DNA of 64,000 nucleotides from Candidatus Omnitrophota bacterium (lineage in GTDB: Bacteria > Omnitrophota > Gorgyraeia > Gygaellales > JAQTUX01). Location of the stretch: the NCBI GenBank assembly GCA_028707125.1, contig JAQTUX010000001.1, positions 205,639-269,638 of the forward strand, written 5' to 3'. Below are positions 1 to 64,000 of the stretch, piece by piece. The position numbers and the translations under genes are program-made. Each line of letters opens with the position of its first letter. Within the stretch, counting starts at the first letter, position 1. Below the pieces are notes generated by a model. The model had not been told where the DNA came from, did no database searches, and was given only the letters and a program-made list of their open reading frames with translations.

Positions 1-340
1 TCTTCCAGTATTTTATTGCGGAATATCTCCGTGGTCATGATCAGTACAAGCGCGTCCGGATTGATGGAAACGTCTCCGGTGAGTATTCCGATCTTATCGG
101 CGTATTGCCTTTGGAAGTCGCGGAACTTCTGGTTGGACAGCGCTTTGATGGGCGCCGTGTAGATCACGCCCTTGTCGCTTTGCAGGCACTCATTTATGAT
201 ATGTTCGGCAATAGCGGTTTTGCCCGCGCCTGTAGGGGCGGAGACGATCACGGAATAGCCCTGATTTATGTGGTCAATGGCCTGTTGCTGAAACGGGTCG
301 TAAAGCATTTGCAGATATTTTAGCATAGAGGTATAATTAA
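1..340 (-). CDS. Ski2/HelY-like DEAD/DEAH-box superfamily-2 helicase, N-terminal fragment running off the window
   Basis: Reverse-strand translation from the ATG at 338-340 gives MLKYLQMLYDPFQQQAIDHINQGYSVIVSAPTGAGKTAIAEH...YTAPIKALSNQKFRDF. It carries a Q-motif, Walker A (APTGAGKT) and a motif Ia (TAPIKALSNQ) typical of Ski2/Mtr4/HelY helicases. The ORF continues past position 1. The + strand ORF 105..323 is antisense to it. Confidence 0.7.
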
Positions 341-357
341 TAAAAGAGGAGTTATCC

Positions 358-705
358 ATGCGTTTAACAGCGGTAATAATATGCTTATTCTTTTTTGGGG
401 CGTTCATACCGGTGTTTTCGGCTTACGAGGAAGAAGAGGCGCCGTTGTCGGATGAAGATTTTTTTGAGCAGCAAATAGAAATGATGCGGCAGGAGGAGCT
501 GGAGGAGCAGGGCAGGTTTGAGGCGGAAGGCCGGCTCCCCGCGGAGGAAATCAGCGAAGACCTGCCTGTTGGAGACGGACCCGCCGGCGAAGAACCCGCG
601 AAAGAAGCCCCTGTCGTAGAAAAGCAGCAGGAAACCGATGATACACAGGGCGAGCAGCCCGAACATAAAAGCTGGTACTGGCAGCTTAAGAAAGCGACAC
701 AATGA
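358..705 (+). CDS. Small secreted acidic (Glu-rich) protein, function unknown
   Basis: An AAGAGGAG Shine-Dalgarno lies 7 nt upstream of the ATG. The N-terminus is hydrophobic and signal-peptide-like (MRLTAVIICLFFFGAFIPVFSA). The remainder is a strongly acidic low-complexity region. Confidence 0.35.
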   Translation: MRLTAVIICLFFFGAFIPVFSAYEEEEAPLSDEDFFEQQIEMMRQEELEEQGRFEAEGRLPAEEISEDLPVGDGPAGEEPAKEAPVVEKQQETDDTQGEQPEHKSWYWQLKKATQ

Positions 706-3349
706 TCTCGTTAAGCGCCTCGGGGTGGGTCAATTTCAGTAATTTTTCTCTGGGGATGATCACTCTCGGGGATTTTTCTTTAAGGATAAAGGATTTACCG
801 CAGATCAACACTTCGTTTATTTTATAGCTGCCCCACTCCAGCAGTTTATCGTTGGTGAATTTTATGAGCAGATCCCTGCCCGCGAAGCCGGCCTTGATAC
901 TTATGGTTTTGCTTCTGCCGAACTGACGCTTAAGGAGTTTCGGTTCAAGCAGAAGGTCTCCCATCATGCCTTTTATCCCGAATACCTCGCAGAGCCAGGT
1001 CAACATAAACCAGCTGGCAGAGCCGGTAAGGTAGCAGTACATACCGCGGCCTTCTGAATTGAAGTATTCCGGGACGCAGGGGTAGACCTTGCTCAGGGAA
1101 GAATCGACGGCCATTTTGTATATTGAATCCAGCACGGAGAACCCCTCTTTTACAAACCCGGCCCTATAAAGCGCGAACGCGTACATAACGTTCATATGGC
1201 TGAAGAATGAGCCGTTTTCTTTCTCGCCGTAGGCAAATGCAAATGCCCTGCCTAATTTAAGGTAATCCGCGCCAAAATTGGTGTTTAACCTGATGCCGCC
1301 GGATCTTTTGTCCCGCAAATATTTGTTTACGTTATTTATGATGGACTCTATTTGGCGCTTATCCGCGATCCCGGCGAGTATGGGGAATACCTGTCCTGTC
1401 AGCGTCATCCGGGTTCTTCCTTCTACGCTGCCTTCCACGCGTTCGGCTTCGTTATCGTAATACCCGTTGAAAAAGCCCTGTTTCAGCCATTCATTCTCAT
1501 TGATGTGCCTGGACATCCAGCCGGCCTTCTTGTTGAGGTCGGCGGCGAGGTCTTTTACCTGCAATTCCTTCCTTACGCCGCTTACGCCTTTCTCTACCGA
1601 ACTGAAATATTTTTCAAGCAGCGCTGTTTTTTCCCGCGCTGAATCGTAGTCAATAGCGGTTGACAGCGTGTCCAATAAAACACACATTTCTTCAAATACC
1701 GTTATCTTTCCGGCGCCGATATGCTGTATGAGCGCGGCAATATTTTTGAGGTTCCTCGCGTAGAAACAGGAGAAGGCAACGCTTTCCCCTTTCGCGGGCG
1801 CCATGTCCAGCCCGTCATTCCAGTCGGCGCTCTCAAGGCGTATGTTATTGTGTTCTCCCACGTTGAAGAACTGCACAAGGTGCTGAAGCAATATATGTTC
1901 AATAATGCTCCCTTTATAGATTCCGTCCTCCCTGGTTTTAAGTTGTTTTCCGTCTTTTTCATCCCAGGCAGGGTATTTCTTTCTCGCGCGCCAGGCCTGA
2001 GGGTCGGAAAAGTAGGGGGTTTCCTCAAGCAGTATGCCTATATCCCTGGTCTGGTTTATGTATAATTCCAGGGTAAAGAACGGCCAGACGCCGTGGTCCA
2101 TCCAGACGCGGGTTATGCGGTTCCTGTCGGCAATGAATTCCCCGGTATTTTTGCCTATGATCGTGGCGTTAGAGCCGTCTATCCTTACGCCCGCGAAGTT
2201 GGAAATGAGCATCTCGCGTATGTCTTCCTGGCCCGCGAGCAGAAGCCCCAGGGCGTCCTGCCATAGATCACGCCAGCCGCGGCCGCCCTTGCCGTAATCA
2301 AAGTCGGGCAAAAAAGAGCAGCCGAAAAATCTTCTAAGCGTCGGCTGGATGTTGACCCATTTGAACCAGTTATCAAAATTTCCCTGGCCCGACCTTATAT
2401 TTATCGCGCCGCTTTTTTTCCGCCAATAGCTGACCGTTTCTTTCAATAGCCCCTCAATTGAATTTGTATCGCGGAACTCCTTTTGGATATCTTTCGCGCT
2501 TTCCGGGTCAGGCGATATGCCCATCAGGATAAAATACTGCGCGCTTTCGTTCTTTCGCAATGTAACGGCAGGGAATTTCAGGCCCGCGAACGCCTCTTTG
2601 CCTTTGATGTTTGTTTTTAACGGCCCGGCCCCTCTAAATACCGCGGCCGGCCTTTGCAAACTGCCGCCTTCGCCCGCGAAATTCTCAACGGTAGGGAATA
2701 TTTCTTTGGGCAGCCGGCCCTTCGCGTCAAAGCCAAAGACGTAGAATGTCGTGTGGTTGACCCTGTGTCCGCTTTCATCAAATTTTATGGCCGGCCTGGA
2801 CATGACGCCGTGGGGCGTAACTGTTATGTGATTAAGCAGGCCTGTTACGTGCCTGTGGTCTCTTAAGTTTTCCGCGGAGCGGCCGTATATAGGTATGGCC
2901 GCGAGCGGCGTAAAGGTTAAGCGGCGCTTTTTAACGTTGGTTACGCGCACGCTCATCACTTCAAAGTTTTTATCAGGCGGGACGAAATTGAGGATCTCCG
3001 CCCTGACGCCGTTATTGTTGTTGGCGCGCGTGATCCTGTGCCAGAGAAAGCCCGCTTCAAGATATGCCTCATCATTGTCGTCAGGCGGCTCTCCCGTTAC
3101 AGAATACCCTTCATTTCCTTTAAAGATCAGCCAGAAGTTACGGCTGGATTTCAGGTTGCGCAGGTCTTCCCTTGAGGCCGGCTGAAGCAGGAAGGCGTCC
3201 TGGTTTATTTTGATATCGCCGTGCAGGGTGGGGGATATGGATGAAAGCAGTTCGCCGTTGCAGAGGGGGAAGTACAGCCCGCTTATATTCTGGGGCGATC
3301 CAAATTTGAACGCCCCTTCATTATCTATGAATTTCCACAGATTTGCCAT
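686..3349 (-). CDS. GH94 / GT36-like glycoside phosphorylase family protein (cellobiose/chitobiose/cyclic-glucan phosphorylase-like, six-hairpin fold)
   Basis: 887-aa ORF containing RGWRDLWQDALG and SADWNDGLDM motifs. These resemble the conserved RDxxQD and DWND catalytic-region motifs of GH94 phosphorylases. The substrate cannot be assigned. Confidence 0.5.
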   Translation of the reverse strand: MANLWKFIDNEGAFKFGSPQNISGLYFPLCNGELLSSISPTLHGDIKINQDAFLLQPASREDLRNLKSSRNFWLIFKGNEGYSVTGEPPDDNDEAYLEAGFLWHRITRANNNNGVRAEILNFVPPDKNFEVMSVRVTNVKKRRLTFTPLAAIPIYGRSAENLRDHRHVTGLLNHITVTPHGVMSRPAIKFDESGHRVNHTTFYVFGFDAKGRLPKEIFPTVENFAGEGGSLQRPAAVFRGAGPLKTNIKGKEAFAGLKFPAVTLRKNESAQYFILMGISPDPESAKDIQKEFRDTNSIEGLLKETVSYWRKKSGAINIRSGQGNFDNWFKWVNIQPTLRRFFGCSFLPDFDYGKGGRGWRDLWQDALGLLLAGQEDIREMLISNFAGVRIDGSNATIIGKNTGEFIADRNRITRVWMDHGVWPFFTLELYINQTRDIGILLEETPYFSDPQAWRARKKYPAWDEKDGKQLKTREDGIYKGSIIEHILLQHLVQFFNVGEHNNIRLESADWNDGLDMAPAKGESVAFSCFYARNLKNIAALIQHIGAGKITVFEEMCVLLDTLSTAIDYDSAREKTALLEKYFSSVEKGVSGVRKELQVKDLAADLNKKAGWMSRHINENEWLKQGFFNGYYDNEAERVEGSVEGRTRMTLTGQVFPILAGIADKRQIESIINNVNKYLRDKRSGGIRLNTNFGADYLKLGRAFAFAYGEKENGSFFSHMNVMYAFALYRAGFVKEGFSVLDSIYKMAVDSSLSKVYPCVPEYFNSEGRGMYCYLTGSASWFMLTWLCEVFGIKGMMGDLLLEPKLLKRQFGRSKTISIKAGFAGRDLLIKFTNDKLLEWGSYKINEVLICGKSFILKEKSPRVIIPREKLLKLTHPEALNEIIVSLS

Positions 3350-3450
3350 AACGGAATGATATTCTACCAGAAGCAGAACCTCATTGCAATGAAATTGGCG
3401 AAAAGAGGATATGGACAGAGCGGGAAAATTGGTTTATAATATCCCGCAGA

Positions 3451-4341
3451 ATGAGAAGGCGTATTCTGGTATGGCTATTAGCGTTTATCTGCGCCGCCCC
3501 TTTTGTAAACCAGGCGGATTGCTTTGCTGAATTCTCCTTCGTGGTGATGGGGGACAGCCGAAGCGACCACGGCAGGGAAGACGGCGTTAACGAAGATGTG
3601 CTGGTTAAGCTGGTGGATTTAATCAAGTCGGACAGGCCTGAGTTTATAGTGTTTGCGGGAGATCTGGTGTGCGATTCCAACGCCGATGATATAGAGGAGT
3701 TGAGGGGATATTTTTCGCGCTGGAAGGACATCATGGCCGCGGCAGGCGCCCCGATATACATAAGCGTGGGGAATGAAGATATAGATAAATACGGCAGCCA
3801 GGCGGAAGGGCTGATAAGGGAGACCTTTAACATGCCCGAGAACGGCCCGCAGAGCCTGCTTGAGCTGGCTTATTCTTTTGATCATCAGAATGCCCATTTC
3901 GTGGTCCTGGATACCGCGGTAGGCGGCCAGCAGGGCTTAGTAGGCGATGAGCAGCTAGAGTGGCTGAAGTTTGATCTGGACGCCAATAATTCAAGCATAG
4001 TATTTGTGTTCGGCCACCACCCGCTTTTTTCCCTGCTGCATAAGGGTAATTCTTTGGACAGGTATCCCGAGGCGCGCGGCAACCTATTGGCTTTATTCAA
4101 AGATAAAGGCGTGGATGTTTATTTCTGCGGGCACGAACATTATTTCCGCAGGGACTTGGAGGATGGCATTTTTCAGGTCGTATCAGGCGGCGCGGGCGCG
4201 CCTTTGCATGCCCCGGTAGAAGGGCCGGAGCCGTTTCACCACTATTGCCTGGTGACGGTAAAGGACGACGGCTCCTGTTATATCCGCGCGAAAGATATTG
4301 AGGGGAATATCAGGGATGAGTCAAGGATCTCCTTACACTGA
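3451..4341 (+). CDS. Calcineurin-like metallophosphoesterase, secreted
   Basis: Signal peptide followed by the metallophosphoesterase motif series GD(S)R...VFAGDLV...GNED...GHHP...GHEH. Confidence 0.7.
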   Translation: MRRRILVWLLAFICAAPFVNQADCFAEFSFVVMGDSRSDHGREDGVNEDVLVKLVDLIKSDRPEFIVFAGDLVCDSNADDIEELRGYFSRWKDIMAAAGAPIYISVGNEDIDKYGSQAEGLIRETFNMPENGPQSLLELAYSFDHQNAHFVVLDTAVGGQQGLVGDEQLEWLKFDLDANNSSIVFVFGHHPLFSLLHKGNSLDRYPEARGNLLALFKDKGVDVYFCGHEHYFRRDLEDGIFQVVSGGAGAPLHAPVEGPEPFHHYCLVTVKDDGSCYIRAKDIEGNIRDESRISLH

Positions 4342-4352
4342 AGGGGGTTGAT

Positions 4353-5027
4353 ATGGAGCTTATTGCCTCTTTATTTGAGCCGGGGATTTTCCTGCTGATC
4401 GCGGGAGGCCTGCTTGGGCTGTCGGGATTTGTCGTGTTTATGATCATACGCGAGAGGTCCATGCAGAGGATAGAGATAGAGTCCCAACAGGACCATCTTA
4501 AGGAATTGGAGATCGCCATTGAAGAGGAAACGCAGCGCAAGACCAAAGACATCTCGGCAAAACTTGAGTCCCTGGAGAATGAGGTCCGGGAAAAGGCGGC
4601 GTTTAAGCTCAAGGCCGAGGAGCTGCAGGCAGAGCTTGATAAGTCGCAAGGGGAGATGGCAAAACTCGAAGCGGCCCTTAAAGAGAAGGCGGCATCCCCG
4701 GATAAGGCAGCCGGCAAAACAGCCTTACAGGGAGAATTAGAAAAGGAAAGAGATACGCTTAAGAAAGAACTCGCCGGAGCCAGGGAAGAGGTGAGGCAGG
4801 CAAGGCAGGACCTTGCCAATGCCAAGGAGATGTACGAGGATCTGAAACTGCAGTTTGAAGACCTTAAAGAAAAAGCGCCGCAGGCGGAAGAAAAGGCGCC
4901 CGGCGAGGAAAAACCCCGCGTGGTAAGCCCGGAGACCTCTTCAAAGATCCTGGAAGCCCTCAGGGAACTTAAACAGTCGGAACAGAAGAAACCCCCGGAA
5001 GAGAAAAATACCGAAGAAAATAAATGA
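4353..5027 (+). CDS. Membrane-anchored coiled-coil protein, function unknown
   Basis: N-terminal transmembrane helix (IFLLIAGGLLGLSGFVVFMII). The rest is E/K/L-rich with heptad-like periodicity. The antisense S-rich ORF 4310..5131 is a low-complexity artefact. Confidence 0.45.
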   Translation: MELIASLFEPGIFLLIAGGLLGLSGFVVFMIIRERSMQRIEIESQQDHLKELEIAIEEETQRKTKDISAKLESLENEVREKAAFKLKAEELQAELDKSQGEMAKLEAALKEKAASPDKAAGKTALQGELEKERDTLKKELAGAREEVRQARQDLANAKEMYEDLKLQFEDLKEKAPQAEEKAPGEEKPRVVSPETSSKILEALRELKQSEQKKPPEEKNTEENK

Positions 5028-5170
5028 CTAATGACGAAATCCGAATGACGAATGAATGACAAATGACCAATGACTAAATGACCAAACAGAAATATATTTG
5101 GACATTGGACATTTAAGCATTGGACATTCATTCGACATTCGTCATTGGGTAATTCGACATTAAGATTTAG
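5028..5170. repeat. Palindromic intergenic repeat element, copy 1 (AATGAC/GTCATT and CCAAT/ATTGG word family)
   Basis: tgacgaatgaatgacaaatgaccaatgac...ttggacattggacatt...cattcgacattcgtcattgg. The left and right arms are approximately reverse-complementary. It fills the whole gap between two + strand genes. Confidence 0.6.
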
Positions 5171-5172
5171 AT

Positions 5173-6072
5173 ATGAGTATAATAGTATTAGGTACGGTCG
5201 CGCTGGATACGGTTAAGACCCCGCGGGGGCAGAGGAAAGAGATACTTGGCGGCTCCGCCGTTCATTTCGCGATGTCCGCGCGCCTGTTCACGAAGGTGAA
5301 TCTCGTGGCGATCGTGGGAGAGGACTTTCCCCAGAAGCACATCGAGTTTTTACGCGGCAAAGGCGTGATCCTCACTTCGCTGATCAAGGAAAAAGGCAGG
5401 ACCTTCCGCTGGGAGGGCGAATACAAGGGCGACCTGAACAGCGCCCTCACCAAGAGCACGGAGCTGGGAGTGTTGTCCGCTTTCAGGCCCAGCGTCGCGC
5501 GGCACCAGAGGCATATCAAATACATTTTTCTGGCGAACGTTGACCCTGATATACAGTCGCATATGCTTTCCAGTATGCGCGAGCCGAAATTCGTGGGTTT
5601 GGACAGTATGAATTTCTGGATAAATACAAAGAGAAGGTCATTGCTTAAATTGATAAAGAAGGTGAATATATTTGTGTTGAACGACTCGGAGGCGAGGAGT
5701 TTAACAGGAGAGCATAACCTTATTAAGGCCGCCGGGCGCCTGATATCTTCAGGGCCGCCTATGGTCATGATAAAGAAAGGCGAACACGGAGTCATCTTCA
5801 AGAGTAAGGATTTATTATTCTGCCTGCCGGCGTTTCCTACGGAGCAGGTGGTTGATCCTACCGGCGCGGGCGATACATTCGCCGGCGGATTTATGGGTTA
5901 TCTCGCCCGGCAAGGCAGCATCAATAACGCGTCTGTGCGCAGGGCAATATCCTACGCCACTGTGATGGCGTCTTTTAATGTGGAGGGTTTCGGCGTAGAG
6001 AGGACGCGGCGGCTGACGTTGACAGAGGTCAACGGCCGGCTTAAGGAATTCAGAGAGTTTATTAAATTCTAA
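5173..6072 (+). CDS. PfkB-family carbohydrate/nucleoside kinase
   Basis: Ribokinase-like fold signature DPTGAGDTFAGGF near the C-terminus. The N-terminal substrate-binding region is glycine-rich. Confidence 0.7.
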   Translation: MSIIVLGTVALDTVKTPRGQRKEILGGSAVHFAMSARLFTKVNLVAIVGEDFPQKHIEFLRGKGVILTSLIKEKGRTFRWEGEYKGDLNSALTKSTELGVLSAFRPSVARHQRHIKYIFLANVDPDIQSHMLSSMREPKFVGLDSMNFWINTKRRSLLKLIKKVNIFVLNDSEARSLTGEHNLIKAAGRLISSGPPMVMIKKGEHGVIFKSKDLLFCLPAFPTEQVVDPTGAGDTFAGGFMGYLARQGSINNASVRRAISYATVMASFNVEGFGVERTRRLTLTEVNGRLKEFREFIKF

Positions 6073-6091
6073 ACAAAAGGAGATAGAGAAA

Positions 6092-8188
6092 ATGTTTGAC
6101 GCGTTGATTTTGGCGCCGGTCGGTTCGATCCTGGCATTGGGATTCGCCTTTTATCTGGCGTTGTCCATACTTAAAAAAGACGAAGGCAATGAAAAGATGC
6201 GCTCAATAGCGCAGGAGGTAAGGGAAGGCGCGTTTGCCTACCTCAGGCAGCAGTATAAAGGCGTGGGGCTGTTCTTTGCCGTGGTATTCGTAGTCCTTTT
6301 AATAATGGCGATGAATAACTACCTGGTTATATTCGTGCCCTTTGCCTTTATTACAGGAGGGTTTTTCTCCGGCCTTGCCGGGCTTATCGGTATGAACATA
6401 GCCACCCGTTCCAGCGCCCGCACCGCGAGCGGAGCGATGAAGAGTTTGAACTCCGGGCTGCGCGTGGCATTTTCCGCGGGAGCGGTAATGGGCCTGACAG
6501 TCGTCGGCTTGGGCCTGCTTGATCTCAGTGTCTGGTATTATTTTCTTGATTGGTATTATTCCTCGCATCCTACTCCCTTAGGGCTGGATAAAATAGGAGC
6601 CATTACTTCCACGATGCTTTGTTTCGGCATGGGCGCCAGCAGCCAGGCGTTATTTGCCAGGGTGGGCGGAGGTATTTTTACCAAGGCCGCCGATGTAGGC
6701 GCCGACCTCGTAGGTAAAGTTGAGGCGGGCATCCCCGAAGACGACCCGCGCAATCCGGCGGTTATAGCCGACAATGTGGGAGACAATGTGGGAGACGTTG
6801 CCGGTATGGGCGCCGATCTGTATGAATCCTATGTCGGCTCTATCGTGGCCAGCTCCGTGCTGGGCGTGGCCGCGGGATACGGGGTCAAAGGCGTTACCGT
6901 GCCCATGGTTATGGCGGCGGTAGGCGTTGTCGCTTCCATATTCGGCACATTCTTTGTGAAAAGCGGCGAAGAGGCCAACCAGGGGGTGCTGCTTAAGGCG
7001 TTAAGAAAAGGCGTATTTGCCAGCGCCATTTTAGTGGCCATACTCTCATTTTTTATCGTCAAATTCTCTTTAGGCATGCAATACATCGGGGTTTATTACG
7101 CGGTGCTGGCGGGATTGATCGCCGGCATTATCATAGGGCTGTCCACGGAATTTTTTACCTCAAGCCGTTATTCTCCCACTCGCATGATCTCCAATGCCGC
7201 GCAAACAGGGCCGGCAACGGTTATCATTGAGGGCCTGGCGGTAGGTATGTTTTCTACAGCCGTCCCCGTGATAGTAGTGGGCGCGGCGGTACTGGCCAGT
7301 TACTTTTTAGCCGGCGGCGCGTCTAATTTCAATGCCGGCCTCTACGGCGTAGGTATTGCCGCGGTAGGCATGCTTTCCACTCTGGGCATCACGCTGGCAA
7401 CAGATGCCTACGGCCCGGTTGCAGATAATGCCGGCGGCAACGCCCAAATGGCAGGGCTTGAGCCCGAAGTAAGAAAAAGGACGGATGCCTTGGATTCCCT
7501 GGGAAATACAACCGCGGCAACAGGCAAGGGTTTCGCCATCGGCTCTGCCGCGTTAACGGCGCTGGCATTGATCGTGGCCTACAAAGAACAGATCGCTATG
7601 TACGGCAAGGAGATAACCTCTTCTTTGATGGATCCCGCTGTATTGGTGGGCGTATTCATAGGAGGTATGCTCCCTTTTGTTTTTTCCGCTATGCTGATGC
7701 GCGCCGTGGGCAGGGCCGCGGGCAAAATCGTTATAGAGGTCAGGAGGCAGTTCAAAGAGATCCCCGGGTTGATGGAAGGCACTGCCAAGCCGGACTGCGC
7801 TTCTTGCGTACGCATCACTACTTTAGCCGCCCAGAAAGAAATGATAATACCGTCGTTACTGGCGATACTTTCTCCCATTGTAACTGGTTTTCTTATCGGC
7901 GTTGAGGCGGAAGTGGGGTTGCTGGTGGGCGCGCTGGTATCCGGTTTCGTCTTAGCGGTAATGATGGCAAATTCAGGCGGCGCCTGGGACAACGCCAAGA
8001 AATATATAGAAGAAGGATTCCTGGGCGGTAAGGGAAGCCAGGCGCACAAGGCCGGCGTTGTCGGCGATACCGTGGGGGACCCGTTTAAGGATACCGCCGG
8101 GCCCGCCTTGAATATATTGATAAAGCTTATGTCCATGGTCTCCATAGTGTTCGCCGGCTTTATTGTGCGGCAGGCGCTGATAAAATAA
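6092..8188 (+). CDS. hppA: Membrane-bound K+-dependent-type ion-translocating pyrophosphatase
   Basis: Contains GGIFTKAADVGADLVGKVE and DNVGDNVGDVAG motifs and about 16 transmembrane helices. The GNTTAA motif has Ala rather than Lys at the K+-dependence position. Confidence 0.9.
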   Translation: MFDALILAPVGSILALGFAFYLALSILKKDEGNEKMRSIAQEVREGAFAYLRQQYKGVGLFFAVVFVVLLIMAMNNYLVIFVPFAFITGGFFSGLAGLIGMNIATRSSARTASGAMKSLNSGLRVAFSAGAVMGLTVVGLGLLDLSVWYYFLDWYYSSHPTPLGLDKIGAITSTMLCFGMGASSQALFARVGGGIFTKAADVGADLVGKVEAGIPEDDPRNPAVIADNVGDNVGDVAGMGADLYESYVGSIVASSVLGVAAGYGVKGVTVPMVMAAVGVVASIFGTFFVKSGEEANQGVLLKALRKGVFASAILVAILSFFIVKFSLGMQYIGVYYAVLAGLIAGIIIGLSTEFFTSSRYSPTRMISNAAQTGPATVIIEGLAVGMFSTAVPVIVVGAAVLASYFLAGGASNFNAGLYGVGIAAVGMLSTLGITLATDAYGPVADNAGGNAQMAGLEPEVRKRTDALDSLGNTTAATGKGFAIGSAALTALALIVAYKEQIAMYGKEITSSLMDPAVLVGVFIGGMLPFVFSAMLMRAVGRAAGKIVIEVRRQFKEIPGLMEGTAKPDCASCVRITTLAAQKEMIIPSLLAILSPIVTGFLIGVEAEVGLLVGALVSGFVLAVMMANSGGAWDNAKKYIEEGFLGGKGSQAHKAGVVGDTVGDPFKDTAGPALNILIKLMSMVSIVFAGFIVRQALIK

Positions 8189-8273
8189 AACAAAGACCGG
8201 GACTTATCTGCGCGCACCCCTGGGGCGCAACGGCTTCTTACGCTCCCGGGGTGTGTCCATCTTGAGGTAGGGC

Positions 8274-10235
8274 ATGGATAAAGACAGGATAGATTTTTCG
8301 CATAAAGGCGCGATCGCCCTTGTCGGCAATCCCAATGTCGGCAAGTCGGTTATTTTTAATCTTTTTACCGGCGAATACGTGACCGTGTCCAATTATCCGG
8401 GGACGACCGTGGAGGTGGCGCGGGGTATTTTCAGGTTTGACAGATCTTACTCCGTCCTTGACACCCCGGGCACAAACAGCCTTATTCCCTCATCGGAGGA
8501 CGAGAGGGTAACGCGCGATATACTGTACAAGGAGAACGTAAAGGCGGTTGTGCAGATAATTGACGCCAAGAACCTTAAGCGCTCGCTGTTTTTAACCCTG
8601 CAGCTGATCGAGTCCGGGCTGCCGCTTGTCCTCGCCTTAAATATGATGGATGAAGCGGAAGAAAGAAGGGTCAAGATAGATGCAAAGGGCCTTTCGCTGA
8701 TATTGGGCGTTGATGTCATACCCACGATTGCCATTGAAAAAACAGGCATAAATAACTTGATCCACGCTGTGCCGAAGGCCAGGGTTTCTTCACATGAAGT
8801 CGGATACCCCGAGTTTATAGAACAGGCAATAGAGAGGATATCGCGGCTGATTCCTCAAGGCGGGGTTTCAAAACGGCTTACCGGCATTATGCTTTTAAGC
8901 AGGGATGCCGCGTTCTTGCGTGATATCTTAGGCGGCGTAGATGCTGAAAATATCCGGCAGATCGAACAAGAGGCCGCGGCCCTGGAGAGCCGCTTATCAG
9001 GCAGGATGAGCCGGGTTATTGACCACAGCAAGTTTGCCCATATAGACGCGATTATCAGGAAGGTCGTTAAAGAGGAGATTTTGAAGTCAAAATTATTTCT
9101 GGAACGGCTGGGGAACTGGATGGTTTCGCCTTTGTGGGGCGGGATTTTTGCCTTGTTCATATTGTTTTTACTTTATAAGTTCGTAGGTGAATTCAGCGCG
9201 GGAACAGCGGTTGATTTTTTGGAAGAAAAGGCCTTCGGAGAATATTTTAACCCCTGGATAACGGCTGTATTGGGCAGGTTCATCCCATACGCGTTTGTAA
9301 GAGATATGTTCATAGGCGAATACGGCGTTATAACCATGGCGTTGACTTATTCTCTGGCGATAATCCTTCCCATTGTCTCCGCGTTTTTTCTTGCCTTCGG
9401 CATATTGGAGGACACAGGGTACCTGCCGCGGCTGTCTGTGGTTATGGATAAGGTGTTCAGGCGGCTTGGACTGCACGGAAAGGCGGTCCTGCCTATGGTG
9501 CTGGGGCTCGGTTGCGGCACAATGGCAGTGCTTACCACCAGGATCCTTGAGACAAAAAAGGAACGGCTTATCGCCACCGTGCTTCTGGCCCTGGCCATTC
9601 CCTGCTCAGCGCAGTTAGGCGTAATACTGGGTATGCTCGCGGCTGTTTCAAGGGGCGCGATGCTTATCTGGGTGGCAGTGATCGCGTTTATTCTTCTGGT
9701 GATCGGCTTCGTCATGGATAAGGCCATCCCGGGCAAGCGTTCGGATTTCATTATGGAACTGCCGCCTCTGCGCCTGCCCAAAATCAGCAATATTTTGACA
9801 AAATTGCTGGCTAGATTACAATGGTATCTTAAGGAGGCGGTCCCTCTGTTTATGATCGGGACATTGATGTTGTTTATATTTGATAAGCTGGGAGTGCTTG
9901 TCAGAATAGAGGGCTTTTTTTCTCCGGTTGTTCAGGGTTTCCTCGGGCTGCCTGCTAAGGCGACCGAGTCCTTTATAATAGGTTTTCTAAGGCGCGATTA
10001 CGGCGCTGCCGGGCTCTATGCCCTGCAGAAGGACGGCGCCCTGACCAACCTTCAGATTCTGGTAAGCATAATCGTGATCACATTGTTTGTGCCCTGCATC
10101 GCGCAGTTTTTCGTGGCAGTAAAAGAAAGGGGGCTGAAGGCGGGATTGGCCATATTCTTCTTCGTGATGCTTGTCGCCGTATTGACAGGAGGGGCGGTGA
10201 ATTTTATTATTAGTTATTTAGGGGTGAGGATATGA
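8274..10235 (+). CDS. feoB: Ferrous iron transporter B
   Basis: N-terminal G-domain GNPNVGKS...DTPG, followed by a polytopic membrane domain with FeoB gate motifs. Confidence 0.9.
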   Translation: MDKDRIDFSHKGAIALVGNPNVGKSVIFNLFTGEYVTVSNYPGTTVEVARGIFRFDRSYSVLDTPGTNSLIPSSEDERVTRDILYKENVKAVVQIIDAKNLKRSLFLTLQLIESGLPLVLALNMMDEAEERRVKIDAKGLSLILGVDVIPTIAIEKTGINNLIHAVPKARVSSHEVGYPEFIEQAIERISRLIPQGGVSKRLTGIMLLSRDAAFLRDILGGVDAENIRQIEQEAAALESRLSGRMSRVIDHSKFAHIDAIIRKVVKEEILKSKLFLERLGNWMVSPLWGGIFALFILFLLYKFVGEFSAGTAVDFLEEKAFGEYFNPWITAVLGRFIPYAFVRDMFIGEYGVITMALTYSLAIILPIVSAFFLAFGILEDTGYLPRLSVVMDKVFRRLGLHGKAVLPMVLGLGCGTMAVLTTRILETKKERLIATVLLALAIPCSAQLGVILGMLAAVSRGAMLIWVAVIAFILLVIGFVMDKAIPGKRSDFIMELPPLRLPKISNILTKLLARLQWYLKEAVPLFMIGTLMLFIFDKLGVLVRIEGFFSPVVQGFLGLPAKATESFIIGFLRRDYGAAGLYALQKDGALTNLQILVSIIVITLFVPCIAQFFVAVKERGLKAGLAIFFFVMLVAVLTGGAVNFIISYLGVRI

Positions 10236-10882
10236 TCGATCAGAAAAAGACAGATGAGATACTTGAGCAGGTATGGATGTTCAGGGAGAGGGGGCAGAAC
10301 AGCGTACAGCAGCTTATCAGCTGCAAGGAAGAGAATATAAGCGACGCCCACCTCAGGCAGATGCAGGAGAAGGGGCTGCTTGAGATAAAGGATCAGGCGC
10401 TGGGCCTCACCCGTAAAGGCGAGGAGCGCGCCAGAATGATCATCAGGGGCCACCGCCTTACCGAGCGCTTATTTACCGATGTGCTGGAATTGGGCTCCGC
10501 GCTGATAGAACCGATCGCCTGCAAGTTTGAGCACATTATCAGTTCCGAGATAGGCGATGCCATATGCACTTTGCTTGGGCATCCAAAGGAGTGCCCTCAC
10601 GGCTGCCCCATACCGCCGGGAAAATGCTGCGAGCTTGCCCATAAGCAAGTCAGCAGGATCATTTTTCCGCTTTCAGAACTTACCTTCGGCAGCAAGGCAA
10701 AAGTGGCCTATGTGGTGAGCAAGCACCATCATAGATTGGACAAGCTTTCCAGTATGGGCGTTGTTCCCGGAGTAGAAATAGTTTTACACCAGCGGCTTCC
10801 TGTGCCGATCATACAGGTGGGCCACACGCAGATAGCGATCGAAGAGGATATTTTGAAGGATATTTTTGTGAGGAGGTCATGA
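10232..10882 (+). CDS. DtxR/MntR-family metal-dependent transcriptional regulator with a C-terminal FeoA-like (SH3-like) domain
   Basis: A winged-helix N-terminus is followed by the DtxR-type metal-binding/dimerisation segment RGHRLTERLFTDVLE. The C-terminal stretch LSSMGVVPGVEIVL...IQVGHTQIAIEE is FeoA-like. Its start overlaps the feoB stop by 4 nt. Confidence 0.65.
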   Translation: MIDQKKTDEILEQVWMFRERGQNSVQQLISCKEENISDAHLRQMQEKGLLEIKDQALGLTRKGEERARMIIRGHRLTERLFTDVLELGSALIEPIACKFEHIISSEIGDAICTLLGHPKECPHGCPIPPGKCCELAHKQVSRIIFPLSELTFGSKAKVAYVVSKHHHRLDKLSSMGVVPGVEIVLHQRLPVPIIQVGHTQIAIEEDILKDIFVRRS

Positions 10883-11886
10883 AGGCGGTATCGCTGATCA
10901 GCGGCGGGCTGGATTCCACCCTTGCCACAAAGTTGATCATAGAGCAGGGCATCGAGGTCTTCGCCTTGAATACCCGCACTCCGTTCTGCACCTGCGATAA
11001 AAAACAGCCCAAAGGCGCCGGATGCAGGCACGAGGCAGCGCATGTTGCCGAAAAGTTGGGCATTACTTTGAAGATCGTTAACGTCTCTCCCCAGATGTTG
11101 GAGATCATTAAGCATCCAAAGCACGGCTTCGGCTCCAATATGAACCCCTGCATTGACTGCCGTATATTATCGTTTAAGAAGGCGAAGGAGTATATGCGGG
11201 AGATCGGCGCTTCCTTTATCATTACAGGGGAAGTTTTAGGCCAGAGGCCGATGTCCCAGCGCAGGCAGATGATGGATCTGATCGAGAAAGAGGCGGGGCT
11301 TGAGGGTTTAGTTTTAAGGCCGCTTTCGGCAAAACTATTTGAACCGACAATACCGGAGACAAACGGCTGGGTGGACAGAGAAAAACTGTTAGCCATAAGC
11401 GGCCGCTCCAGAAAGGAACAGATGGCGCTGGCAGCGGGGCTGGGCATCAATGATTATCCCTGCTCCGCGGGCGGCTGCCTTTTGACTGACAAGGGTTTCT
11501 CGCAGAGGATCAAGGATCTCCTGGCGCACGATGAGTTGACCTTGGACAATGTGGAACTGCTTAAGGCGGGCAGGCATTTACGCCTTGACGATAAGGCAAA
11601 GATAGTCGTGGGCCGCGATGAAAGGGAGAATTCCCTGCTGGAGGCCATTAAGAAAGAAGGTGATCTTATCTTCCGGCCTTCAGAAGACCTGGCAGGGCCG
11701 ACCGTATTAGTCAGAGGGGTGTTGAGGCCTGAAAAGATAGAGTTTGTCTGTGGTGTCCTGGCTTCTTATTGTGATCTGGACGGGCTCAAGGAGGCAGACA
11801 TAGAAGTTGTTTTTCCTTCCGGCATAAAGCAGGACAGGAAAGCCCCTCCTTTAAGCAGGGTAGAATTTCAGCAGTACATAATTTAA
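10879..11886 (+). CDS. PP-loop superfamily ATPase (ThiI/TtuA-like tRNA thiolation or related sulfur-transfer enzyme)
   Basis: N-terminal SGGLDS PP-loop motif, plus conserved Cys clusters (CTC, PCIDC, CSAGGC). At 335 aa it is longer than QueC. The exact family is not resolved. Confidence 0.45.
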   Translation: MKAVSLISGGLDSTLATKLIIEQGIEVFALNTRTPFCTCDKKQPKGAGCRHEAAHVAEKLGITLKIVNVSPQMLEIIKHPKHGFGSNMNPCIDCRILSFKKAKEYMREIGASFIITGEVLGQRPMSQRRQMMDLIEKEAGLEGLVLRPLSAKLFEPTIPETNGWVDREKLLAISGRSRKEQMALAAGLGINDYPCSAGGCLLTDKGFSQRIKDLLAHDELTLDNVELLKAGRHLRLDDKAKIVVGRDERENSLLEAIKKEGDLIFRPSEDLAGPTVLVRGVLRPEKIEFVCGVLASYCDLDGLKEADIEVVFPSGIKQDRKAPPLSRVEFQQYII

Positions 11887-11896
11887 TTTGAACTTG

Positions 11897-11926
11897 ACAT
11901 TTTTTTATTTTGTGTTATACTCTACT
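11897..11926 (+). promoter_or_regulatory. Sigma-70-like promoter for the Rrf2-metY-cysK-metXW operon
   Basis: TTGACA, a 16-nt AT-rich spacer, then TATACT, lying 25 nt upstream of the Rrf2 ATG. Confidence 0.4.
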
Positions 11927-11949
11927 ATGTTAATAGGGATTATAGAATT

Positions 11950-13724
<1,775 letters not shown>

Positions 13725-13736
13725 AGGAGAGAGAGC

Positions 13737-14663
13737 ATGGCTCGTATCTTTGAAGATATCACCAGGACAGTAGGCAATACGCCGCTCGTGAGATTGAAAT
13801 CTATCGCTAATGGCTGTGTTGCCGATATCGTCGCTAAACTGGAATTTTTCAATCCCCTGTCCAGCGTGAAGGACCGCATAGGCGTTGCCATGGTCGAAGA
13901 CGCGGAAAAACGAGGCCTGCTTAAAAAGGGCTCAGTTATAGTGGAGCCCACCAGCGGCAATACAGGCGTCGCCCTTGCCTTTGTTGCCGCGGCAAAAGGA
14001 TATAAGCTTATATTGACCATGCCGGATACGATGAGCATAGAGCGCAGGCAGCTGCTGAAGATCTTTGGCGCCGAACTTGTGCTTACCGACGGGACGCTGG
14101 GAATGAAGGGGGCCGTGGAAAAGGCGGAAGAGCTCACGAGGAATATCCCCGGCGCGTTTATGCCTCAACAATTTGAGAATCCCGCGAATCCGGAGATACA
14201 TCGTAAGGCCACGGCTGAGGAGATATGGAAGGACACCGACGGAAAAGCGGATATCCTGGTTTCGGGCGTAGGCACGGGCGGCACGATCACAGGCATCGCG
14301 GAAGCGATAAAAAAGCGCAAGGGCTCTTTTAAGGCGATAGCGGTTGAGCCGAAGGATTCGCCCGTGCTTTCAGGGGGTAAGCCCGGCGCGCATAAGATCC
14401 AGGGCATCGGCGCGGGGTTCCTGCCGCAGGTCCTTAACATGGATACGATTGACGAGGTGATCAAGGTTTCAAATGAGGACGCGGGGGTCTTTGCCAGGCG
14501 GCTGGCGAAAGAAGAAGGCATACTGGCAGGTATTTCAGCCGGGGCAGCGGTCTGTGCCGCTGTTAATATAGGTAAAAGAGAGGAAAATAAGGGAAAGCTC
14601 ATAGTCGTTATAGTGCCTGATACGGGAGAGCGGTATCTAAGCACCTGGTTGTTTCAGGAATAA
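13737..14663 (+). CDS. cysK: Cysteine synthase A (O-acetylserine sulfhydrylase)
   Basis: PLP-binding region [26 protein letters not shown] and the glycine loop [10 protein letters not shown]. Confidence 0.85.
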
Positions 14664-14686
14664 TATATTAAAGGGGCATAATCATA

Positions 14687-15811
14687 ATGAAGAAAGGATC
14701 AGACGTGGGCAGGGTAAAGACCTTATATTTTAATTACGACAAAGAGCTGGTTTTGGAGAGCGGATTGAAGCTCTGCCCTCTCACTCTGGCGTATGAGACC
14801 TACGGCGCGCTTAATCCTGAAAGATCCAACGCCGTTTTGATAGCGCACGCGCTTTCAGGCGACGCGCACGCCGCGGGGCTGAGCGAGGGCTCAGAGTCGC
14901 CGGGATGGTGGGACGGCATGATCGGCCCGGGCAAGGCATTTGATACCGATAAATATTTCGTCATATCCTCCAATATCCTCGGAGGATGCAGGGGCTCAAC
15001 CGGCCCGTCATCCCTTAACCCCGATACCGGCAAGCCCTACGCCCTGGATTTTCCCATAGTGACTGTCGCGGATATAGTTAACGCGCAGAAACTGCTGCTT
15101 GATTATCTGGGGATAGAAAAGGTGCTTTGTGTATGCGGCGGTTCTTTCGGAGGCATGCAGGCGCTTCAGTGGCCGGTGTCTTTCCCCGGCAAGGTGGCAT
15201 CAGTCATACCGATCGCCACCTGCGTAAAACATTCCGCGCTTCAGATCGCCTTTGATGAAGTGGGAAGGCAGGCGATCATGGCCGACCCTGACTGGCAGGC
15301 CGGCAACTATTACGGCAAGAGCGTTCCGGCAAGGGGGCTTTCCGTTGCCAGGATGGTAGGCCATATCACCTATATGAGCGATGTCTCAATGCAGGAGAAA
15401 TTCGGCAGGCGGCTCAAGGGCAGGACCGAATACGGCTATGAGTTCACTACGGAATTTGAAGTAGAGGGTTATCTGCGCTACAGGGGGGATGATTTTGTCA
15501 AAAGGTTTGACGCCAACTCCTACCTTTACATAACAAAGGCAATGGATTATTTTGACCTTACAGAGGGCTCCGCCCCCGCTAAAAAATTCAAGGATACACA
15601 GGCGCGCTTCCTGGTCATTTCCTTCAGTTCGGACTGGCTTTATCCGAAATATCAATCACAGGAAATAGTAGGCGCCCTTAAGGCCGCGGGCAGGGATACC
15701 ACCTTCTGCGAGATAAGGTCTGATTACGGCCATGACGCCTTTCTGCTTGAGTTTGAGGAAGAGACGCATTTAATAAAACATTTTTTACAGAGGGTGTCAA
15801 ATGGCAGATAA
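14687..15811 (+). CDS. metX: Homoserine O-acetyltransferase
   Basis: Alpha/beta-hydrolase fold with GGSFGGMQALQW around the nucleophile. A MetW partner lies immediately downstream. Confidence 0.85.
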   Translation: MKKGSDVGRVKTLYFNYDKELVLESGLKLCPLTLAYETYGALNPERSNAVLIAHALSGDAHAAGLSEGSESPGWWDGMIGPGKAFDTDKYFVISSNILGGCRGSTGPSSLNPDTGKPYALDFPIVTVADIVNAQKLLLDYLGIEKVLCVCGGSFGGMQALQWPVSFPGKVASVIPIATCVKHSALQIAFDEVGRQAIMADPDWQAGNYYGKSVPARGLSVARMVGHITYMSDVSMQEKFGRRLKGRTEYGYEFTTEFEVEGYLRYRGDDFVKRFDANSYLYITKAMDYFDLTEGSAPAKKFKDTQARFLVISFSSDWLYPKYQSQEIVGALKAAGRDTTFCEIRSDYGHDAFLLEFEEETHLIKHFLQRVSNGR

Positions 15812-16391
15812 AGTCCGCGCGGACCACAAGATAATCCTTGGTGTTATTGAGCGGGGCTCCTATGTCCTTGACCTGGGCTGCGGCGACGGAGAGCTGCTTT
15901 CTTTGCTCCAGGATAAGAAGGGCGTACGGGGCCAGGGCACGGACATCAGGGAGGAGGCGATATACGACTGCGTGGCGCGGGGCCTGAGCGTGTTCCACAG
16001 CGACATAGAATCCGGCCTGTCCGGCTATCCGGATAAGTCGTTTGATTACGTTATACTCAACCAGAGCCTGCAGGAAACCAGGAACAGCGAACGGGTGATC
16101 TATGAGGCCTTAAGGGTGGGCAAGAAGGTGATAATAGGGTTTCCCAACTTCGCGTATCTGAGGGCAAGGTGCCAGCTTTTCTTCAAAGGCATCTCTCCTG
16201 TCACCGCCTCTCTTCCTTACACCTGGTATAATACTCCCAATGTGCATTTTTTAAGCATAAAGGACTTTATGAAATTCTGCGGAGCCAGGGACATCAAGAT
16301 CATAAAGCCGTATTTTCTCTGGCGGGGAAAGAAAATATATCTGCTGCCCAACTTGTTTGCCCATATCGGTATATTCGTTCTGGAAAAATAA
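15801..16391 (+). CDS. metW: Methionine biosynthesis protein MetW
   Basis: About 196-aa SAM-methyltransferase-like protein (DLGCGDGELL). It overlaps the metX stop, matching the canonical metXW pairing. Confidence 0.7.
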   Translation: MADKVRADHKIILGVIERGSYVLDLGCGDGELLSLLQDKKGVRGQGTDIREEAIYDCVARGLSVFHSDIESGLSGYPDKSFDYVILNQSLQETRNSERVIYEALRVGKKVIIGFPNFAYLRARCQLFFKGISPVTASLPYTWYNTPNVHFLSIKDFMKFCGARDIKIIKPYFLWRGKKIYLLPNLFAHIGIFVLEK

Positions 16392-16454
16392 ATAAGGACA
16401 TAAGTTATGGAGCTCTATGCTATAATATGCGACATAACTTATATGTCCGAATTT

Positions 16455-16500
16455 ACCCTTGACATTTTACTGTGGCAAACTGATAATAAAATGTCAAGGG
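16455..16500. promoter_or_regulatory. Perfect 15-bp inverted repeat overlapping a TTGACA -35 box (candidate operator/promoter upstream of the nifU-like gene and Ca-ATPase)
   Basis: ACCCTTGACATTTTA-N17-TAAAATGTCAAGGGT. It is preceded by a 13-bp stem hairpin (GGACATAAGTTAT...ATAACTTATATGTCC) after metW. Confidence 0.4.
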
Positions 16501-16531
16501 TCTGCTCATTAAACAAACCGGAGGATGAGAT

Positions 16532-16759
16532 ATGTTAAAAGACAAGGTTGAGAAAAGCCTGGATAAAATAAGATCTATGCTTTATGCCGATGGGGGCAAT
16601 GTAGAGTTAGTGGCCGTAGATGAGAAAGAGGGGGTTGTAAAGGTGCGCCTTACAGGCGCCTGCGTCGGCTGCCCGATGAGCTCTATGACATTAAAGAACG
16701 GGATCGAAAGGGCGCTTAAAGAAGAGATCCCCGAGGTCAAGAGGGTAGAGGCGGTTTAA
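16532..16759 (+). CDS. NifU-like Fe-S cluster assembly domain protein
   Basis: 75-aa protein with the NifU C-terminal-domain signature TGACVGCPMSSMTL. AGGAG RBS. Confidence 0.75.
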   Translation: MLKDKVEKSLDKIRSMLYADGGNVELVAVDEKEGVVKVRLTGACVGCPMSSMTLKNGIERALKEEIPEVKRVEAV

Positions 16760-16770
16760 TACCGGGCAAT

Positions 16771-19476
16771 ATGAATCAGCCATTATGGCATAACATTGAC
16801 GCTGCCGAGGCGCTGGAGCGGCTCGGCTCCGATCCTGCAAAAGGGATCAGCGGGCAGGAAGCGCTCAGGCGCTTAGAGCAATACGGGCAGAATGTCCTGA
16901 AAGAAAAAAAAGGGCGTTGTGCCTTTTTTATTTTTTGCGGGCAGTTCAATGACTTTATAATATGGGTCCTTATCGCCGCCAGCATTATTTCCGGCATTTT
17001 GAAGGAATGGGTAGACGCGTTGGCGATAATCGTGATCGTGATGCTCAATGCCGTGCTGGGTTTTATACAGGAGTTCCGCGCTGAAAAGACCCTTAAGGCG
17101 CTAAAGAAGCTGGCTATCCCCGTATCAAAAGTGGTCCGCGATGGCCTTCTTGATATCCTGCCTTCCTCGCGGCTTGTCCCGGGCGACTTGATCGAGATCG
17201 AGGCGGGGGACAGCGTACCTGCCGACGCCAGGATAATATACAGTACCCCTAATTTTATGGCTCAGGAAGCGGCGTTGACCGGAGAGTCCACCCCCGTGGC
17301 AAAAACCTCTTATACATTAAAGGAAAAGGACACTGTTTTTGCCGACAGGGCGAACATAATTTATATGGGCACCTCCGCCGTATCTGGTAAGGCCAGGGCG
17401 GTAATCGTGGCTACGGGAATGAATACGGAGCTGGGCAGGATCGCCGAGATGGTGCAGGAGGCGAGCATATCGCAGACGCCCTTGCAGAGGAAACTTGAGA
17501 AGTTCGGGCAGTGGGTGGTGTATATGTGCCTGGCAGTGGTCACCCTTGTTTTTATATTAGGCATACTGCGGGGCGGCGAAATACTGGAGATGTTCCTTAC
17601 GGCGGTAAGCCTGGCGGTGGCCGCGATCCCCGAAGGCCTGCCGGCGGTTGTTACGATAAGCCTTGCCCTGGGTGTGCAGCGGATGGTAAGGCACCATGCC
17701 TTAATAAGGAAACTGCACGCGGTTGAGACATTGGGATGCACGACCGTTATATGTTCCGATAAGACAGGCACGCTTACGAAGAATGAAATGACTGTCCAGA
17801 GGGCCTGGGCAGGCGGCAGGACATATGATGTAACGGGGACAGGATATGCTTCGGAAGGCGGTTTTGAAATAGAGGGCAATAGGATTGATACAGGCAAGCA
17901 TCCCCTGTTGATGAAGGCCTTCACAATAAGTGTTCTGTGTAATTCGGCGCAGATAAGGGATGAGGCAGGCAAATACAGGATAGTGGGAGACCCTACTGAA
18001 GGCGCCTTGCTGGTCGCGGCTGCCAAGGTCGGGATCACGAAGGAGGATCTGGAGGAAACGAATACATTTATTGAAGAGATCCCCTTTGATTCAGAGCGCA
18101 AAATGATGACCGTTATACGCCAGGGCGATTCAGGCAAGGCCGCCTACGTCAAAGGCGCTCCCGAAGTAGTGTTAAATAGATGCAGCCATATTATAGAAGA
18201 AGGCGGCGGCGTAAGGGAGATGGCGCCGTCCGATACGGGGCAGATCATCCGGGCGAACGACTCCTTTGCTTCAAAGGCAATGCGCGTGCTCGCGGTTGCC
18301 TACAGGCCCGTAGGGGAAGAGATCAACAGGTATGATTCGGACGCGGTAGAGAACGGGCTTGTCTTTGCCGGGTTGATCGCGATGATCGACCCTCCCAGGG
18401 AAGAGGTTGTGGACGCGATCAACAAATGTTTCAGGGCGGGAATAAAAAGCATCATGGTCACCGGCGACCATAAGAATACGGCCGTGGCAGTCGCCAGGCA
18501 AATAGGCATTTTCGGCGAAGGCAGTATTGTCTTAGGCGGCGATGAACTTCAAGATAAAACCGATGAGCAGCTGGCTAAAGAGGTAGAAGGCATACCGGTA
18601 TACGCCCGCATATCCGCGGAGCATAAACTTAAGATCATCCGCGCCCTGAAGTCAAGGGGGCATATTGTGGCAATGACAGGCGACGGCGTGAATGACGCCC
18701 CCGCGCTGGCAGAAGCAGACATAGGCGTGGCAATGGGCGCTGGCACTGATGTCGCCAAGGAAGCGTCGGATATGGTCGTAACAGACAATAATTTCGCTTC
18801 CATTGTCGCGGCGGTGGAAGAGGGCCGCGGTATATATGAGAACATAAAGAAGTTTATCCACTATCTTCTCTCCTGCAACGTAGGAGAGGTGCTGGTGATG
18901 TTTTTCTCCAGTTTCTTCTGGCTGCCCCTGCCGCTTCTACCCATACACCTGCTCTGGGTAAACCTGATCACCGACGGGCTTCCCGCCCTCGCCTTAGGCA
19001 CCGACCCATACAGCCCGAAAATAATGCAGCTGCCGCCGCGGCATGCCAACGAAGCGATAGTAACGAGAAAAAGCGCTTATATTATGCTATGCCAGGGCGG
19101 GGCAATCGCCTTATGCACGATCCTGGCCTTTGTATTCGTCCTGTTTATTGAAAAGGGCGGCCTGCCGCGGGCGCGCACAGCCGCCTTTGTCGTGCTTTGC
19201 TGCTCGCAGTTGTTCCATTCTTTTAACTGCAGAAGCCAGTCGTTATCGCTGTTTAAGATCGGTATCCTTACCAATAAGAGGCTTGTCCTGGCGGCATTTG
19301 TCTCGTTGCTGCTGCAGGTGGCTGTAGTCCATCTGCCGTATTTTCAAGTGGTGTTTAAGACGCAGGACTTAAGCCCGCTTGATTGGCTTGTAGCCGCGGT
19401 ATTCTCCTCTTTTACCTTATGGGCCATGGAAATAGCCAAATCAAGAAAAATCATTGCAAGTTGGATGCAGCAGTGA
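16771..19476 (+). CDS. P-type ATPase, Ca2+-transporting (SERCA/PMCA-like, type IIA)
   Basis: DKTGTLT phosphorylation motif, TGDGVNDAPAL hinge, 10 predicted transmembrane helices, and the PEGLP motif in M4. Confidence 0.85.
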   Translation: MNQPLWHNIDAAEALERLGSDPAKGISGQEALRRLEQYGQNVLKEKKGRCAFFIFCGQFNDFIIWVLIAASIISGILKEWVDALAIIVIVMLNAVLGFIQEFRAEKTLKALKKLAIPVSKVVRDGLLDILPSSRLVPGDLIEIEAGDSVPADARIIYSTPNFMAQEAALTGESTPVAKTSYTLKEKDTVFADRANIIYMGTSAVSGKARAVIVATGMNTELGRIAEMVQEASISQTPLQRKLEKFGQWVVYMCLAVVTLVFILGILRGGEILEMFLTAVSLAVAAIPEGLPAVVTISLALGVQRMVRHHALIRKLHAVETLGCTTVICSDKTGTLTKNEMTVQRAWAGGRTYDVTGTGYASEGGFEIEGNRIDTGKHPLLMKAFTISVLCNSAQIRDEAGKYRIVGDPTEGALLVAAAKVGITKEDLEETNTFIEEIPFDSERKMMTVIRQGDSGKAAYVKGAPEVVLNRCSHIIEEGGGVREMAPSDTGQIIRANDSFASKAMRVLAVAYRPVGEEINRYDSDAVENGLVFAGLIAMIDPPREEVVDAINKCFRAGIKSIMVTGDHKNTAVAVARQIGIFGEGSIVLGGDELQDKTDEQLAKEVEGIPVYARISAEHKLKIIRALKSRGHIVAMTGDGVNDAPALAEADIGVAMGAGTDVAKEASDMVVTDNNFASIVAAVEEGRGIYENIKKFIHYLLSCNVGEVLVMFFSSFFWLPLPLLPIHLLWVNLITDGLPALALGTDPYSPKIMQLPPRHANEAIVTRKSAYIMLCQGGAIALCTILAFVFVLFIEKGGLPRARTAAFVVLCCSQLFHSFNCRSQSLSLFKIGILTNKRLVLAAFVSLLLQVAVVHLPYFQVVFKTQDLSPLDWLVAAVFSSFTLWAMEIAKSRKIIASWMQQ

Positions 19477-19517
19477 TAATTTACAATTGAAAGCGGCATA
19501 ATTGAAGGAGGTGCGTT

Positions 19518-19571
19518 ATGAGTTGCGGGAGCTGCGGGCCAAGGAAAAAGAAGAAGAAAAAGAAGAAGTAG
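19518..19571 (+). CDS. Candidate 17-codon small ORF MSCGSCGPRKKKKKKKK
   Basis: GGAGGTG lies 5 nt upstream of the ATG. A CxxC pair is followed by eight consecutive AAG/AAA lysine codons and TAG. A perfect 16-bp hairpin begins 16 nt downstream. Not verifiable from sequence alone. Confidence 0.2.
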   Translation: MSCGSCGPRKKKKKKKK

Positions 19572-19586
19572 CGGAGAAGGACGTTT

Positions 19587-19651
19587 CGTCATTGTGAGCC
19601 CCGCCCTTTTGGGTAGTATACAGAGCGCTAACTAACCAAAAGGGCGGGGCT
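19587..19651 (+). other. Perfect 16-bp stem hairpin (AGCCCCGCCCTTTTGG...CCAAAAGGGCGGGGCT) without a following T-tract
   Basis: Direct reading. The loop is 22 nt. The stem ends at 19651, 9 nt before the ATG of the next gene (19660). Confidence 0.6.
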
Positions 19652-19659
19652 TAATTCAC

Positions 19660-20451
19660 ATGGATAGATCAGAGAGGTTAACGGCGATACTCAAGAAAAT
19701 GGGCTCGGTTGTCCTCGCCTACTCAGGGGGTGTGGACAGCTCTTTTCTGCTTAAGGCGGCAAAAGACGCGCTGGGAGGCGATGTCCTGGCGGTTACAGCT
19801 GTATCTCCGACTTATTCCCATGGGGAATTACAGTCAGCCAAGAAGACAGCGCGTTCCTTAAAGGCCAGGCACCTGGTTATAAAGACGGAAGAATTTAATA
19901 ACCCGCGATTTACCGGTAATCCGAAAAACAGATGTTATTTCTGCAAAAAAGAGCTGTTTGGCCGGCTTAAGAGGATCGCCGCGAAGAAAGATTACAGGTT
20001 TGTGATCGACGCCTCCAACCTCGACGATGACAAAGACTACAGGCCCGGCAGCATCGCCGGGAAAGAAGAGGGCGTGCGTTCGCCCTTAAAGGAAGCCGGT
20101 TTTACGAAGGCGGATATCCGCCGTTATTCTAAAAAATTACGGCTTCCTACCTGGGACATGCCTTCTCTGGCCTGTCTTGCCTCGCGTTTTCCTTACGGCC
20201 GCAGGATAACCAAAGCCGCTTTACGGAGGGTTGAAAAGGCAGAGGGGCATATACGCAAACTGGGATTCGCGCAGGTAAGGGTGCGAGATTACGGCGGCCT
20301 GGCGAGGATCGAGGTGGATAAAAAACGCCTCCCTGAATTGTTGACCAAAAGGCAAACCATAGTAGACAAATTAAAGGGCCTGGGATATAATTATATAACA
20401 GTGGATTTAGAGGGCTATAGAACCGGCAGCATGAACGAGGTGAAAAAATGA
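19660..20451 (+). CDS. LarE-like PP-loop ATP pyrophosphatase (TIGR00268-type, possible sulfur transferase)
   Basis: SGGVDSS PP-loop at residues 22-28, conserved CYFCK, and about 260 aa, as in LarE-family proteins. Confidence 0.6.
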   Translation: MDRSERLTAILKKMGSVVLAYSGGVDSSFLLKAAKDALGGDVLAVTAVSPTYSHGELQSAKKTARSLKARHLVIKTEEFNNPRFTGNPKNRCYFCKKELFGRLKRIAAKKDYRFVIDASNLDDDKDYRPGSIAGKEEGVRSPLKEAGFTKADIRRYSKKLRLPTWDMPSLACLASRFPYGRRITKAALRRVEKAEGHIRKLGFAQVRVRDYGGLARIEVDKKRLPELLTKRQTIVDKLKGLGYNYITVDLEGYRTGSMNEVKK

Positions 20452-21608
20452 AGCGCATATACTTTGATTACGCGGCTACAGCGCCTACGGACGCGCGGGT
20501 AGTTGAGGCGATGAAGCCGTATTTCAGCGATAAATTCGGCAACCCTTCCAGCATACACTCCTTCGGGCAGGAAGCCAGAAAGGGCATGGAAGAGGCAAGG
20601 GAAACCCTGGCAAAATTCTTAGGGGCAAAACCGGAAGAAATAGTATTTACCTCAGGCGGCACAGAGTCAAACAATTATGCTTTGGAAGGGGCTGCCTTTG
20701 CCAATGAAGCAAAGGGCGATCACATAATAATCTCTAAGATAGAGCATCATGCCGTAGATGAGCCATGCAAGTTTCTGGAAAAGAGGGGCTTTAAGGTAAG
20801 CCGCGTAGGCGTGGACAAAGAAGGCATTGTGGATCCCGATGACGTAAACAAGGCGATAACGGATAAAACGATCCTTGTTTCCATTATGCACGCCAATAAT
20901 GAAATAGGCGTTATTCAGCCGGTTTCGGAAATTGGGAAGATCTGCCGCGATAAAGGCGTCTTGTTTCATACAGACGCGGTGCAGACCGTAGGGCATATAC
21001 CGGTAAACGTAAATGACCTGAACGCCGACCTTCTGAGCCTCTCGGCGCATAAGTTCTACGGGCCGAAGGGAGTCGGCGCCCTGTATATAAGAAAGGGCGC
21101 CAAGATCGCGCGTTTCCTGCACGGAGGAGACCAGGAGCAGGGCAGGCGGGCTTCAACCCAGAACACCCCCGGGATAGTGGGCCTGGGAGAGGCGGTCCGT
21201 CTCTGTTCGGAAAACATAAAAGAGGAGGCGGGTCTTCAGGGCCGTTTACGCGATAAAATCATAAAGGAGATCCCCCGCCTCATAAGCGACGCGCGCCTTA
21301 ACGGCCATCCTGTAAAGCGGCTGCCTAACAACGCGAATTTCTCGTTCAAATATATTGAGGGGGAAGGTATATTGCTTAATCTGGATATGCTGGGCATCGC
21401 CGCCTCAACCGGCTCTGCCTGCACCTCAAGTTCCCTTGAGCCCTCTCATGTGCTGCTTGCCATCGGCCTGCCTCACGATATAGCCCACGGGTCTTTGCGC
21501 GTAACCTTAGGCCGCTGGTCAAAAGAGGAAGAGGTTGACTATTTACTGGAGCATCTTCCTAAGATAGTGGATAAGCTGCGCAGGATGTCCCCCCTTTATG
21601 ATAAGTGA
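20448..21608 (+). CDS. nifS: Cysteine desulfurase (NifS/IscS class)
   Basis: PLP-lysine motif SAHKFYGPKGVGALYIRKG and the active-site Cys loop ASTGSACTS. Confidence 0.85.
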   Translation: MKRIYFDYAATAPTDARVVEAMKPYFSDKFGNPSSIHSFGQEARKGMEEARETLAKFLGAKPEEIVFTSGGTESNNYALEGAAFANEAKGDHIIISKIEHHAVDEPCKFLEKRGFKVSRVGVDKEGIVDPDDVNKAITDKTILVSIMHANNEIGVIQPVSEIGKICRDKGVLFHTDAVQTVGHIPVNVNDLNADLLSLSAHKFYGPKGVGALYIRKGAKIARFLHGGDQEQGRRASTQNTPGIVGLGEAVRLCSENIKEEAGLQGRLRDKIIKEIPRLISDARLNGHPVKRLPNNANFSFKYIEGEGILLNLDMLGIAASTGSACTSSSLEPSHVLLAIGLPHDIAHGSLRVTLGRWSKEEEVDYLLEHLPKIVDKLRRMSPLYDK

Positions 21609-22560
21609 TTTTGAGATACTTGAGTTTTTGCGCGGGTCGGATACCTACGTTTCAGGCGAAGACCTGAGCCGGCATTTAAAGATATCGCGCTCCGCGGTAT
21701 GGAAACACATACAGGAGTTAAGGCAGTCAGGTTATGAGATCTCAGCCGTGCCTCATCTGGGATACCGCCTGGACGCGCTCACGGATAAGTTGTTCCCTCA
21801 GGAGATAACCTCTTCTCTCAATACCAAATTCGTCGGCAGGAAGATCCACTATTACGAGAGCGTTTCTTCCACTATGGATATAGCCACGAAGTTAGCCGTG
21901 GAAGGGGAAGAGGAGGGCGCTATTGTTTGCGCGGAATCACAGTCAAGGGGAAGGGGCAGGATCGGCAGGCAGTGGTTTTCTCCGAAGGCAAAAGGCATAT
22001 ATATCTCGCTCATACTAAGGCCGAACCTCCCGCCGTCCGAGGCGGCAAAACTTACCATACTTTCCGCTGTTTCCTGTTGTAAGGCGATAAATGAGGAGAC
22101 GGGCGTGAGCGCGGGAATAAAATGGCCCAATGATCTGCTCGTGCGCGGCAGGAAAGCGGGCGGCATACTGACGGAACTGAACGCCGAAACAGACAGGGTG
22201 AGGTTTGTGGTCATCGGCATAGGCATAAACGTCAATAACGCCAGGTCCGGTATCCCTGACTATGCCACGTCATTGCGGCAGGAGAGAGGCGAAAGCGTCT
22301 GCAGGGTATCGTTGTTAAGGGCGATACTGCGCCGGATCGAGGCGGATTACATACATCTGTTGAAATACGGCGCCTCAAGCATAATCAATGAATGGAGGGG
22401 CCTGTCGCTTACCCTTCATTCGCGCGTAAAGGTAGTATGCTACAACAGAGAGGTTGTGGGAGAGGCGCAGGATATAGATTCAGACGGCGGCCTGCTTATC
22501 CGCAAGGACTCGGGGCTTGTTGAAAAGGTCTTTGCCGGAGACGTTGTTAAGGCCGGTTGA
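21598..22560 (+). CDS. birA: Bifunctional biotin-[acetyl-CoA-carboxylase] ligase / biotin operon repressor
   Basis: N-terminal HTH (LSRHLKISRSAVWKHIQEL) and the ligase motif GRGRIGRQWFSP. Confidence 0.85.
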   Translation: MISDFEILEFLRGSDTYVSGEDLSRHLKISRSAVWKHIQELRQSGYEISAVPHLGYRLDALTDKLFPQEITSSLNTKFVGRKIHYYESVSSTMDIATKLAVEGEEEGAIVCAESQSRGRGRIGRQWFSPKAKGIYISLILRPNLPPSEAAKLTILSAVSCCKAINEETGVSAGIKWPNDLLVRGRKAGGILTELNAETDRVRFVVIGIGINVNNARSGIPDYATSLRQERGESVCRVSLLRAILRRIEADYIHLLKYGASSIINEWRGLSLTLHSRVKVVCYNREVVGEAQDIDSDGGLLIRKDSGLVEKVFAGDVVKAG

Positions 22561-22592
22561 TTGTAAACTGGATAATATAATATAGTTGACAA
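22561..22592. promoter_or_regulatory. Candidate BirA operator (bioO-like palindrome) overlapping the -35 of the bioB promoter
   Basis: TTGTAAAC-N16-GTTGACAA. The half-sites resemble the TGTAAACC/GGTTTACA BirA box. The spacer length is atypical. It sits between birA and bioB. Confidence 0.35.
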
Positions 22593-22643
22593 TTACCGTA
22601 TCCGTTCTATCATAAAAAGGGACGGATTTTTTATGGGGGATCT

Positions 22644-23624
22644 ATGGATAGAAAATACATAGACAGGATGTTCAAGAAGGTGCTCTCAGGCAGGCAGCTG
22701 GATTTTAAAGAGGCGTCAGGGCTGTTTTGTCTTTCTCGAAAAGACAGGTTCTCCTTGTTTGATGCCGCCAACCGCGTAAGGGAGCGCTTCCGGGGCAGAG
22801 GCGTGGATCTGTGCTCGTTAGTGAATGCCAAAAGCGGCCTCTGCTCGGAGGACTGCCGTTTTTGCGCCCAGTCGGGTTCCAGCCGGACAAAGATAAAAAG
22901 ATACGGCCTGCTGGACATAAAGCGCATCCTTCAGGCGGCAGGCGCGGCGCGCAGGTCAGGCGCAAAAAGGTTCTGCGTCGTTACCAGCGGCAGGCGCGTA
23001 CATGATAAGAGAGAATTCGCGGTTATCCTTGATGCCATATCAGAGATAAAAAGGCGTTATCCCGGACTCAGGCGCGATGCCTCGCTGGGAGAGCTGGATG
23101 AGGATATGGCGCGCGATTTAAAAAAGGCGGGCCTTGACAGGTATAATCATAATCTGGAAACCGTGGAGGCGCTGTTCCCCAAGGTATGCACGACGCATAG
23201 CTTCCGCGACAGAGTGCGCACGATCAAGATATTGAAAAGACGCGGCATAGAGGTCTGCTGCGGCGGCATATTCGGGCTGGGGGAGACCAAAGGGCAGCGG
23301 GTAGAATTCGCCTTTGCCTTAAAGGAGCTGGATGTTGATTGCGTCCCGCTTAATTTCTTGAACCCCATAGCCGGCACGCCGTTTCACGGCAATAAAGCGG
23401 TCCAGCCGCTTGAATTGCTGGAGATAGTCGCCGTATTCCGTTTTATTTTACCCGCTAAACAGATAAGGGTCTGCGGCGGCAGGCAGCAGTGCCTGCGCAG
23501 CCTGCAGCCGTTGATGTTTGCTGCCGGCGCGGACAGTATGATCCTCGGCGATTATCTTACCACTAAGGGCTCGGCCGCGCGGGATGATATGCGGATGATA
23601 AAGGATATGGGGTTAAGAGTTTAA
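22644..23624 (+). CDS. bioB: Biotin synthase (radical SAM)
   Basis: CSEDCRFCAQ radical-SAM cysteine motif plus the C-terminal auxiliary-cluster cysteines. Confidence 0.9.
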   Translation: MDRKYIDRMFKKVLSGRQLDFKEASGLFCLSRKDRFSLFDAANRVRERFRGRGVDLCSLVNAKSGLCSEDCRFCAQSGSSRTKIKRYGLLDIKRILQAAGAARRSGAKRFCVVTSGRRVHDKREFAVILDAISEIKRRYPGLRRDASLGELDEDMARDLKKAGLDRYNHNLETVEALFPKVCTTHSFRDRVRTIKILKRRGIEVCCGGIFGLGETKGQRVEFAFALKELDVDCVPLNFLNPIAGTPFHGNKAVQPLELLEIVAVFRFILPAKQIRVCGGRQQCLRSLQPLMFAAGADSMILGDYLTTKGSAARDDMRMIKDMGLRV

Positions 23625-24787
23625 TGATTGACTTAAAGAAAGAGTTGGCAGATTTAGAGCAAAAGGGCCTGTATAGAAAGATGCGCCTGCTTGAAAGCGA
23701 GCAGGCGGTAAGGGTCAGGATTGACGGCAAAGAGGTCATCAATTTCTGCTCAAACGATTATCTGGGCCTTGCCTCTGACAGCCGCCTGAAACAGGCGGCA
23801 AAGCAGGCCGTAGACAGATACGGCACAGGTTCCGGCGCCTCGCGCCTTATCTGCGGCAACACATACCTTCAACAAAAGCTTGAAGAGGAATTAGCCGAAT
23901 TCAAGAATAGCGAGTCCTGTCTGGTCTTTTCCAGCGGTTATACGGCTAACCTGGGGATGATCTCCGCTCTTGCCTCAAGGGATTCCCTGATATTTTCCGA
24001 CCGGTTCAATCACGCCTCCATAGTTGACGGCGCGATCTTGAGCCGGGCGCGTTTTAAAAGGTACGGGCATTGTGATACACGGGAACTGGAGGAACTGCTT
24101 AAGGGGTCCGGCTCCGGCAGCCGCAAACTGATCATAACAGACAGCGTATTCAGCATGGATGGAGACATCGCCCCTCTTAAAGATATCGCGCGCCTGGCGG
24201 ATAAATATGAGGCAGAGGTCATGGTTGACGAAGCGCACGCCACCGGAGTCCTGGGAGAGCGCGGCAGAGGCGCGCTTGAGTATCTGGGCGTGGATAATAT
24301 AGGCATACAGATGGGCACGTTGAGCAAGGCGTTCGGTTCATACGGAGGATACGCCTGCGGCCGCAGGGAATTAAGGGAACTTTTTATAAATAAGGCGCGG
24401 CCTTTCATCTATACGACCGGCCTGCCGCCGGCAGTTGCCGCGGCAAGCCTGAAGGCGCTGGAAATTATCAAAGCGGAGCCGCAGCGGCGCGTCCGCCTTC
24501 TGGACAACGCGGATCATTTAAGGCGCGGTTTAGGCGCGCTGGGGTTTGATACCATGCGCAGCCAAACGCCGGTCATCCCTGTTTTCGTCGGAGGGTCCGG
24601 AGCCGCGGTGGAATTCAGCCGGCGGCTTTTTGACAGGGGAATTTTCGCGCAGGCGATACGGCCGCCTGCCGTGCCGCGGGGCGCGGCGCGCCTGAGATTG
24701 ACTGTAAGCGCGCTGCATACTAAAGAAGATATGGACACGGCGCTTGATAATATCGGGAATACGGGCAGGGAGCTATGCCTTATATAA
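23624..24787 (+). CDS. bioF: 8-amino-7-oxononanoate synthase
   Basis: PLP-dependent alpha-oxoamine synthase. The Lys is in GTLSKAFGSYGGY, and the sequence has KBL/BioF-like length. Confidence 0.8.
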   Translation: MIDLKKELADLEQKGLYRKMRLLESEQAVRVRIDGKEVINFCSNDYLGLASDSRLKQAAKQAVDRYGTGSGASRLICGNTYLQQKLEEELAEFKNSESCLVFSSGYTANLGMISALASRDSLIFSDRFNHASIVDGAILSRARFKRYGHCDTRELEELLKGSGSGSRKLIITDSVFSMDGDIAPLKDIARLADKYEAEVMVDEAHATGVLGERGRGALEYLGVDNIGIQMGTLSKAFGSYGGYACGRRELRELFINKARPFIYTTGLPPAVAAASLKALEIIKAEPQRRVRLLDNADHLRRGLGALGFDTMRSQTPVIPVFVGGSGAAVEFSRRLFDRGIFAQAIRPPAVPRGAARLRLTVSALHTKEDMDTALDNIGNTGRELCLI

Positions 24788-25563
24788 GGACAGAAAGGGG
24801 CGTAAATCTTTTTTACAACTCAGCGGGCGAGGGAAAGCCGCTTATATTCCTGCACGGTTTTGCCGTGGATTCTTCCATATGGCGGGAACAGATCGGCCTG
24901 CTCGCGCCTGATTTCCGCGCGATAGCGGTTGATCTTCCCGGCCACGGAAGATCGGAATGGAAACAGGGCAGCTTAAAGGATATGGTTGAGGACGCGCTTT
25001 CTTTATACCCGCCTCTTAAAATAAAGAAGGCGGATATCATCGCGCATTCATTCGCGGGATTAATAGGGATTAAACTCGCGGCGGAATATCCGCGGGCAGT
25101 CAATAAACTTGTGCTTGTGTCAAGCACGCCCAAGTTTATAAGAGATGAAAGTTTTGACGCCATGATCTCCCTTCCGGATCTGGAAAAACTGCGGGGGTTG
25201 ATCGGATCCGAATATCCCGGGATCATCCCGGTTTTCCTGCGTTCGGTTTTTACGGCGAAAGAAAGAGAAGACGGGTTTAAGGCGGTGCCGGAACACACCG
25301 CAAAGCGGGAATCTCTGGAGGGCTTCCTTGAGATCATTCGCGATGAAGACGCGCGTTCGGGGTTAAACGAGATCAAGGCGCCCGTGTTGATCATCTCCGG
25401 CAGCGAAGATCCTCTTATAGGAGAATATTCCGCGAAGTTCCTCCAGGGCCGGATAAGCGCCTCTCGCCTTGAGATGCTGGCCGGCTGCGGCCACTTTCCG
25501 TTTCTCACGCGCAAAGATGATTTTTACCGCAGGGTCAAGGAGTTTTTAGCCGATAATGGATAA
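24775..25563 (+). CDS. bioH: Alpha/beta hydrolase, probable pimeloyl-ACP methyl ester esterase
   Basis: HGF oxyanion motif, the nucleophile elbow AHSFAG, and its position between bioF and bioC. Confidence 0.55.
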   Translation: MPYIRTERGVNLFYNSAGEGKPLIFLHGFAVDSSIWREQIGLLAPDFRAIAVDLPGHGRSEWKQGSLKDMVEDALSLYPPLKIKKADIIAHSFAGLIGIKLAAEYPRAVNKLVLVSSTPKFIRDESFDAMISLPDLEKLRGLIGSEYPGIIPVFLRSVFTAKEREDGFKAVPEHTAKRESLEGFLEIIRDEDARSGLNEIKAPVLIISGSEDPLIGEYSAKFLQGRISASRLEMLAGCGHFPFLTRKDDFYRRVKEFLADNG

Positions 25564-26338
25564 GTCAAAGATCAGATACAGGTTTTCCCGTTCAGCGCGC
25601 ACCTATGAGGATTTTGACGCGGTCCAGAGGTATGTAGCGGAGAACCTGTTTCGCGGCATTTTAAAAGAGGGCGGCATCAAAGAGGGTTCCCTGCTGGATA
25701 TCGGCGCCGGCACCGGCAGGATGCTGCGGCGCATTAAAGGGGCATTCCCCAAAACGAATTTGTTCGGGCTGGATATTTCCGAGGGCATGCTGGAGCAGGC
25801 CGCGGAAAAAGACGCCCTCTCCGGTACGCCTTTATTTCAGGCGGATGCCGAGCGCCTGCCGTTTAAGGATGGTTTGTTTGATTTTGTGGTCTCCAATTCC
25901 ACATACCAATGGGTTGCCGATCTGTCTTGCGCCCTTAGCGAAGCAAAACGCGTTTTAAAAAACAAAGGAAGGATATTCTTCTCATTGTTCGGCAGGGATA
26001 CCCTCAAGGAGCTTATCTTCTGTATAAGGGAGGTTGATCCGGACGCCTATTTCTATCCTCTGCCCCATATGTATGAAGTCAGGGCGGTTTTGGAGCAGCT
26101 GGGTTTCAAAGATATAGATCTGACAACCGATGTCTATAGCCATAAATACAGAGATATAAAGGACGCGCTTGTGCAGCTTAAATATACAGGGACCTCTTAT
26201 AGGGGGGTAAACGTTTTTAAAGGATTGGGAGGCAGGGCCTTTATAAAGCAATTACAGGATACCTACAGCCGGAATTTTCACGGCAATGGCGAAGTCACAA
26301 TGACATACGAGGCCGTTATGGTGAAGGCAAGAAAATAG
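25556..26338 (+). CDS. bioC: Malonyl-ACP O-methyltransferase
   Basis: Class I SAM methyltransferase (LLDIGAGTG) of about 260 aa, in a bio-operon context. Confidence 0.65.
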   Translation: MDKSKIRYRFSRSARTYEDFDAVQRYVAENLFRGILKEGGIKEGSLLDIGAGTGRMLRRIKGAFPKTNLFGLDISEGMLEQAAEKDALSGTPLFQADAERLPFKDGLFDFVVSNSTYQWVADLSCALSEAKRVLKNKGRIFFSLFGRDTLKELIFCIREVDPDAYFYPLPHMYEVRAVLEQLGFKDIDLTTDVYSHKYRDIKDALVQLKYTGTSYRGVNVFKGLGGRAFIKQLQDTYSRNFHGNGEVTMTYEAVMVKARK

Positions 26339-26367
26339 GGTATTGGGTAATCAGGGAATTGGGATAT

Positions 26368-28446
26368 ATGGATAAAGGCATTTTTATTACGGGGACCGAC
26401 ACAGGCGTGGGCAAGACGGTTGTCAGCGCGCTTCTCGCGCGTTATTTAAAGAGAGAGGGCGTTGGTGCCTGTGTTATGAAGCCCATACAGACAGGCGCGC
26501 TTTATTCAGGGGATCGGCTGATCAGCCAGGACGCGGAATTCGTAAGAAAGGCGGCCGGGATGAGCAGGGAAGAGGCATCTTCTTCTTACCTGCATAAACT
26601 CCCGCTGTCGCCGTACGCGGCATTTAACAGCCGGCAGAGAAAGAAAATGATAAAGGCGATCCTGGACGCGTTTAACGCGTTGCGCCTCAAATATGAATTT
26701 GTAATTGTGGAGGGCTCAGGCGGTATAATGGCGCCCATTGACACTGATTATAATATGGCGCATCTTGCTCAGGATATGGGGCTGCCGGTCATTATTGTCT
26801 CGCGTCCCGGCCTCGGCACATTAAATCATACCTTGCTGACGATAGAGTATGCCCGGGCATCGGGGCTTGAGGTTAAAGGCGTAATAATGAATCATGCCCA
26901 CGGCGTCAAAGTGGACTTAAGCGCCGGTAAAAACGCCGGGATCATAGAGAAAATAAGCGGAGTCCCGCTCATAGGCCGCGTTCCTCATATAAAAGGCATT
27001 GACGTGGAGAGGATGAAGGCGGGCGGGTTACCCGGCGGCAATAAAATTTACATTGATACGAAGCCGGTTATTAATGACGGGCCTGTCAATAAGCGCGGCA
27101 CCGGTTTGCTGCGGGATTGGGACAAGAAGTTTATCTGGCACCCCTTTACACAGATGCGGGAATGGGTTGAGGATGAGCCGCTGGTGATCACCGAAGGCAG
27201 AGGCAGTTACCTTAAGGATTCCCAGGGAAAGTGGTATTTAGACGGGGTCTCCAGCCTCTGGGTGAATGTGCACGGGCACAGGAAAAAAGAGATAGATCAG
27301 GCGCTAAGGCGGCAATTAAACAAGATAGCGCACTCCACGTTCCTTGGCTTGTCCAATGATACGGCGATCTTGCTCTCAAAACGGTTAATTGAGATCGCCC
27401 CCGGGGATCTCAACAAGGTATTTTATTCCGACAGCGGCTCAACAGCGGTTGAGGCCGCCCTCAAGATGGCATTTCAATACTGGCAGCAAAAAGAGCCACG
27501 GCTGAAGGCGAAAAGGAAATTTATTTCTTTTGTTAACGCCTACCATGGAGACACTGTCGGCTCTGTCAGCGTGGGCGGGATCGATTTATTTCATAAGATA
27601 TACAGGCCGCTTTTGTTCGGCACCATAAAGGCAAAGGCGCCGTATTGCTACCGTTGTCCTTTGGGCAAGGTATATCCACAATGCCGGTTAAAATGCCTGA
27701 AAGAAACGGAGGACATTCTAAAGAAGCAACATAAAAGCATCGCCGGCGTCATAATAGAGCCGATGGCGCAGGCAGCGGCCGGCATACTCACTCAGCCCGC
27801 GGGTTATTTGAGGCAGTTGCGCCGGCTTTGCGATAAATACGATGTGCTGATGATCCTGGATGAGGTGGCGGTGGGCTTCGGCAGGACAGGCAGGATGTTC
27901 GCCTGTGAACAGGAAGGGGTTAAGCCCGACATCCTCTGCCTGGCAAAGGGCTTGAGCGCGGGATATCTTCCGCTGGCAGCAACGCTGGCTACGGACGAGA
28001 TATACAAGGCGTTTCTAGGCGATTACGCCGGCAAAAAGACGTTTTTCCACGGCCACAGCTATACAGCTAATCCCCTGGGATGCGCCGCGGCACTGGCAAA
28101 TCTTGAGGTTTTCAGAAAAGAGCGTACCTTGGAAATGGTTCAGGAAAAGATAAGGTTTCTGCGTAAGGGATTAAAAAGATTTTATGAACTGAAGGCCGTA
28201 GGCGATGTCCGCCAGGCGGGCCTGATCGCGGGCATTGAGTTGGTCAAGAACAGAAAGACAAAACAGCCGTATAAATGGGAGGAGAAAACAGGCATCAGGG
28301 TTACGCGGCAGGCGCGTAAATACGGGGTGATCCTGCGGCCTTTAGGTAATGTGATCGTGCTGTTCCCGCCGCTTTCAATATCTCTGCCGGAGTTGGAAGA
28401 ATTGCTGGATGTGACATATAGATCAATTGAAGAAGTAACAAGTTAA
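26368..28446 (+). CDS. bioDA: Fused dethiobiotin synthetase / adenosylmethionine-8-amino-7-oxononanoate aminotransferase (BioD-BioA single polypeptide)
   Basis: N-terminal BioD P-loop GTDTGVGKT with the following about 230 aa. The C-terminal about 430 aa is a class III aminotransferase (BioA). The probable start is the ATG at 26368, because 26359 is TTG. Confidence 0.85.
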   Translation: MDKGIFITGTDTGVGKTVVSALLARYLKREGVGACVMKPIQTGALYSGDRLISQDAEFVRKAAGMSREEASSSYLHKLPLSPYAAFNSRQRKKMIKAILDAFNALRLKYEFVIVEGSGGIMAPIDTDYNMAHLAQDMGLPVIIVSRPGLGTLNHTLLTIEYARASGLEVKGVIMNHAHGVKVDLSAGKNAGIIEKISGVPLIGRVPHIKGIDVERMKAGGLPGGNKIYIDTKPVINDGPVNKRGTGLLRDWDKKFIWHPFTQMREWVEDEPLVITEGRGSYLKDSQGKWYLDGVSSLWVNVHGHRKKEIDQALRRQLNKIAHSTFLGLSNDTAILLSKRLIEIAPGDLNKVFYSDSGSTAVEAALKMAFQYWQQKEPRLKAKRKFISFVNAYHGDTVGSVSVGGIDLFHKIYRPLLFGTIKAKAPYCYRCPLGKVYPQCRLKCLKETEDILKKQHKSIAGVIIEPMAQAAAGILTQPAGYLRQLRRLCDKYDVLMILDEVAVGFGRTGRMFACEQEGVKPDILCLAKGLSAGYLPLAATLATDEIYKAFLGDYAGKKTFFHGHSYTANPLGCAAALANLEVFRKERTLEMVQEKIRFLRKGLKRFYELKAVGDVRQAGLIAGIELVKNRKTKQPYKWEEKTGIRVTRQARKYGVILRPLGNVIVLFPPLSISLPELEELLDVTYRSIEEVTS

Positions 28447-28578
28447 AAGCGGATATTAGGTGATTTGGTGATCAGGGTCTGGGGATTAGGATATAAGGAG
28501 ATTGGGGACAAATACCTAATATCCCAATCTCCCAATATCCAGACCCCAATACCCTAATTACCCAATACCCGCATTAAG
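28447..28578. repeat. Palindromic intergenic repeat element, copy 2 (CCCAAT/ATTGGG-rich subfamily)
   Basis: ggtgatcagggtctggggattaggatataaggagattgggga...tcccaatctcccaatatccagaccccaatagcctaattacccaat. The arms are approximately reverse-complementary. Confidence 0.55.
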
Positions 28579-28588
28579 CGTGTTTAGC

Positions 28589-29665
28589 ATGAAGAGTAAT
28601 ATGCGTGTAGTAGTAGCAATGAGCGGAGGGGTGGATTCTTCAGTGGCAGCCGCGCTCCTAAAGGCGCGGGGCTGCGAGGTGATCGGGATGACCATGTGTT
28701 TTAATATCTCCGGCCCGGGGGGCGGGAGGCCGTCCTGCTGCGGCAGAGAGGCAATAGAAGATGCCAGGCGCGTTGCCGGCTCGCTCGGCATCAGGCATTA
28801 CGCGTTGAATTTCGCGAAGCCGCTTCAAGATAAAATTATAGATGATTTTTGCGGTGAGTATCTCAACGGGCGCACGCCCAATCCCTGCGTAAGGTGTAAT
28901 CAGTATTTAAAATTCGGCGTACTTCTTGACAAGGCAAGGTCGCTTGATGCCGATTTCCTTGCCACAGGGCATTACGCGAGGGTGTGTTTTGACAAAGGGC
29001 TGAATAAGTTCCTGCTTAAGAAGGCAAAGGATACCCGCAAAGACCAGTCATATTTTCTTTATCGGCTAAAACAGCGCCAGCTAAGGCATATCTTAATGCC
29101 GTTGGGTGATCATACGAAGGAGGAGGTAAGAAATTACGCCAGGCGGCTGGGCCTGCCTGTGGCAGACAAGGCAGGCAGCCAGGAGGTGTGTTTCATCCCG
29201 GATAACGATTACAGGGGTTTTATCCTTTCGCGTTTCAAAGAGCGGATCAAAGAGGGTGATATCGTTGACAGGCAGGGGAAGGTGTTGGGCAGGCATAAGG
29301 GCATATGTTTTTATACGATAGGCCAGCGCGAAGGATTGGGGATCGCCTATAAGTCCCCTTTGTATATAACAGGTATAGACAAGAGGCGCAACAGGATAAT
29401 AGCCGGCCCCAGGCAGGATACCTACAGGGATGAGTTTCTTGTAAGGAGCCCTACATTTATATATACCGCTATACCGGACGGCGGGCTTGCGCTTACTGTT
29501 AAAATAAGATATAATAATATAGGTAAAGAAGGCCGCGTCATACCCATCAGTAAAAGCCTGCTTAAGGTCAAATTACACAGGCCTGAGCAGTCCATAACCC
29601 CCGGACAATCAGCGGTATTTTATAAAGGGGATGTAGTTGTCGGTGGAGGGATAATCAGGCAATGA
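28589..29665 (+). CDS. mnmA: tRNA-specific 2-thiouridylase
   Basis: SGGVDSSVAA PP-loop, the catalytic Cys region NPCVRCNQYLKF, and a C-terminal beta-barrel domain. Confidence 0.85.
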   Translation: MKSNMRVVVAMSGGVDSSVAAALLKARGCEVIGMTMCFNISGPGGGRPSCCGREAIEDARRVAGSLGIRHYALNFAKPLQDKIIDDFCGEYLNGRTPNPCVRCNQYLKFGVLLDKARSLDADFLATGHYARVCFDKGLNKFLLKKAKDTRKDQSYFLYRLKQRQLRHILMPLGDHTKEEVRNYARRLGLPVADKAGSQEVCFIPDNDYRGFILSRFKERIKEGDIVDRQGKVLGRHKGICFYTIGQREGLGIAYKSPLYITGIDKRRNRIIAGPRQDTYRDEFLVRSPTFIYTAIPDGGLALTVKIRYNNIGKEGRVIPISKSLLKVKLHRPEQSITPGQSAVFYKGDVVVGGGIIRQ

Positions 29666-30564
29666 ACATAGAGCAGAAGATACAGAAACTTAAAAAACAG
29701 CGCAATGCCGTCATACTGGCGCATAATTATCAATTGCCGGAAGTGCAGGATGTTGCCGACTTTCACGGCGATTCACTTGAGTTAAGCAGGATCGCGGCCA
29801 GGACCGAAGCCAAAGTAGTTATTTTCTGCGGGGTGCATTTTATGGCGGAGACCGCCTCGATCCTCTGCCCCGATAAGAAGGTCATCGTGCCTGACGTGCA
29901 GGCCGGCTGCCCCATGGCCAATATGATCACAACGGCCGACCTGAAAAAACTTAAGGATAAGCATCCTGAAGCGGTAGTTGTGGGGTATGTAAACACCTCG
30001 GCAGAGGTAAAGGCGGAGCTGGATATCTGCTGCACCTCTACGAACGCGGCGAGCGTAGTCAATCGCCTGAAAGACAAAAAAGAGATCATATTCGTGCCTG
30101 ATAAGTATCTGGCTGATTTTGTCTCTAAAAAGACAGGCAGGAAACTCATCCCCTGGAGTGGTTATTGCCCCACACATGTCAAGATACTGCCGGAGGACAT
30201 TTTAAGGGAGAAGCGGTTCCATCCCGGAGCGAAGGTCCTGGTCCACCCCGAATGCACGCCCGAAGTGATAGAATTGGCTGATGAGGCGCTTTCCACGGGC
30301 CAGATGTGCAAATACGCCAAGGAAAGCAATGCGGATGAGATGATCATAGGCACAGAGGTCGGGCTGATTTACCGGCTGAAAACAGATAATCCGGACAAAG
30401 GGTTCTATCCTGCTTCTGAGAAGGCGGTCTGCCCCAATATGAAGCGCACCACCATTGAAAAGGTACTCTGGGCGCTGGAGGAGTTGAGGGAGGAGGTGTA
30501 CGTGCCTGAGCGTATAAGGAAACCCGCGCTTAAGGCAATAGAGGCAATGCTGGCAATAGCATAG
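29662..30564 (+). CDS. nadA: Quinolinate synthase A
   Basis: About 300 aa with the three-Cys [4Fe-4S] pattern and a typical N-terminus (KKQRNAVILAHNYQ). Confidence 0.85.
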   Translation: MNIEQKIQKLKKQRNAVILAHNYQLPEVQDVADFHGDSLELSRIAARTEAKVVIFCGVHFMAETASILCPDKKVIVPDVQAGCPMANMITTADLKKLKDKHPEAVVVGYVNTSAEVKAELDICCTSTNAASVVNRLKDKKEIIFVPDKYLADFVSKKTGRKLIPWSGYCPTHVKILPEDILREKRFHPGAKVLVHPECTPEVIELADEALSTGQMCKYAKESNADEMIIGTEVGLIYRLKTDNPDKGFYPASEKAVCPNMKRTTIEKVLWALEELREEVYVPERIRKPALKAIEAMLAIA

Positions 30565-30573
30565 GCGCTGCCC

Positions 30574-30602
30574 TTGACAGAAGCCCATTTATAGGGTATA
30601 CT
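30574..30602 (+). promoter_or_regulatory. Sigma-70-like promoter preceding the riboswitch candidate
   Basis: TTGACA at 30574-30579, a 17-nt spacer, then TATACT at 30597-30602. Confidence 0.5.
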
Positions 30603-30635
30603 TATACTGACAATTAGGGTAGTGTAGGTTGAGGT

Positions 30636-30722
30636 TTTTCAGCCGATAAAGGCAAACCCGCAGGAATGCGGGGGCGCAAAGTTAGCGGCCCGGAACGGGC
30701 GGCGCGACTACCGAAGATGGAA
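30636..30722 (+). ncRNA. c-di-GMP-I (GEMM) riboswitch aptamer candidate
   Basis: The sequence aaaGGCAAACCcgcaGGAAtgcgGGGGCGCAAAGttagcggcccgGAAcgggcggcgcgacUACCGAAGAUGG matches the GEMM-I core segment by segment. The segments are GGCAAACC, a tetraloop hairpin, GGGRCGCAAAGC, a second tetraloop hairpin, and a closing ACCGAnGG. Confidence 0.6.
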
Positions 30723-30736
30723 AACTTTTTTATTTC

Positions 30737-30772
30737 CCGTATTCGGCATTATGGCTGGATACGGGATTTTTT
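30737..30772 (+). terminator. Intrinsic-terminator-like hairpin (putative riboswitch expression platform)
   Basis: CCCGTAT...ATACGGG 7-bp stem followed by ATTTTTTA. It lies 17 nt upstream of the ATG at 30789. Confidence 0.45.
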
Positions 30773-30788
30773 ATAGGAGGGCAAGAAA

Positions 30789-32471
30789 ATGAAGATCGGA
30801 TCTGATCGGAAAAAATATACCGCGTGTATTATTGCGTTTATTTTTGCATGCGAGGCAGTTTTTTCACCCAGTGTATCTGCCGCGGAAGACGAGGCGGACA
30901 ACATCTGGGAGCCGGCGTATGCCTATAATTGCCAGATCACCTGGCGCAGGGATAGCTGCACAGGCAAGGGATATATGCCTAACCGCGTTACTACCTATGC
31001 CCGGGACGAAGAAACAGGCAGCCGCTATCTTGATAGTTACCGCAGGGTTGATTACAGCTGCGACAGGGAACCGGGGCTGGGTTCAATACTGGTGATCAAC
31101 GGCTACAGCAGGTATTTCAGATTTCCCGACGGCTCGCGCCACACAGAATCATGGGACCAGTCCGGGTGGAGAGAGGCGCACCGTTATGCGGATGGCAGCA
31201 ACGACATCCGCAGCGGGGATGAGCCGCTGGACTGGATCGAGGTATATGCCGAGGATTACCGGGCGCAGACATTCAAAGACCACGTTTATTTCATGGCCAA
31301 AATAATTGCCGAGCAGAACCTGCTCGCCTGTTGTAACACTCCGGGATTCTCTGAACTCTGCCGTAAGGCGGAGGATGTGTTTGACAGGGCAGGGGCTGAT
31401 AGCGTAAAAAGGGCGCTGCACTTACGGGGCGACCTCTTTGAAACAAGGGCCGTATATCCCTGGCTCTGTTATAATTCTGATCCGGCCCGTCCCAATATCA
31501 ACTATACTAAACTCTTTGATTCTGAGGAGAGAATGTACAGGACGCTGGCTGCTCTGGAGTTGCTTTCGGCGGCCCCTGTTGTGGGCGGGGCAGCGGAAAC
31601 AATGGCAGGGCTTATTGAGGCAAGGCAGGGCAATTATAATCGGCTGTTCACGGCTCCGGCGGCATTCATATTCGGCGGCCTGGCTGTCAGGGGAGTATTC
31701 GGCGCCGCGGCGAGGATAGCGGCAATAGCAAGGAATCTGGGCATAATGAAGGCGATAGTCAACAATGTGTTCAGGCCCGTCAAACATTTTGCGGGGAGGT
31801 ATATCGTGTCCCCCATGATCAGAAATGCCGCGCATCTAAGATGGGGCGTTGAATCACTGCGGCAATATTGCTTCAGGATAGAAAACAGAGGGGTCGACGC
31901 GTTCGCGTTGGACAAGATCAATGAGATGAATGAGATCGTAAACGGCCTGGAGGAAGGCATAGCCCGTAAAGTTAACGATATGATGCTGCCTTTCTTTAAA
32001 TTCCTGGATAAGAACGGGCACGAGGTTGTGGATGAGGTCATAGGCGAAAATTCAAGCGCGTCAAGGATCTGGGAGCGGTTTGGAAGGGACGCGGATAATG
32101 TGTTTGATGAGGCAAGGGGCGCCTTTGAGAGGTTCACCGATCTCCTCGCGGCAAACAGCGACGATACGGCAACTGCCGCGCGGATGCTGAACTCCGCGGA
32201 GAGAAGCATCATAGATGAGATGGAAGAGCTGTTTGACGCCATAGACATTGATGATTACGAAAGATTCACGGAGCAGGTAGGCGAGTTAAAAGGGTTGCTT
32301 GACAGGCAGATGCCCATACTGCAGGCCTTAAACAGCGCGGCGACATGGAGCCAGGCGAACAGGTATTTAAGCGCGGGCCGGGCCGAAGCGGCAATGGCTG
32401 AATATATGAGGAATCTCAGGGGGTTCTATATACAACTGGACAACCTGTACAAGGACATTGCAAGCCATTAG
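30789..32471 (+). CDS. Secreted protein of unknown function (signal peptide, possible lipoprotein)
   Basis: The N-terminus MKIGSDRKKYTACIIAFIFACEAVFSPSVSAAED is signal-like. There are no recognisable catalytic motifs. The protein is Cys/Trp/Arg-rich at the N-terminus and a helical Ala-rich region follows. Confidence 0.45.
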   Translation: MKIGSDRKKYTACIIAFIFACEAVFSPSVSAAEDEADNIWEPAYAYNCQITWRRDSCTGKGYMPNRVTTYARDEETGSRYLDSYRRVDYSCDREPGLGSILVINGYSRYFRFPDGSRHTESWDQSGWREAHRYADGSNDIRSGDEPLDWIEVYAEDYRAQTFKDHVYFMAKIIAEQNLLACCNTPGFSELCRKAEDVFDRAGADSVKRALHLRGDLFETRAVYPWLCYNSDPARPNINYTKLFDSEERMYRTLAALELLSAAPVVGGAAETMAGLIEARQGNYNRLFTAPAAFIFGGLAVRGVFGAAARIAAIARNLGIMKAIVNNVFRPVKHFAGRYIVSPMIRNAAHLRWGVESLRQYCFRIENRGVDAFALDKINEMNEIVNGLEEGIARKVNDMMLPFFKFLDKNGHEVVDEVIGENSSASRIWERFGRDADNVFDEARGAFERFTDLLAANSDDTATAARMLNSAERSIIDEMEELFDAIDIDDYERFTEQVGELKGLLDRQMPILQALNSAATWSQANRYLSAGRAEAAMAEYMRNLRGFYIQLDNLYKDIASH

Positions 32472-32510
32472 TTTTTAAAGGCGTAGCCGTGTAATCTCAG
32501 GAGGTGCGTC

Positions 32511-32927
32511 ATGATACATAGTAAGATATTGGAAAGGCTGAAGTTCCTTTCATTCGTGCGCAAGGCGCTGGCGACAGTGGGCATGAGCTGTTTTGCCGAC
32601 GGCAGGTATATCAGGGGGCAGATGATAATCAAGATGAAGGACGGCTGCCTGCTTCGCAGGGAAGACGAGGTCAAATTCAGCTCAGAGCGGCTCAACAGCA
32701 TAAGCAAGAGGTACGCGCTGATAAGTTTAGACCGGCTTTTCGCGGAAGACGCGCAGGGGCTGCTAAGGGGTATCTACCGCCTTAACTTTCAGAGGAAAGA
32801 CCTGGATATGGTCAAGGCGGCGGCAGAGTATGAGAGGGACGAGACCTGTGTATTTGCCGCGCCGAATTTTGTGATCGCGCCGACAGCGCCGGTACCGGCC
32901 ACGGTAGAAAGAAGGAGGGGGCAATGA
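32511..32927 (+). CDS. Small protein of unknown function
   Basis: A GGAGGTG RBS lies 5 nt upstream. The C-terminal segment CVFAAPNFVIAP weakly resembles the end of subtilase propeptides. This is speculative. Confidence 0.35.
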   Translation: MIHSKILERLKFLSFVRKALATVGMSCFADGRYIRGQMIIKMKDGCLLRREDEVKFSSERLNSISKRYALISLDRLFAEDAQGLLRGIYRLNFQRKDLDMVKAAAEYERDETCVFAAPNFVIAPTAPVPATVERRRGQ

Positions 32928-33059
32928 GACGATTACTTAAACCGAAACTTATGTGCAGGTACGCCAGGATAAGCGCGCACAGGGCGAGGAGGAAGATGTC
33001 TGATTTTCTGGGGGATAATTTCCCGGCGATACCTCATATTGGAAAGGGAGAGGCGCGCC

Positions 33060-33383
33060 ATGGAGAAGCGTGAATTCGTACGGCTGAATGTGGAGCTGGA
33101 AGTGGCTTACCGCGTAATCGGGTCAATGAGGGACCTTGCCGGCACGCGTACCGAGGATGCCTCTGAAGGCGGCATACGCGTTATGTTCCCGGAGAAGGTC
33201 CAGCCGGATACGCGCGTGGAGATCAGCATAAAGATCCCCGGAGAAGAGAAGCCGGTTTTCGCGGTCGGCAAAGTGGTATGGGTCAGGCCCGATATATTTG
33301 GCGGCGTGTATATGACCGGCATCCAGTTCGTCCACATAAAGCAGGCCGACAGGCAGCGCCTGTATAAATACGTCGTATTATAA
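33060..33383 (+). CDS. PilZ-domain protein (c-di-GMP receptor-like)
   Basis: An RRxxxR-like N-terminal motif (RRAMEKREFVR) and a D/NxSxGG-like motif (EDASEGGIRV) are spaced as in PilZ domains. The start is taken at the ATG at 33060 behind a GGGAGAGG RBS, because the track start 33039 is TTG. Confidence 0.6.
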   Translation: MEKREFVRLNVELEVAYRVIGSMRDLAGTRTEDASEGGIRVMFPEKVQPDTRVEISIKIPGEEKPVFAVGKVVWVRPDIFGGVYMTGIQFVHIKQADRQRLYKYVVL

Positions 33384-33386
33384 ACT

Positions 33387-33412
33387 TTACATTTGCTTTG
33401 TTTGAGATTATA
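33387..33412 (+). promoter_or_regulatory. Sigma-70-like promoter for the gspE-led operon
   Basis: TTTACA, a 17-nt spacer, then a perfect TATAAT -10. It lies 10 nt upstream of the gspE ATG region. Confidence 0.4.
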
Positions 33413-33422
33413 ATTTATTGCG

Positions 33423-35141
33423 ATGGGAGATAAATCCGCGGTTTTGACGATAGGGCAGCTGTTATTAAAAGAAGGCGCGGTTACCCCTGAGCAGTTGGAC
33501 AGGGCATTGGCCCAGCAGAAAGAGGCAGGCGGGTATCTCTGCGCCAATCTTATAAAACTGGGCTTTGTCTCTGAAGAGCAGATCTTTCCCGTGTTGGCCA
33601 GACAGCTCAAGGTGCCTTACATCCGCCTCAAAGACGCCATTATCCCCCCGGAAGTGATCAAGACCGTGCCGGCGAAGTTTGCTACGCATTACCGGCTTAT
33701 ACCCGTTAAACTTGAGGGCGGCACGCTGTCGCTTGCCATGGCCGACCCTCTGGACGTGCATACCTTAGATGATATGCGGCTTTTTCTGGGCTATGATATT
33801 AAGCCCATGCTTGCCGGCGATACCGATATAGTGGAGGCGATAAGCAGGTATTACGGGGTTGGGGCGGACACACTTGAAGAGATAGTCGCCGGCAGCGAGA
33901 AGATATTCGGCAGGATAGAGAAAGAGGGAAGGGCTGCCGAGGATGTTGAGGTGCAGGCAGAGGACGCCTCAATAGTCAAGTTCGTAAACCAGATACTGGC
34001 TCAGGCCGTTTCCGACAGGGCCACCGATATCCACCTTGAGCCCTATGAGAACGAACTGAAGGTGCGCTTCAGGATAGACGGCATGCTCTATGACGTCAAT
34101 ATCCCCGAGACCATAAGATATTTTCACTCCGCGATCATTTCCCGCATAAAGATCATGGCGCATCTGAACATCGCCGAGCACCGGCTTCCGCAGGACGGCA
34201 GGATAAAGATAAGGGTCAAAGACATAGAGCTTGACCTGCGCGTCTCCATCGTGCCTTCATCCTTCGGGGAGGCGGTGGTCATAAGGATACTCAGCGGCAA
34301 AGAGGTCATGTTCCAGCTGGACAGCCTCGGCTTAAGCAAGGAAGAGTCGGAACTCTTAAGCGGCATAATCAAGAGGCCGCACGGCATAATACTTGTCACC
34401 GGCCCCACGGGAAGCGGAAAGACAACCACCCTTTATGCCTTCCTCTCCGAGCTGAATAAAAAAGAGACCAAGATCATTACGATCGAGGACCCCATAGAAT
34501 ATCAGATAAGCGGCATAATCCAAATGCAGGTCCATCCTAAGATCGGCTTTGATTTTGCCAACGGCTTGAGGTCCATACTGCGCCACGACCCGGATATAAT
34601 AATGGTGGGAGAGATACGCGACTATGAGACCGCCGAGATCGCCATACGTTCCTCCCTGACCGGCCACCTGGTTTTTTCCACGCTTCATACCAATGATGCC
34701 GCGGGCGCGGTAACGCGGCTTCTGGATATGGAGCTGGAGCCGTTCCTGGTCGCCTCTTCCATTGAATGCCTTATTGCCCAGCGCCTGGTCCGCCTTATCT
34801 GCCCGCATTGTAAAAAAGAAGCGCGCCTTTCCGAAGAGGCGGCGCAGATATTGAAGAAAGACATAGATGTTCCCAGGTCGGTATTTTATGCCGGTTCAGG
34901 ATGCGAGAAGTGCAAACACACCGGCTACCAGGGCAGGACCGCTATATATGAGATCCTGGTGATGGATAACGAGGTCAGGGACCTGATATTAAAGCGTTCA
35001 TCCAGCCAGCAGATAAAGCAGGCGGCGATCTCCAAAGGTATGACCACTCTTCGCCAGGCAGGCCTCAGAAAGGCGACGCAGGGGATCACCACCATAGAAG
35101 AGGTGCTGCGCGTAACGCAGAAAGAAGAGATGTTCATTTAG
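33423..35141 (+). CDS. gspE: Type II secretion / type IV pilus assembly ATPase (GspE/PilB family)
   Basis: N-terminal GSPII_E_N-like domain, Walker A GPTGSGKTTT, Asp and His boxes, and the tetra-Cys motif CPHC...CEKC. Confidence 0.9.
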   Translation: MGDKSAVLTIGQLLLKEGAVTPEQLDRALAQQKEAGGYLCANLIKLGFVSEEQIFPVLARQLKVPYIRLKDAIIPPEVIKTVPAKFATHYRLIPVKLEGGTLSLAMADPLDVHTLDDMRLFLGYDIKPMLAGDTDIVEAISRYYGVGADTLEEIVAGSEKIFGRIEKEGRAAEDVEVQAEDASIVKFVNQILAQAVSDRATDIHLEPYENELKVRFRIDGMLYDVNIPETIRYFHSAIISRIKIMAHLNIAEHRLPQDGRIKIRVKDIELDLRVSIVPSSFGEAVVIRILSGKEVMFQLDSLGLSKEESELLSGIIKRPHGIILVTGPTGSGKTTTLYAFLSELNKKETKIITIEDPIEYQISGIIQMQVHPKIGFDFANGLRSILRHDPDIIMVGEIRDYETAEIAIRSSLTGHLVFSTLHTNDAAGAVTRLLDMELEPFLVASSIECLIAQRLVRLICPHCKKEARLSEEAAQILKKDIDVPRSVFYAGSGCEKCKHTGYQGRTAIYEILVMDNEVRDLILKRSSSQQIKQAAISKGMTTLRQAGLRKATQGITTIEEVLRVTQKEEMFI

Positions 35142-35145
35142 CCAT

Positions 35146-36351
35146 ATGCCGTTATTCAATTATAAGGCAAAATCCGCCCCCAATGAATTAAAAACCGGGA
35201 CCATAGAGGCCGAAAGCCAATCCAACGCCGCGTCCAGGCTGCAGGAAATGGGGCTTTATCCCTTGAGCATAGAAGAGGCGGAGGGCCGGCCGCGGGGCAG
35301 GATTTTAAGAAGAAGGAAGATAAGCCGGAGAGATGTTACTGTTTTCACCCGCCAGCTTCACAATCTCCTTGCCTCAGGCCTGACCATACTTTCAGGGCTT
35401 AAGATCCTGCGCGACCAGTCGGAAAACAAGGATATGCAGCGGCTGATAGGCCGGTTGATCGACGACCTGAAAGAAGGGGAGCACTTCTCGCAGGCGCTTT
35501 CAAAACACCCGCAGGCATTTTCCACGTTGTACTGTTCTATCGTGGCGTCAGGCGAAGCAGGCGGATTCATAGACGAGGCGCTTGAGCGCGTAGCCGGATT
35601 TTTGGAGAAAGACCAGGCGGTAAGGTCAAAGATCATTTCCAGTTTGATCTATCCAGCATTGATCGCGATAGTAGGGAGCATCACCGTGTTTGTCCTGCTC
35701 ACCTTTGTCATACCGAAGTTTGTTTCCATGTTTGAAGAATTCGGCGAGACCCTGCCGCTTCCCACGGCAATACTCATAAGCATAAGCGCTTTCTTCAATA
35801 GTTATTACTGGCTTATCGCTTTGCTGGCTGCTATCGCCGTGTTTATTTTTAAGAGGATATACGGCTCTGATGAGGGGCGCCTGGCCATAGACAGTTTTAA
35901 GTTGAGGGCGCCCTTTTTCGGTAATTTCAACACCAAAGCGAGCATAGCGGATTTTACCCGGACGCTCTCAGCCCTGACAGGAGGCGGGGTATCTATACTT
36001 TCCGCCCTGGAAATAGCGCAGAACTCCGCGGGCAACGCGTTATTGAAACAGGAGATAGCGGCCTTCCGGGAAAAGATAAGGGAAGGCGGCAAGCTTTCTT
36101 CCTGTATCGCTGCCTCTGCCCATTTCCCCACCTATGTTTCAAATATCGTAGCTGTCGGGGAGGAGACCGGCACTATGGATAAGTCGCTGGAACGCATAGC
36201 GCGCACATACGAAGATGAGGTGGACCAGGTCACCAAGGCGATGCTTACCGGCCTTGAGCCGGCAATGATACTGATAATGGGCTCTGTCGTGGGGTTTATC
36301 GTGATCGCCATGCTTTTGCCGATATTTCAGATAAATTTTATGGCTCAGTGA
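35146..36351 (+). CDS. gspF: Type II secretion / type IV pilus inner-membrane platform protein (GspF/PilC family)
   Basis: Two tandem GspF domains of about 401 aa with three transmembrane segments. Confidence 0.85.
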   Translation: MPLFNYKAKSAPNELKTGTIEAESQSNAASRLQEMGLYPLSIEEAEGRPRGRILRRRKISRRDVTVFTRQLHNLLASGLTILSGLKILRDQSENKDMQRLIGRLIDDLKEGEHFSQALSKHPQAFSTLYCSIVASGEAGGFIDEALERVAGFLEKDQAVRSKIISSLIYPALIAIVGSITVFVLLTFVIPKFVSMFEEFGETLPLPTAILISISAFFNSYYWLIALLAAIAVFIFKRIYGSDEGRLAIDSFKLRAPFFGNFNTKASIADFTRTLSALTGGGVSILSALEIAQNSAGNALLKQEIAAFREKIREGGKLSSCIAASAHFPTYVSNIVAVGEETGTMDKSLERIARTYEDEVDQVTKAMLTGLEPAMILIMGSVVGFIVIAMLLPIFQINFMAQ

Positions 36352-36368
36352 CAAAAACGGAGGATAGG

Positions 36369-36725
36369 ATGGATCTAAGACGGAAAAACGGCTTTACGCT
36401 CATTGAAATAATGCTGGTTGTCATCATTATCGGCATACTCGCGTCCATAATCGTGCCCAGGTTTGCCGGCCGCTCTGAGCAGGCGCGCAAGGCAGCGGCA
36501 GCGGCCAATATAAAGTCGCTTGCCATCGCGCTGGATATGTACGAACTGGATACCGGAGCGTATCCTAAAACGCTGGCAGAGCTTTCCCCAAAATACCTGA
36601 AAAAACTGCAGAAAGACCCCTGGGACCAGGAATACCATTATGCGCAGAAGGGGACGAACGAATACGAACTGCGTTCCTGCGGCCCTGATAAAAATTGCGG
36701 CGGCCAGGATGACATTACAGAATAA
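36369..36725 (+). CDS. gspG: Type II secretion major pseudopilin GspG
   Basis: Prepilin leader and cleavage/methylation site RRKNGFTLIEIMLVVIIIGILA. The C-terminal motif DPWDQEYHY...CGPD is typical of GspG. The start is taken at the ATG at 36369, because 36348 is GTG. Confidence 0.8.
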   Translation: MDLRRKNGFTLIEIMLVVIIIGILASIIVPRFAGRSEQARKAAAAANIKSLAIALDMYELDTGAYPKTLAELSPKYLKKLQKDPWDQEYHYAQKGTNEYELRSCGPDKNCGGQDDITE

Positions 36726-37191
36726 GGCGTTCACCCTTCTTGAGCTTATTATCGTCATAGTCATCCTCGGGATCATCTTCTCCATTTCCACTCCCAGGTT
36801 CCGCGCCACGTATACAACCATACAACTCAGGAATACAGCTCAGGGAGTAATAAACTTAAGCCGCCTCATACGGCAGCAGGCCATACTTAAGCGGGCCGTC
36901 TATAAGATAGAGTTTAAGCAGATGCCCGCGGACAGCAACGATAAATCCTATTTCTCCGTTTTCCATAAGGACGGCTCAAGCGGTGAGTTTATAGCAGATA
37001 CGGATCGCCTGGCGAAGGTTGAAACGCCTAAGGGCATAAAAATCGAGATGAGCAAGCCCGCGCAGTTTTATAGCGACGGCACAATGGACATGGGTGGAAC
37101 AGAGATATATCTAAAGAGCGATGTTAAAAAGATCACGCTTAAACCTTCAAATACAAATGGTTTCTTTCTTCTTTCGGAAGATCCGCTATAG
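36709..37191 (+). CDS. Minor pseudopilin (GspH-like), prepilin-type N-terminal cleavage/methylation domain
   Basis: MTLQNKAFTLLELIIVIVILGIIFSIS. The start is the internal ATG at 36709, overlapping the gspG end. Confidence 0.55.
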   Translation: MTLQNKAFTLLELIIVIVILGIIFSISTPRFRATYTTIQLRNTAQGVINLSRLIRQQAILKRAVYKIEFKQMPADSNDKSYFSVFHKDGSSGEFIADTDRLAKVETPKGIKIEMSKPAQFYSDGTMDMGGTEIYLKSDVKKITLKPSNTNGFFLLSEDPL

Positions 37192-37555
37192 TTCCGGCTT
37201 TTTGCTTCTTGAAGTCGTCTTTGCCGTTGCCATTGTTTCTGTCAGCATAGTTATGGTCCTGAACACATTTTTCGGCGTAAGGCGCGCGATAAGGCAGACA
37301 GAAGATTATTTGCGCGCCGGCATATTATTAAAAGAGAAGATGAGCGAATTTGAGAAGCAGGCGTTAGCCGCGGGGAGCGCGGGCATAGATACCAGGAAAG
37401 AAGAAGGGGGTTTTCCCGAAGCAGAGGGGTTCAAGTGGGAGAGAAATTTTGTCAGAAAACTTCCTGGCCAGCCTGCCCTTGGAGAATTTAATCTCATCGT
37501 CTCCTGGGACGAGGACTCAAAAATAGATGCGCTTACCTGCCTTAAGGCAAAATAA
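37157..37555 (+). CDS. Minor pseudopilin (GspI-like)
   Basis: GFLLLEVVFAVAIVSV prepilin motif. The start is taken at the internal ATG. Confidence 0.45.
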   Translation: MVSFFFRKIRYSSGFLLLEVVFAVAIVSVSIVMVLNTFFGVRRAIRQTEDYLRAGILLKEKMSEFEKQALAAGSAGIDTRKEEGGFPEAEGFKWERNFVRKLPGQPALGEFNLIVSWDEDSKIDALTCLKAK

Positions 37556-38180
37556 GGGTTTTACATTAATCGAGCTGCTTATCGCCTCAAGTTTACTTGT
37601 GGTAATAATCCTCGCGCTCTATACGGGATTTCGCGTGGGCGCGCTTACTCATTCAACTTCGCAGCAGGTCTCCGATGACCTGCAGGGGTTGCGGCTGTTT
37701 TTTGACGGCCTTGAGCGGGATCTAAGGAACTGCGTTGATTACGATAAGGTAACTCCCGATTCAAAATTCAACGGAGGTGATACAAACTTAGGCCTGCTTA
37801 CCACCACGACCAGATTTACCACCGTTGCGGGAGACACCAAAGAGATCAAGACAATGGAAGCGGTTTCTTATGCGTACGGCAACAAAGAGATTTTCAGGGA
37901 GAGCTTACCGTTTTCCGAATTCCTGGCAAAGGGCCATTCAGCGCCCGCTTCAGGCAGTGCCAAAGCCGAAAGGATATGCGGCGGAATAGAGGAATTCAAG
38001 ATAACATACCTTGCCTCGCTTCCTTCCGCGTCTGATCCGGATCCCGCCGAGTTGGATGACTGGGACGCGAAATCAGGCGTACCTGCCGAGGTAAGGATCA
38101 CGCTCGTATTCTCCCGGGGTGTCAGGAAGATCAGGTTCACAAGAAGCATAATCTTGCCTTTAAATTTAAAACTTCTATGA
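37527..38180 (+). CDS. Minor pseudopilin (GspJ-like)
   Basis: KGFTLIELLIASSLLVVIIL prepilin motif and a size of about 217 aa. Confidence 0.5.
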   Translation: MRLPALRQNKGFTLIELLIASSLLVVIILALYTGFRVGALTHSTSQQVSDDLQGLRLFFDGLERDLRNCVDYDKVTPDSKFNGGDTNLGLLTTTTRFTTVAGDTKEIKTMEAVSYAYGNKEIFRESLPFSEFLAKGHSAPASGSAKAERICGGIEEFKITYLASLPSASDPDPAELDDWDAKSGVPAEVRITLVFSRGVRKIRFTRSIILPLNLKLL

Positions 38181-39250
38181 AGAAACGCTGCCGCCGGTCC
38201 GGCCAGGTTTTAATGATAAGTTTATGGGTTTTGGCTATCCTGGTCATTTATAGCATCAGCGTCAGTTACAGGATGCTGGTTGAAGTGCGGCTGAGCCGTT
38301 ACTACAGGGATAAAACAAAGGCATATTATCTGGCGCGGGGGTATCTGCTGAAATTGATTGAAGATAAAAAAGAGCAGAATGCATTACTTGGCGGCCTGTA
38401 TTTTCCCTACGACGATCCTGCGCCCAAGCCGCCGGAAGTGATCAATGACAGCGATGGGAAAATGGCGGGGCAAGTAACACATTTGATTATTGATGAGCAC
38501 AGCAAGATCAATGTGAATAAACTTATAAATACTTCAGGCACGGTTAATACGGATCTATGGAATACACTTAAGGCCTTACTTGAAGATCGGGCGCCCGGAA
38601 TAAATGATAATGATGCGGAAGATTTAGTTAAAAATCTTGTGGACTGGATAGACAAAGATGAGGACGCGCGCACAGGAGCCAGCTCACTGGAGAAGGATCT
38701 TTATAAGGATTACACTCCGGAAAATAAAGAACTTTCAGATCCCTCTACGATACTGCTGGTTAACCGCTGGAATGAGGAAATATTTAATAGTATCATTGAT
38801 TTTATAACTATTTATTCTTCCAGCGAAAAGATAAATATTAATTCTTGTTCCAAGGAGGCGCTTGCCGCCGTACTTAAAGCGCATCAACCGCAAAATGTTA
38901 CAATTGATACTGATGGTATGGCTCATAAATTAATAGATTTCAGAGCCGGAGGTGACGGAAAAGTTGGAGAAGGCAATGATGATCAGTATTTTGGAAGCGA
39001 TCCATCGCCTCCATCAATACCAGAAGGCGCAATTTATTATATAAATAATATTCCGAATACATTGAATCTTTCTACGGATGCAAGTACGTTATTGTCTGGT
39101 TCGTCCGGTTTGTTTAGTAAGAATATTCTCGCTACCGGTTCCGATATCCTGCGTTTTGAGGTTGAGGCGGATGTGCGCGGGATAAAACAGAGGATAACCG
39201 CGATCGTTAATTTTTCAACCGGAAAAATTATTTATTGGCAGGAAGAATAG
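38177..39250 (+). CDS. Minor pseudopilin GspK-like
   Basis: An N-terminal hydrophobic segment followed by a large periplasmic domain of about 357 aa, positioned after the H/I/J-like genes. Confidence 0.45.
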   Translation: MKKRCRRSGQVLMISLWVLAILVIYSISVSYRMLVEVRLSRYYRDKTKAYYLARGYLLKLIEDKKEQNALLGGLYFPYDDPAPKPPEVINDSDGKMAGQVTHLIIDEHSKINVNKLINTSGTVNTDLWNTLKALLEDRAPGINDNDAEDLVKNLVDWIDKDEDARTGASSLEKDLYKDYTPENKELSDPSTILLVNRWNEEIFNSIIDFITIYSSSEKININSCSKEALAAVLKAHQPQNVTIDTDGMAHKLIDFRAGGDGKVGEGNDDQYFGSDPSPPSIPEGAIYYINNIPNTLNLSTDASTLLSGSSGLFSKNILATGSDILRFEVEADVRGIKQRITAIVNFSTGKIIYWQEE

Positions 39251-39268
39251 AGTGGTATAATCAGGACT

Positions 39269-40648
39269 ATGTTACCTTGCATTGAATTTTTCAATAATGG
39301 GCTTAAGTTCTGCGCGGCCGGCCAGGGCAAGGGCAAGCCGTCCATAGAGCATCTGGCTGTGTTTGATACCCCTGTTCAATTAAAGCCCTATCTGGAAAAG
39401 CACAATATTCCATTAAAGGAATACACCGTTCTTATCCCCACGCATCTTGCTTCAGTAAGGTTCTTGAAACTCCCTTCTCACAACCGCGCGGAGATCGCCG
39501 ATATGGTCAGGTGGCAGGCGGCAAAACAACTGCCTTATTCTCCCGAGGAGATCATTTATAGTTATCATGCCATAGGTACGCGGGAGGGAGGCTTTTCCGA
39601 TATCGTTCTTTTTCTCGCGCGCAGGGACACCGTGGCTAAATACCTTGAGGCGCTTGAGCCCATAGGCAGCCACCCGAGCGCGGTTTCCCTGTCCTGCGAG
39701 GGATTAAAATTACTTTATGATCTTCAGGCGGCAGGCGATGCCGCCGGCCGCCAGGACAACGTCGCCTTAATAGAGATCGCGCCTGATTTTACCTCCGTAT
39801 CTCTAACGCATAAGGGCTCCCTTGTGTTTGTGAGGGGCGTGCCAATGCCGGGGGCGGCGCATTCGGCGGATAAGGCGGTTTCGGAGATCACGCTTTCGCT
39901 TGACGCCTACCGCAGGCAGGCATTCGCGCGGCAGATCAACCGCCTGCTGATAAGCGGGCCGCGGAAATTGGCCGCCGCGGTTATAGACGCGCTTAAGCCG
40001 AATGTCTCGCTGCCGATAGCCAGGATCGACCATCAGGCGGGCCTGGATCTTTCTTCGGAGGCAGGCGCGCTTTTAGCAAAAGAGGAATATTCATTCGCGC
40101 CTTGTTTGGGCGCGGCATTGAAGGCGGAAGGCGTAGAGATCAATCTTCTGCCGCGGGAGATCATAGGAAAACTCTCGCATCATCGTTCCCGCAGACAGCT
40201 TATGAAGAGCGCTGCCCTGGCAGCGGTGGTGTTCGCTCTGGCCGGCTTGATATTCGCCAGGAAATTCTACGATAAAAATAATTTTCTCGCCTACCTTGAC
40301 AGGGAGCTGGGCACGCTCGGCGAAGATACCGTAAAGCTGGATGAAAAGGCCAGGCGCCTGGAATTGATAAATAAGCAGCTCAGCAAGGGCTCTTCAGCGC
40401 TGGACGCCATAAGCGCGCTTTATAAGGCAGTGCCTTCCGGCATTACCTTCAGCGGCGTGCTTTATGAGGCGGATAAGGCCGTAAACATCAAGGGCAACTG
40501 CCAGGATATGTCCCTGGCGCTTAAGTTAGTCAGCGCGCTTGAGGCGACCGAATATTTCGCGGGCGTGCAGGTCGGCTACGTTACCAAGAAAAAATCGTCT
40601 TCCGGGGAAGAGATCGATTTTGAGATAAACGCCCCGCTGGAGAAGTGA
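39269..40648 (+). CDS. GspL-like / fused PilM-PilN-like assembly protein
   Basis: Cytoplasmic actin-like domain, a single transmembrane helix (AALAAVVFALAGLIFA) and a periplasmic coiled-coil domain. Confidence 0.5.
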   Translation: MLPCIEFFNNGLKFCAAGQGKGKPSIEHLAVFDTPVQLKPYLEKHNIPLKEYTVLIPTHLASVRFLKLPSHNRAEIADMVRWQAAKQLPYSPEEIIYSYHAIGTREGGFSDIVLFLARRDTVAKYLEALEPIGSHPSAVSLSCEGLKLLYDLQAAGDAAGRQDNVALIEIAPDFTSVSLTHKGSLVFVRGVPMPGAAHSADKAVSEITLSLDAYRRQAFARQINRLLISGPRKLAAAVIDALKPNVSLPIARIDHQAGLDLSSEAGALLAKEEYSFAPCLGAALKAEGVEINLLPREIIGKLSHHRSRRQLMKSAALAAVVFALAGLIFARKFYDKNNFLAYLDRELGTLGEDTVKLDEKARRLELINKQLSKGSSALDAISALYKAVPSGITFSGVLYEADKAVNIKGNCQDMSLALKLVSALEATEYFAGVQVGYVTKKKSSSGEEIDFEINAPLEK

Positions 40649-41190
40649 TGAAAGCCGTATTCTTAAGTAATCTCTCAAAACGTGAAAGGCTGATACTGTT
40701 TTTGACTGTGTCGGTGTCCGCCCTGGCAGTTGTTTATGTGTCGGCGGTTGAGCCGCTATCGGCAAGGTTCAATAAGCTCAACAGCGAAATAACCCTTAAG
40801 AAGAGGAAGCTGGAAAAGATCTACCAGCTGCTTGGGCACAGGGAAAAGATCGAAGCGGAATATGAGAAACTTGTCAGGGCGGCCATAAAGGAGAACTCTG
40901 ATGAGGAGATAATCGCCTCCATATTAAACCAGATGGAAGCCATTGCCAGGGGCTCCGGAGTGCAGATAAACAATGTCAGGCCGGACAGGGTCAAAGAGGA
41001 AGCGGGGTATAAACGCCTGAGCATAGAAGTAAGCACGGAATCCAATACAGACGCGCTTTTTAAATTCATATATAACCTGGAGACATCCCCTGCCTTGCTT
41101 AAAATAGAACGCCTGCAGATATCTCCCTCCCGAAAACAGGACGGCCTGGTAGAGGCCACATTCAGCATCGTCAGGATCTCCTTCATCTAA
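40648..41190 (+). CDS. GspM / PilO-like assembly protein
   Basis: N-terminal transmembrane helix, a coiled coil and a C-terminal ferredoxin-like region. Positional inference. Confidence 0.4.
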   Translation: MKAVFLSNLSKRERLILFLTVSVSALAVVYVSAVEPLSARFNKLNSEITLKKRKLEKIYQLLGHREKIEAEYEKLVRAAIKENSDEEIIASILNQMEAIARGSGVQINNVRPDRVKEEAGYKRLSIEVSTESNTDALFKFIYNLETSPALLKIERLQISPSRKQDGLVEATFSIVRISFI

Positions 41191-41245
41191 CGAAACCCAC
41201 AAATAAGGCATATTCTTACTTATATTGATATCGCTGTCTAAGTAG

Positions 41246-41302
41246 AGAGTAGATAGTGCTTGACAAATATGTAAAGAAGCGCTATCACTATCTACATGGA
41301 GA
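41246..41302. promoter_or_regulatory. Candidate MerR-type operator/promoter: 10-bp inverted repeat bracketing a TTGACA box
   Basis: GTAGATAGTG-cTTGACAaatatgtaaagaagcgctat-CACTATCTAC. It lies immediately upstream of the MerR-like small gene. Confidence 0.3.
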
Positions 41303-41313
41303 GTTGAGCAAAA

Positions 41314-41535
41314 ATGAGCGATAATATCTTTCTTATCAAGGACTTAAGCCAGCTGAGCGGACATTCTGTCTATACGCTCAAGTATTATCTTCGTTTAGGG
41401 CTGATAAAGGAATCCGGCAGGAGCCCTGAGACGGGTTTCAGGTATTTTAATCAGGATAACCTGGAGGCGTTAAAGAGGATCAGGGAACTGCAGGTCCAGG
41501 GCAGGACGCTGAAAGAAATAAAGGCGTTATTATGA
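41314..41535 (+). CDS. MerR-family HTH DNA-binding protein (73 aa, no effector domain)
   Basis: IKDLSQLSGHSVYTLKYYLRLGLI matches the MerR HTH. Confidence 0.5.
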   Translation: MSDNIFLIKDLSQLSGHSVYTLKYYLRLGLIKESGRSPETGFRYFNQDNLEALKRIRELQVQGRTLKEIKALL

Positions 41536-42347
41536 GCTACTACACGATATTCGGTTTGGAAAAAGAGCCGTTCTCTACCAGCCCCGATCCTCACTTTTTT
41601 TATTTATCCCAGGCGCACAATACGGCATTGAAAAGGGCGGAGATCAATATACGCCTGCGGCGCGGTTTAAGTTTGATACTCGGCGACGTGGGCACAGGCA
41701 AGACCACGCTTTCCCGGATGCTGCTGCAGACATTTGAGGGGGATGAAGATTTTGAATTCTATATGATACTGGACCCCGATTATAAATCAGAGTATCAATT
41801 CCTTGTCAACCTCGCCAAGATGTTCAAGCTCGACCCCCTGTTAAAATCAACCCTTGATTATAAAGAGGCGATAGAAAAATACCTTTTCCACAAAGGCGTG
41901 GACGAAAATAAGGTGATCGTGCTTTTGATCGACGAGGGCCAGAAGCTTAATCCCAATCAGTTAGAGACGCTGCGCACGCTGCTCAATTATGAGACCAACG
42001 AATATAAGCTGCTGCAGCTGGTGATACTGGCGCAGGTGGAGCTGCTGCCGCGCGTGAGAAAGATACGCAACTTTATGGACAGGGTGTCGTTAAAATATAT
42101 TATAAACCCCCTGGATATGCAGGAGACAAAGCAGATGATAAATTTCCGCCTGAGCCAGGCAGGCAGGAACGGAAGAGGGGGGCTTTTTGACGAAGGCGCC
42201 TGCGGGCTCATCTATCAATATACTCAAGGATACCCCCGTAAGATCGCCCTGCTCTGCCACAACGCGATGGAGCTGGCGGTAATGCGCGATAAGGACAGCG
42301 TTGATAAAGAGATCGTGGAAGAGGTGATAAGGAACGACGTTAGATGA
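41532..42347 (+). CDS. ExeA/GspA-like AAA ATPase
   Basis: The N-terminus FGLEKEPFSTSPDPHFFYLSQAHNTAL followed by the Walker A GDVGTGKTTL is the ExeA-family pattern. Confidence 0.6.
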   Translation: MSYYTIFGLEKEPFSTSPDPHFFYLSQAHNTALKRAEINIRLRRGLSLILGDVGTGKTTLSRMLLQTFEGDEDFEFYMILDPDYKSEYQFLVNLAKMFKLDPLLKSTLDYKEAIEKYLFHKGVDENKVIVLLIDEGQKLNPNQLETLRTLLNYETNEYKLLQLVILAQVELLPRVRKIRNFMDRVSLKYIINPLDMQETKQMINFRLSQAGRNGRGGLFDEGACGLIYQYTQGYPRKIALLCHNAMELAVMRDKDSVDKEIVEEVIRNDVR

Positions 42348-42964
42348 ACAATCCGGGAGACGTTTCGCCCGAGGAGAAACTCCTTCGGCTTATAAAGAAC
42401 AAACCGGGGAAGAGAAAGGATGAGGCAGCGCCCGCGGCGGTTGATTTGAGCGCCCCTGCCGCGGCGGGAAAGATAAATTTTCAGGCGCTGGCAGGGTTTG
42501 ACCCGAAAATTATAAACAATGTCCTGACGGCGCTGGCGCTGATTTTTCTGGCGTACCTGCTGGCGGACTTCCTGTTTTTGTCGCCTTCTTTTCGCAATGA
42601 GCTGCAGCGTATCAAGAATGCGGCCCCCGGGGAAGAGCCGGATATAATTGAGGCGATCAGCCCCATGCCTTATTCATATTATTCCGAGCAGGTCAAAGGC
42701 AAAAACCTGTTCAGGTCAACGGCGAGAAGGGAGAGCCAGGCGGGCGGCGCCCCCAAAAAGGAATTAAGGGAGTTGATAAAAGACCTGGCGTTGATAGGCA
42801 TAATCGCCGATGAAGAGCCGCAGGCGATAATAGAAGACAGGGCGACCAGGCAGAGTTATTTCCTCAAAAAGGGAGAGGGCGTCAACGGATTGGAAGTGGC
42901 GGAAATAAAAGAAAATAAAGTCGTATTTGAATATCAGGGAGAGAGAGTTGACCTTTACTTATAG
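42344..42964 (+). CDS. GspC/PilP-like (or ExeB-like) secretin-interacting protein
   Basis: A single transmembrane helix and a C-terminal beta-rich segment (GIIADEEPQAIIEDRATRQSYFLKKGEGVNGLEVAEIKENKVVFEYQGERVDL) like HR/PilP domains. Confidence 0.35.
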   Translation: MNNPGDVSPEEKLLRLIKNKPGKRKDEAAPAAVDLSAPAAAGKINFQALAGFDPKIINNVLTALALIFLAYLLADFLFLSPSFRNELQRIKNAAPGEEPDIIEAISPMPYSYYSEQVKGKNLFRSTARRESQAGGAPKKELRELIKDLALIGIIADEEPQAIIEDRATRQSYFLKKGEGVNGLEVAEIKENKVVFEYQGERVDLYL

Positions 42965-42975
42965 GGGGGGCAGAG

Positions 42976-44970
42976 ATGTTTAAGTTAAAGACCGCCTTTT
43001 TTCTTATGGGATTGTTGAGTTGCCTGTTTTCTCCGGCGATCGCGCGGGAAGAAGGGCTTCCTCCGGAAGAACAACCGGTTATTGACGAGCGTTTCCTGGA
43101 GGAGATGCCTCCTGAGGAATGGATGAAACAGCCGGAACCGGAAGAGGGGATGTTACCTGAGACAGAGCCGCTGTTCTCTCCGCCCTCCGCCTCGCCTCAA
43201 GTTCCTGAGGACGGCCGGCAGGAGGGCAAGATATCCCTTGATATAAAGGGCATGAATATCCTTGATGTGCTTAAATTGATCTCCCAGCGTTCAGGGATGA
43301 ATATCGTGGCAGGCCGCAATGTGTCGGGCCGCGTTACGATGTTCATCAGGGATGTTGAGCCGATAGACGCGCTGGAGGTGATCCTGGCGGCAAACGGGCT
43401 TGCCTACGAGAAGAAGGGCGGCATCATCAATATCATGTCAGCGCGGGATTACGAGCTTGCCCACGGAGACAAGTTTGATGATAAAAAGGAGTTTACCACG
43501 ATCAAATTACAATATGCCCAGGCAGCCACCCTGAGCAAGGCCTTGACCACGGTAAAAAGCGCCCTGGGCAAGGTGGTTGTGGATGAAAGCAGCAATACCC
43601 TGATAATCCTGGATATGCCGGAAAAGATAAAGCAGATGAAACAGATAATAAAAGACGCGGACAAGCCGATAGTCACAAAGGTATTTAACCTGCAGTACGG
43701 AACAGCTGAAGACATGAAGGCCGCATTACAGGAAAAGGTGACAAAGAATATCGGCACGCTGACCATTGACGCGCGCACGAACAAGCTGGCGATCAGGGAT
43801 TATCCGGAGAAGATAAATGAACTGACGGAAGTCATCCAGCAGTTTGACGAGAAGCCAAAACAGGTTCTCATCGAGGCAAGAATCATAAAGATTGACTTAG
43901 ACGATGAATTCAAGTTCGGTATTGATTGGGACTACTGGTTGGAAAAGTATTTCAGGGTTACTCAGTCATTTAAGCCAACCGCTAGCAAGGGTACCGCCAC
44001 GGTATTTACTTTCGGGCCAAGTACAATCAATGCAAAAGAAGAATATCGGGGAATAATGAATATGATAAGTTATTTTGGTAAGACAGAGACCCTATCCACT
44101 CCCCGCATAATAGTGCTGAATAATCAAGAGGCAAAAGTTTTACTCGGTAATAAAGAATCATATATTGAGAGCACCACGTCGCAGTCAGGCACTGGTACGC
44201 AGGTAACGGCACAGGAAATTAAATTTATAGAAGGCGGAGTTAAATTGTCTGTAACTCCAACCATAAATGACGAGGGTTATATTACGATGAAGATAAAACC
44301 CGAAGTAAGCACAGCAGGACTTACGCCCATTACTGTCAGCGGTCAAACTACGCAGGTGCCCACGTTTAATACCTCAGAAGCGGAGAGTACGGTAATGGTG
44401 AAAGACGGCGCTACCATACTTATCGCGGGTTTGATTAAAAACGTAGATACGAAGAGCCGTAATAAAATTCCTCTTATGGGAGATGTCCCGCTTATTGGAA
44501 ACTTGTTCAGGCAGAACAACAATCTGGTGCAGAAGAATGAACTGGTTATTTTCCTCACGCCGACAATTGTAAGCGGTAGTAAGGTTGTTGAGTATAAAGG
44601 GGAAGCTGAAACACCGAGATTAGAAGATATGCAGAGAGACGCGGCTGATGATCCGATGATCAAAAAGGCGGCGCTGCCCTCGGAGGGCTTCAGGAATTTC
44701 CTGGAATATTCCGATTTTGTCTCAAGAAAGATAAGCCAGACAGCGAAGGAGAACGCGGGCCAGACCTCGGAGTCGGGCAGGGTCACGGTTTCTTTTATAT
44801 TGCTGTCCACCGGAGAGATCCAGGATAAGCCGCGGGTCGTATCGTCTACGAATGAGCTGTTGAACAACCTTGCTCTTAAGAACGTAATGGAGTCGGCGCC
44901 TTTTCCGCCGTTTTACAGGCTTTCTGAGAAAAATATGGAGCGGTTCAGGATAGCGATATCGTATAATTAA
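42976..44970 (+). CDS. gspD: Secretin (GspD/PilQ family)
   Basis: Signal peptide, secretin N domains (RDVEPIDALEVILAANGLAYEKKGGIINI) and the C-terminal secretin domain (LSTPRIIVLNNQEAKV...IPLMGDVPLIGNLFRQNNNLVQKNELVIFLTPTIV). Confidence 0.85.
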   Translation: MFKLKTAFFLMGLLSCLFSPAIAREEGLPPEEQPVIDERFLEEMPPEEWMKQPEPEEGMLPETEPLFSPPSASPQVPEDGRQEGKISLDIKGMNILDVLKLISQRSGMNIVAGRNVSGRVTMFIRDVEPIDALEVILAANGLAYEKKGGIINIMSARDYELAHGDKFDDKKEFTTIKLQYAQAATLSKALTTVKSALGKVVVDESSNTLIILDMPEKIKQMKQIIKDADKPIVTKVFNLQYGTAEDMKAALQEKVTKNIGTLTIDARTNKLAIRDYPEKINELTEVIQQFDEKPKQVLIEARIIKIDLDDEFKFGIDWDYWLEKYFRVTQSFKPTASKGTATVFTFGPSTINAKEEYRGIMNMISYFGKTETLSTPRIIVLNNQEAKVLLGNKESYIESTTSQSGTGTQVTAQEIKFIEGGVKLSVTPTINDEGYITMKIKPEVSTAGLTPITVSGQTTQVPTFNTSEAESTVMVKDGATILIAGLIKNVDTKSRNKIPLMGDVPLIGNLFRQNNNLVQKNELVIFLTPTIVSGSKVVEYKGEAETPRLEDMQRDAADDPMIKKAALPSEGFRNFLEYSDFVSRKISQTAKENAGQTSESGRVTVSFILLSTGEIQDKPRVVSSTNELLNNLALKNVMESAPFPPFYRLSEKNMERFRIAISYN

Positions 44971-45100
44971 ATGACAAATGACGAGTAAATTTCCAATGAC
45001 CAATTACCAATGTCAAATAAATTCCCAATTACCCAATGTCCAATTGGGAATTGTTAATTGGTCATTTATTGGGATTTGGTCATTGGCGAATTGGGAATTG
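44971..45100. repeat. Palindromic intergenic repeat element, copy 3
   Basis: atgacaaatgacgag...ccaatgaccaattaccaatgtc...cccaattacccaatgtccaattgggaattg...ttggtcatttattgggatttggtcattgg. It is built from the same words and has internally reverse-complementary arms. Confidence 0.55.
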
Positions 45101-45102
45101 AC

Positions 45103-45729
45103 ATGCTGAGAACTATCAGAGTAGTGTATGAGGACGCTCATCTATTGGTCGTGGAAAAGCCGGCGGGGATGCTGACTGTGGCAACGGTCAAGAATGAACG
45201 CGGGACGCTGGTCAATATTTTAAGGGACGAGGGCTACAGGGTGTATCCCTGCCACCGGCTGGACAGGGATACTTCGGGCTTGATCATGTTCGCCAAAGAC
45301 AAAAATACGCTGGATAAGATGCGGCAGCAGTTCCGGGAGCACAACGTGAGAAAGGCCTACAAGGCAATAGTGCAGGGCTCCCTGCAGAGAAAAGGCGGCA
45401 CGATAAGTTACGATATCATTGAAAAGGGCGTAAAAAAACCCGCCCGCACCGACTATGTGGTGCTTGAATCCAATCCCTTGTTCACGCTGGCAGAGGTGCG
45501 CCCCTTGACAGGCAGGACAAATCAGATAAGGATACACTTCAAACAGATAGGCCATCCGCTGGTAGGCGAGAGAAAATTTTTTCTGGCAAAGAGATCCGGA
45601 GTTAAATTCAGGAGGGCCGCCTTGCATGCCGAACGCCTGGATTTCAGGCATCCTTACACCGGAGAAAAGATACGGCTGAGAAGCGCGCTGCCTAAAGACA
45701 TGGAAAACTTCTTGAGAGGAACAAAATGA
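45103..45729 (+). CDS. RluA-family pseudouridine synthase
   Basis: HRLDRDTSGLIMFAK catalytic-Asp motif. The start is taken at the ATG at 45103, downstream of the repeat. Confidence 0.8.
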   Translation: MLRTIRVVYEDAHLLVVEKPAGMLTVATVKNERGTLVNILRDEGYRVYPCHRLDRDTSGLIMFAKDKNTLDKMRQQFREHNVRKAYKAIVQGSLQRKGGTISYDIIEKGVKKPARTDYVVLESNPLFTLAEVRPLTGRTNQIRIHFKQIGHPLVGERKFFLAKRSGVKFRRAALHAERLDFRHPYTGEKIRLRSALPKDMENFLRGTK

Positions 45730-48700
45730 AAAAGACAAACCAATGTAAATACTACCTGAATAACAGCGATGAATTCGTGATCGAAAATTATAATCAGGCG
45801 CGGCCGTTTTCCTCGTTCTTTCCCGGGATCGCGGGGCTCTTCGGCATACCTATGTGGGTGTTTTACGCCAACCGCGGCCAGTGCATTTCCAGCTTCGGCG
45901 TGCGGGACAAGGACAACCCCATACTTGAATTTTATCCCGCGAACAAGGCCTACCAGCATACGGGCCGGCTGGGCTTCCGCACATTTATAAAGATAAAGAA
46001 AAACGGCAAAGAGGCCTTCTACGAGCCGTTCCAGCGGGCATCCGGCAACCGCATGCGCGTACGCCCTTACGAATTGTCGCTGGAAGAGTCCGATCCCGCG
46101 TCGGGCCTGCGCGTCAAGGTGGAATATTTTACCTTGCCCAACGAAAATTTCGCGGCGCTGGCAAGGATGGTTGAGATAACCAACGAGTCATCCAGGGTAA
46201 TTCCCATCCAGGTATTGGACGGCCTGCCGCAGGTCATCCCCTTCGGCATAAATAATTTTTTCCTGAAGGAAATGCACCGCACCATAGAGTCATGGATGAG
46301 GGTGGAGAACCTGGAGAATAACGCCGCGTTCCTGCGGCTGGCGGTTGACCCGCGCGACAGGTCTGAAGTCGTGCATCTTGAGGAGGGCAATTTCTTCTTA
46401 GGGTTTTCCGACGAGGGAGGGCTGCTCGCCCCCATAGTTGACCCCAGGGCGGTATTCGGCCAACAAGGCGACTTTTCTTCCCCCCGGATTTATCTTCAAG
46501 GGGATTTCAGGCATCCGGCGTTTCAGCTGACGCAGAGCATAACGCCCTGCGCCTTCGTATTCAAGAAGGCCGCGCTTGCAGCCGGCAAGGGCATCAGGTT
46601 GTATTCGCTGTTCGGCCATATGAGGAATATTGAAATACTGCGGCAGAAGGCGGGGGCCATCAGCCGCGGCAGTTATTTCAAGCGCAAACGGGAAGAGAAC
46701 AAATCCCTGATCGAGTCGCTGGAGGCGAATTGTTTTACCGCCAGCAGCGATAAGGCGTTTGACCTTTATTGCCGGCAGACGTTCCTGGACAACTGCCTGA
46801 GGGGCGGCTTCCCCCACAGTTTTGAATATGACGGCAATTCAACTATCTATGTCTATTCCCGCAAACACGGAGACCCTGAGCGCGACTATAACAGGTTCGC
46901 GCTTAACCCCACGTACCTGTCCGAAGGCAACGGTAATTTCCGCGACGTAAACCAGAACAGGAGAAGCGACTGCCTGTTCAATCCCCGCCTGGGCGACCTG
47001 AATCTTAAGACGTTTTTTAACCTGCAGCAGTTAGACGGCTATAACCCGCTGGTGATAAAAGAGAACATCTTTATCCTGGCCGAAGCAAAGAAGTCCGAAG
47101 AGGCATTGAAGAGGTTCTTTAAGGAGGGCGATATCGGCTGTGTCCTGCCGCTTCTGGAGGGGCAGTTTAACATAGGAAAATTTTTAACGCAGATTGACGA
47201 CAAGGGTATCAGGATAAAGGGCGCGCCGGAGGCGTTGATCCATTTTCTCTTCCTTAATTCATCAAGGGTCCAGGATGCCGAGTTCGGCGAGGGATACTGG
47301 TCGGACCATTGGCAGTATAATATTGACCTGCTGGAGAACTACCTCTCCGTCTTTCCCGAGCGGCTCAAATATATACTGCTTGAAGACAGGGGTTTCAGCT
47401 TTTACGACACCGCCGAGAGCGTCCAGCCGCGCGGCGCCAGATACGTTGTTAAGGACGGTAAGGTAAGGCAGTTCCACTGCCTGGCCAGGCACGGCGATAA
47501 GAAAAAGATGCTCGCGGAGCGCCAGGCAGAGCCGCATAAAGTTAGGGTTGATTTTGGCCGGGGCGAGGTCTACCATACCACTCTTTTAGTAAAACTCTTA
47601 ACGCTTATCCTGAATAAACTCGCCACGCTGGATCCTTTCGGCGTAGGCATAGAGATGGAGGCGGATAAACCCAACTGGTTTGACGCGTTGAACGGCCTGC
47701 CTGCCCTGCTTGGTTCATCCTCCTGCGAGACATTTGAGTTAAAGCGGCTGATCGTTCTTTTATCCGGCCTGCTGAAAGGCCTGCCGCGAGATACGATAGC
47801 AGGGATCCCCGAAGAATTGAAGTCGTTTATGGATGACCTGACGGCCGCGATAGAGAGCTATCTGAACTCCGGCGTAAAAACAAGGGATTTTGACTATTGG
47901 GACAGAAGCAACGGTATTAAGGAAGCATTCAGGAAGAGGACGTTCTTTGGCGTAAGCGGTAAGGAAGTTGAGGTGGGGATAAAAGAGGTGGCCTCTTTTC
48001 TGGAGAGCGCGTCCAGGCGGATAGGATCATCGCTGAGCAGGGGGTTCGACAAGAAGAGAGGCGTATTTTTCAGTTATTTTATCAATGAGGTAAGCCGATA
48101 TAAGATCGAGGGAACAGCTGTCAAGCCGCTGGAATTTAAACAGAGCGCCTTGCCGCTTTTCCTGGAGGCAAACGTCCACGCCCTCAAGGTGTGCGCGGAT
48201 AGAGGCAAGGCAGAGGCGTTGTACCGCAATATAAAAAAGAGCCCGCTTTACGACAGGAAGCTGAAAATGTATAAGGTCTGCGCTTCTTTGAAAGGACAGC
48301 CGGAAGAATTAGGCAGGTGCGTGATCTTTACGCCCGGATGGCTGGAGAACGAATCGATCTGGCTGCATATGGAATACAAATATCTTCTGGAGCTGCTTAA
48401 GGCAGGGCTGTATGAGGAATATTTCCGCGAATTACATAATACGCTGGTTTGTTTTCAGAGGCCGGAGGTTTATTCAAGGAGCATCCTTGAGAATTCTTCA
48501 TTCATTGTATCCAGCGCCTTTCCCGACCAGTCAATGCACGGGGCGGGGTTTGTGGCGCGGCTGTCCGGCTCAACCGCGGAACTCATTAATATATGGCTGG
48601 TCATGTGCGCGGGCAAGGCGCCGTTTTTCCTGGGCAAGGATGGGAAGCTGTCCCTTAGATTCGAGCCGGCGCTTGAGGGCGGATTCTTCTTGGACAGGGC

Positions 48701-48974
48701 GGCGGAGTTTGAGCTGCCTTCCGGCAAGTCAGCGCTGAAACTGAAATTGTCCAGAGGCGACTTCGCGTTCAGGTTCCTGAATTCAGCGCTGGTCGTATAT
48801 CATAATCCGCGGAGAAAGGACACCTTCGGCGGCAAAGGGGCCCGCGTAAAAGAGATCAAGTTCAGGGATAAAGACGGCGCGGCGCACAGCATAGAGGACG
48901 GATATATTCCCGCGCCTTTTGCGGGGCAGGTGCGGGACGGGTTGATCGATAGGATAGATATTATTTTAAGGTAG
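45726..48974 (+). CDS. Large (1082 aa) GH94/GT36-like six-hairpin glycoside phosphorylase/hydrolase family protein, divergent
   Basis: GNFRDVNQNRRSD and ADKPNWFDALNGLP parallel the RDxxQD and DWNDGLD motifs in the 686..3349 protein. The substrate is unknown. Confidence 0.4.
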   Translation: MKKTNQCKYYLNNSDEFVIENYNQARPFSSFFPGIAGLFGIPMWVFYANRGQCISSFGVRDKDNPILEFYPANKAYQHTGRLGFRTFIKIKKNGKEAFYEPFQRASGNRMRVRPYELSLEESDPASGLRVKVEYFTLPNENFAALARMVEITNESSRVIPIQVLDGLPQVIPFGINNFFLKEMHRTIESWMRVENLENNAAFLRLAVDPRDRSEVVHLEEGNFFLGFSDEGGLLAPIVDPRAVFGQQGDFSSPRIYLQGDFRHPAFQLTQSITPCAFVFKKAALAAGKGIRLYSLFGHMRNIEILRQKAGAISRGSYFKRKREENKSLIESLEANCFTASSDKAFDLYCRQTFLDNCLRGGFPHSFEYDGNSTIYVYSRKHGDPERDYNRFALNPTYLSEGNGNFRDVNQNRRSDCLFNPRLGDLNLKTFFNLQQLDGYNPLVIKENIFILAEAKKSEEALKRFFKEGDIGCVLPLLEGQFNIGKFLTQIDDKGIRIKGAPEALIHFLFLNSSRVQDAEFGEGYWSDHWQYNIDLLENYLSVFPERLKYILLEDRGFSFYDTAESVQPRGARYVVKDGKVRQFHCLARHGDKKKMLAERQAEPHKVRVDFGRGEVYHTTLLVKLLTLILNKLATLDPFGVGIEMEADKPNWFDALNGLPALLGSSSCETFELKRLIVLLSGLLKGLPRDTIAGIPEELKSFMDDLTAAIESYLNSGVKTRDFDYWDRSNGIKEAFRKRTFFGVSGKEVEVGIKEVASFLESASRRIGSSLSRGFDKKRGVFFSYFINEVSRYKIEGTAVKPLEFKQSALPLFLEANVHALKVCADRGKAEALYRNIKKSPLYDRKLKMYKVCASLKGQPEELGRCVIFTPGWLENESIWLHMEYKYLLELLKAGLYEEYFRELHNTLVCFQRPEVYSRSILENSSFIVSSAFPDQSMHGAGFVARLSGSTAELINIWLVMCAGKAPFFLGKDGKLSLRFEPALEGGFFLDRAAEFELPSGKSALKLKLSRGDFAFRFLNSALVVYHNPRRKDTFGGKGARVKEIKFRDKDGAAHSIEDGYIPAPFAGQVRDGLIDRIDIILR

Positions 48975-48977
48975 TTA

Positions 48978-49140
48978 ATTTTCGGTTACGTTTGTCGGTC
49001 AGGGTTACGGCTACGTATCGGTAACGGTATTCGGTTACGGTTGTCGTTTACGTAACCTGAACCGTTACACGCAACCGATACATAACCGTAACCTGAACCG
49101 TAACCGATAGACGAGATATCGGTGTTGATGTATATAAAAA
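48978..49140. repeat. Heptamer-based (GGTTACG / CGTAACC) imperfect long palindrome
   Basis: cggttacgtttgtcggtcagggttacggctacgtatcggtaacggtattcggttacggttgtcgtttacg | cgtaacctgaaccgttacacgcaaccgatacataaccgtaacctgaaccgtaaccgat. It fills the gap after the large GH94-like gene. Confidence 0.55.
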
Positions 49141-49144
49141 AGAG

Positions 49145-49387
49145 GTGATTATGAAACGCGATGTTCTAATCAGGCATCTGAAAGACGACGTGGAGTTCGA
49201 GGACCACGCGGTCGGGGTCATTGCCGATGTGCTGAAGGCCTCGCTCGCGGCAGACGATCTGAAAACTGAAGACAAGAGGCAGATCAATCTTCTGCTGGAT
49301 AAGCTCAGCGCCGACACCAAAAGGCATTCGGAAACCATAAAAAAGCTGCTTATAAAAATAAGGACGGAGATGGGAGATGATTTTTAG
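49145..49387 (+). CDS. Small hypothetical protein (80 aa)
   Basis: AGAGGTG RBS. Helical and charged. It overlaps the next small ORF by 11 nt in another frame. Confidence 0.3.
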   Translation: MIMKRDVLIRHLKDDVEFEDHAVGVIADVLKASLAADDLKTEDKRQINLLLDKLSADTKRHSETIKKLLIKIRTEMGDDF

Positions 49388-49586
49388 CCGGATCTTTAAG
49401 AGAAGGAATGCGTTGAGGAAACAGTTTGAGGACCTGGAGGCGATAGAGGAAAGAATGCTTAATACCTATACGGGATTATTAAAAGAAATGAAGCATCCGC
49501 AGATGTGCGCTGAGATAGGCCGCATTGCCGAAGATGAGCGCGGCCACCTGGAGGCAGCCCGGAAGATGCTGGACATATTGAAATGA
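49377..49586 (+). CDS. Small hypothetical protein (69 aa), ferritin-like/ExxH-containing
   Basis: EIGRIAEDERGHLEAARKML resembles a ferritin-like diiron helix. It may be the second half of a frameshifted single gene with 49145..49387. Confidence 0.3.
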   Translation: MIFSRIFKRRNALRKQFEDLEAIEERMLNTYTGLLKEMKHPQMCAEIGRIAEDERGHLEAARKMLDILK

Positions 49587-50209
49587 AGATAGTGCCGGCG
49601 ATACTTACAGACAGCAAAGAAGAACTTAAGGCGATGTTTGACAGCGCCTCCAGGTTCTGCGATTTCGCGCAGGTCGATATTATGGACGGGAAATTCGTTC
49701 CATCGCGAAGCATAACCGCCGAGGATATCAGGGCGGTAACGCCGCGGATGCCCTATGAGGCGCACCTTATGGTTTCAGAGCCTTTGGGCCATATCGCCGA
49801 TTTCAAAAAGGCGGGGGCGGCGAGGGTTATTTTTCATTTTGAATCGGGCGGCGATCCTGGAGAGGTGATAAACGCCATAAAAGGCGCGGATATGAAAGCG
49901 GGTATCGCCATAAATCCGGATACGCCGGTGGGCGCCGTTAAGGGCCTGCTCGGGGAAGTCGACCTTGTGCTGCTGATGTCCGTTAACCCGGGGTTTTACG
50001 GAAGCAAATTTGTCCCTGAGGTTATTAATAAGATAGAGGAATTAAAATCCGGGGCAAAAAATTATATCATTGCCATGGATGGAGGTATAAAGCAGGCGAA
50101 CATCAAGATGCTCAAAGATAGGGGGCTGGAGGTCGCCTGCGTGGGCAGCGCCGTGTTTAAGGGAAACGCCGAGGATAATTATCGGAGATTGATGGAGGTG
50201 ATCGCGTGA
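49583..50209 (+). CDS. rpe: Ribulose-phosphate 3-epimerase
   Basis: MKIVPAIL...VDIMDGKFVP...MSVNPGF...DGG TIM-barrel motifs. Confidence 0.8.
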   Translation: MKIVPAILTDSKEELKAMFDSASRFCDFAQVDIMDGKFVPSRSITAEDIRAVTPRMPYEAHLMVSEPLGHIADFKKAGAARVIFHFESGGDPGEVINAIKGADMKAGIAINPDTPVGAVKGLLGEVDLVLLMSVNPGFYGSKFVPEVINKIEELKSGAKNYIIAMDGGIKQANIKMLKDRGLEVACVGSAVFKGNAEDNYRRLMEVIA

Positions 50210-50655
50210 CACTTGAAGAGAAGATCCTGAACGATTTTAACCAGGCGCGCAAATCCAGGGACGAGATCCGCGCCTCAACGCTGAGTTTCTTAAGGGCGCA
50301 AATGAAGAACCTGGCAATTGAGAAGCGCAAAGACAGTTTAGACGACGGCGAGGTGCTCTCCGTCATAAAGAAGCTGGTCAAGCAGCGCGAGGACTCCATT
50401 GAGCAGTTTAAAAAAGGCAAGAGGGATGACCTGGCGGACAAGGAGACAAAAGAGAAGGGGATATTGACCGCCTATCTTCCTCAGGCGCTTTCGCAAGGCG
50501 AGCTGAAGAAAGTAGTCGATGATGTCATCAAAGAGCTTGGGGTTGCCGATTTAAAGGGTATGGGGAACGTGATGAAAGAGGTATCAGCCCGTACTCAGGG
50601 CAGGGCGGACAATAGAATGCTGTCGGAGATCGTAAGGCAGGCGCTGGGCAAATAA
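50206..50655 (+). CDS. GatB/YqeY-domain protein
   Basis: Typical YqeY N-terminus (LEEKILNDFNQARKSRDE...) and C-terminal GatB-like helices. GTG start. Confidence 0.7.
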   Translation: MTLEEKILNDFNQARKSRDEIRASTLSFLRAQMKNLAIEKRKDSLDDGEVLSVIKKLVKQREDSIEQFKKGKRDDLADKETKEKGILTAYLPQALSQGELKKVVDDVIKELGVADLKGMGNVMKEVSARTQGRADNRMLSEIVRQALGK

Positions 50656-50706
50656 TATTGACCATCATATATATGGATAATATAATATTGTATCATCATA
50701 AATAAA

Positions 50707-52194
50707 ATGCGGAATATCAAAAGGGTCCTGGAGGGTTTTTCTTTGCGCCCCAGAGAGGTAGCCGGCGTAGACCTTGATGCCCATAAGATAATTGTCTGCG
50801 AGGTAGAAAAGAGGGGCCAGGAATTAACGCTTAAACATGTTTACATAAAGGAATTCCCCCAGGCCGGCGCCGCGGCGGATAATCTGCGGGGATTCCTCAA
50901 AGAGAATAAATTCGCTGAAGCCAAATACAGCTGCGTGGGGGCGATAAGCGCGGAGGAGTCATTCTTCAAGGGCTTCGCCACCAAAACCAATATCTTCAAA
51001 GACAAGGGCAACATCCCCTCATTTCTTTCCCGCCAGCCCCTGCCCGTTAACCTCAATGACTGTTACTGGGATTATCTGCTTACGGGAAAGAACCTTAATC
51101 TTGTAGCCGCGAGGAAAGAGATCGTTGACGCGCAGTTTAACGCCTTCAAGGAAGCCGGCGTGCAGTGCGCCTTTATCACGGCCGTGCCCTTCGCCCTGTA
51201 TAACGTCTTTACCTTTAACTACCCCGACAAGAAGAATTTCTGCATCCTGCACGTCAGATGGCAGTGCAGCAACCTGTGTATCTTTGAAGACGGCAGGTTC
51301 TGGATCCATACCATTTCAATAGGAAAGGATAAGCTCGCGGCAGGCGGCAGGATCGCGGAGGATGTGATCAGCGAGTTCGCGCAGGAGATAAAGCGGCTGC
51401 TTAATTCCAACTATCTCCAGATGGGTTCCTCGCACAAGCCGCTTGAGGAGATATTCCTTTCCGGAGAGCCCATCGCCGAAGACCTTCAGCCGTTGAGTTC
51501 GTCTTTAGGGATCAACGTGGCCTATCTTGATCCGCTGAAGAAGATCTCCCGCGCTGTTTCCGTTGATAAGCCGTCGCAGCTTTCCTTAAGCATCGGTTTA
51601 TGCGCGTCTTTCCTCAGCCCTTCCGCCTTCAGGTTGAACCTGTTGAAGGAAAAGCAGCGTTCCCTGGACGATACCAGGCATTTTGATACCGCCAGGAAGG
51701 CGTTCAGCGCCTTTATGCTTGCCTTGCTGGCGTTATTGGTCTTTTTGAATTTCAGGATGGGCAAGGCCGCGGGCCTGAAGGATAAGGAACTGGAGCGGTA
51801 CAAGTTCATATCGGACAAGGTCGTGCCCGGCTATAAAACACTCCTGGAGGAAGAGAAGTTCGTAAGCGAAAGATTGCAGTATCTGGAAACCCGGGCTAAA
51901 CTGCACAGCCTCTGGCTCAAGATGCTGCGGGATATATCGGTAAGCAAGGCAGACGATATGCGCGTTACTCTTTTAGACGCGCGCAACATTGACGGCCTGC
52001 TGGTCGTTATGCTGGGGGGCAGGACCGCCGACTACAGCGATATAAACGATTTCCTCAGCAGCCTGAGGCAAAATGAGTACGTTTCGGGGGTTAAGATAGT
52101 TTCTTCCGCTCAGGGCAGCGGCAAAGAAAGCGGCGTTGAATTCAAGGTCCGCCTTGACATAGGGCTTGAGAAAGGCGCCGCCGCTCAAGAATAA
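50707..52194 (+). CDS. PilM-PilN-like fused pilus assembly protein
   Basis: An N-terminal actin-like region, a central transmembrane helix (AFSAFMLALLALLVFLNF) and a periplasmic C-terminal domain. The architecture parallels 39269..40648. Confidence 0.4.
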   Translation: MRNIKRVLEGFSLRPREVAGVDLDAHKIIVCEVEKRGQELTLKHVYIKEFPQAGAAADNLRGFLKENKFAEAKYSCVGAISAEESFFKGFATKTNIFKDKGNIPSFLSRQPLPVNLNDCYWDYLLTGKNLNLVAARKEIVDAQFNAFKEAGVQCAFITAVPFALYNVFTFNYPDKKNFCILHVRWQCSNLCIFEDGRFWIHTISIGKDKLAAGGRIAEDVISEFAQEIKRLLNSNYLQMGSSHKPLEEIFLSGEPIAEDLQPLSSSLGINVAYLDPLKKISRAVSVDKPSQLSLSIGLCASFLSPSAFRLNLLKEKQRSLDDTRHFDTARKAFSAFMLALLALLVFLNFRMGKAAGLKDKELERYKFISDKVVPGYKTLLEEEKFVSERLQYLETRAKLHSLWLKMLRDISVSKADDMRVTLLDARNIDGLLVVMLGGRTADYSDINDFLSSLRQNEYVSGVKIVSSAQGSGKESGVEFKVRLDIGLEKGAAAQE

Positions 52195-52197
52195 TAT

Positions 52198-53328
52198 ATG
52201 GCGATACATTCAGATCTGAAAGAGGCGTCCCGGAGATGGGCGCGGTTCTTTAAGGAAGGCGTTAAAGACGAAAGGATCAAAAAGCATCTTGCCTTCAGCA
52301 TGCTCCTGATCTTCCTGGCAATATTTTTGATTTTACGCTTGTTTTTTTTATCGTATAAGATTAAAATGATAGCAGAGGACAAGGCGGCGGTAGCCGCTTC
52401 TATCTCCAAGGATTACCGTGACATAGACGAAGCGGCGCTGGCGGATATGCAGAAAAAAACAGGCCTGATGTGGCAGCGCCTTTTGGGGCTGACGGAAATG
52501 TTTGATCCGGCCCAGGAAGGCCGCAAAGAAGGATATGAGGCAAGCTTGTATTTTGTGGAACAGTTACAAAGCATAGAGAAGTCGCTTAAGCTTAAGGCGG
52601 AGAATAAAAAACTTCTTTTCCAGGGGCTTGGCTTCAACGAAGACCTGCCTTCCGAAAAGGATTCTGTATTTTACCTCAAACAGATGGACGCGTTGAGGTC
52701 GGCTGTAGAGCTTGGCCTTGACTCCAATATAAGTTTCGGCCCGGTAATGCCTCAGGGCATAGACCAGAAGGATGAAAGTTTGGGTTTTTTGCGGCTTCTG
52801 GCAAGGGCGGAATTTACGGCAGCGCCTTCGGACCTGGTAGAGTATATAAATGAGATCAGAGATACGGCGCCTCTATTGGTCATAACCTCGCTGAAGGCAG
52901 AGGAGAAGGACGGCCGGATGCAGGCCTCTATGCTGTTTGAGCGGCTGCACTGCGGTCAGGATTGGCGGGACAGGAAACTGGAGAAGCCGCTTTCCAGGGC
53001 GGAGGCCGTAGAGAAAGCCGACGATTACCTTAAGATATTGAGGGGGGTTAACCCCTTTTTCCAGGACCAGAAAAAAGAAGAGCCGGCAGCGCCGGCAGGC
53101 GCCGCGGGCGGCGCGGAGTTAAAAAAGGAGAGGCTGATTTTCAAGGGTTCGGCGGTTTTCCGGGACCGCCCCGTGGCAGTCATAGAGGATACCTTAAGCA
53201 AGGAAACATTTTTTATAGCGGAAGGCCAGTCCATAGCCACATTCAAATTGCTCAGTTTTTCCAGCGACAGCGCGACACTTACCGCTATAGACAGCGGCAA
53301 GGAGATCGTGCTGCAGAGAGGCAAATAA
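52198..53328 (+). CDS. PilO-PilP-like fused pilus assembly protein
   Basis: An N-terminal transmembrane helix, a coiled coil and a C-terminal PilP-like beta segment (RPVAVIEDTLSKETFFIAEGQSI...TLTAIDSGKEIVLQ). Confidence 0.35.
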   Translation: MAIHSDLKEASRRWARFFKEGVKDERIKKHLAFSMLLIFLAIFLILRLFFLSYKIKMIAEDKAAVAASISKDYRDIDEAALADMQKKTGLMWQRLLGLTEMFDPAQEGRKEGYEASLYFVEQLQSIEKSLKLKAENKKLLFQGLGFNEDLPSEKDSVFYLKQMDALRSAVELGLDSNISFGPVMPQGIDQKDESLGFLRLLARAEFTAAPSDLVEYINEIRDTAPLLVITSLKAEEKDGRMQASMLFERLHCGQDWRDRKLEKPLSRAEAVEKADDYLKILRGVNPFFQDQKKEEPAAPAGAAGGAELKKERLIFKGSAVFRDRPVAVIEDTLSKETFFIAEGQSIATFKLLSFSSDSATLTAIDSGKEIVLQRGK

Positions 53329-56300
53329 TGGGTTTCAGGCGCATATCGATACTTGTATTATTCTGGCTCTGCTTATTCGGAGCGCTTAATTGCCGGGGCA
53401 TCTATGCCGGGGGCGACAAAGAGGCATTGGCCGGCTATAAACAGGCAAAAAGGTTGATAGCCGGAAAGCATTACCAGGAGGCGTTGACCCTTCTTGATGA
53501 TCTGCTGAAACGTTTTCCTCAAAGCGCGCATATACGCCAGCTGAAGGATTCCACTATAGAGCGGCTTGCCGTTGCCGAGGAAAAGGCGGAATACCGCAGG
53601 CGCCTGCTTGAGCAGAGGCAGCGGGAAAAGCAGCGCGTCGCGGAGAAGCCGGCCCGGGCATCAAAGGCGTCAGAGCAAAACGCTGAGGAATTTACCGGGC
53701 AGAAGAAACAGACAAAGCAGCAGATCGCGGAAGACAGGCGCAGGAGGAAAGAAGAGGTCCTCAGAGAAAGGGCGCTTGTAAATGAAGAGCAGGCCGCCAG
53801 AAAGAAGGATCTGTCAGAGCAGAAGAGCCGGGAAAAAGAAGAGCGGATTCTGCAGGCGCGCCGCGAGAAAGAGGAGAAGAGGGCGGATGCCCTGGCGAAA
53901 AAAGAGCAGGCGCGCATGAAAAATGAGCGCCGCAGGGATGCCCGGCTTGAGGAAGAAAATCGCAGGAAAATGATAGAGGCGCGCGAACAGGAGGCAAGGC
54001 AGCGGCGGGAGGCCGCTGAAGCAGGATCGCGCCCGGCTCCGGAGAAAAAGAGCGCGCAGCCCCAGGAGGCCGAAGGGCAGGCGCCGGCCCGGAGCGCTAT
54101 AAGCGAAAGCCCTGAGGTTCCCAGCAAGAAGTTGGAGATCATCAAACAGGATTTTTCAGATTACCGGCAGACAGCGCGTTTTATAGAAGAGGAAGAAAGA
54201 AAGGCGTATAAGGAAAAGTTATTAAGGGAGCGGGAGGAACTGAGAAAAAAACTTGAGTTGGAAAAAAAGCGGCTTGAGGAAAGAAGGGCGAAAGACAGCC
54301 GCTCCGCAGAGCAGGGCGCGGCTTCAAAGCCGGCGGAAAAGAAGCAGGAGGCGAAGAGGCCGGAAAAAGAAAATCCCGGAAATAACAGGGCCGCCCTGCG
54401 CAAGGCGATGATAGAAAAGAAACGGCTCCTGATGCTGGAGGCGCAGCTTCGCCGCCAGGATAAGCTTGAGGAGCGGAAGAAAAAGATAGAAGAGAAAAAG
54501 AGGCGCATAGAGGAGCGTTACGGCTCTTCCCTTGAGAAAAAGGGAAAATTGCGGGAGATCAAAAAATCAGTTGCCGCGGGGAAGCTGGAAGAGGCAGAGG
54601 CCCTGCTTAATGAGTTGACCACCAAATACCCCGAGGATATACGGCTTTTAAAATATGCCGATAAACTGGACAGGATCATAGAAAAGCGCCGGCAGAGAAA
54701 GGGGCCAAACAAGCCCGGCGGCGCCGCGCGGAAAGCGGCTATAGCGGTCGCCAAGGAGATGATAACAGCTAATAAGCAAGAGGCGGCCGAGCCTGAACCC
54801 GAAGCCAGCCCGGAGTTAAAGGAAAAGAAGATAAAAGAAGAGATCCTCCAGCAGAAGCTCAAAGAGCGGGCCGCCAGGCGCCGGCAGAAAAAGGAAAGAA
54901 AGCCGTCCGTCCTGTCCGAGCGCAGGGAAAAGTCCCTTAAGAAGACGGCGGTGCTTAAGGAAAGAAACGCGATCTCCGGCCAGATCAGAAAATATATCGG
55001 TAGCGCCGACTTCAGCAAGGCGAAAGAGGCGCTGGATTCCTTCAGGTCAAAATTCCCCGAGGACACAAGGATCTCCTCGCTTGATGATCTGCTTAAGAAA
55101 AGGATCAGGGCTGCCGGGGAAAAAGACAAACGCCGCGACGCGGCCCTGGAGAGGCGTGAAGAGCTGGCAAGAAAAAAGAAAGAACACGCGCTCGCCCGCC
55201 AGGAAAAGATTGCCAGGGAAGAGAAAAACGTCATTGTCAGGGAACAGGTAGAATCAAAGAAGCAGGAGGCGCGGGAGAGCATAACCAGGCGCGGTAAGGA
55301 TAAGCAGCTCAAAAAGCACAAGGAAGACAGGGAGAAGATACGCAAGATCAACCAGCTTTATAAAGAGGCAAGGCAGTTATTCGCCAGGGAGATGTATGAA
55401 GAGGCGATAGAGAAATTTGAGAAGGTGGTCGAGCTTGAAGGCAACCCCAGGATATATTACACCCCGTCCGCCAGGAAATTTATTGATAAGGCAAAGGACT
55501 TGTTAAAAGAGCAGCATATGGAGAATATTTCCGCGGAGGCGGGCCTTATGGAAAAGGAGATGATCAATAAGGTAATTGAGAAAGGGATGCCGCCGTATAT
55601 TGAGCCGCAGAAAAAGATCGAAGAGATAGAGAGGGTCCCCCTGGTCAAGGTGCCGATTATCAGGCAGCGGCTGCAGAAGAGGGTCACGCTTGATTTTGAC
55701 AAGGTATCGCTGAAATCGGTGATGGATTTTCTTTCCGACGAAACGCAGGTGAATATAATGCTCTCAAAGAAGGCGCTGGAGCAGGACTTCAGCGTGACCG
55801 CGAAGCTGGACAAGATCAAGGCGGAGGAGGCGGTAAAATATATCCTCAAAGGGCTGGGCCTGAAGCACAGGGTAGACGACCAGATCGTCTGGATCGCCGT
55901 TGAGGAAGAGATCGACGACGAGAACCTTGAGACGAGGGTATACTCTTTCAACAAGGGCAGCGGCCTGTTCACCGAATTTACCACTACCACTGCCGGAGAG
56001 GTGGGGCTGGGAGGCACCTCCGAGATAACCAAGATAACCACGATAGAAGATGTGCTGAAAGAGGCAGTGCCCTGGCCCGCCGAGGCAAAACTTGTTTTTG
56101 ATAAGAGGACGGGCACCATAATCGCCACGAATACCCCTTCCAACCTGCAGAAAGTAGAGGACATACTTTATAATATAGACGTGGTCCCTTATCAGGTCCT
56201 CATCGAGGCGCGTTTCCTTGAGGTGACCATTAATGATATTGAAGAACTGGGCCTGGAGTGGACATTGACCGGGGACTTTCCTTCCAAGAAGGCGGGGGCG

Positions 56301-57026
56301 CTGAATTCATTCTCGCACGGGCTGGGCTCAGGCAGCGGGGCGGACTTCACGACCTTTTCCAGGTCATCGGAAGGGCTGAATATAACTTATAAGGGCGTGC
56401 TCACTTCCCCTCAATACCAGGCGGTCCTGCATATGCTGGAGGAGAATAAGAAGACCAAGACGCTTTCCGCCCCGCGCGTTACCACGCTCAATAACCAGTT
56501 GGCCACGATCAAGGTCGTGGATGAATGGATATATCCCACGCGTTATGAATTTCAGATCGTGCAGAACGACTCCAACGGAGACGGGGACTTTAACGACGCC
56601 GGCGAGACGCAATATAAGAATGTCCCTTCCGATTTTGTCAAGCGCGACATAGGCATACTTTTGAGGGTTGTGCCTTCCGTAGGCGAGGACAGGCAGACCA
56701 TCACCCTTTCGCTCATCCCGGAGGTAAGCGAGGCAGTGGCGGACTTCTTTACCTATACGGGCGGCGTGACCCTGCCTAAATTCACATCAAGGAATCTCTC
56801 TACCACCATAGTGGTCAAGAGCTCCGAGACCGTGGTCTTGGGCGGGCTGATCAAGGAATCCCGCACCAAAACAGAGACCAGGGTGCCCGTCTTAGGCGAT
56901 CTGCCTTTCATCGGCAGGGCGTTCAGAAAGAACTCAGACAGCATAGAGCGCAAGAACCTGCTTATTTTTGTTACGGCGAAGATCCTGAGCCCGGAAGGCG
57001 AAGAAGTACAGATCGTAAGTAAATAA
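53328..57026 (+). CDS. Giant secretin (PilQ/GspD family) with an N-terminal TPR-like region and a long, highly charged E/K/R-rich coiled-coil insertion
   Basis: Signal peptide, then a long E/K/R low-complexity helical region across residues about 90-690. A secretin N domain (LDFDKVSLKSVMDFLSDETQVNIML) and a C-terminal secretin domain (LSAPRVTTLNNQLATIKVVDEW...VPVLGDLPFIGRAFRKNSDSIERKNLLIFVTAKIL) follow. Confidence 0.8.
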   Translation: MGFRRISILVLFWLCLFGALNCRGIYAGGDKEALAGYKQAKRLIAGKHYQEALTLLDDLLKRFPQSAHIRQLKDSTIERLAVAEEKAEYRRRLLEQRQREKQRVAEKPARASKASEQNAEEFTGQKKQTKQQIAEDRRRRKEEVLRERALVNEEQAARKKDLSEQKSREKEERILQARREKEEKRADALAKKEQARMKNERRRDARLEEENRRKMIEAREQEARQRREAAEAGSRPAPEKKSAQPQEAEGQAPARSAISESPEVPSKKLEIIKQDFSDYRQTARFIEEEERKAYKEKLLREREELRKKLELEKKRLEERRAKDSRSAEQGAASKPAEKKQEAKRPEKENPGNNRAALRKAMIEKKRLLMLEAQLRRQDKLEERKKKIEEKKRRIEERYGSSLEKKGKLREIKKSVAAGKLEEAEALLNELTTKYPEDIRLLKYADKLDRIIEKRRQRKGPNKPGGAARKAAIAVAKEMITANKQEAAEPEPEASPELKEKKIKEEILQQKLKERAARRRQKKERKPSVLSERREKSLKKTAVLKERNAISGQIRKYIGSADFSKAKEALDSFRSKFPEDTRISSLDDLLKKRIRAAGEKDKRRDAALERREELARKKKEHALARQEKIAREEKNVIVREQVESKKQEARESITRRGKDKQLKKHKEDREKIRKINQLYKEARQLFAREMYEEAIEKFEKVVELEGNPRIYYTPSARKFIDKAKDLLKEQHMENISAEAGLMEKEMINKVIEKGMPPYIEPQKKIEEIERVPLVKVPIIRQRLQKRVTLDFDKVSLKSVMDFLSDETQVNIMLSKKALEQDFSVTAKLDKIKAEEAVKYILKGLGLKHRVDDQIVWIAVEEEIDDENLETRVYSFNKGSGLFTEFTTTTAGEVGLGGTSEITKITTIEDVLKEAVPWPAEAKLVFDKRTGTIIATNTPSNLQKVEDILYNIDVVPYQVLIEARFLEVTINDIEELGLEWTLTGDFPSKKAGALNSFSHGLGSGSGADFTTFSRSSEGLNITYKGVLTSPQYQAVLHMLEENKKTKTLSAPRVTTLNNQLATIKVVDEWIYPTRYEFQIVQNDSNGDGDFNDAGETQYKNVPSDFVKRDIGILLRVVPSVGEDRQTITLSLIPEVSEAVADFFTYTGGVTLPKFTSRNLSTTIVVKSSETVVLGGLIKESRTKTETRVPVLGDLPFIGRAFRKNSDSIERKNLLIFVTAKILSPEGEEVQIVSK

Positions 57027-57027
57027 T

Positions 57028-58707
57028 ATGCCTCAGGAAAGACAGTCAGAGCGTTCAAGGCAGGCAACGCCGATAGAAGAGGCGCTGATAAAAGAGGGCA
57101 TAATCACGCCCGAGCAGCTTGAGACGCTGAAGGTGGAGCAGGAAAGGAGCAGCGTCTCCATAGTTGAGGCGGTGCGCCGGCTCAAGGTCATAGATGAAGA
57201 CGTCCTGCTTGATTTCCTGAGCAGAAAACTCAATATAAAAAGGCACAGTTTAAAAGGCTTCATCCCCTCTCCCGATATCCTCAATAAGGTCCCGCCGCAT
57301 TTTGCCAGAGGCAAAAAGATCATCCCCCTTTTTCAGGAAGGTAAAGAATTGGCCGTAGGCATGGCAGACCCGCTGGATTTCGCCAGCGTGGAGGAATTGC
57401 GGTTCGGTTCCGGGCTGTTTGTCAAGCCGTACCTGGTCAAAGAAGACGAGGTGCTGGAATTTTTATCTTCTTATTACCCTGAGTCGGAAGAAGACATTAA
57501 GGCGGCGCCGCGGCAGAAAGAAAAAGAAAGGGAAGACGTGGAAAAGCCGTCAATAGTCAGGAGCGTCAACCTCCTCATTTTGCAGGCGGTAAAGGCGGGC
57601 GCCTCGGATATACATATAGAGCCGCTGGAGGATTCTTTGAGGGTGCGTTTCAGGGTGGACGGCGTCCTGCATGAGGTCACGCCGCCGGAAAAATATTTAT
57701 ACAGCGCCATCGTCTCGCGCATCAAGATCATGTCCAACCTTGATATCGCCGAGAAAAGGATACCGCAGGACGGCAGGTTCCAGACGCAGGTGGGGGAGAG
57801 GTCTATTGACGTGCGCGTCTCAACCATCCCCATGATCTACGGCGAAAGCATAGTGCTGCGCCTGCTTGAGCAGACAAAGAAGGTGCTGACGCTGGAAGAG
57901 ATCGGCTTTTTAAAAGACGACTTAAGCGTATACAGGCGCCTGATACAGCAGACAGCGGGCGTAGTCCTGGTTACCGGCCCCACGGGGAGCGGAAAGACCA
58001 CGACCCTTTATGCCTCGCTTATGGAAATAAAGAGCGTGGAGAAGAATATTATCACAATAGAAGACCCTGTGGAGTATCATCTTGACTTTGCCCGCCAGAT
58101 ACAGATCAATTCCAAGGTAAACCTCACCTTTGCCTCGGGCCTGCGTTCAATATTGCGCCATGACCCGGATATAGTCATGGTGGGAGAGATCAGGGACCTG
58201 GAGACCGCGGAGATCGCCACGCAAGCGGCCCTCACCGGCCACCTCGTATTCTCAACCCTTCACACAAACGACGCGCCCTCCGCCATAACGCGGCTGGTGA
58301 ATATGGGGGTTGAGCCGTTTCTGGTCGCCTCCTGCGTTAAAGGCGTGGTCGCCCAGCGGCTTGTGAGGGTGTTGTGTACCTGCAAAAAGCAGAGAAAGAT
58401 AAAACTTTCCCTGCTTCACGGGCTGCTGCGGCTGGAGCAGCCGAAAGAGGACAAGGAGGTACCGGTCTTTGAGGCGGGCGGCTGCCAGAATTGCATGCAT
58501 ACCGGCTACAGGGGCAGGGTGGCGATATTTGAGATAATGGAGATGAACGACGATATAGGCGCCCTCACCGTTGAGAAGAAAAGTTCGGAGGATATAAAGC
58601 GGCTGGCTGTTTCGGGAGGGATGCACAGCTTACAGCATAACGGCCTGGACAGGATACTCGCGGGCGTGACCTCGCCCGAGGAAGCGGTGAGGGTTTTGGG
58701 AGCATAA
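57028..58707 (+). CDS. Type IV pilus / T2SS assembly ATPase, second copy (PilB/GspE family)
   Basis: GSPII_E_N-like N-terminus and Walker A GPTGSGKTTT. It shares the conserved nucleotide-binding-core motifs with 33423..35141. Confidence 0.9.
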   Translation: MPQERQSERSRQATPIEEALIKEGIITPEQLETLKVEQERSSVSIVEAVRRLKVIDEDVLLDFLSRKLNIKRHSLKGFIPSPDILNKVPPHFARGKKIIPLFQEGKELAVGMADPLDFASVEELRFGSGLFVKPYLVKEDEVLEFLSSYYPESEEDIKAAPRQKEKEREDVEKPSIVRSVNLLILQAVKAGASDIHIEPLEDSLRVRFRVDGVLHEVTPPEKYLYSAIVSRIKIMSNLDIAEKRIPQDGRFQTQVGERSIDVRVSTIPMIYGESIVLRLLEQTKKVLTLEEIGFLKDDLSVYRRLIQQTAGVVLVTGPTGSGKTTTLYASLMEIKSVEKNIITIEDPVEYHLDFARQIQINSKVNLTFASGLRSILRHDPDIVMVGEIRDLETAEIATQAALTGHLVFSTLHTNDAPSAITRLVNMGVEPFLVASCVKGVVAQRLVRVLCTCKKQRKIKLSLLHGLLRLEQPKEDKEVPVFEAGGCQNCMHTGYRGRVAIFEIMEMNDDIGALTVEKKSSEDIKRLAVSGGMHSLQHNGLDRILAGVTSPEEAVRVLGA

Positions 58708-58850
58708 ATACAATAAATGACCAATGGCCAAGCTCCAATGACGAATGAAATCACAATGACCCAAATCCCAAACAGGAAATATAAATTGGGTATTGGGATT
58801 TGGACATTCATTCGTCATTGTGATTTGGTAATTGTTACATTATTCTGTAA
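58708..58850 (+). repeat. Palindromic intergenic repeat element, copy 4 (forward orientation)
   Basis: aatgaccaatggccaagctccaatgacgaatgaaatcacaatgacccaaatcccaa...ttgggtattgggatttggacattcattcgtcattgtgatttgg. It is about 90% identical to the reverse complement of copy 5. Confidence 0.65.
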
Positions 58851-58868
58851 TTGGATATTGATTCCAAG

Positions 58869-59399
58869 ATGTCCGAACGAAAAAATGGTTTTACCTTAGT
58901 AGAAATACTTATATCATCGGTAATCCTGGTCAGCGTGATAGGCCTGGTGTTCGCCACATTGGTCACTACCTTTAATTCCTGGCGCAGGGCCGAGGAGGCC
59001 AGCATAAAACAGCAGCAGGTCAGGTTCCTGTTCTTCCGTATGAACCGAGAGCTTTCTTCCGCCGTGCGTAACGGCAAGTTCGCCGGTGACGGGAGCGCGT
59101 TCCATTTTATCACCGCCCTGATGCCCATGGCGGAAATAGGATACGAATACAACGGCGCGGACAAGACGCTGACAAGATCGTTTGAGAAAACCGCGGACCT
59201 TAATTTTGACACATTTGACAGAAAAGATCAGGTTATGTCCGGGCTTCAGGCATGGAGGGTTTCTTTTCTTGATTCAGGGGGGCAGTGGCAGGAACAGTGG
59301 CTTAAGGATGAGCTGCCGAGGGCGGTAAAGATCGCTTTTAAGATAGATGAAAAAACCCCTGAACAGGAAAACATAGTGCATATAGCTGTCGCGGAATGA
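58869..59399 (+). CDS. Prepilin-type N-terminal cleavage/methylation domain protein (pseudopilin/pilin-like)
   Basis: MSERKNGFTLVEILISSVILVSVIGLVFA. The start is taken at the ATG at 58869, because the track start 58851 is TTG. Confidence 0.55.
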   Translation: MSERKNGFTLVEILISSVILVSVIGLVFATLVTTFNSWRRAEEASIKQQQVRFLFFRMNRELSSAVRNGKFAGDGSAFHFITALMPMAEIGYEYNGADKTLTRSFEKTADLNFDTFDRKDQVMSGLQAWRVSFLDSGGQWQEQWLKDELPRAVKIAFKIDEKTPEQENIVHIAVAE

Positions 59400-59448
59400 A
59401 TAGAGAATAGTGTTGCATTGATGATGATATTTTGATATAAAATGAGAT

Positions 59449-60948
59449 ATGCATATGATTAAAGGGGGTCTTATAATCATAGGCATCCTGGCTGTTTCTC
59501 TGGGGCTCAGCCCGTTTGTTTTTTCCGCCTCATCCGGCAGTTCCATTTACGACGCCACCCTTATTTCTTTTTACGGCGGCGGTTCAAGTTCCGCCCTGTC
59601 TTCCACGAATTTTTCTTCCCCTTATTCTTTATTAGGCGAGACGCCTGCCGCTCCGGACACGCTATCCAGCACTGCCTTCAACACCTATGTCAGCGTGCTT
59701 AAGCTTATCGCGCCGGCTGAATCTTCAGACATCTATAAGATAGGCAACTTAATGGCAAAGACCGATACCCTGGGCCAGGGTATCACCGAGAGCGCTTGGC
59801 AGGCGGACAACAGCCCCTATTTTTACTGGTCAATATTGACCCAGCCGCCCGAGCTTGTTACCGGATTCAGTTTTTCCCTTGACTCTTCCCCCGACGATGA
59901 AGTCGATACCGCCAGCACGTTCTATCAATATCCCCAGGACGGTATCTCCGACGGTAAGCATATCTTTTATGTAAAGCCGTTCGGCGGAGACCTCTGGGGC
60001 GATGCCGTAAGCTTCAATATATGGGTAGATACCGCCCCGCCGGCAATTAATTCCAGCATGCCTCAGCCCGGAGCGGTCATCAAAGACAGCGCGGTTGAAG
60101 TATACTGCCATATCAGCGATGCCTCATCGGGGGTAAACAGCCTGAAGACCTCAATGTCCATAAACGGCTCTCAGGTTTCAGCCATATACGAAGAGGCCAC
60201 GGGTAAACTCAGCTTTAACGCCGGCGGCCTTCCTGAGGGCAGCAACACCGTCTTCATAAAGGCGGAGGATATAGCGGGCAACGACGCGAATAAAAGCTGG
60301 TCGTTCACCAAGGATACAGCGGCGCCCTTAGGCGCCGTGCTGATCAACGCGGGGGACGACACGGCTTATTCGCCTTACGTCATACTTGATCTGGCGGCTG
60401 AAGATGACACCACATCCGTAGTAAAGGTCTATATATCAAATGACGGAGTATTTGACGATGAATTTTCCCAGGCCCGTGAATACAGCAGCCAGATAAAGGG
60501 CTGGCTTCTGAAGGAGCCGGACAAGGACGGTTTAAAGACGGTTTATGTGATCTTTGAAGACGCGGCAGGCAACCGCTCCGAGGCATATTCGGCGAGCATA
60601 ACCTTACGCCTGCTTACCCCTGATACGCGCATAATCAGCGCCCCTCCCGGCATTACCCAGGAGACAGGCGCTGATTTTATATATGAGGCAAGCAAGCCCG
60701 GCTGCGTATTCAGCTTCCGTTTAGACGATGCGCAGTGGTCCGGCTGGGCGAGCGCTGCCCAGGCATCATTCAGCGGCCTGGCCGAAGGCAATCATTATTT
60801 TCTCGTAAAGAGCGCCTTTGACCTGGACAGCGACGGAGTGATCACCATAGACGAGGAGGACGCCACCCCGGCGCAGTGGGTCTGGGCCATCGGCGAGGCA
60901 GTCGCCCCCGCGGCAGGGGAAGAGACGCTGTTCTGGAAAAGACAGTAG
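59449..60948 (+). CDS. Secreted protein with bacterial Ig-like domains (adhesin-like)
   Basis: Signal peptide. The repeated beta-rich units with GNDANKSWSFTKDTAAP- and GNRSEAYSASITL-type motifs are typical of Big-like domains. Confidence 0.45.
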   Translation: MHMIKGGLIIIGILAVSLGLSPFVFSASSGSSIYDATLISFYGGGSSSALSSTNFSSPYSLLGETPAAPDTLSSTAFNTYVSVLKLIAPAESSDIYKIGNLMAKTDTLGQGITESAWQADNSPYFYWSILTQPPELVTGFSFSLDSSPDDEVDTASTFYQYPQDGISDGKHIFYVKPFGGDLWGDAVSFNIWVDTAPPAINSSMPQPGAVIKDSAVEVYCHISDASSGVNSLKTSMSINGSQVSAIYEEATGKLSFNAGGLPEGSNTVFIKAEDIAGNDANKSWSFTKDTAAPLGAVLINAGDDTAYSPYVILDLAAEDDTTSVVKVYISNDGVFDDEFSQAREYSSQIKGWLLKEPDKDGLKTVYVIFEDAAGNRSEAYSASITLRLLTPDTRIISAPPGITQETGADFIYEASKPGCVFSFRLDDAQWSGWASAAQASFSGLAEGNHYFLVKSAFDLDSDGVITIDEEDATPAQWVWAIGEAVAPAAGEETLFWKRQ

Positions 60949-60949
60949 A

Positions 60950-61090
60950 TAAATGATAATTCACAATTACCAAATCCCAATGACGAATGAATGTCCAAAT
61001 CCCAATACCCAATTTGTATTCTTTATTTGGGACTTGGGTCATTGTGATTTCATTCGTCATTGGAGCTTGGACATTGGTCATTATTAGCCA
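60950..61090 (-). repeat. Palindromic intergenic repeat element, copy 5 (inverted relative to copy 4)
   Basis: Its reverse complement aligns with copy 4 at about 90% identity over about 120 nt. The six-frame artefact ORFs 58717..58899(+) and 60842..61081(-) translate to near-identical peptides. Confidence 0.65.
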
Positions 61091-61152
61091 TTAATAATTT
61101 TATGATATCAATATTTAAACCCGCAATCATATCAATAATCCAGGAGGTTAAA

Positions 61153-64000
61153 ATGAACGCGAAGAGAATCGATCTATCTAAAGTATTTATCCTGTCCTTA
61201 TTATCCCTCTTGCTGAGTAGTATCTTCTGGAACTCCTCTTTTGCCGCGCCGCCGAGGGAGATGTACATTCAGGCAAAAGTTACTAATAAGCAAGGGGATG
61301 CCATCACCGGCTCTCACAGCGTTATCTTCCGCCTTTACAGCGCATCGAGCGGAGGCACTGCCATTTGGACAGAGACCCAGACCGTCACCGTCGGCACAGA
61401 CGGCATACTCGGCGCCTATCTGGGCTCATCCACAGCCCTGCCCACGACCCTTGATTTTGACTCAACCTATTATCTTTCCATTGAAGTTGATTCCGACGGC
61501 GAGATGTCGCCGCGCATAAAGCTTTCTGCCGCGCCTTACGGCCTGGGCGCCTATATGATAGGCGGTCTTGAGGCAACATCGTTCTTACGTTCCGACGCGG
61601 CCGATACAGCCGCGGGCAACATCACCTTCCAGAAGGCGGACCCGTCATTGATATTTGACGTAAGCACAGACGATGATACCGATTTCTGGTTAGGCGTGCA
61701 GGATGACGCGGGAGAGGATGACGACGACCTGTTCCAGATAGGCGGCGGCACCACGCCGGGCACAGGCCCGTTTCTGACGCTTGATACCTCCGGCAACCTC
61801 GGCATCGGCACTGTCGCGCCGACTTCAAAGCTCTACGTTGTCGGCGACATAACCGCCACCGGCTCGGTCAGCGCTGCCTCAGGCAGCGGCGGCTGGATTG
61901 ACGACGGGACCGTTGTGCGGCTGGCCGCTTCAACCGATACCGTAGGCATCGGCACGGCAACCCCGGGCTCAACGCTTGATGTGGAGGGCACGCTGCAATT
62001 GCAGTCAGGCGCATCCATCAGCGAATTTTCCACTGACGGCACGCTGGCAGATGATAGTGATACCGCTGTGCCTACGGAGAAGGCGGTAAAGACATACGTT
62101 GACACGGAAATCGGAGGCATCTCACAGGACAAGATCACGGAGGGCGATACCACAGTTGAGGTAGTTGATACGGAAGACGGCTACATCACATTAACCGAGG
62201 ATAATGATGAAAAAATGCGCATAACCGGCGGTCAGGTAGGCATCGGAACAACGGCTCCCGGCGCCTCGCTTGATGTCGTGGGCGGTTCTGTCCGTACGGA
62301 TAACCAGTTGATCTCTACTGTGGCAACAGGCACCGCTCCTTTGGCTGTTACCTCAACCACCGTTGTTACCAACCTTAACGCCGATACAGTAGACGGCTCC
62401 AGCGCGGCGGACTTTATGGCAGCCGGCACAGATACCTGGGTGGATACCACAGGCGATACGATGACCGGTCAGCTGATTATGTCGGGCGTGGCCTCTGACA
62501 TTACAACCGGCTCAAACGAACATCTGGCGTTAATGCCGGAGGGAACCGGCAAGGTGGGTATAGGCACCAGCTCTCCCGGAGCCATGCTTGAGGTAGCGGG
62601 CGACGTTCTTGTGGATACGACCGGCGCCGACGAGCTTGATTCCGTCACAACAAGCGATGTAACCACGTCTCTGGCAGTTGCCACAAACCCCGGCGGCACA
62701 GGGGACGTTGACGGCGTGATAAAACTGGGCAAGGATGACGGCGGCTGGCAGTCCATATGGTATGACGCCTCTTTACGCAGCAATCAGGGGCAGTTTGTGT
62801 TCAGCAGGCCGATCAAGGTCCAGGGCTCAAGCCCGGCGCTTATCACCTTTGACGACGGCAGCTCCACGCAGACGCTTACCTTTGATTCAACCGCCGATAA
62901 GACCTTGAGCTACAGCGACTCAATGAGCGTCAACGCCCTTGAGATACGCGCGGCGTCGCCTTCAGTGCTCAGTTTCGGCACCGGCTCAAACCTGGTTAAT
63001 CTTATCTATGACCCCGAGACCGACGGCATCCGTTTTTCGCGCGGCGTTTTTGACCACGATTTCCGTAACCGGATCAAGAACGGTTCATTTGAGGCGTTCA
63101 GCGCGTTAGAGGAGTTCCATAATTATGATCTAACGTATAGCACCGATGCCGCCGTATATAATACAACCGCCGGATACCAGGGCGGCTGGAATAATTTTGC
63201 CCCGGATGAATGGACATATGTTTCCGGCAAGGTATTCCAGCAGGCGCCGACATTTTTTGAGTCGGGTTTTACCGACGCCAACATTACCTCAACTACCTAC
63301 CAGCAGGATTTTGCCGAAGGCCGCAGTTCCGTGCGTTTAGCCTATGACAGCGGAGCGCCAGGCATTATCAGCCAGGTAATTTCCGGGCTTAAGCCCTCCA
63401 CCCTATACAGCGTAGGCGTGAAGATGCGTGTGGACACCGGCGGGTCTGCCGAGGTTGACATAGAAGGGGAAGATGCCTCAACCTCAACAACACTTTCCGC
63501 TAATCTCACTGCCGCGGCAACAGATGAGATGTCGGTTTCCAGCGTATCGGGATTTCCCGCTTACGGCATAGTCCTCATAGATTCAGAGCGCATCTCCTAC
63601 GCCGGCCTGGACGCGGATAATAACAAATTCCTGCGCCTGGCCCGCGCCGTAGAAAGCACCACAGCCGCGTCGCATAGCTCCGGCGCGACAGTAGGCATCG
63701 CCCCATTTAAGGTGTTGACCACTTCAACCGATACAACCTACGCCAAATTCAAGGGCCAGTTCTCAACCAGCGCCAGCGCGGGCGATGTCACAATTAAACT
63801 TAAGGCAACCGCGACCGACGGAACCGCCGCGTATTTTGACACGGTGCAGATCGTGGCAGGCGGCACCGTGCCGGAATACACCTCTAACACGCTGGTTGAT
63901 ACCGGAGACCAGACGCTTTACGGCAGCTTGCGCATCGGCCGCGCCTCCGACGAGAAGGGCGGCATCCTTTCGGTGGATAAGTTTGTGCGCGCCCGCGGCA
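61153..64000 (+). CDS. Very large secreted repeat protein (tail-fibre-like/adhesin-like), 5' part; the ORF runs past the window end
   Basis: AGGAGG RBS and a signal peptide. There is no stop codon in frame from 61153 to 64000, so at least 949 codons. Four spaced repeats of a G(I/V)GTxxPGxxL(D/E)VxG motif occur (LGIGTVAPTSKLYVVG, VGIGTATPGSTLDVEG, VGIGTTAPGASLDVVG, VGIGTSSPGAMLEVAG). Confidence 0.55.
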   Translation, partial: MNAKRIDLSKVFILSLLSLLLSSIFWNSSFAAPPREMYIQAKVTNKQGDAITGSHSVIFRLYSASSGGTAIWTETQTVTVGTDGILGAYLGSSTALPTTLDFDSTYYLSIEVDSDGEMSPRIKLSAAPYGLGAYMIGGLEATSFLRSDAADTAAGNITFQKADPSLIFDVSTDDDTDFWLGVQDDAGEDDDDLFQIGGGTTPGTGPFLTLDTSGNLGIGTVAPTSKLYVVGDITATGSVSAASGSGGWIDDGTVVRLAASTDTVGIGTATPGSTLDVEGTLQLQSGASISEFSTDGTLADDSDTAVPTEKAVKTYVDTEIGGISQDKITEGDTTVEVVDTEDGYITLTEDNDEKMRITGGQVGIGTTAPGASLDVVGGSVRTDNQLISTVATGTAPLAVTSTTVVTNLNADTVDGSSAADFMAAGTDTWVDTTGDTMTGQLIMSGVASDITTGSNEHLALMPEGTGKVGIGTSSPGAMLEVAGDVLVDTTGADELDSVTTSDVTTSLAVATNPGGTGDVDGVIKLGKDDGGWQSIWYDASLRSNQGQFVFSRPIKVQGSSPALITFDDGSSTQTLTFDSTADKTLSYSDSMSVNALEIRAASPSVLSFGTGSNLVNLIYDPETDGIRFSRGVFDHDFRNRIKNGSFEAFSALEEFHNYDLTYSTDAAVYNTTAGYQGGWNNFAPDEWTYVSGKVFQQAPTFFESGFTDANITSTTYQQDFAEGRSSVRLAYDSGAPGIISQVISGLKPSTLYSVGVKMRVDTGGSAEVDIEGEDASTSTTLSANLTAAATDEMSVSSVSGFPAYGIVLIDSERISYAGLDADNNKFLRLARAVESTTAASHSSGATVGIAPFKVLTTSTDTTYAKFKGQFSTSASAGDVTIKLKATATDGTAAYFDTVQIVAGGTVPEYTSNTLVDTGDQTLYGSLRIGRASDEKGGILSVDKFVRARG

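Follow-up and report, generated by a model that had tools for sequence, protein, structure and literature searches.

A class I c-di-GMP aptamer and an intrinsic terminator precede two neighbouring genes that encode a 560-aa orphan protein and a 138-aa small protein. On balance we favour the reading that they form a lineage-restricted, riboswitch-led transcription unit, in which an exported 560-aa protein and its small partner are expressed at low c-di-GMP. The window, i.e., the whole stretch of DNA that was analysed, comprises 64,000 nt of a Candidatus Omnitrophota MAG (GCA_028707125.1, contig JAQTUX010000001.1, 205,639-269,638 of the forward strand). c-di-GMP riboswitches mark genes that are switched with lifestyle, and riboswitches are among the few handles on the surface proteins of the uncultured Omnitrophota, which are suspected to be ultra-small predators or epibionts. 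The locus ties an orphan protein with predicted export, a conserved small partner and a PilZ receptor to the c-di-GMP signal at the head of a T2SS, and thereby offers specific targets for structural and biochemical study. The reach of the finding is small: among about 15 billion proteins, members of the two families are known from four loci only. These four loci, the window and the sister loci L001, L002 and L003, constitute the entire family sample, and the conservation arguments rest on few sequences.

An earlier note on this DNA had placed two ORFs exactly where they are found, on the + strand with ATG starts, and regarded both as the direct cargo of a riboswitch candidate. The leader and the two genes consist of the following features.

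30574-30602, + strand: sigma-70-like promoter TTGACA-17-TATACT, 11/12 consensus matches
30634-30728, + strand: c-di-GMP class I (GEMM-I type) aptamer with extended P1 helix; Rfam core at 30642-30716
30711-30746, + strand: possible antiterminator, P1 3' strand CCGAAGAUGGAAA with terminator 5' arm UUUCCCGUAUUCGG; putative role
30735-30772, + strand: intrinsic terminator from the terminator scan, 13-bp stem (30735-30766) followed by T6; -21.2 kcal/mol
30789-32471, + strand: PHR44_01215, 560-aa orphan, predicted exported protein; homologues are P0002 (L001) and an L002 protein
32511-32927, + strand: PHR44_01220, 138-aa small protein, companion of the riboswitch subgroup; homologues stand behind the aptamer in L002 and L003

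The nadA stop codon lies 10 nt before the start of the promoter, and a counterpart, TTGAAA-17-TATACT, occupies the same place in L002 (9704-9732). The window thus reads promoter, aptamer, terminator, 560-aa gene, 138-aa gene, with the Shine-Dalgarno sequences GGAGGG (30776-30781) and GGAGGTG (32500-32506) before the two start codons. The order in L002 is nadA, aptamer, 134-aa gene and 551-aa gene, onward to PilZ and GspE/F/G. The riboswitch-gene linkage in related genomes, to which the earlier note had looked for a refutation, is conserved: aptamer and small-protein gene recur together in two independent metagenomic loci, L002 and L003, in both of which the small-protein homologue is the first gene, directly 3' of the aptamer. 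The claim of direct cargo stands insofar as the two genes of the window are the first behind aptamer and terminator. The invariant partner of the riboswitch subgroup is the small protein rather than the 560-aa protein. The small protein leads in L002 and L003, and its companion in L003 is an unrelated 978-aa TSP3-repeat protein.

A search of genome and metagenome collections by small-protein alignment found no more loci, and none of the 240 loci fetched with the DNA pattern of the aptamer 5' half encodes a relative of the 560-aa or the 138-aa protein. Paralogues of the cassette genes are absent from the window. No GC anomaly was found across the cassette, and a foreign origin was rejected on the steady GC of 0.50-0.55. 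The earlier note had also drawn attention to a Shine-Dalgarno context that the 138-aa gene shares with a tiny ORF at 19518. GGAGGTGCGTNATG does occur twice in the window, at 19507 and 32500; GGAGGTG is the anti-SD complement, with 9 occurrences on the + strand, and only three further spacer bases are shared, so that the resemblance is at chance level and carries no information.

The c-di-GMP aptamer and its switch direction

The best Rfam model for the aptamer is RF03167 (c-di-GMP-I-GGC variant; 60.2 bits, E = 1e-11, at 30642-30716), whose gathering threshold is 59 bits. The L002 aptamer also reaches that threshold (59.4 bits), and the L003 aptamer scores only 29.5. With the purpose-built covariance model R2 the window aptamer obtains 117 bits, and the L002 and L003 members of the subgroup exceed 100 bits, versus at most 77 for about 95 other aptamers. 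All 29 pairs of the three-helix junction (P1, P1a, P1b) are kept in the three loci; 9 of them are changed on both sides, a value reached by none of 500 shuffles, and slid controls yield at most 2 such pairs. Judged by its pairing, covariation and pocket, the RNA is a genuine c-di-GMP-type aptamer, and the riboswitch candidate of the earlier note is thereby borne out.

The cmscan alignment places the pocket nucleotides in AAAG-G-GC, CGC-A-AA and A-C-CGAA as the equivalents of G20, A47 and C92, a numbering that we take to carry over from the Vc2 structure. The RF03167 consensus has G at the A47-equivalent position (CGC-G-AA), whereas the window, L002 and L003 have A (CGC-A-AA), as do seven more loci that Rfam labels RF03167 (model position 37). 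The 'GGC' variant of Weinberg et al., 2017, is said to be named for the nucleotide at this very position. The Rfam label therefore appears to be contradicted at its naming nucleotide, and the binding pocket looks canonical. The aptamer resembles RF03167 in its short P2 hairpin without tetraloop receptor and differs from it at the A47-equivalent. The CUAAG/UAUG tetraloop receptor is absent from P1b, although the tetraloop GGAA is present; other Omnitrophota aptamers possess the receptor. We also note that tetraloop-receptor docking (type 1 architecture) is a non-obligatory feature of c-di-GMP class I (GEMM-I, Rfam clan CL00126).

The terminator is situated 19 nt after the Rfam aptamer core and 16 nt before the 560-aa ATG, and is a candidate expression platform. 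A terminator hairpin with U-run is likewise found 3' of the aptamer in L001, L002 and L003, and two hairpins follow the aptamer in L003. The possible antiterminator pairing, between the P1 3' strand and the terminator 5' arm, is the fold of minimum free energy once the transcript has reached about 120 nt; at -8.4 kcal/mol it is weak beside the terminator (-21.2 kcal/mol). An equivalent pairing, with another terminator sequence, appears at intermediate transcript lengths in L003, and L002 shows the antiterminator less clearly. These folds slightly favour an OFF switch, with expression at low c-di-GMP, over an ON switch, because the sole alternative pairing found competes with P1. A sigma-70-type promoter would start the leader RNA; c-di-GMP binding would lock P1 and free the terminator 5' arm, and transcription would stop. 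Polymerases that escape the terminator would transcribe the 560-aa and 138-aa genes and most likely run on into a 49-aa micro-ORF and PilZ. Class I riboswitches of C. difficile, including those of a putative adhesin and the ZmpI protease, are OFF switches (PMC6200980).

A possible, though not a probable, alternative is an ON switch that yields the 560-aa protein as an adhesin or matrix protein at high c-di-GMP, with PilZ and MshEN co-activating the T2SS that exports it. Precedents exist on the RNA side: Vc1 is a class I ON switch before gbpA, which encodes a secreted colonisation factor (PMC4744006), and in Bc1 of B. thuringiensis ligand binding can unfold the separate terminators that follow the class I aptamer (PMC11218506). 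The cargo of the sister loci is also signal-peptide-bearing and adhesin-like, with adhesin-type domains in a VWA protein (L002) and the TSP3-repeat protein (L003), and the neighbouring genes include PilZ and one with an MshEN domain. However, the terminator of the window does not overlap the aptamer and co-forms with P1 in the minimum-free-energy fold, the only competing pairing is of OFF design, and the 560-aa protein itself contains no adhesin domain. The earlier note saw candidates for adhesin, matrix or effector functions in such secreted proteins; a c-di-GMP-induced adhesin or matrix protein is not established, and an OFF switch suits the leader no less well.

PilZ and T2SS genes downstream

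As the earlier note had reported, a PilZ gene and a complete T2SS lie downstream on the same strand.

32924-33073, + strand: basic 49-aa micro-ORF (MRRLLKPK..RY.RI..FLGDNFP); 45% identity to a 52-aa L002 ORF at the same place before PilZ
33060-33383, + strand: PilZ-domain protein; Pfam PilZ E = 1.2e-14, 54.9 bits (threshold 22.5)
33386-33414, + strand: promoter-like TTTACA-17-TATAAT directly before gspE; 11/12 consensus in the window and in L002
33423-44970, + strand: complete T2SS cluster, from Pfam

The micro-ORF shares bases with its neighbours at either end: its start with the stop codon of the 138-aa gene (ATGA), its end with the PilZ start. A Pfam search with the micro-ORF gave no match. 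The PilZ start, ATG 33060, was set by alignment with the L002 orthologue, which begins MERRKFVRLNVELEV. Counted from this ATG, residues 6-10 read RLNVE, so that RxxxE stands in place of the usual RxxxR motif. A terminator scan of 32927-33060, between the 138-aa gene and PilZ, found none. The riboswitch cargo probably also includes the micro-ORF and PilZ, since their reading frames are overlapping or contiguous and the scan found no terminator in between; co-transcription of the 560-aa and 138-aa genes with PilZ would follow from the same arrangement.

The T2SS cluster comprises GspE with its MshEN domain, F, G, minor pseudopilins, K, an L-like protein and M, and further an ExeA-like AAA protein, a C/B-like protein and a secretin. 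The intergenic sequence upstream of gspE is nearly identical in the window and L002, and the conserved promoter-like element within it means that the T2SS need not be riboswitch-controlled. Co-activation of the machine at high c-di-GMP, as the ON reading supposes, also sits poorly with the MshEN motifs of GspE. As read from the sequence, both repeats lack the first Arg and the second also lacks the Gly, so that even the relaxed motif of PMC5013675 is not matched.

In the window and L002 alike, both genes head the same T2SS cluster, which would also accord with the unlikely alternative of the 560-aa protein as a T2SS accessory of the periplasm or outer membrane (e.g., secretin- or pseudopilus-associated) and the 138-aa protein as its assembly partner. 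The signal peptide and long helices of the 560-aa protein would suit such a role, and additional subunits with little conservation are numerous in the T2SS-like loci of Omnitrophota (bioRxiv 10.1101/2023.11.21.568195). On the other hand, the small protein is paired in L003 with the unrelated 978-aa TSP3-repeat protein, a riboswitch of its own is unexpected for a structural subunit while gspE has its own promoter, and the T2SS itself is much commoner than the 560-aa family. Nor would one expect the N-domain of such a subunit to diverge so strongly between near-identical strains, with the proviso that the mosaic may be an assembly chimera.

The favoured reading takes the 560-aa protein as cargo rather than as part of the machine. 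The distance from its gene to gspE downstream is 950 nt in the window, and L002 shows the same synteny; such linkage is suggestive of T2SS substrates and does not define them. Adjacency and signal peptide together indicate that the protein is possibly T2SS cargo. It would most plausibly be a cell-surface or extracellular protein that is handled by the adjacent T2SS, e.g., an adhesin or effector. The signal-peptide-bearing, adhesin-like cargo of the sister loci speaks for this reading as well.

The small protein and its putatively exported neighbour

The 138-aa protein has homologues P0004 and P0005 at 58% and 50% identity, and 57 residues are invariant in the small-protein family. At its N-terminus it has at most a weak signal peptide (hydrophobicity 1.1 over 19 residues). 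The earlier note had described the C-terminus as faintly subtilase-propeptide-like, a claim that was not supported. The only Pfam signal for the small proteins is Fervidolysin_NPro-like (PF22148), sub-threshold in three of four family members (best E 0.0035): the window protein scores 13.5 bits, at residues 30-66 and not at the C-terminus, and P0004 18.1, below the gathering cut-off of 21 bits, and P0005 has no match. The small-protein motifs GRYIxGxMxIK and VFAAPNF resemble prodomain strands of the S8 prodomain/I9 inhibitor fold, but only about 25 positions of the PF22148 profile align, all below the cut-off. Moreover, subtilase prodomains belong with a cognate S8 peptidase, whereas the 138-aa protein is encoded by a stand-alone gene, and S8 catalytic motifs are absent from all ORFs of the window and of the 243 fetched loci. 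A profile search of the PDB with the small protein gave no prodomain match at E <= 10. A profile comparison with real S8 prodomains was abandoned since the fetched DNA holds no S8 peptidase from which to build one. The secondary-structure order of the 138-aa model (pLDDT 40) is compatible with beta-alpha-beta-beta-alpha-beta, and Foldseek returned nothing below E = 0.9. The protein may be a prodomain-like accessory factor for the neighbouring large exported protein.

The 560-aa protein is divided into three regions.

30789-30881, + strand: Sec-type signal peptide, aa 1-31, cleavage after VSA, read from sequence and alignment by eye
30882-31529, + strand: beta-rich, Cys/Trp-containing N-domain, aa 32-247; divergent allele region versus L001
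31530-32468, + strand: Ala-rich long-helix C-domain, aa 248-560; 98% amino-acid identity to L001

The homologue P0002 in L001 is 78% identical, and a full-length homologue in L002 is 29% identical (BLASTP E = 1e-64). An exhaustive HMMER search of 1.84 billion representatives added one other cluster (P0006, 551 aa), which makes two clusters in total; from its length and score alone, P0006 is taken to be the L002 551-aa protein. A word-indexed search with the three-sequence profile yielded nothing new. The 978-aa protein of L003 was rejected as a distant relative (BLASTP E = 0.037 over 78 residues, hhalign 0.3%).

The signal peptide recognised in the earlier note is present in all three family members, with n-region, hydrophobic core (peak 1.85 at residues 11-29), c-region and an AXA-type site: VSA|A in the window, AWA|K in P0002 and AVA|D in L002. 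The protein is therefore probably exported, by Sec in the favoured reading, and six Cys conserved in the three members (C48, C57, C91, C182, C191, C227) could form disulfides. The two-part composition was also described correctly: residues 32-250 contain 3.2% Cys and 2.7% Trp, with strands predicted at low confidence at residues 44-143, and residues 251-560 contain 14.8% Ala, with long helices predicted at 285-558.

Neither protein has an assignable motif, in agreement with the earlier note; sequence and profile searches of Pfam, NCBIfam and the PDB gave nothing above threshold. A match to UDP-arabinopyranose mutase (E = 0.0057, 80 helical residues) was rejected as compositional. AlphaFold2 models of the two proteins, built from alignments of 2 and 3 sequences, have a pLDDT of 40 each, and Foldseek against the PDB with the 560-aa model gave nothing below E = 0.05; the matches of both models were discarded as meaningless.

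Compared with L001, the N-domain retains 58% amino-acid and about 60% nucleotide identity, and the N-terminal half shows pN 0.26 versus pS 0.82, its synonymous sites being saturated. The C-terminal half is recently diverged, with dN/dS of about 0.17 (dN 0.010, dS 0.058). The N-domain may thus differ between near-identical strains and the long-helix C-domain be conserved. The divergent-N/conserved-C mosaic may be an assembly chimera. A diversity-generating retroelement as the source of the N-domain divergence was rejected, given substitutions that show no adenine specificity and the saturation of synonymous sites.

A bolder and decidedly improbable extension is that aptamer, small protein and exchangeable exported protein constitute a c-di-GMP-gated 'cargo slot' of the T2SS, in which the small protein would be a prodomain-like adaptor or chaperone and the N-terminal head would be swapped by recombination. 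If true, such an arrangement would be previously undescribed. The choice of surface or attack protein to be produced would depend on c-di-GMP, cargo proteins of unrelated structure would all reach the T2SS through the small protein as their universal adaptor, and head swaps of the 560-aa protein between strains would alter target specificity.

A Gly/Ala-rich hydrophobic stretch occupies the region around aa 260-315 and peaks at residues 286-304 (Kyte-Doolittle 1.63), between long predicted helices. Together with strongly divergent N-domain alleles on a 98% identical C-domain, and with Omnitrophota being discussed as predators or parasites (bioRxiv 10.1101/2023.11.21.568195), it would fit a membrane-active toxin against prey or host, with a hydrophobic hairpin, a swappable receptor-binding N-domain and the 138-aa protein as chaperone or inhibitor. 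We consider such a toxin very unlikely: the stretch contains several Arg and Glu, its equivalent in the L002 homologue is not hydrophobic, Foldseek found no fold match, and the small protein remains 50-60% identical while the large partner changes completely, which argues against a specific immunity or inhibitor role.

That the ORFs are chance frames or decaying genes without function, as the want of a database family and the very few homologues might suggest, is effectively refuted by the full-length homology, the invariant residues of the small protein, dN well below dS, and the conservation of Shine-Dalgarno sequences, signal peptide and gene order. On the strength of the conserved homologues and of dN well below dS, both are judged to be real genes under purifying selection.

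Comparison with known systems

GbpA leaves the cell via the T2SS. Its leader in Vibrio cholerae, Vc1, resembles that of the window in placing a GEMM-I aptamer before the gene of a signal-peptide-bearing secreted protein (PMC4744006). It differs in being an ON switch, in that gbpA is not adjacent to T2SS genes, and in the known chitin-binding domains of GbpA; the window has an orphan protein with a small partner gene, and the unit abuts PilZ and the T2SS.

[quoted passage not shown] Their OFF polarity is the same as that favoured for the window, where it is deduced from the folds. Unlike the Omnitrophota locus, they belong to a Gram-positive Firmicute without T2SS, and their cargo has recognisable domains. 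Bc1 of the Bacillus cereus group is similar in its long expression platform, with stand-alone rho-independent terminators clear of the aptamer, but it controls a chemotaxis-protein gene, its terminators unfold on ligand, and it barely responds in vivo (PMC11218506).

T2SS-like loci with pilZ recur in Omnitrophota, and a role in attachment and predation has been proposed for them. The loci of West-Roberts et al. contain a GspD/E/F machine, more than 10 genes, a nearby pilZ and large secreted proteins (bioRxiv 10.1101/2023.11.21.568195). Giant genes are described there and riboswitches are not mentioned, whereas in the window a 560-aa orphan and a small protein stand behind a c-di-GMP aptamer.

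The two genes and their neighbourhood

The earlier note had singled out two uncharacterised genes as the cargo of a riboswitch candidate, and this two-gene observation is real and correctly located. Both open reading frames lie at the positions claimed, each preceded by a Shine-Dalgarno sequence. The upstream flank carries housekeeping functions (biotin synthesis, as a block of genes, mnmA and nadA). Downstream, on the same strand, come PilZ and the genes of a complete type II secretion system (T2SS): GspE with an MshEN domain, GspF, GspG, minor pseudopilins, GspK, an L-like PilM/PilN fusion, GspM, an ExeA-like AAA protein, a C/B-like protein and a secretin.

Features of the proposed riboswitch unit and of the start of the T2SS cluster (window positions)
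30574-30602: promoter, TTGACA-17-TATACT
30642-30716: c-di-GMP-type aptamer, Rfam match
30634-30728: aptamer with extended P1 helix, as defined in this analysis
30735-30772: terminator, 13-bp stem and T6 run, ending 16 nt before the start codon
30789-32471, plus strand: 560-aa protein (signal peptide, aa 1-31)
32511-32927, plus strand: 138-aa protein
32924-33073: basic micro-ORF of 49 aa (MRRLLKPK..RY.RI..FLGDNFP), without Pfam match
33060-33383, same strand: PilZ protein
33384-33422: 39-nt PilZ-gspE spacer with TTTACA-17-TATAAT
33423-33620: MshEN domain of GspE (residues 9-61)

The two products match, residue for residue, PHR44_01215 and PHR44_01220, annotated as hypothetical proteins in a metagenome-assembled genome of Candidatus Omnitrophica. 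The 560-aa protein shares 78% identity with P0002, its homologue at the related locus L001, and 29% over the full length (E = 1e-64) with that of a second locus, L002. Homologues of the 138-aa protein are 58% and 50% identical to it, with 57 residues invariant, and the substitution patterns of the genes reveal purifying selection. Both frames are genes, and chance frames are ruled out.

As had been proposed, neither protein carries an assignable motif; Pfam, NCBIfam and PDB sequence profiles give no family for either. Two further remarks on the small protein carry no weight. Its faint subtilase-propeptide resemblance corresponds to Pfam Fervidolysin_NPro-like scores of 13.5 bits for the window protein and 18.1 bits for its homologue P0004, against a gathering cut-off of 21, and the match covers residues 30-66 instead of the C-terminus. 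The Shine-Dalgarno context GGAGGTGCGTNATG, shared with a tiny ORF (19518-19571, MSCGSCGPRKKKKKKKK), consists of the anti-SD complement plus three spacer bases. The tiny ORF, which has a strong Shine-Dalgarno sequence, sits after a P-type ATPase gene with a GC-rich hairpin (about 19598-19650) on its 3' side, and no relation to the 138-aa gene was found apart from the Shine-Dalgarno sequence.

An exhaustive HMMER search over the representatives of 1.84 billion clusters, which cover about 15 billion proteins, returned for the 560-aa protein its own cluster and P0006 only, a 551-aa protein that we equate with the L002 homologue on the basis of length and score. For the small protein there are three clusters, and scans of genome and metagenome collections with its alignment gave no further relatives. 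Both proteins are orphans confined to a narrow Omnitrophota clade. AlphaFold2 models of both reached a pLDDT of 40 because the input alignments were limited to two or three sequences, and fold searches with these models provided no informative match for either protein, so that structure points to no function.

The aptamer and its conserved linkage

All 29 base pairs of the extended aptamer hold in the window, L002 and a third locus, L003, with both partners changed in 9 of them; the 500 column shuffles and the slid controls all fall far short. The top Rfam model is RF03167, the c-di-GMP-I-GGC variant, which passes its gathering score by a narrow margin (60.2 bits vs 59) and whose name we take to denote a G replacing the intercalating A47 of the Vc2 aptamer. 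The equivalent position is G in the RF03167 consensus and A in the window, L002 and L003, as it is in seven further loci labelled RF03167 by Rfam. With A at this position, the binding pocket reads as canonical G20/A47/C92 and the ligand is most probably c-di-GMP; the preference for RF03167 appears to be due to a short P1b hairpin rather than to the pocket.

Loss of the riboswitch-gene linkage in related genomes had been set beforehand as the observation that would speak against the proposal; the linkage is kept in both L002 and L003. L002, from a JGI metagenome, carries nadA, the same promoter, the aptamer (9807-9881, 59.4 bits), a 134-aa homologue of the small protein and a 551-aa homologue of the large one, followed by a 99-aa protein, a VWA protein, a micro-ORF, PilZ and GspE/F/G. 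L003 carries the aptamer (13-129) with a 42-nt insertion, a 141-aa homologue of the small protein, a 58-aa ORF and a 978-aa protein, which has a signal peptide and bacterial TSP3 repeats and is unrelated to the 560-aa protein. L001 starts inside the leader, so that the terminator alone is visible there. The L003 insertion (47-88) adds two hairpins, placed between P1a and the junction, to an aptamer that is otherwise nearly identical to that of the window.

With our own covariance model, scores exceed 100 bits for the aptamers of the window, L002 and L003, compared with at most 77 bits for about 95 other GEMM-type aptamers collected from genomes and metagenomes; the loci of the latter encode no relatives of either protein. 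Together with the gene content of L002 and L003, this identifies the small protein as the invariant companion of this aptamer subgroup, whereas the adjoining large exported protein varies. Support for the proposed regulatory link between riboswitch and genes is good.

Switch polarity and the probable transcription unit

The terminator lies outside the aptamer, and the minimum-free-energy fold contains both. For transcripts of ~120 nt, the preferred fold pairs the 3' strand of P1 (CCGAAGAUGGAAA) with the 5' arm of the terminator (antiterminator -8.4 kcal/mol vs terminator -21.2). An equivalent pairing in L003 is built on a different terminator sequence, and L002 has the CCGAA/UUCGG core only. 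This pairing corresponds to a classical OFF design, in which the ligand would lock P1, the terminator would form and transcription would stop, in agreement with the class I riboswitches of C. difficile, which are uniformly OFF (PMC6200980). The antiterminator is, however, weak beside the terminator, and two precedents count against OFF: Vc1 of V. cholerae is an ON switch (PMC4744006), and Bc1 of the Bacillus cereus group has separate terminators that are unfolded upon ligand binding (PMC11218506). On balance, OFF is slightly the more probable polarity.

The micro-ORF overlaps the stop of the 138-aa gene with its start (ATGA) and the PilZ start at 33060 with its end, and a terminator scan found none between 32927 and 33060. 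A 45%-identical micro-ORF precedes PilZ in L002 (14197-14355; micro-ORFs 49-52 aa). The PilZ-gspE spacer has a nearly identical counterpart in L002 (14761-14799). The -10 hexamer of the TTTACA-17-TATAAT element ends 9 nt ahead of the ATG of gspE, which suggests a leaderless or near-leaderless T2SS transcript. From the overlapping frames, the lack of a terminator and the gspE promoter element, we take the riboswitch unit to extend through PilZ, with an additional promoter serving the T2SS genes. In L002, the stretch between micro-ORF and PilZ also has a perfect inverted repeat of 14 bp (14383-14417; CCACCTCGGAGGTG TA CACCTCCGAGGTGG). It lacks a T-run and is absent from the window.

The PilZ protein starts MEKREFVRLNVE, in which the usual N-terminal RxxxR reads RLNVE (RxxxE), likewise in the L002 orthologue, and its c-di-GMP binding may be altered. 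In the MshEN domain of GspE, the hydrophobic positions of both 24-residue c-di-GMP motifs are mostly kept. The leading Arg is replaced (by Thr and Tyr), as is the Gly of the second motif (by Cys). The domain thus does not match the relaxed motif (PMC5013675), and c-di-GMP binding by this ATPase is doubtful.

The arrangement is most likely a c-di-GMP-gated unit for an exported surface or effector protein, possibly handled by the T2SS, with a small conserved partner, a micro-ORF and a PilZ receptor. A c-di-GMP riboswitch before genes of secreted or surface proteins is of a kind already known, the closest parallels being Vc1-gbpA and the C. difficile class I switches.

The mosaic large protein and additional observations

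The traits described for the 560-aa protein were borne out: a signal peptide, modest Cys/Trp enrichment (residues 32-250) and a helical C-terminal part with 14.8% Ala. A predicted beta-rich region follows the signal peptide, in which C48, C57, C91, C182, C191 and C227 are kept in 3/3 members; residues ~260-315 form a Gly/Ala-rich, moderately hydrophobic stretch, and long predicted helices extend to the end.

Nucleotide identity to L001 jumps sharply inside the gene, from about 60% to about 99% (window 30782-31541 vs L001 64-877). Over residues 1-247 the two proteins share 58% identity and synonymous sites are saturated (pS 0.82), whereas residues 248-560 are 98% identical (dS 0.058), and the 2.2 kb of DNA 3' of their coding part is about 99% identical. 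This mosaic suggests allelic exchange, with replacement of the N-domain. A two-strain assembly chimera in L001, a Logan contig, is a possible alternative, given the short, k-mer-assembled nature of the contig and a 41-nt identical stretch at the junction. A diversity-generating retroelement as the source of the N-domain divergence is excluded because the substitutions lack adenine bias.

Elsewhere, c-di-GMP class I aptamers lie directly before GH1-like glycosidase genes (FLWGAATSAYQVEG motif) at many loci, mostly of Omnitrophota MAGs. Loci with GH1-like and other cargo include L034, L025, L062, L008, L058, L081, L131, L133, L143, L153, L156 and L187, among others; L081 belongs to a Planctomycetales MAG, and several others to metagenome contigs without assignment. 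Other class I aptamers precede ~100-aa Cys-rich proteins (YGDLSxxCxxC), RsmE-like genes and very large secreted proteins. The window also encodes a 1082-aa protein without Pfam match (45726-48974) and a second secretin-containing machine (50707-58707), with a PilN-like protein, a 1232-aa TPR-secretin and another ATPase of the MshEN type, the second of the window, which brings the number of T2SS/T4P-like systems in this DNA to two.

Follow-up and report, generated by a model that had tools for sequence, protein, structure and literature searches.

We consider it about 70% probable that the two repeats (A and B) bracketing a pseudopilin gene and an Ig-like gene in an Omnitrophota MAG are MITE- or ERIC-like insertions belonging to a dispersed family of intergenic elements that are AT-rich and quasi-palindromic, and that their inverted orientation is incidental. 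Both repeats are members of this family, which is dispersed within the 64-kb stretch of DNA analysed here (the window) and in other genomes, and whose copies are present at some orthologous sites and absent from others. The bracketed genes keep the ancestral order and strand, and the window contains no recombinase. The copies would have multiplied by MITE-like transposition in trans or by templated copying, and they may also influence expression.

The inverted pair and its operon

An earlier note on this DNA described an inverted pair of about 120 nt, about 90% identical, in which each copy is an imperfect palindrome and which flanks exactly two genes, a description that agrees with our measurements. 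The arms span 58716-58835 and 60963-61082, 120 nt each; they are 93% complementary (112/120), are separated by a spacer of 2127 nt, and form the top-ranking inverted repeat of the window. Five of the eight mismatches fall in the central loop and three in the arms, giving an identity of approximately 97% when the loop is excluded, and the longest exact run common to A and B is 38 nt. Taken individually, A and B have arms that are 74-78% complementary to each other, and none of 200 shuffles folds as well as the predicted hairpins. The repeat and hairpin signal is not due to chance: a 15-mer of the element occurs seven times, against 0.14 expected, and the hairpin pattern three times, against 0.00 expected. 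Element A occupies the 161-nt gap between the GspE and GspJ-like genes and starts 1 nt past the GspE stop codon, while element B starts 2 nt past the stop codon of the Ig-like gene, in the 204-nt gap that separates it from the downstream gene (Table 1).

Table 1. Genes of the secretion/pilus operon and hairpin elements in the window (dG in kcal/mol)
Feature	Position	Strand	Remarks
Element C	5019..5165	.	Solitary, same word family; dG -46.5, z -9.2
Element E	28447..28579	.	Related long hairpin; dG -55 on +, -67 on -; z -6.8, -7.4
Element D	44966..45103	.	Solitary, more divergent member; dG -40.9, z -3.1
PilN-like and unassigned ORFs	50707-53328	+	Upstream of the secretin, on its strand
Secretin	53328..57026	+	N-terminus extended by a long TPR and charged coiled-coil region; Secretin 2.7e-38
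GspE/PilB-type ATPase	57028..58707	+	T2SSE 2.9e-133, MshEN; directly upstream of A
Element A	58708..58852	.	Heptamer-word quasi-palindrome, AT-rich (GC 0.34); dG -46.5, z -4.7
GspJ-like minor pseudopilin	58869..59399	+	176 aa; T2SSJ 7.2e-10, N_methyl 1.6e-4; prepilin leader MSERKNG|FTLVE
Ig-like (Big_13) protein	59449..60948	+	499 aa; Big_13 1e-9; hydrophobic, signal-like N-terminus
Element B	60950..61092	.	A in inverted orientation, 93% over 120 nt; dG -48.9, z -6.0
Large downstream protein	61153..64000	+	Cut by the window end; 3' of B; syntenic in relatives

The first of the two flanked genes encodes a pseudopilin of the T2SS/T4P type, recognised by a class III signal peptide with an N-methylation motif and a GspJ-type domain. 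Because its match to TIGR01711 gspJ (1.9e-10) lies under the equivalog cut-off, we call it GspJ-like. The Ig-like protein has around 65 full-length orthologues (37-64% identity) and is kept in Omnitrophota, where its gene always adjoins those for GspE and the GspJ-like protein; a search for a relative of solved structure found none. The secretin gene precedes that of GspE, and this secretin-first block is conserved by synteny. A Pfam search with the large downstream protein gave no match. The operon of secretin, GspE, GspJ-like, Ig-like and large-protein genes is a consistent feature of Omnitrophota, and may deserve study in its own right.

A family of heptamer-word palindromes

The window has four elements of the same word family and one related hairpin, three of the five standing alone. 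The word-family palindromes are AT-rich (GC 0.33-0.35), 130-145 nt long, and have approximately 45-50 paired positions. Their 5' arm is composed of degenerate 7-nt words (GAATGAC, CCAATGAC, CAAATCC and similar), spaced at 7 nt in 59% of cases and at 14 nt in 16%, which corresponds to a period of 7 nt. The 3' arm repeats these words as their complement, and therefore either strand can form an imperfect hairpin with a stem of about 45-50 bp. Element C is flanked by a 224-aa ORF and a gene for a PfkB kinase, with the upstream TGA stop inside its first word, and element D by a second secretin gene and a pseudouridine synthase gene. Element E, found between bioA/bioD-like and mnmA-like genes, consists of words of the CCCAAT/ATTGGG type, its G/T-rich arm preceding the other. 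As C and D are about 60-80% identical to A and B, against 93% for A and B themselves, random insertion does not fully explain why A and B are neighbours.

The elements correspond to no catalogued RNA: neither those of the window nor 15 cross-phylum loci matched a covariance model of Rfam 15 at the gathering threshold, the sole matches below it being miRNA-precursor hairpins. Annotated plasmids and phages, searched by BLAST with element A, likewise gave no match. Chains of MTNDE mini-ORFs joined by ATGA, which are a property of pure GAATGAC runs, were rejected as a general description, the Omnitrophota copies having one open frame (ORF 58717-58899).

Species-representative genomes were scanned for the hairpin common to the copies, AATGACGAATG-N55-85-CATTCGTCATT, and at least 120 loci were identified. 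Among the 80 matches listed, 39 are from Verrucomicrobiota and 29 from Planctomycetota (68/80 together, as counted from record titles). The loci compared all have the same word architecture, and near-identical adjacent copies occur in other genomes in direct as well as inverted orientation. The family is combinatorial, with identical words in differing order and without a fixed consensus, which is atypical of a transposon-derived MITE. The elements start at or just past stop codons, and on either strand their 5' halves have stops in most or all of the frames. The A-arm precedes the T-arm in all 12 unselected arrays, and arm order appears to be constrained, the arm with the stop and start codons coming first on both strands. 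A metagenome scan with a 21-mer specific for A and B returned 11 loci, none of them a close copy of A or B (0/11). No description of this family was found in the searchable literature.

Orthologous sites and the orientation of the two genes

Comparison with relatives shows both the ancestral gene order and the presence or absence of elements at orthologous sites. L002, the closest relative, has the genes in the same order and strand, with amino acid identities of 81% for GspE, 62% for the GspJ-like protein, 64% for the Ig-like protein and 51-74% for the downstream protein (positions 3310-4792 of L002). Elements of the A/B type were searched for at this locus and are absent; the equivalent gaps contain unrelated CCACC/GGTGG hairpins (z -3.5 and -4.9), and the internal gap none (z -0.2). 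The operon order is identical in four further relatives (L149-L152), of which L149 has gaps of just 5-33 nt and is hairpin-free, and L151 has a hairpin in a different gap.

A second orthologous site, in Prosthecobacter-like genomes, was available for comparison. Here an element of around 140 nt, directly 3' of a stop codon, is present in the relatives with 98% and 90% identity (gap 203-215 nt) and absent from those with 85% and 82% (gap 34-36 nt). In the inherited element the outer stem is conserved, and one 7-nt word has been gained or lost. The locus used for this comparison (L055) carries the label "Akkermansia"; since its relatives are Prosthecobacter-like, this label is probably a binning error.

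These two comparisons, with L002 and at the Prosthecobacter-like site, reveal what is expected of a MITE, a short non-coding block with inverted termini that is discretely present or absent. In this respect the earlier mention of MITE-like insertions fits, but no partner transposase accompanies them in the window. No parent IS or terminal signature was found either (the transposase search covered the window), and no flanking direct repeat was recognised as a target-site duplication, also by eye, at boundaries that are ill-defined and between occupied and empty sites too diverged for a clear reading. For these reasons the MITE mechanism remains a proposal.

According to this proposal, short gaps would gain and lose elements as discrete blocks, typically at or just past a stop codon. 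In the present genome A and B would have filled the two gaps of appreciable size in a conserved secretion/pilus operon, and therefore seem to bracket two genes. Either landing direction should be possible and the element is nearly symmetric, which would make the inverted orientation incidental. The high similarity of A and B could result from a recent local copy event or from gene conversion between neighbours, and the pair could also support rare, unprogrammed inversion dependent on RecA. ERIC, REP and Correia elements act as transcript hairpins that pause, process or stabilise segments. If the present elements are active, they would most likely work in the same way, by forming long hairpins within polycistronic transcripts.

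A different origin for the pair is programmed phase variation, in which a site-specific invertase flips the 2.1-kb segment of pseudopilin and Ig-like genes and so works as an on/off switch for the pilus or secretion module. This is very unlikely. A Pfam domain search of approximately 55 ORFs in the 64-kb window detected no recombinase or transposase domain of any type, tyrosine, serine and Piv-type included, in accordance with the remark in the earlier note that no recombinase is visible. Surface-structure genes are indeed bounded by inverted repeats, whose unusual arm similarity outside the loop is compatible with continuing recombination; these repeats, however, belong to a dispersed and mostly solitary family rather than to a dedicated switch, and with 120-145 nt they are far above the approximately 10-30 bp that are typical of invertase sites in fim, hin and the Bacteroides systems. 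What the segment contains is not a promoter or alternative gene ends but two entire genes, in the orientation of the operon. The orientation of the segment in the MAG comes from short-read assembly, and a de Bruijn contig (L001) breaks inside both repeats, so that the assembly alone leaves the alternative orientation possible; yet repeat-free relatives have the orientation of the window. An invertible or excisable cassette, as inferred in the earlier note, is not supported: the family is dispersed, no recombinase domain was detected among the window ORFs, and relatives that lack the repeats have the same order and strand.

Two further explanations are less probable still. The two genes and their flanking repeats have the appearance of a discrete block with inverted terminal copies, and could in principle be a mobile composite cassette, acquired horizontally as a transposon-like or excisable unit. 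We give this next to no probability. Both genes have orthologues at the equivalent operon position across Omnitrophota, L002 has both without the repeats, the G+C content of the block (0.50-0.54) is unremarkable beside that of the whole window (0.515), and no transposase is encoded by the window ORFs. The synteny already contradicts a composite cassette. Mis-assembly of the MAG, as the origin of the repeat pair or of its orientation, has an equally negligible probability. Although the ends of the independent Logan contig (L001) within both repeats indicate that de Bruijn assembly was confused by them, this contig is 100% identical to window positions 58791-60990, inner parts of the repeats included, and five syntenic relatives share the orientation of the window.

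Possible hairpin function and comparison with known systems

A functional reading is that A and B are selected cis-elements, a form of punctuation by which the GspJ-like and Ig-like genes would become an operon sub-unit with a dosage of its own. They could act as terminators or attenuators in both directions, as sites of RNase III processing or as hairpins that stabilise the mRNA. We regard this reading as rather unlikely. The strong and significant hairpins lie exactly in the two outer gaps, whereas the internal gap between the two genes has none (z +1.1), and the unrelated hairpins of L002, which occupy the same two gaps and leave the internal one empty, hint at a position-specific function rather than neutrality. 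The position of the elements at or just past stop codons, the stop-rich 5' halves on both strands and the constant arm order also agree with punctuation. Conversely, the operon of L149 dispenses with hairpins altogether, and that of L151 has its hairpin elsewhere. A GC-rich stem followed by a U-tract is lacking, and the terminator scan gave nothing above chance at the elements (five sites against 6.5 expected, none of them an element hairpin on the coding strand). Nor does a T-run follow the stems of the elements, whose GC is 0.33-0.35; intrinsic (Rho-independent) terminators are therefore ruled out by the lack of a short GC-rich stem and of a U-tract. Selection at the RNA level on the coding strand, assessed by sense versus antisense folding, showed no sense advantage: of 55 co-directional cases, 34 have the more stable fold on the antisense strand, as do four of the five window elements. 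Finally, the elements lie in 13 convergent, 18 divergent and 56 co-directional gaps, against a background of 140, 122 and 345, so that with these crude gene calls convergent gaps are not enriched and divergent gaps not depleted, and the wider family shows no enrichment at gene 3' ends. The suggestion in the earlier note that the repeats are terminators or insulators is supported by the placement of the L002 hairpins, and weakened by the missing terminator features, the folding results and the lack of enrichment at 3' ends.

A related and doubtful proposal is that the heptamer-word palindromes form an undescribed intergenic class centred on the PVC superphylum, and not a conventional MITE. They could then be symmetric insulators that combine translation stops with a long hairpin, or could spread by a templated mechanism. 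If this were true, the A/B pair would isolate expression of the pseudopilin and Ig-like sub-unit in a secretion/pilus machine specific to Omnitrophota.

Under our preferred explanation, dispersed insertion, the result is deflationary, as nothing here is evidence for a new phase-variation switch or a mobile adhesin cassette in Omnitrophota. Inverted repeats of the A/B type should be checked for genome-wide dispersal before they are flagged as invertons. The by-product of the analysis is a family of 7-nt-word hairpins that is very widespread in Verrucomicrobiota, Planctomycetota and Omnitrophota and sporadic elsewhere. These repeats break short-read assemblies and give rise to spurious "hypothetical protein" ORFs, and, if they affect transcript processing, would be relevant to operon expression in poorly studied phyla.

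Among known systems, the ERIC or IRU elements of Enterobacteriaceae and Yersinia are imperfect palindromes of approximately 127 nt with a fixed consensus. They resemble the present elements in size class, imperfect palindromy, scattered solitary copies in short gaps within transcription units or between them, and presence or absence between related genomes. There is, however, no sequence relationship, the host phyla are others, and the elements described here are strings of 7-nt words without a fixed consensus. The Correia or NEMIS elements of Neisseria are also non-coding intergenic insertions of around 100-150 nt with inverted ends, near surface-structure genes, with filled and empty sites, and are likewise likely to be co-transcribed and able to fold as long hairpins. 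They differ in having a unique core between terminal inverted repeats, where the present elements are palindromic throughout and of low complexity.

Inversion switches, such as fimS, hin/gin, Bacteroides invertons and pilin shufflons, share with A and B the placement of inverted repeats beside surface-structure DNA. In contrast, the repeats here are long, dispersed and mostly solitary, have no recombinase in the window, and enclose two complete genes in the ancestral orientation. The attC sites of integrons, imperfect palindromes of 55-140 nt located directly after cassette ORFs, come close in form and position, but A and B are inverted instead of direct, and the genes they flank are conserved operon members. 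No RYYYAAC/GTTRRRY core sites were seen at the elements by eye and no IntI is encoded in the window; with core sites and integrase missing and the copies inverted, attC was ruled out.

The REP/BIME and REPIN-RAYT systems are similar in that they are extragenic palindromes, often in nearby inverted pairs. REP sequences measure 20-40 nt and their stems 8-9 bp; they bear a tag, GTAG or CGTC, and are usually accompanied by a RAYT gene; mobilisation in trans has been proposed for them, and effects on termination and mRNA stability have been suggested (PMC3733652). The elements of the window, on the other hand, are 130-145 nt long, have stems of around 45-50 bp and lack a conserved terminal tetranucleotide tag, and no RAYT (IS200/IS605-type Y1 transposase) is encoded within the window. 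Size, tag and transposase thus rule out membership of the REP/RAYT group. A further likeness is to the TAACTGA heptamer arrays, intergenic direct repeats of Beggiatoaceae, Cyanobacteria and Bacteroidetes that lie just upstream of start codons (PMC4679880). Both are intergenic, are made of stop-containing 7-nt words and have a patchy spread across phyla, with no known mechanism of spread or function. By contrast, the words of the family described here form a palindrome, running along one arm and returning as their complement in the other, and the elements start just past stop codons.

The inverted pair and its operon

The strongest inverted repeat of the 64-kb window is formed by the palindromic elements A and B. 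As the earlier note described, inverted copies of about 120 nt and about 90% identity enclose exactly two genes, one for a prepilin-type (GspJ-like) protein and one for an Ig-like secreted-type protein: the arms at 58716-58835 and 60963-61082 (120 nt each) are complementary at 112 of 120 positions (93%), with a longest exact shared run of 38 nt, five of the eight mismatches lying in the central loop and three in the arms. Each copy is indeed an imperfect palindrome as well, with its own arms 74-78% complementary and a significant predicted hairpin (A, -46.5 kcal/mol, z -4.7; B, -48.9 kcal/mol, z -6.0; 0 of 200 shuffles folded as well in either case). The identity between A and B is far above that of either to elements C or D, and their high likeness is attributed to recent local copying or gene conversion between neighbours.

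Features of the window and of related Omnitrophota loci
Feature	Sequence	Position	Strand	Description
A	window	58708-58852		heptamer-word palindrome, GspE to GspJ-like gap
B	window	60950-61092		inverted copy of A, after the Ig-like gene
C	window	5019-5165		heptamer-word palindrome, solitary
D	window	44966-45103		heptamer-word palindrome, solitary
E	window	28447-28579		related long hairpin, CCCAAT/ATTGGG-type words, solitary
GspJ-like protein	window	58869-59399	+	176 aa; prepilin leader, N-methylation motif, T2SSJ domain
Ig-like protein	window	59449-60948	+	499 aa; Big_13 Ig-like domain, signal-like N-terminus
c-di-GMP-I-GGC riboswitch	window	30642-30716	+	RF03167, 60.2 bits, E 1e-11
CCCACC...GGTGGG hairpin	L002	923-1009		GspE to GspJ-like gap
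CCCACC...GGTGGG hairpin	L002	3140-3280		Ig to downstream gap
CCCACC...GGTGGG hairpin	L151	3655-3739		secretin to GspE gap; z -8.4

The Ig-like protein is identical to NCBI PHR44_01355, encoded on a 1.26-Mb contig of a Candidatus Omnitrophica MAG, the source of the window. Its full-length orthologues number about 65, and essentially all of them bear an Omnitrophota label. The closest relative examined (L002) carries all four genes in the order and strand of the window, with amino-acid identities of 81% (GspE), 62% (GspJ-like), 64% (Ig-like) and 51-74% (downstream protein). Four other loci (L149-L152) have the operon as in the window (secretin, GspE, (TPR), GspJ-like, Ig, large protein), and more distant lineages (L003-L006) have GspE, Ig, GspJ-like and GspF on a single strand throughout; relative to the other loci, these lineages have the GspJ-like and Ig-like genes swapped, with the strand unchanged. 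The conserved order and strand in relatives mark the two genes as fixed members of an Omnitrophota secretion/pilus operon in ancestral orientation, rather than as a cassette. No heptamer-word element of the A/B type occurs in the L002 locus; the palindromes may have been gained in two operon gaps or lost from the relatives.

The proposal of an invertible or excisable cassette finds no support in operon conservation, in the dispersal of the repeats or in the recombinase content of the window. That no recombinase gene is visible there was borne out by Pfam scans of the roughly 55 ORFs that cover the window, which revealed neither recombinases of the tyrosine or serine type nor Piv-type invertases or transposases; tRNA genes, possible marks of integration sites, are likewise absent from the window. 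An independent Logan contig (L001, SRR22315508) is 100% identical to positions 58791-60990, which confirms the window sequence, and it ends within both repeats, indicating that short-read graphs break there. The syntenic relatives favour the assembled orientation as canonical, and programmed phase variation with A and B as switch sites is highly improbable. Rare RecA-dependent inversion between A and B, over 120 nt that include exact blocks of 38 nt, would be physically possible; it would leave both genes antisense to the operon, and would be no programmed switch.

The secretin of this operon (53328-57026, +) is extended at its N-terminus by about 900 aa, which comprise TPR repeats and a Lys/Glu/Arg-rich coiled coil and produce a strong AT skew (0.30-0.48) at 53-56 kb; TPR is also present in the orthologous secretins of L149 and L150. 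In the large downstream protein, a 48-nt coding repeat (VGIGT..P...L.V.G-like; 61798-62601) recurs in at least four diverged copies, 144-318 nt apart; a faint Peptidase_S74 match in the L003 relative of this protein suggests that it is fibre-like. Elsewhere in the window, the riboswitch lies upstream of a gene for a 560-aa protein without Pfam match (30789-32471), after which come a PilZ protein (33039-33383) and a second complete T2SS/T4P-like cluster (33423-44970: GspE, GspF, GspG, pseudopilins, GspK, PilM, GspM, AAA_22 ATPase, GspC and a secretin with a TonB_C tail). A 1082-aa protein without Pfam match (45726-48974, +) scores 114 bits against the NCBIfam model for GH149 beta-1,3-glucan phosphorylase, far under the cut-off of 1150, and a GH94-like protein is encoded at 686-3349 on the minus strand.

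Hairpins in the operon gaps

The suggestion that the repeats act as terminators or insulators met with mixed evidence. Three results speak for a structural role. Unrelated CCACC/GGTGG hairpins, with z -3.5 and -4.9, occupy exactly both orthologous outer gaps of L002; the gap inside the gene pair, from GspJ-like to Ig, is without structure in both the window and L002; and across about 1 Mb of sequence flanking the elements, the AATGAC-type arm came first in 12 of 12 unselected arrays. However, the elements have neither a GC-rich stem nor a U-tract, and folding does not favour the sense strand: in 34 of 55 co-directional cases, and in four of the five window elements, the antisense strand gives the more stable fold. 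The gene contexts of the family (56 co-directional, 18 divergent, 13 convergent) mirror a background of 345, 122 and 140, as judged from crude greedy-ORF gene calls. Moreover, the L149 operon, with gaps of merely 5-33 nt, runs without hairpins, and the L151 hairpin lies in a different gap. A selected punctuation role of A and B in the operon is unlikely. The hairpins of other Omnitrophota form a separate dispersed family, CCCACC(T/G)(A/C)GCG...GGTGGG, in gaps of the same operon; as it contains GTAG, it may be REP-like.

A dispersed family of heptamer-word palindromes

A 15-mer of the A/B element is found seven times in the window, where chance would give 0.14 occurrences, and whole-window repeat finding with a word-density scan recovered C and D, of the same build. 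All five elements lie in short gaps between same-strand genes, start at the upstream stop codon or a few nucleotides past it, and fold significantly better than shuffled sequence; their G+C content is 0.33-0.35 (A-D) and 0.44 (E), that of the window 0.515. Degenerate 7-nt words (GAATGAC, CCAATGA(C), CAAATCC and similar), strung one after another, make up the 5' arm, and the complementary run the 3' arm, a mirror symmetry by which both strands read AATGAC-type arm, loop, GTCATT-type arm. Among 123 cross-phylum elements, 59% of word spacings are 7 nt and 16% are 14 nt; the modal spacing in the window copies is also 7 nt. Element E has the opposite arm order, G/T-rich arm first, and folds more stably on the minus strand (-67 vs -55 kcal/mol).

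On both strands, most or all reading frames of the 5' halves contain stop codons. The A and B repeats yield spurious ORFs of 60-80 aa (58717-58899, +; 60842-61081, -; 58630-58818, -), with repeat-derived products such as MTNGQAPMTNEITMTQIPN... and MTNVQAPMTNEITMTQVPN..., which genome pipelines are likely to annotate as hypothetical proteins.

The hairpin pattern AATGACGAATG-N55-85-CATTCGTCATT, satisfied by A, B and C, has a chance expectation of 0.00 in the window and matches more than 120 loci, a lower bound, in species-representative genomes. By title, the 80 matches listed comprise Verrucomicrobiota (39), Planctomycetota (29) and others (12). All matches are word-built palindromes, each with a different word order, and in metagenomes an A/B-specific 21-mer recurs within differing word arrangements. 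The pattern is also found on 11 IMG/VR contigs (L138-L148), twice on L140. No Rfam model matches the elements in the window or at 15 cross-phylum loci, and annotated plasmids and phages yielded no BLAST match.

The remark that such repeats mark MITE-like insertions fits a filled/empty comparison of the cysteine desulfurase-thioesterase gap in Prosthecobacter-like Verrucomicrobia, where an element of the family is present or absent as a block. In the query and its 98% and 90% relatives it stands directly after the stop codon (gap 203-215 nt); in the 85% and 82% relatives the gap is a C-rich, element-free spacer of 34-36 nt. The inherited element has a conserved outer stem, a drifting interior and one 7-nt word gained or lost. 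Neither here nor in the window was a target-site duplication recognised. The seed contig (CAMAZK010000007.1) carries the label of an Akkermansia muciniphila MAG, probably through a binning or labelling error: its cysteine desulfurase is closest to Prosthecobacter-like homologues.

Other genomes, too, have neighbouring copies that are nearly identical, in direct as well as inverted orientation, which makes the A/B configuration typical of the family; the inverted orientation of A and B is probably incidental. A literature search found the motif neither quoted nor the family described in searchable papers, and the family is apparently undescribed so far. A and B are two members of this dispersed, MITE/ERIC-like family of heptamer-word palindromes, filling the two sizeable gaps of the operon.
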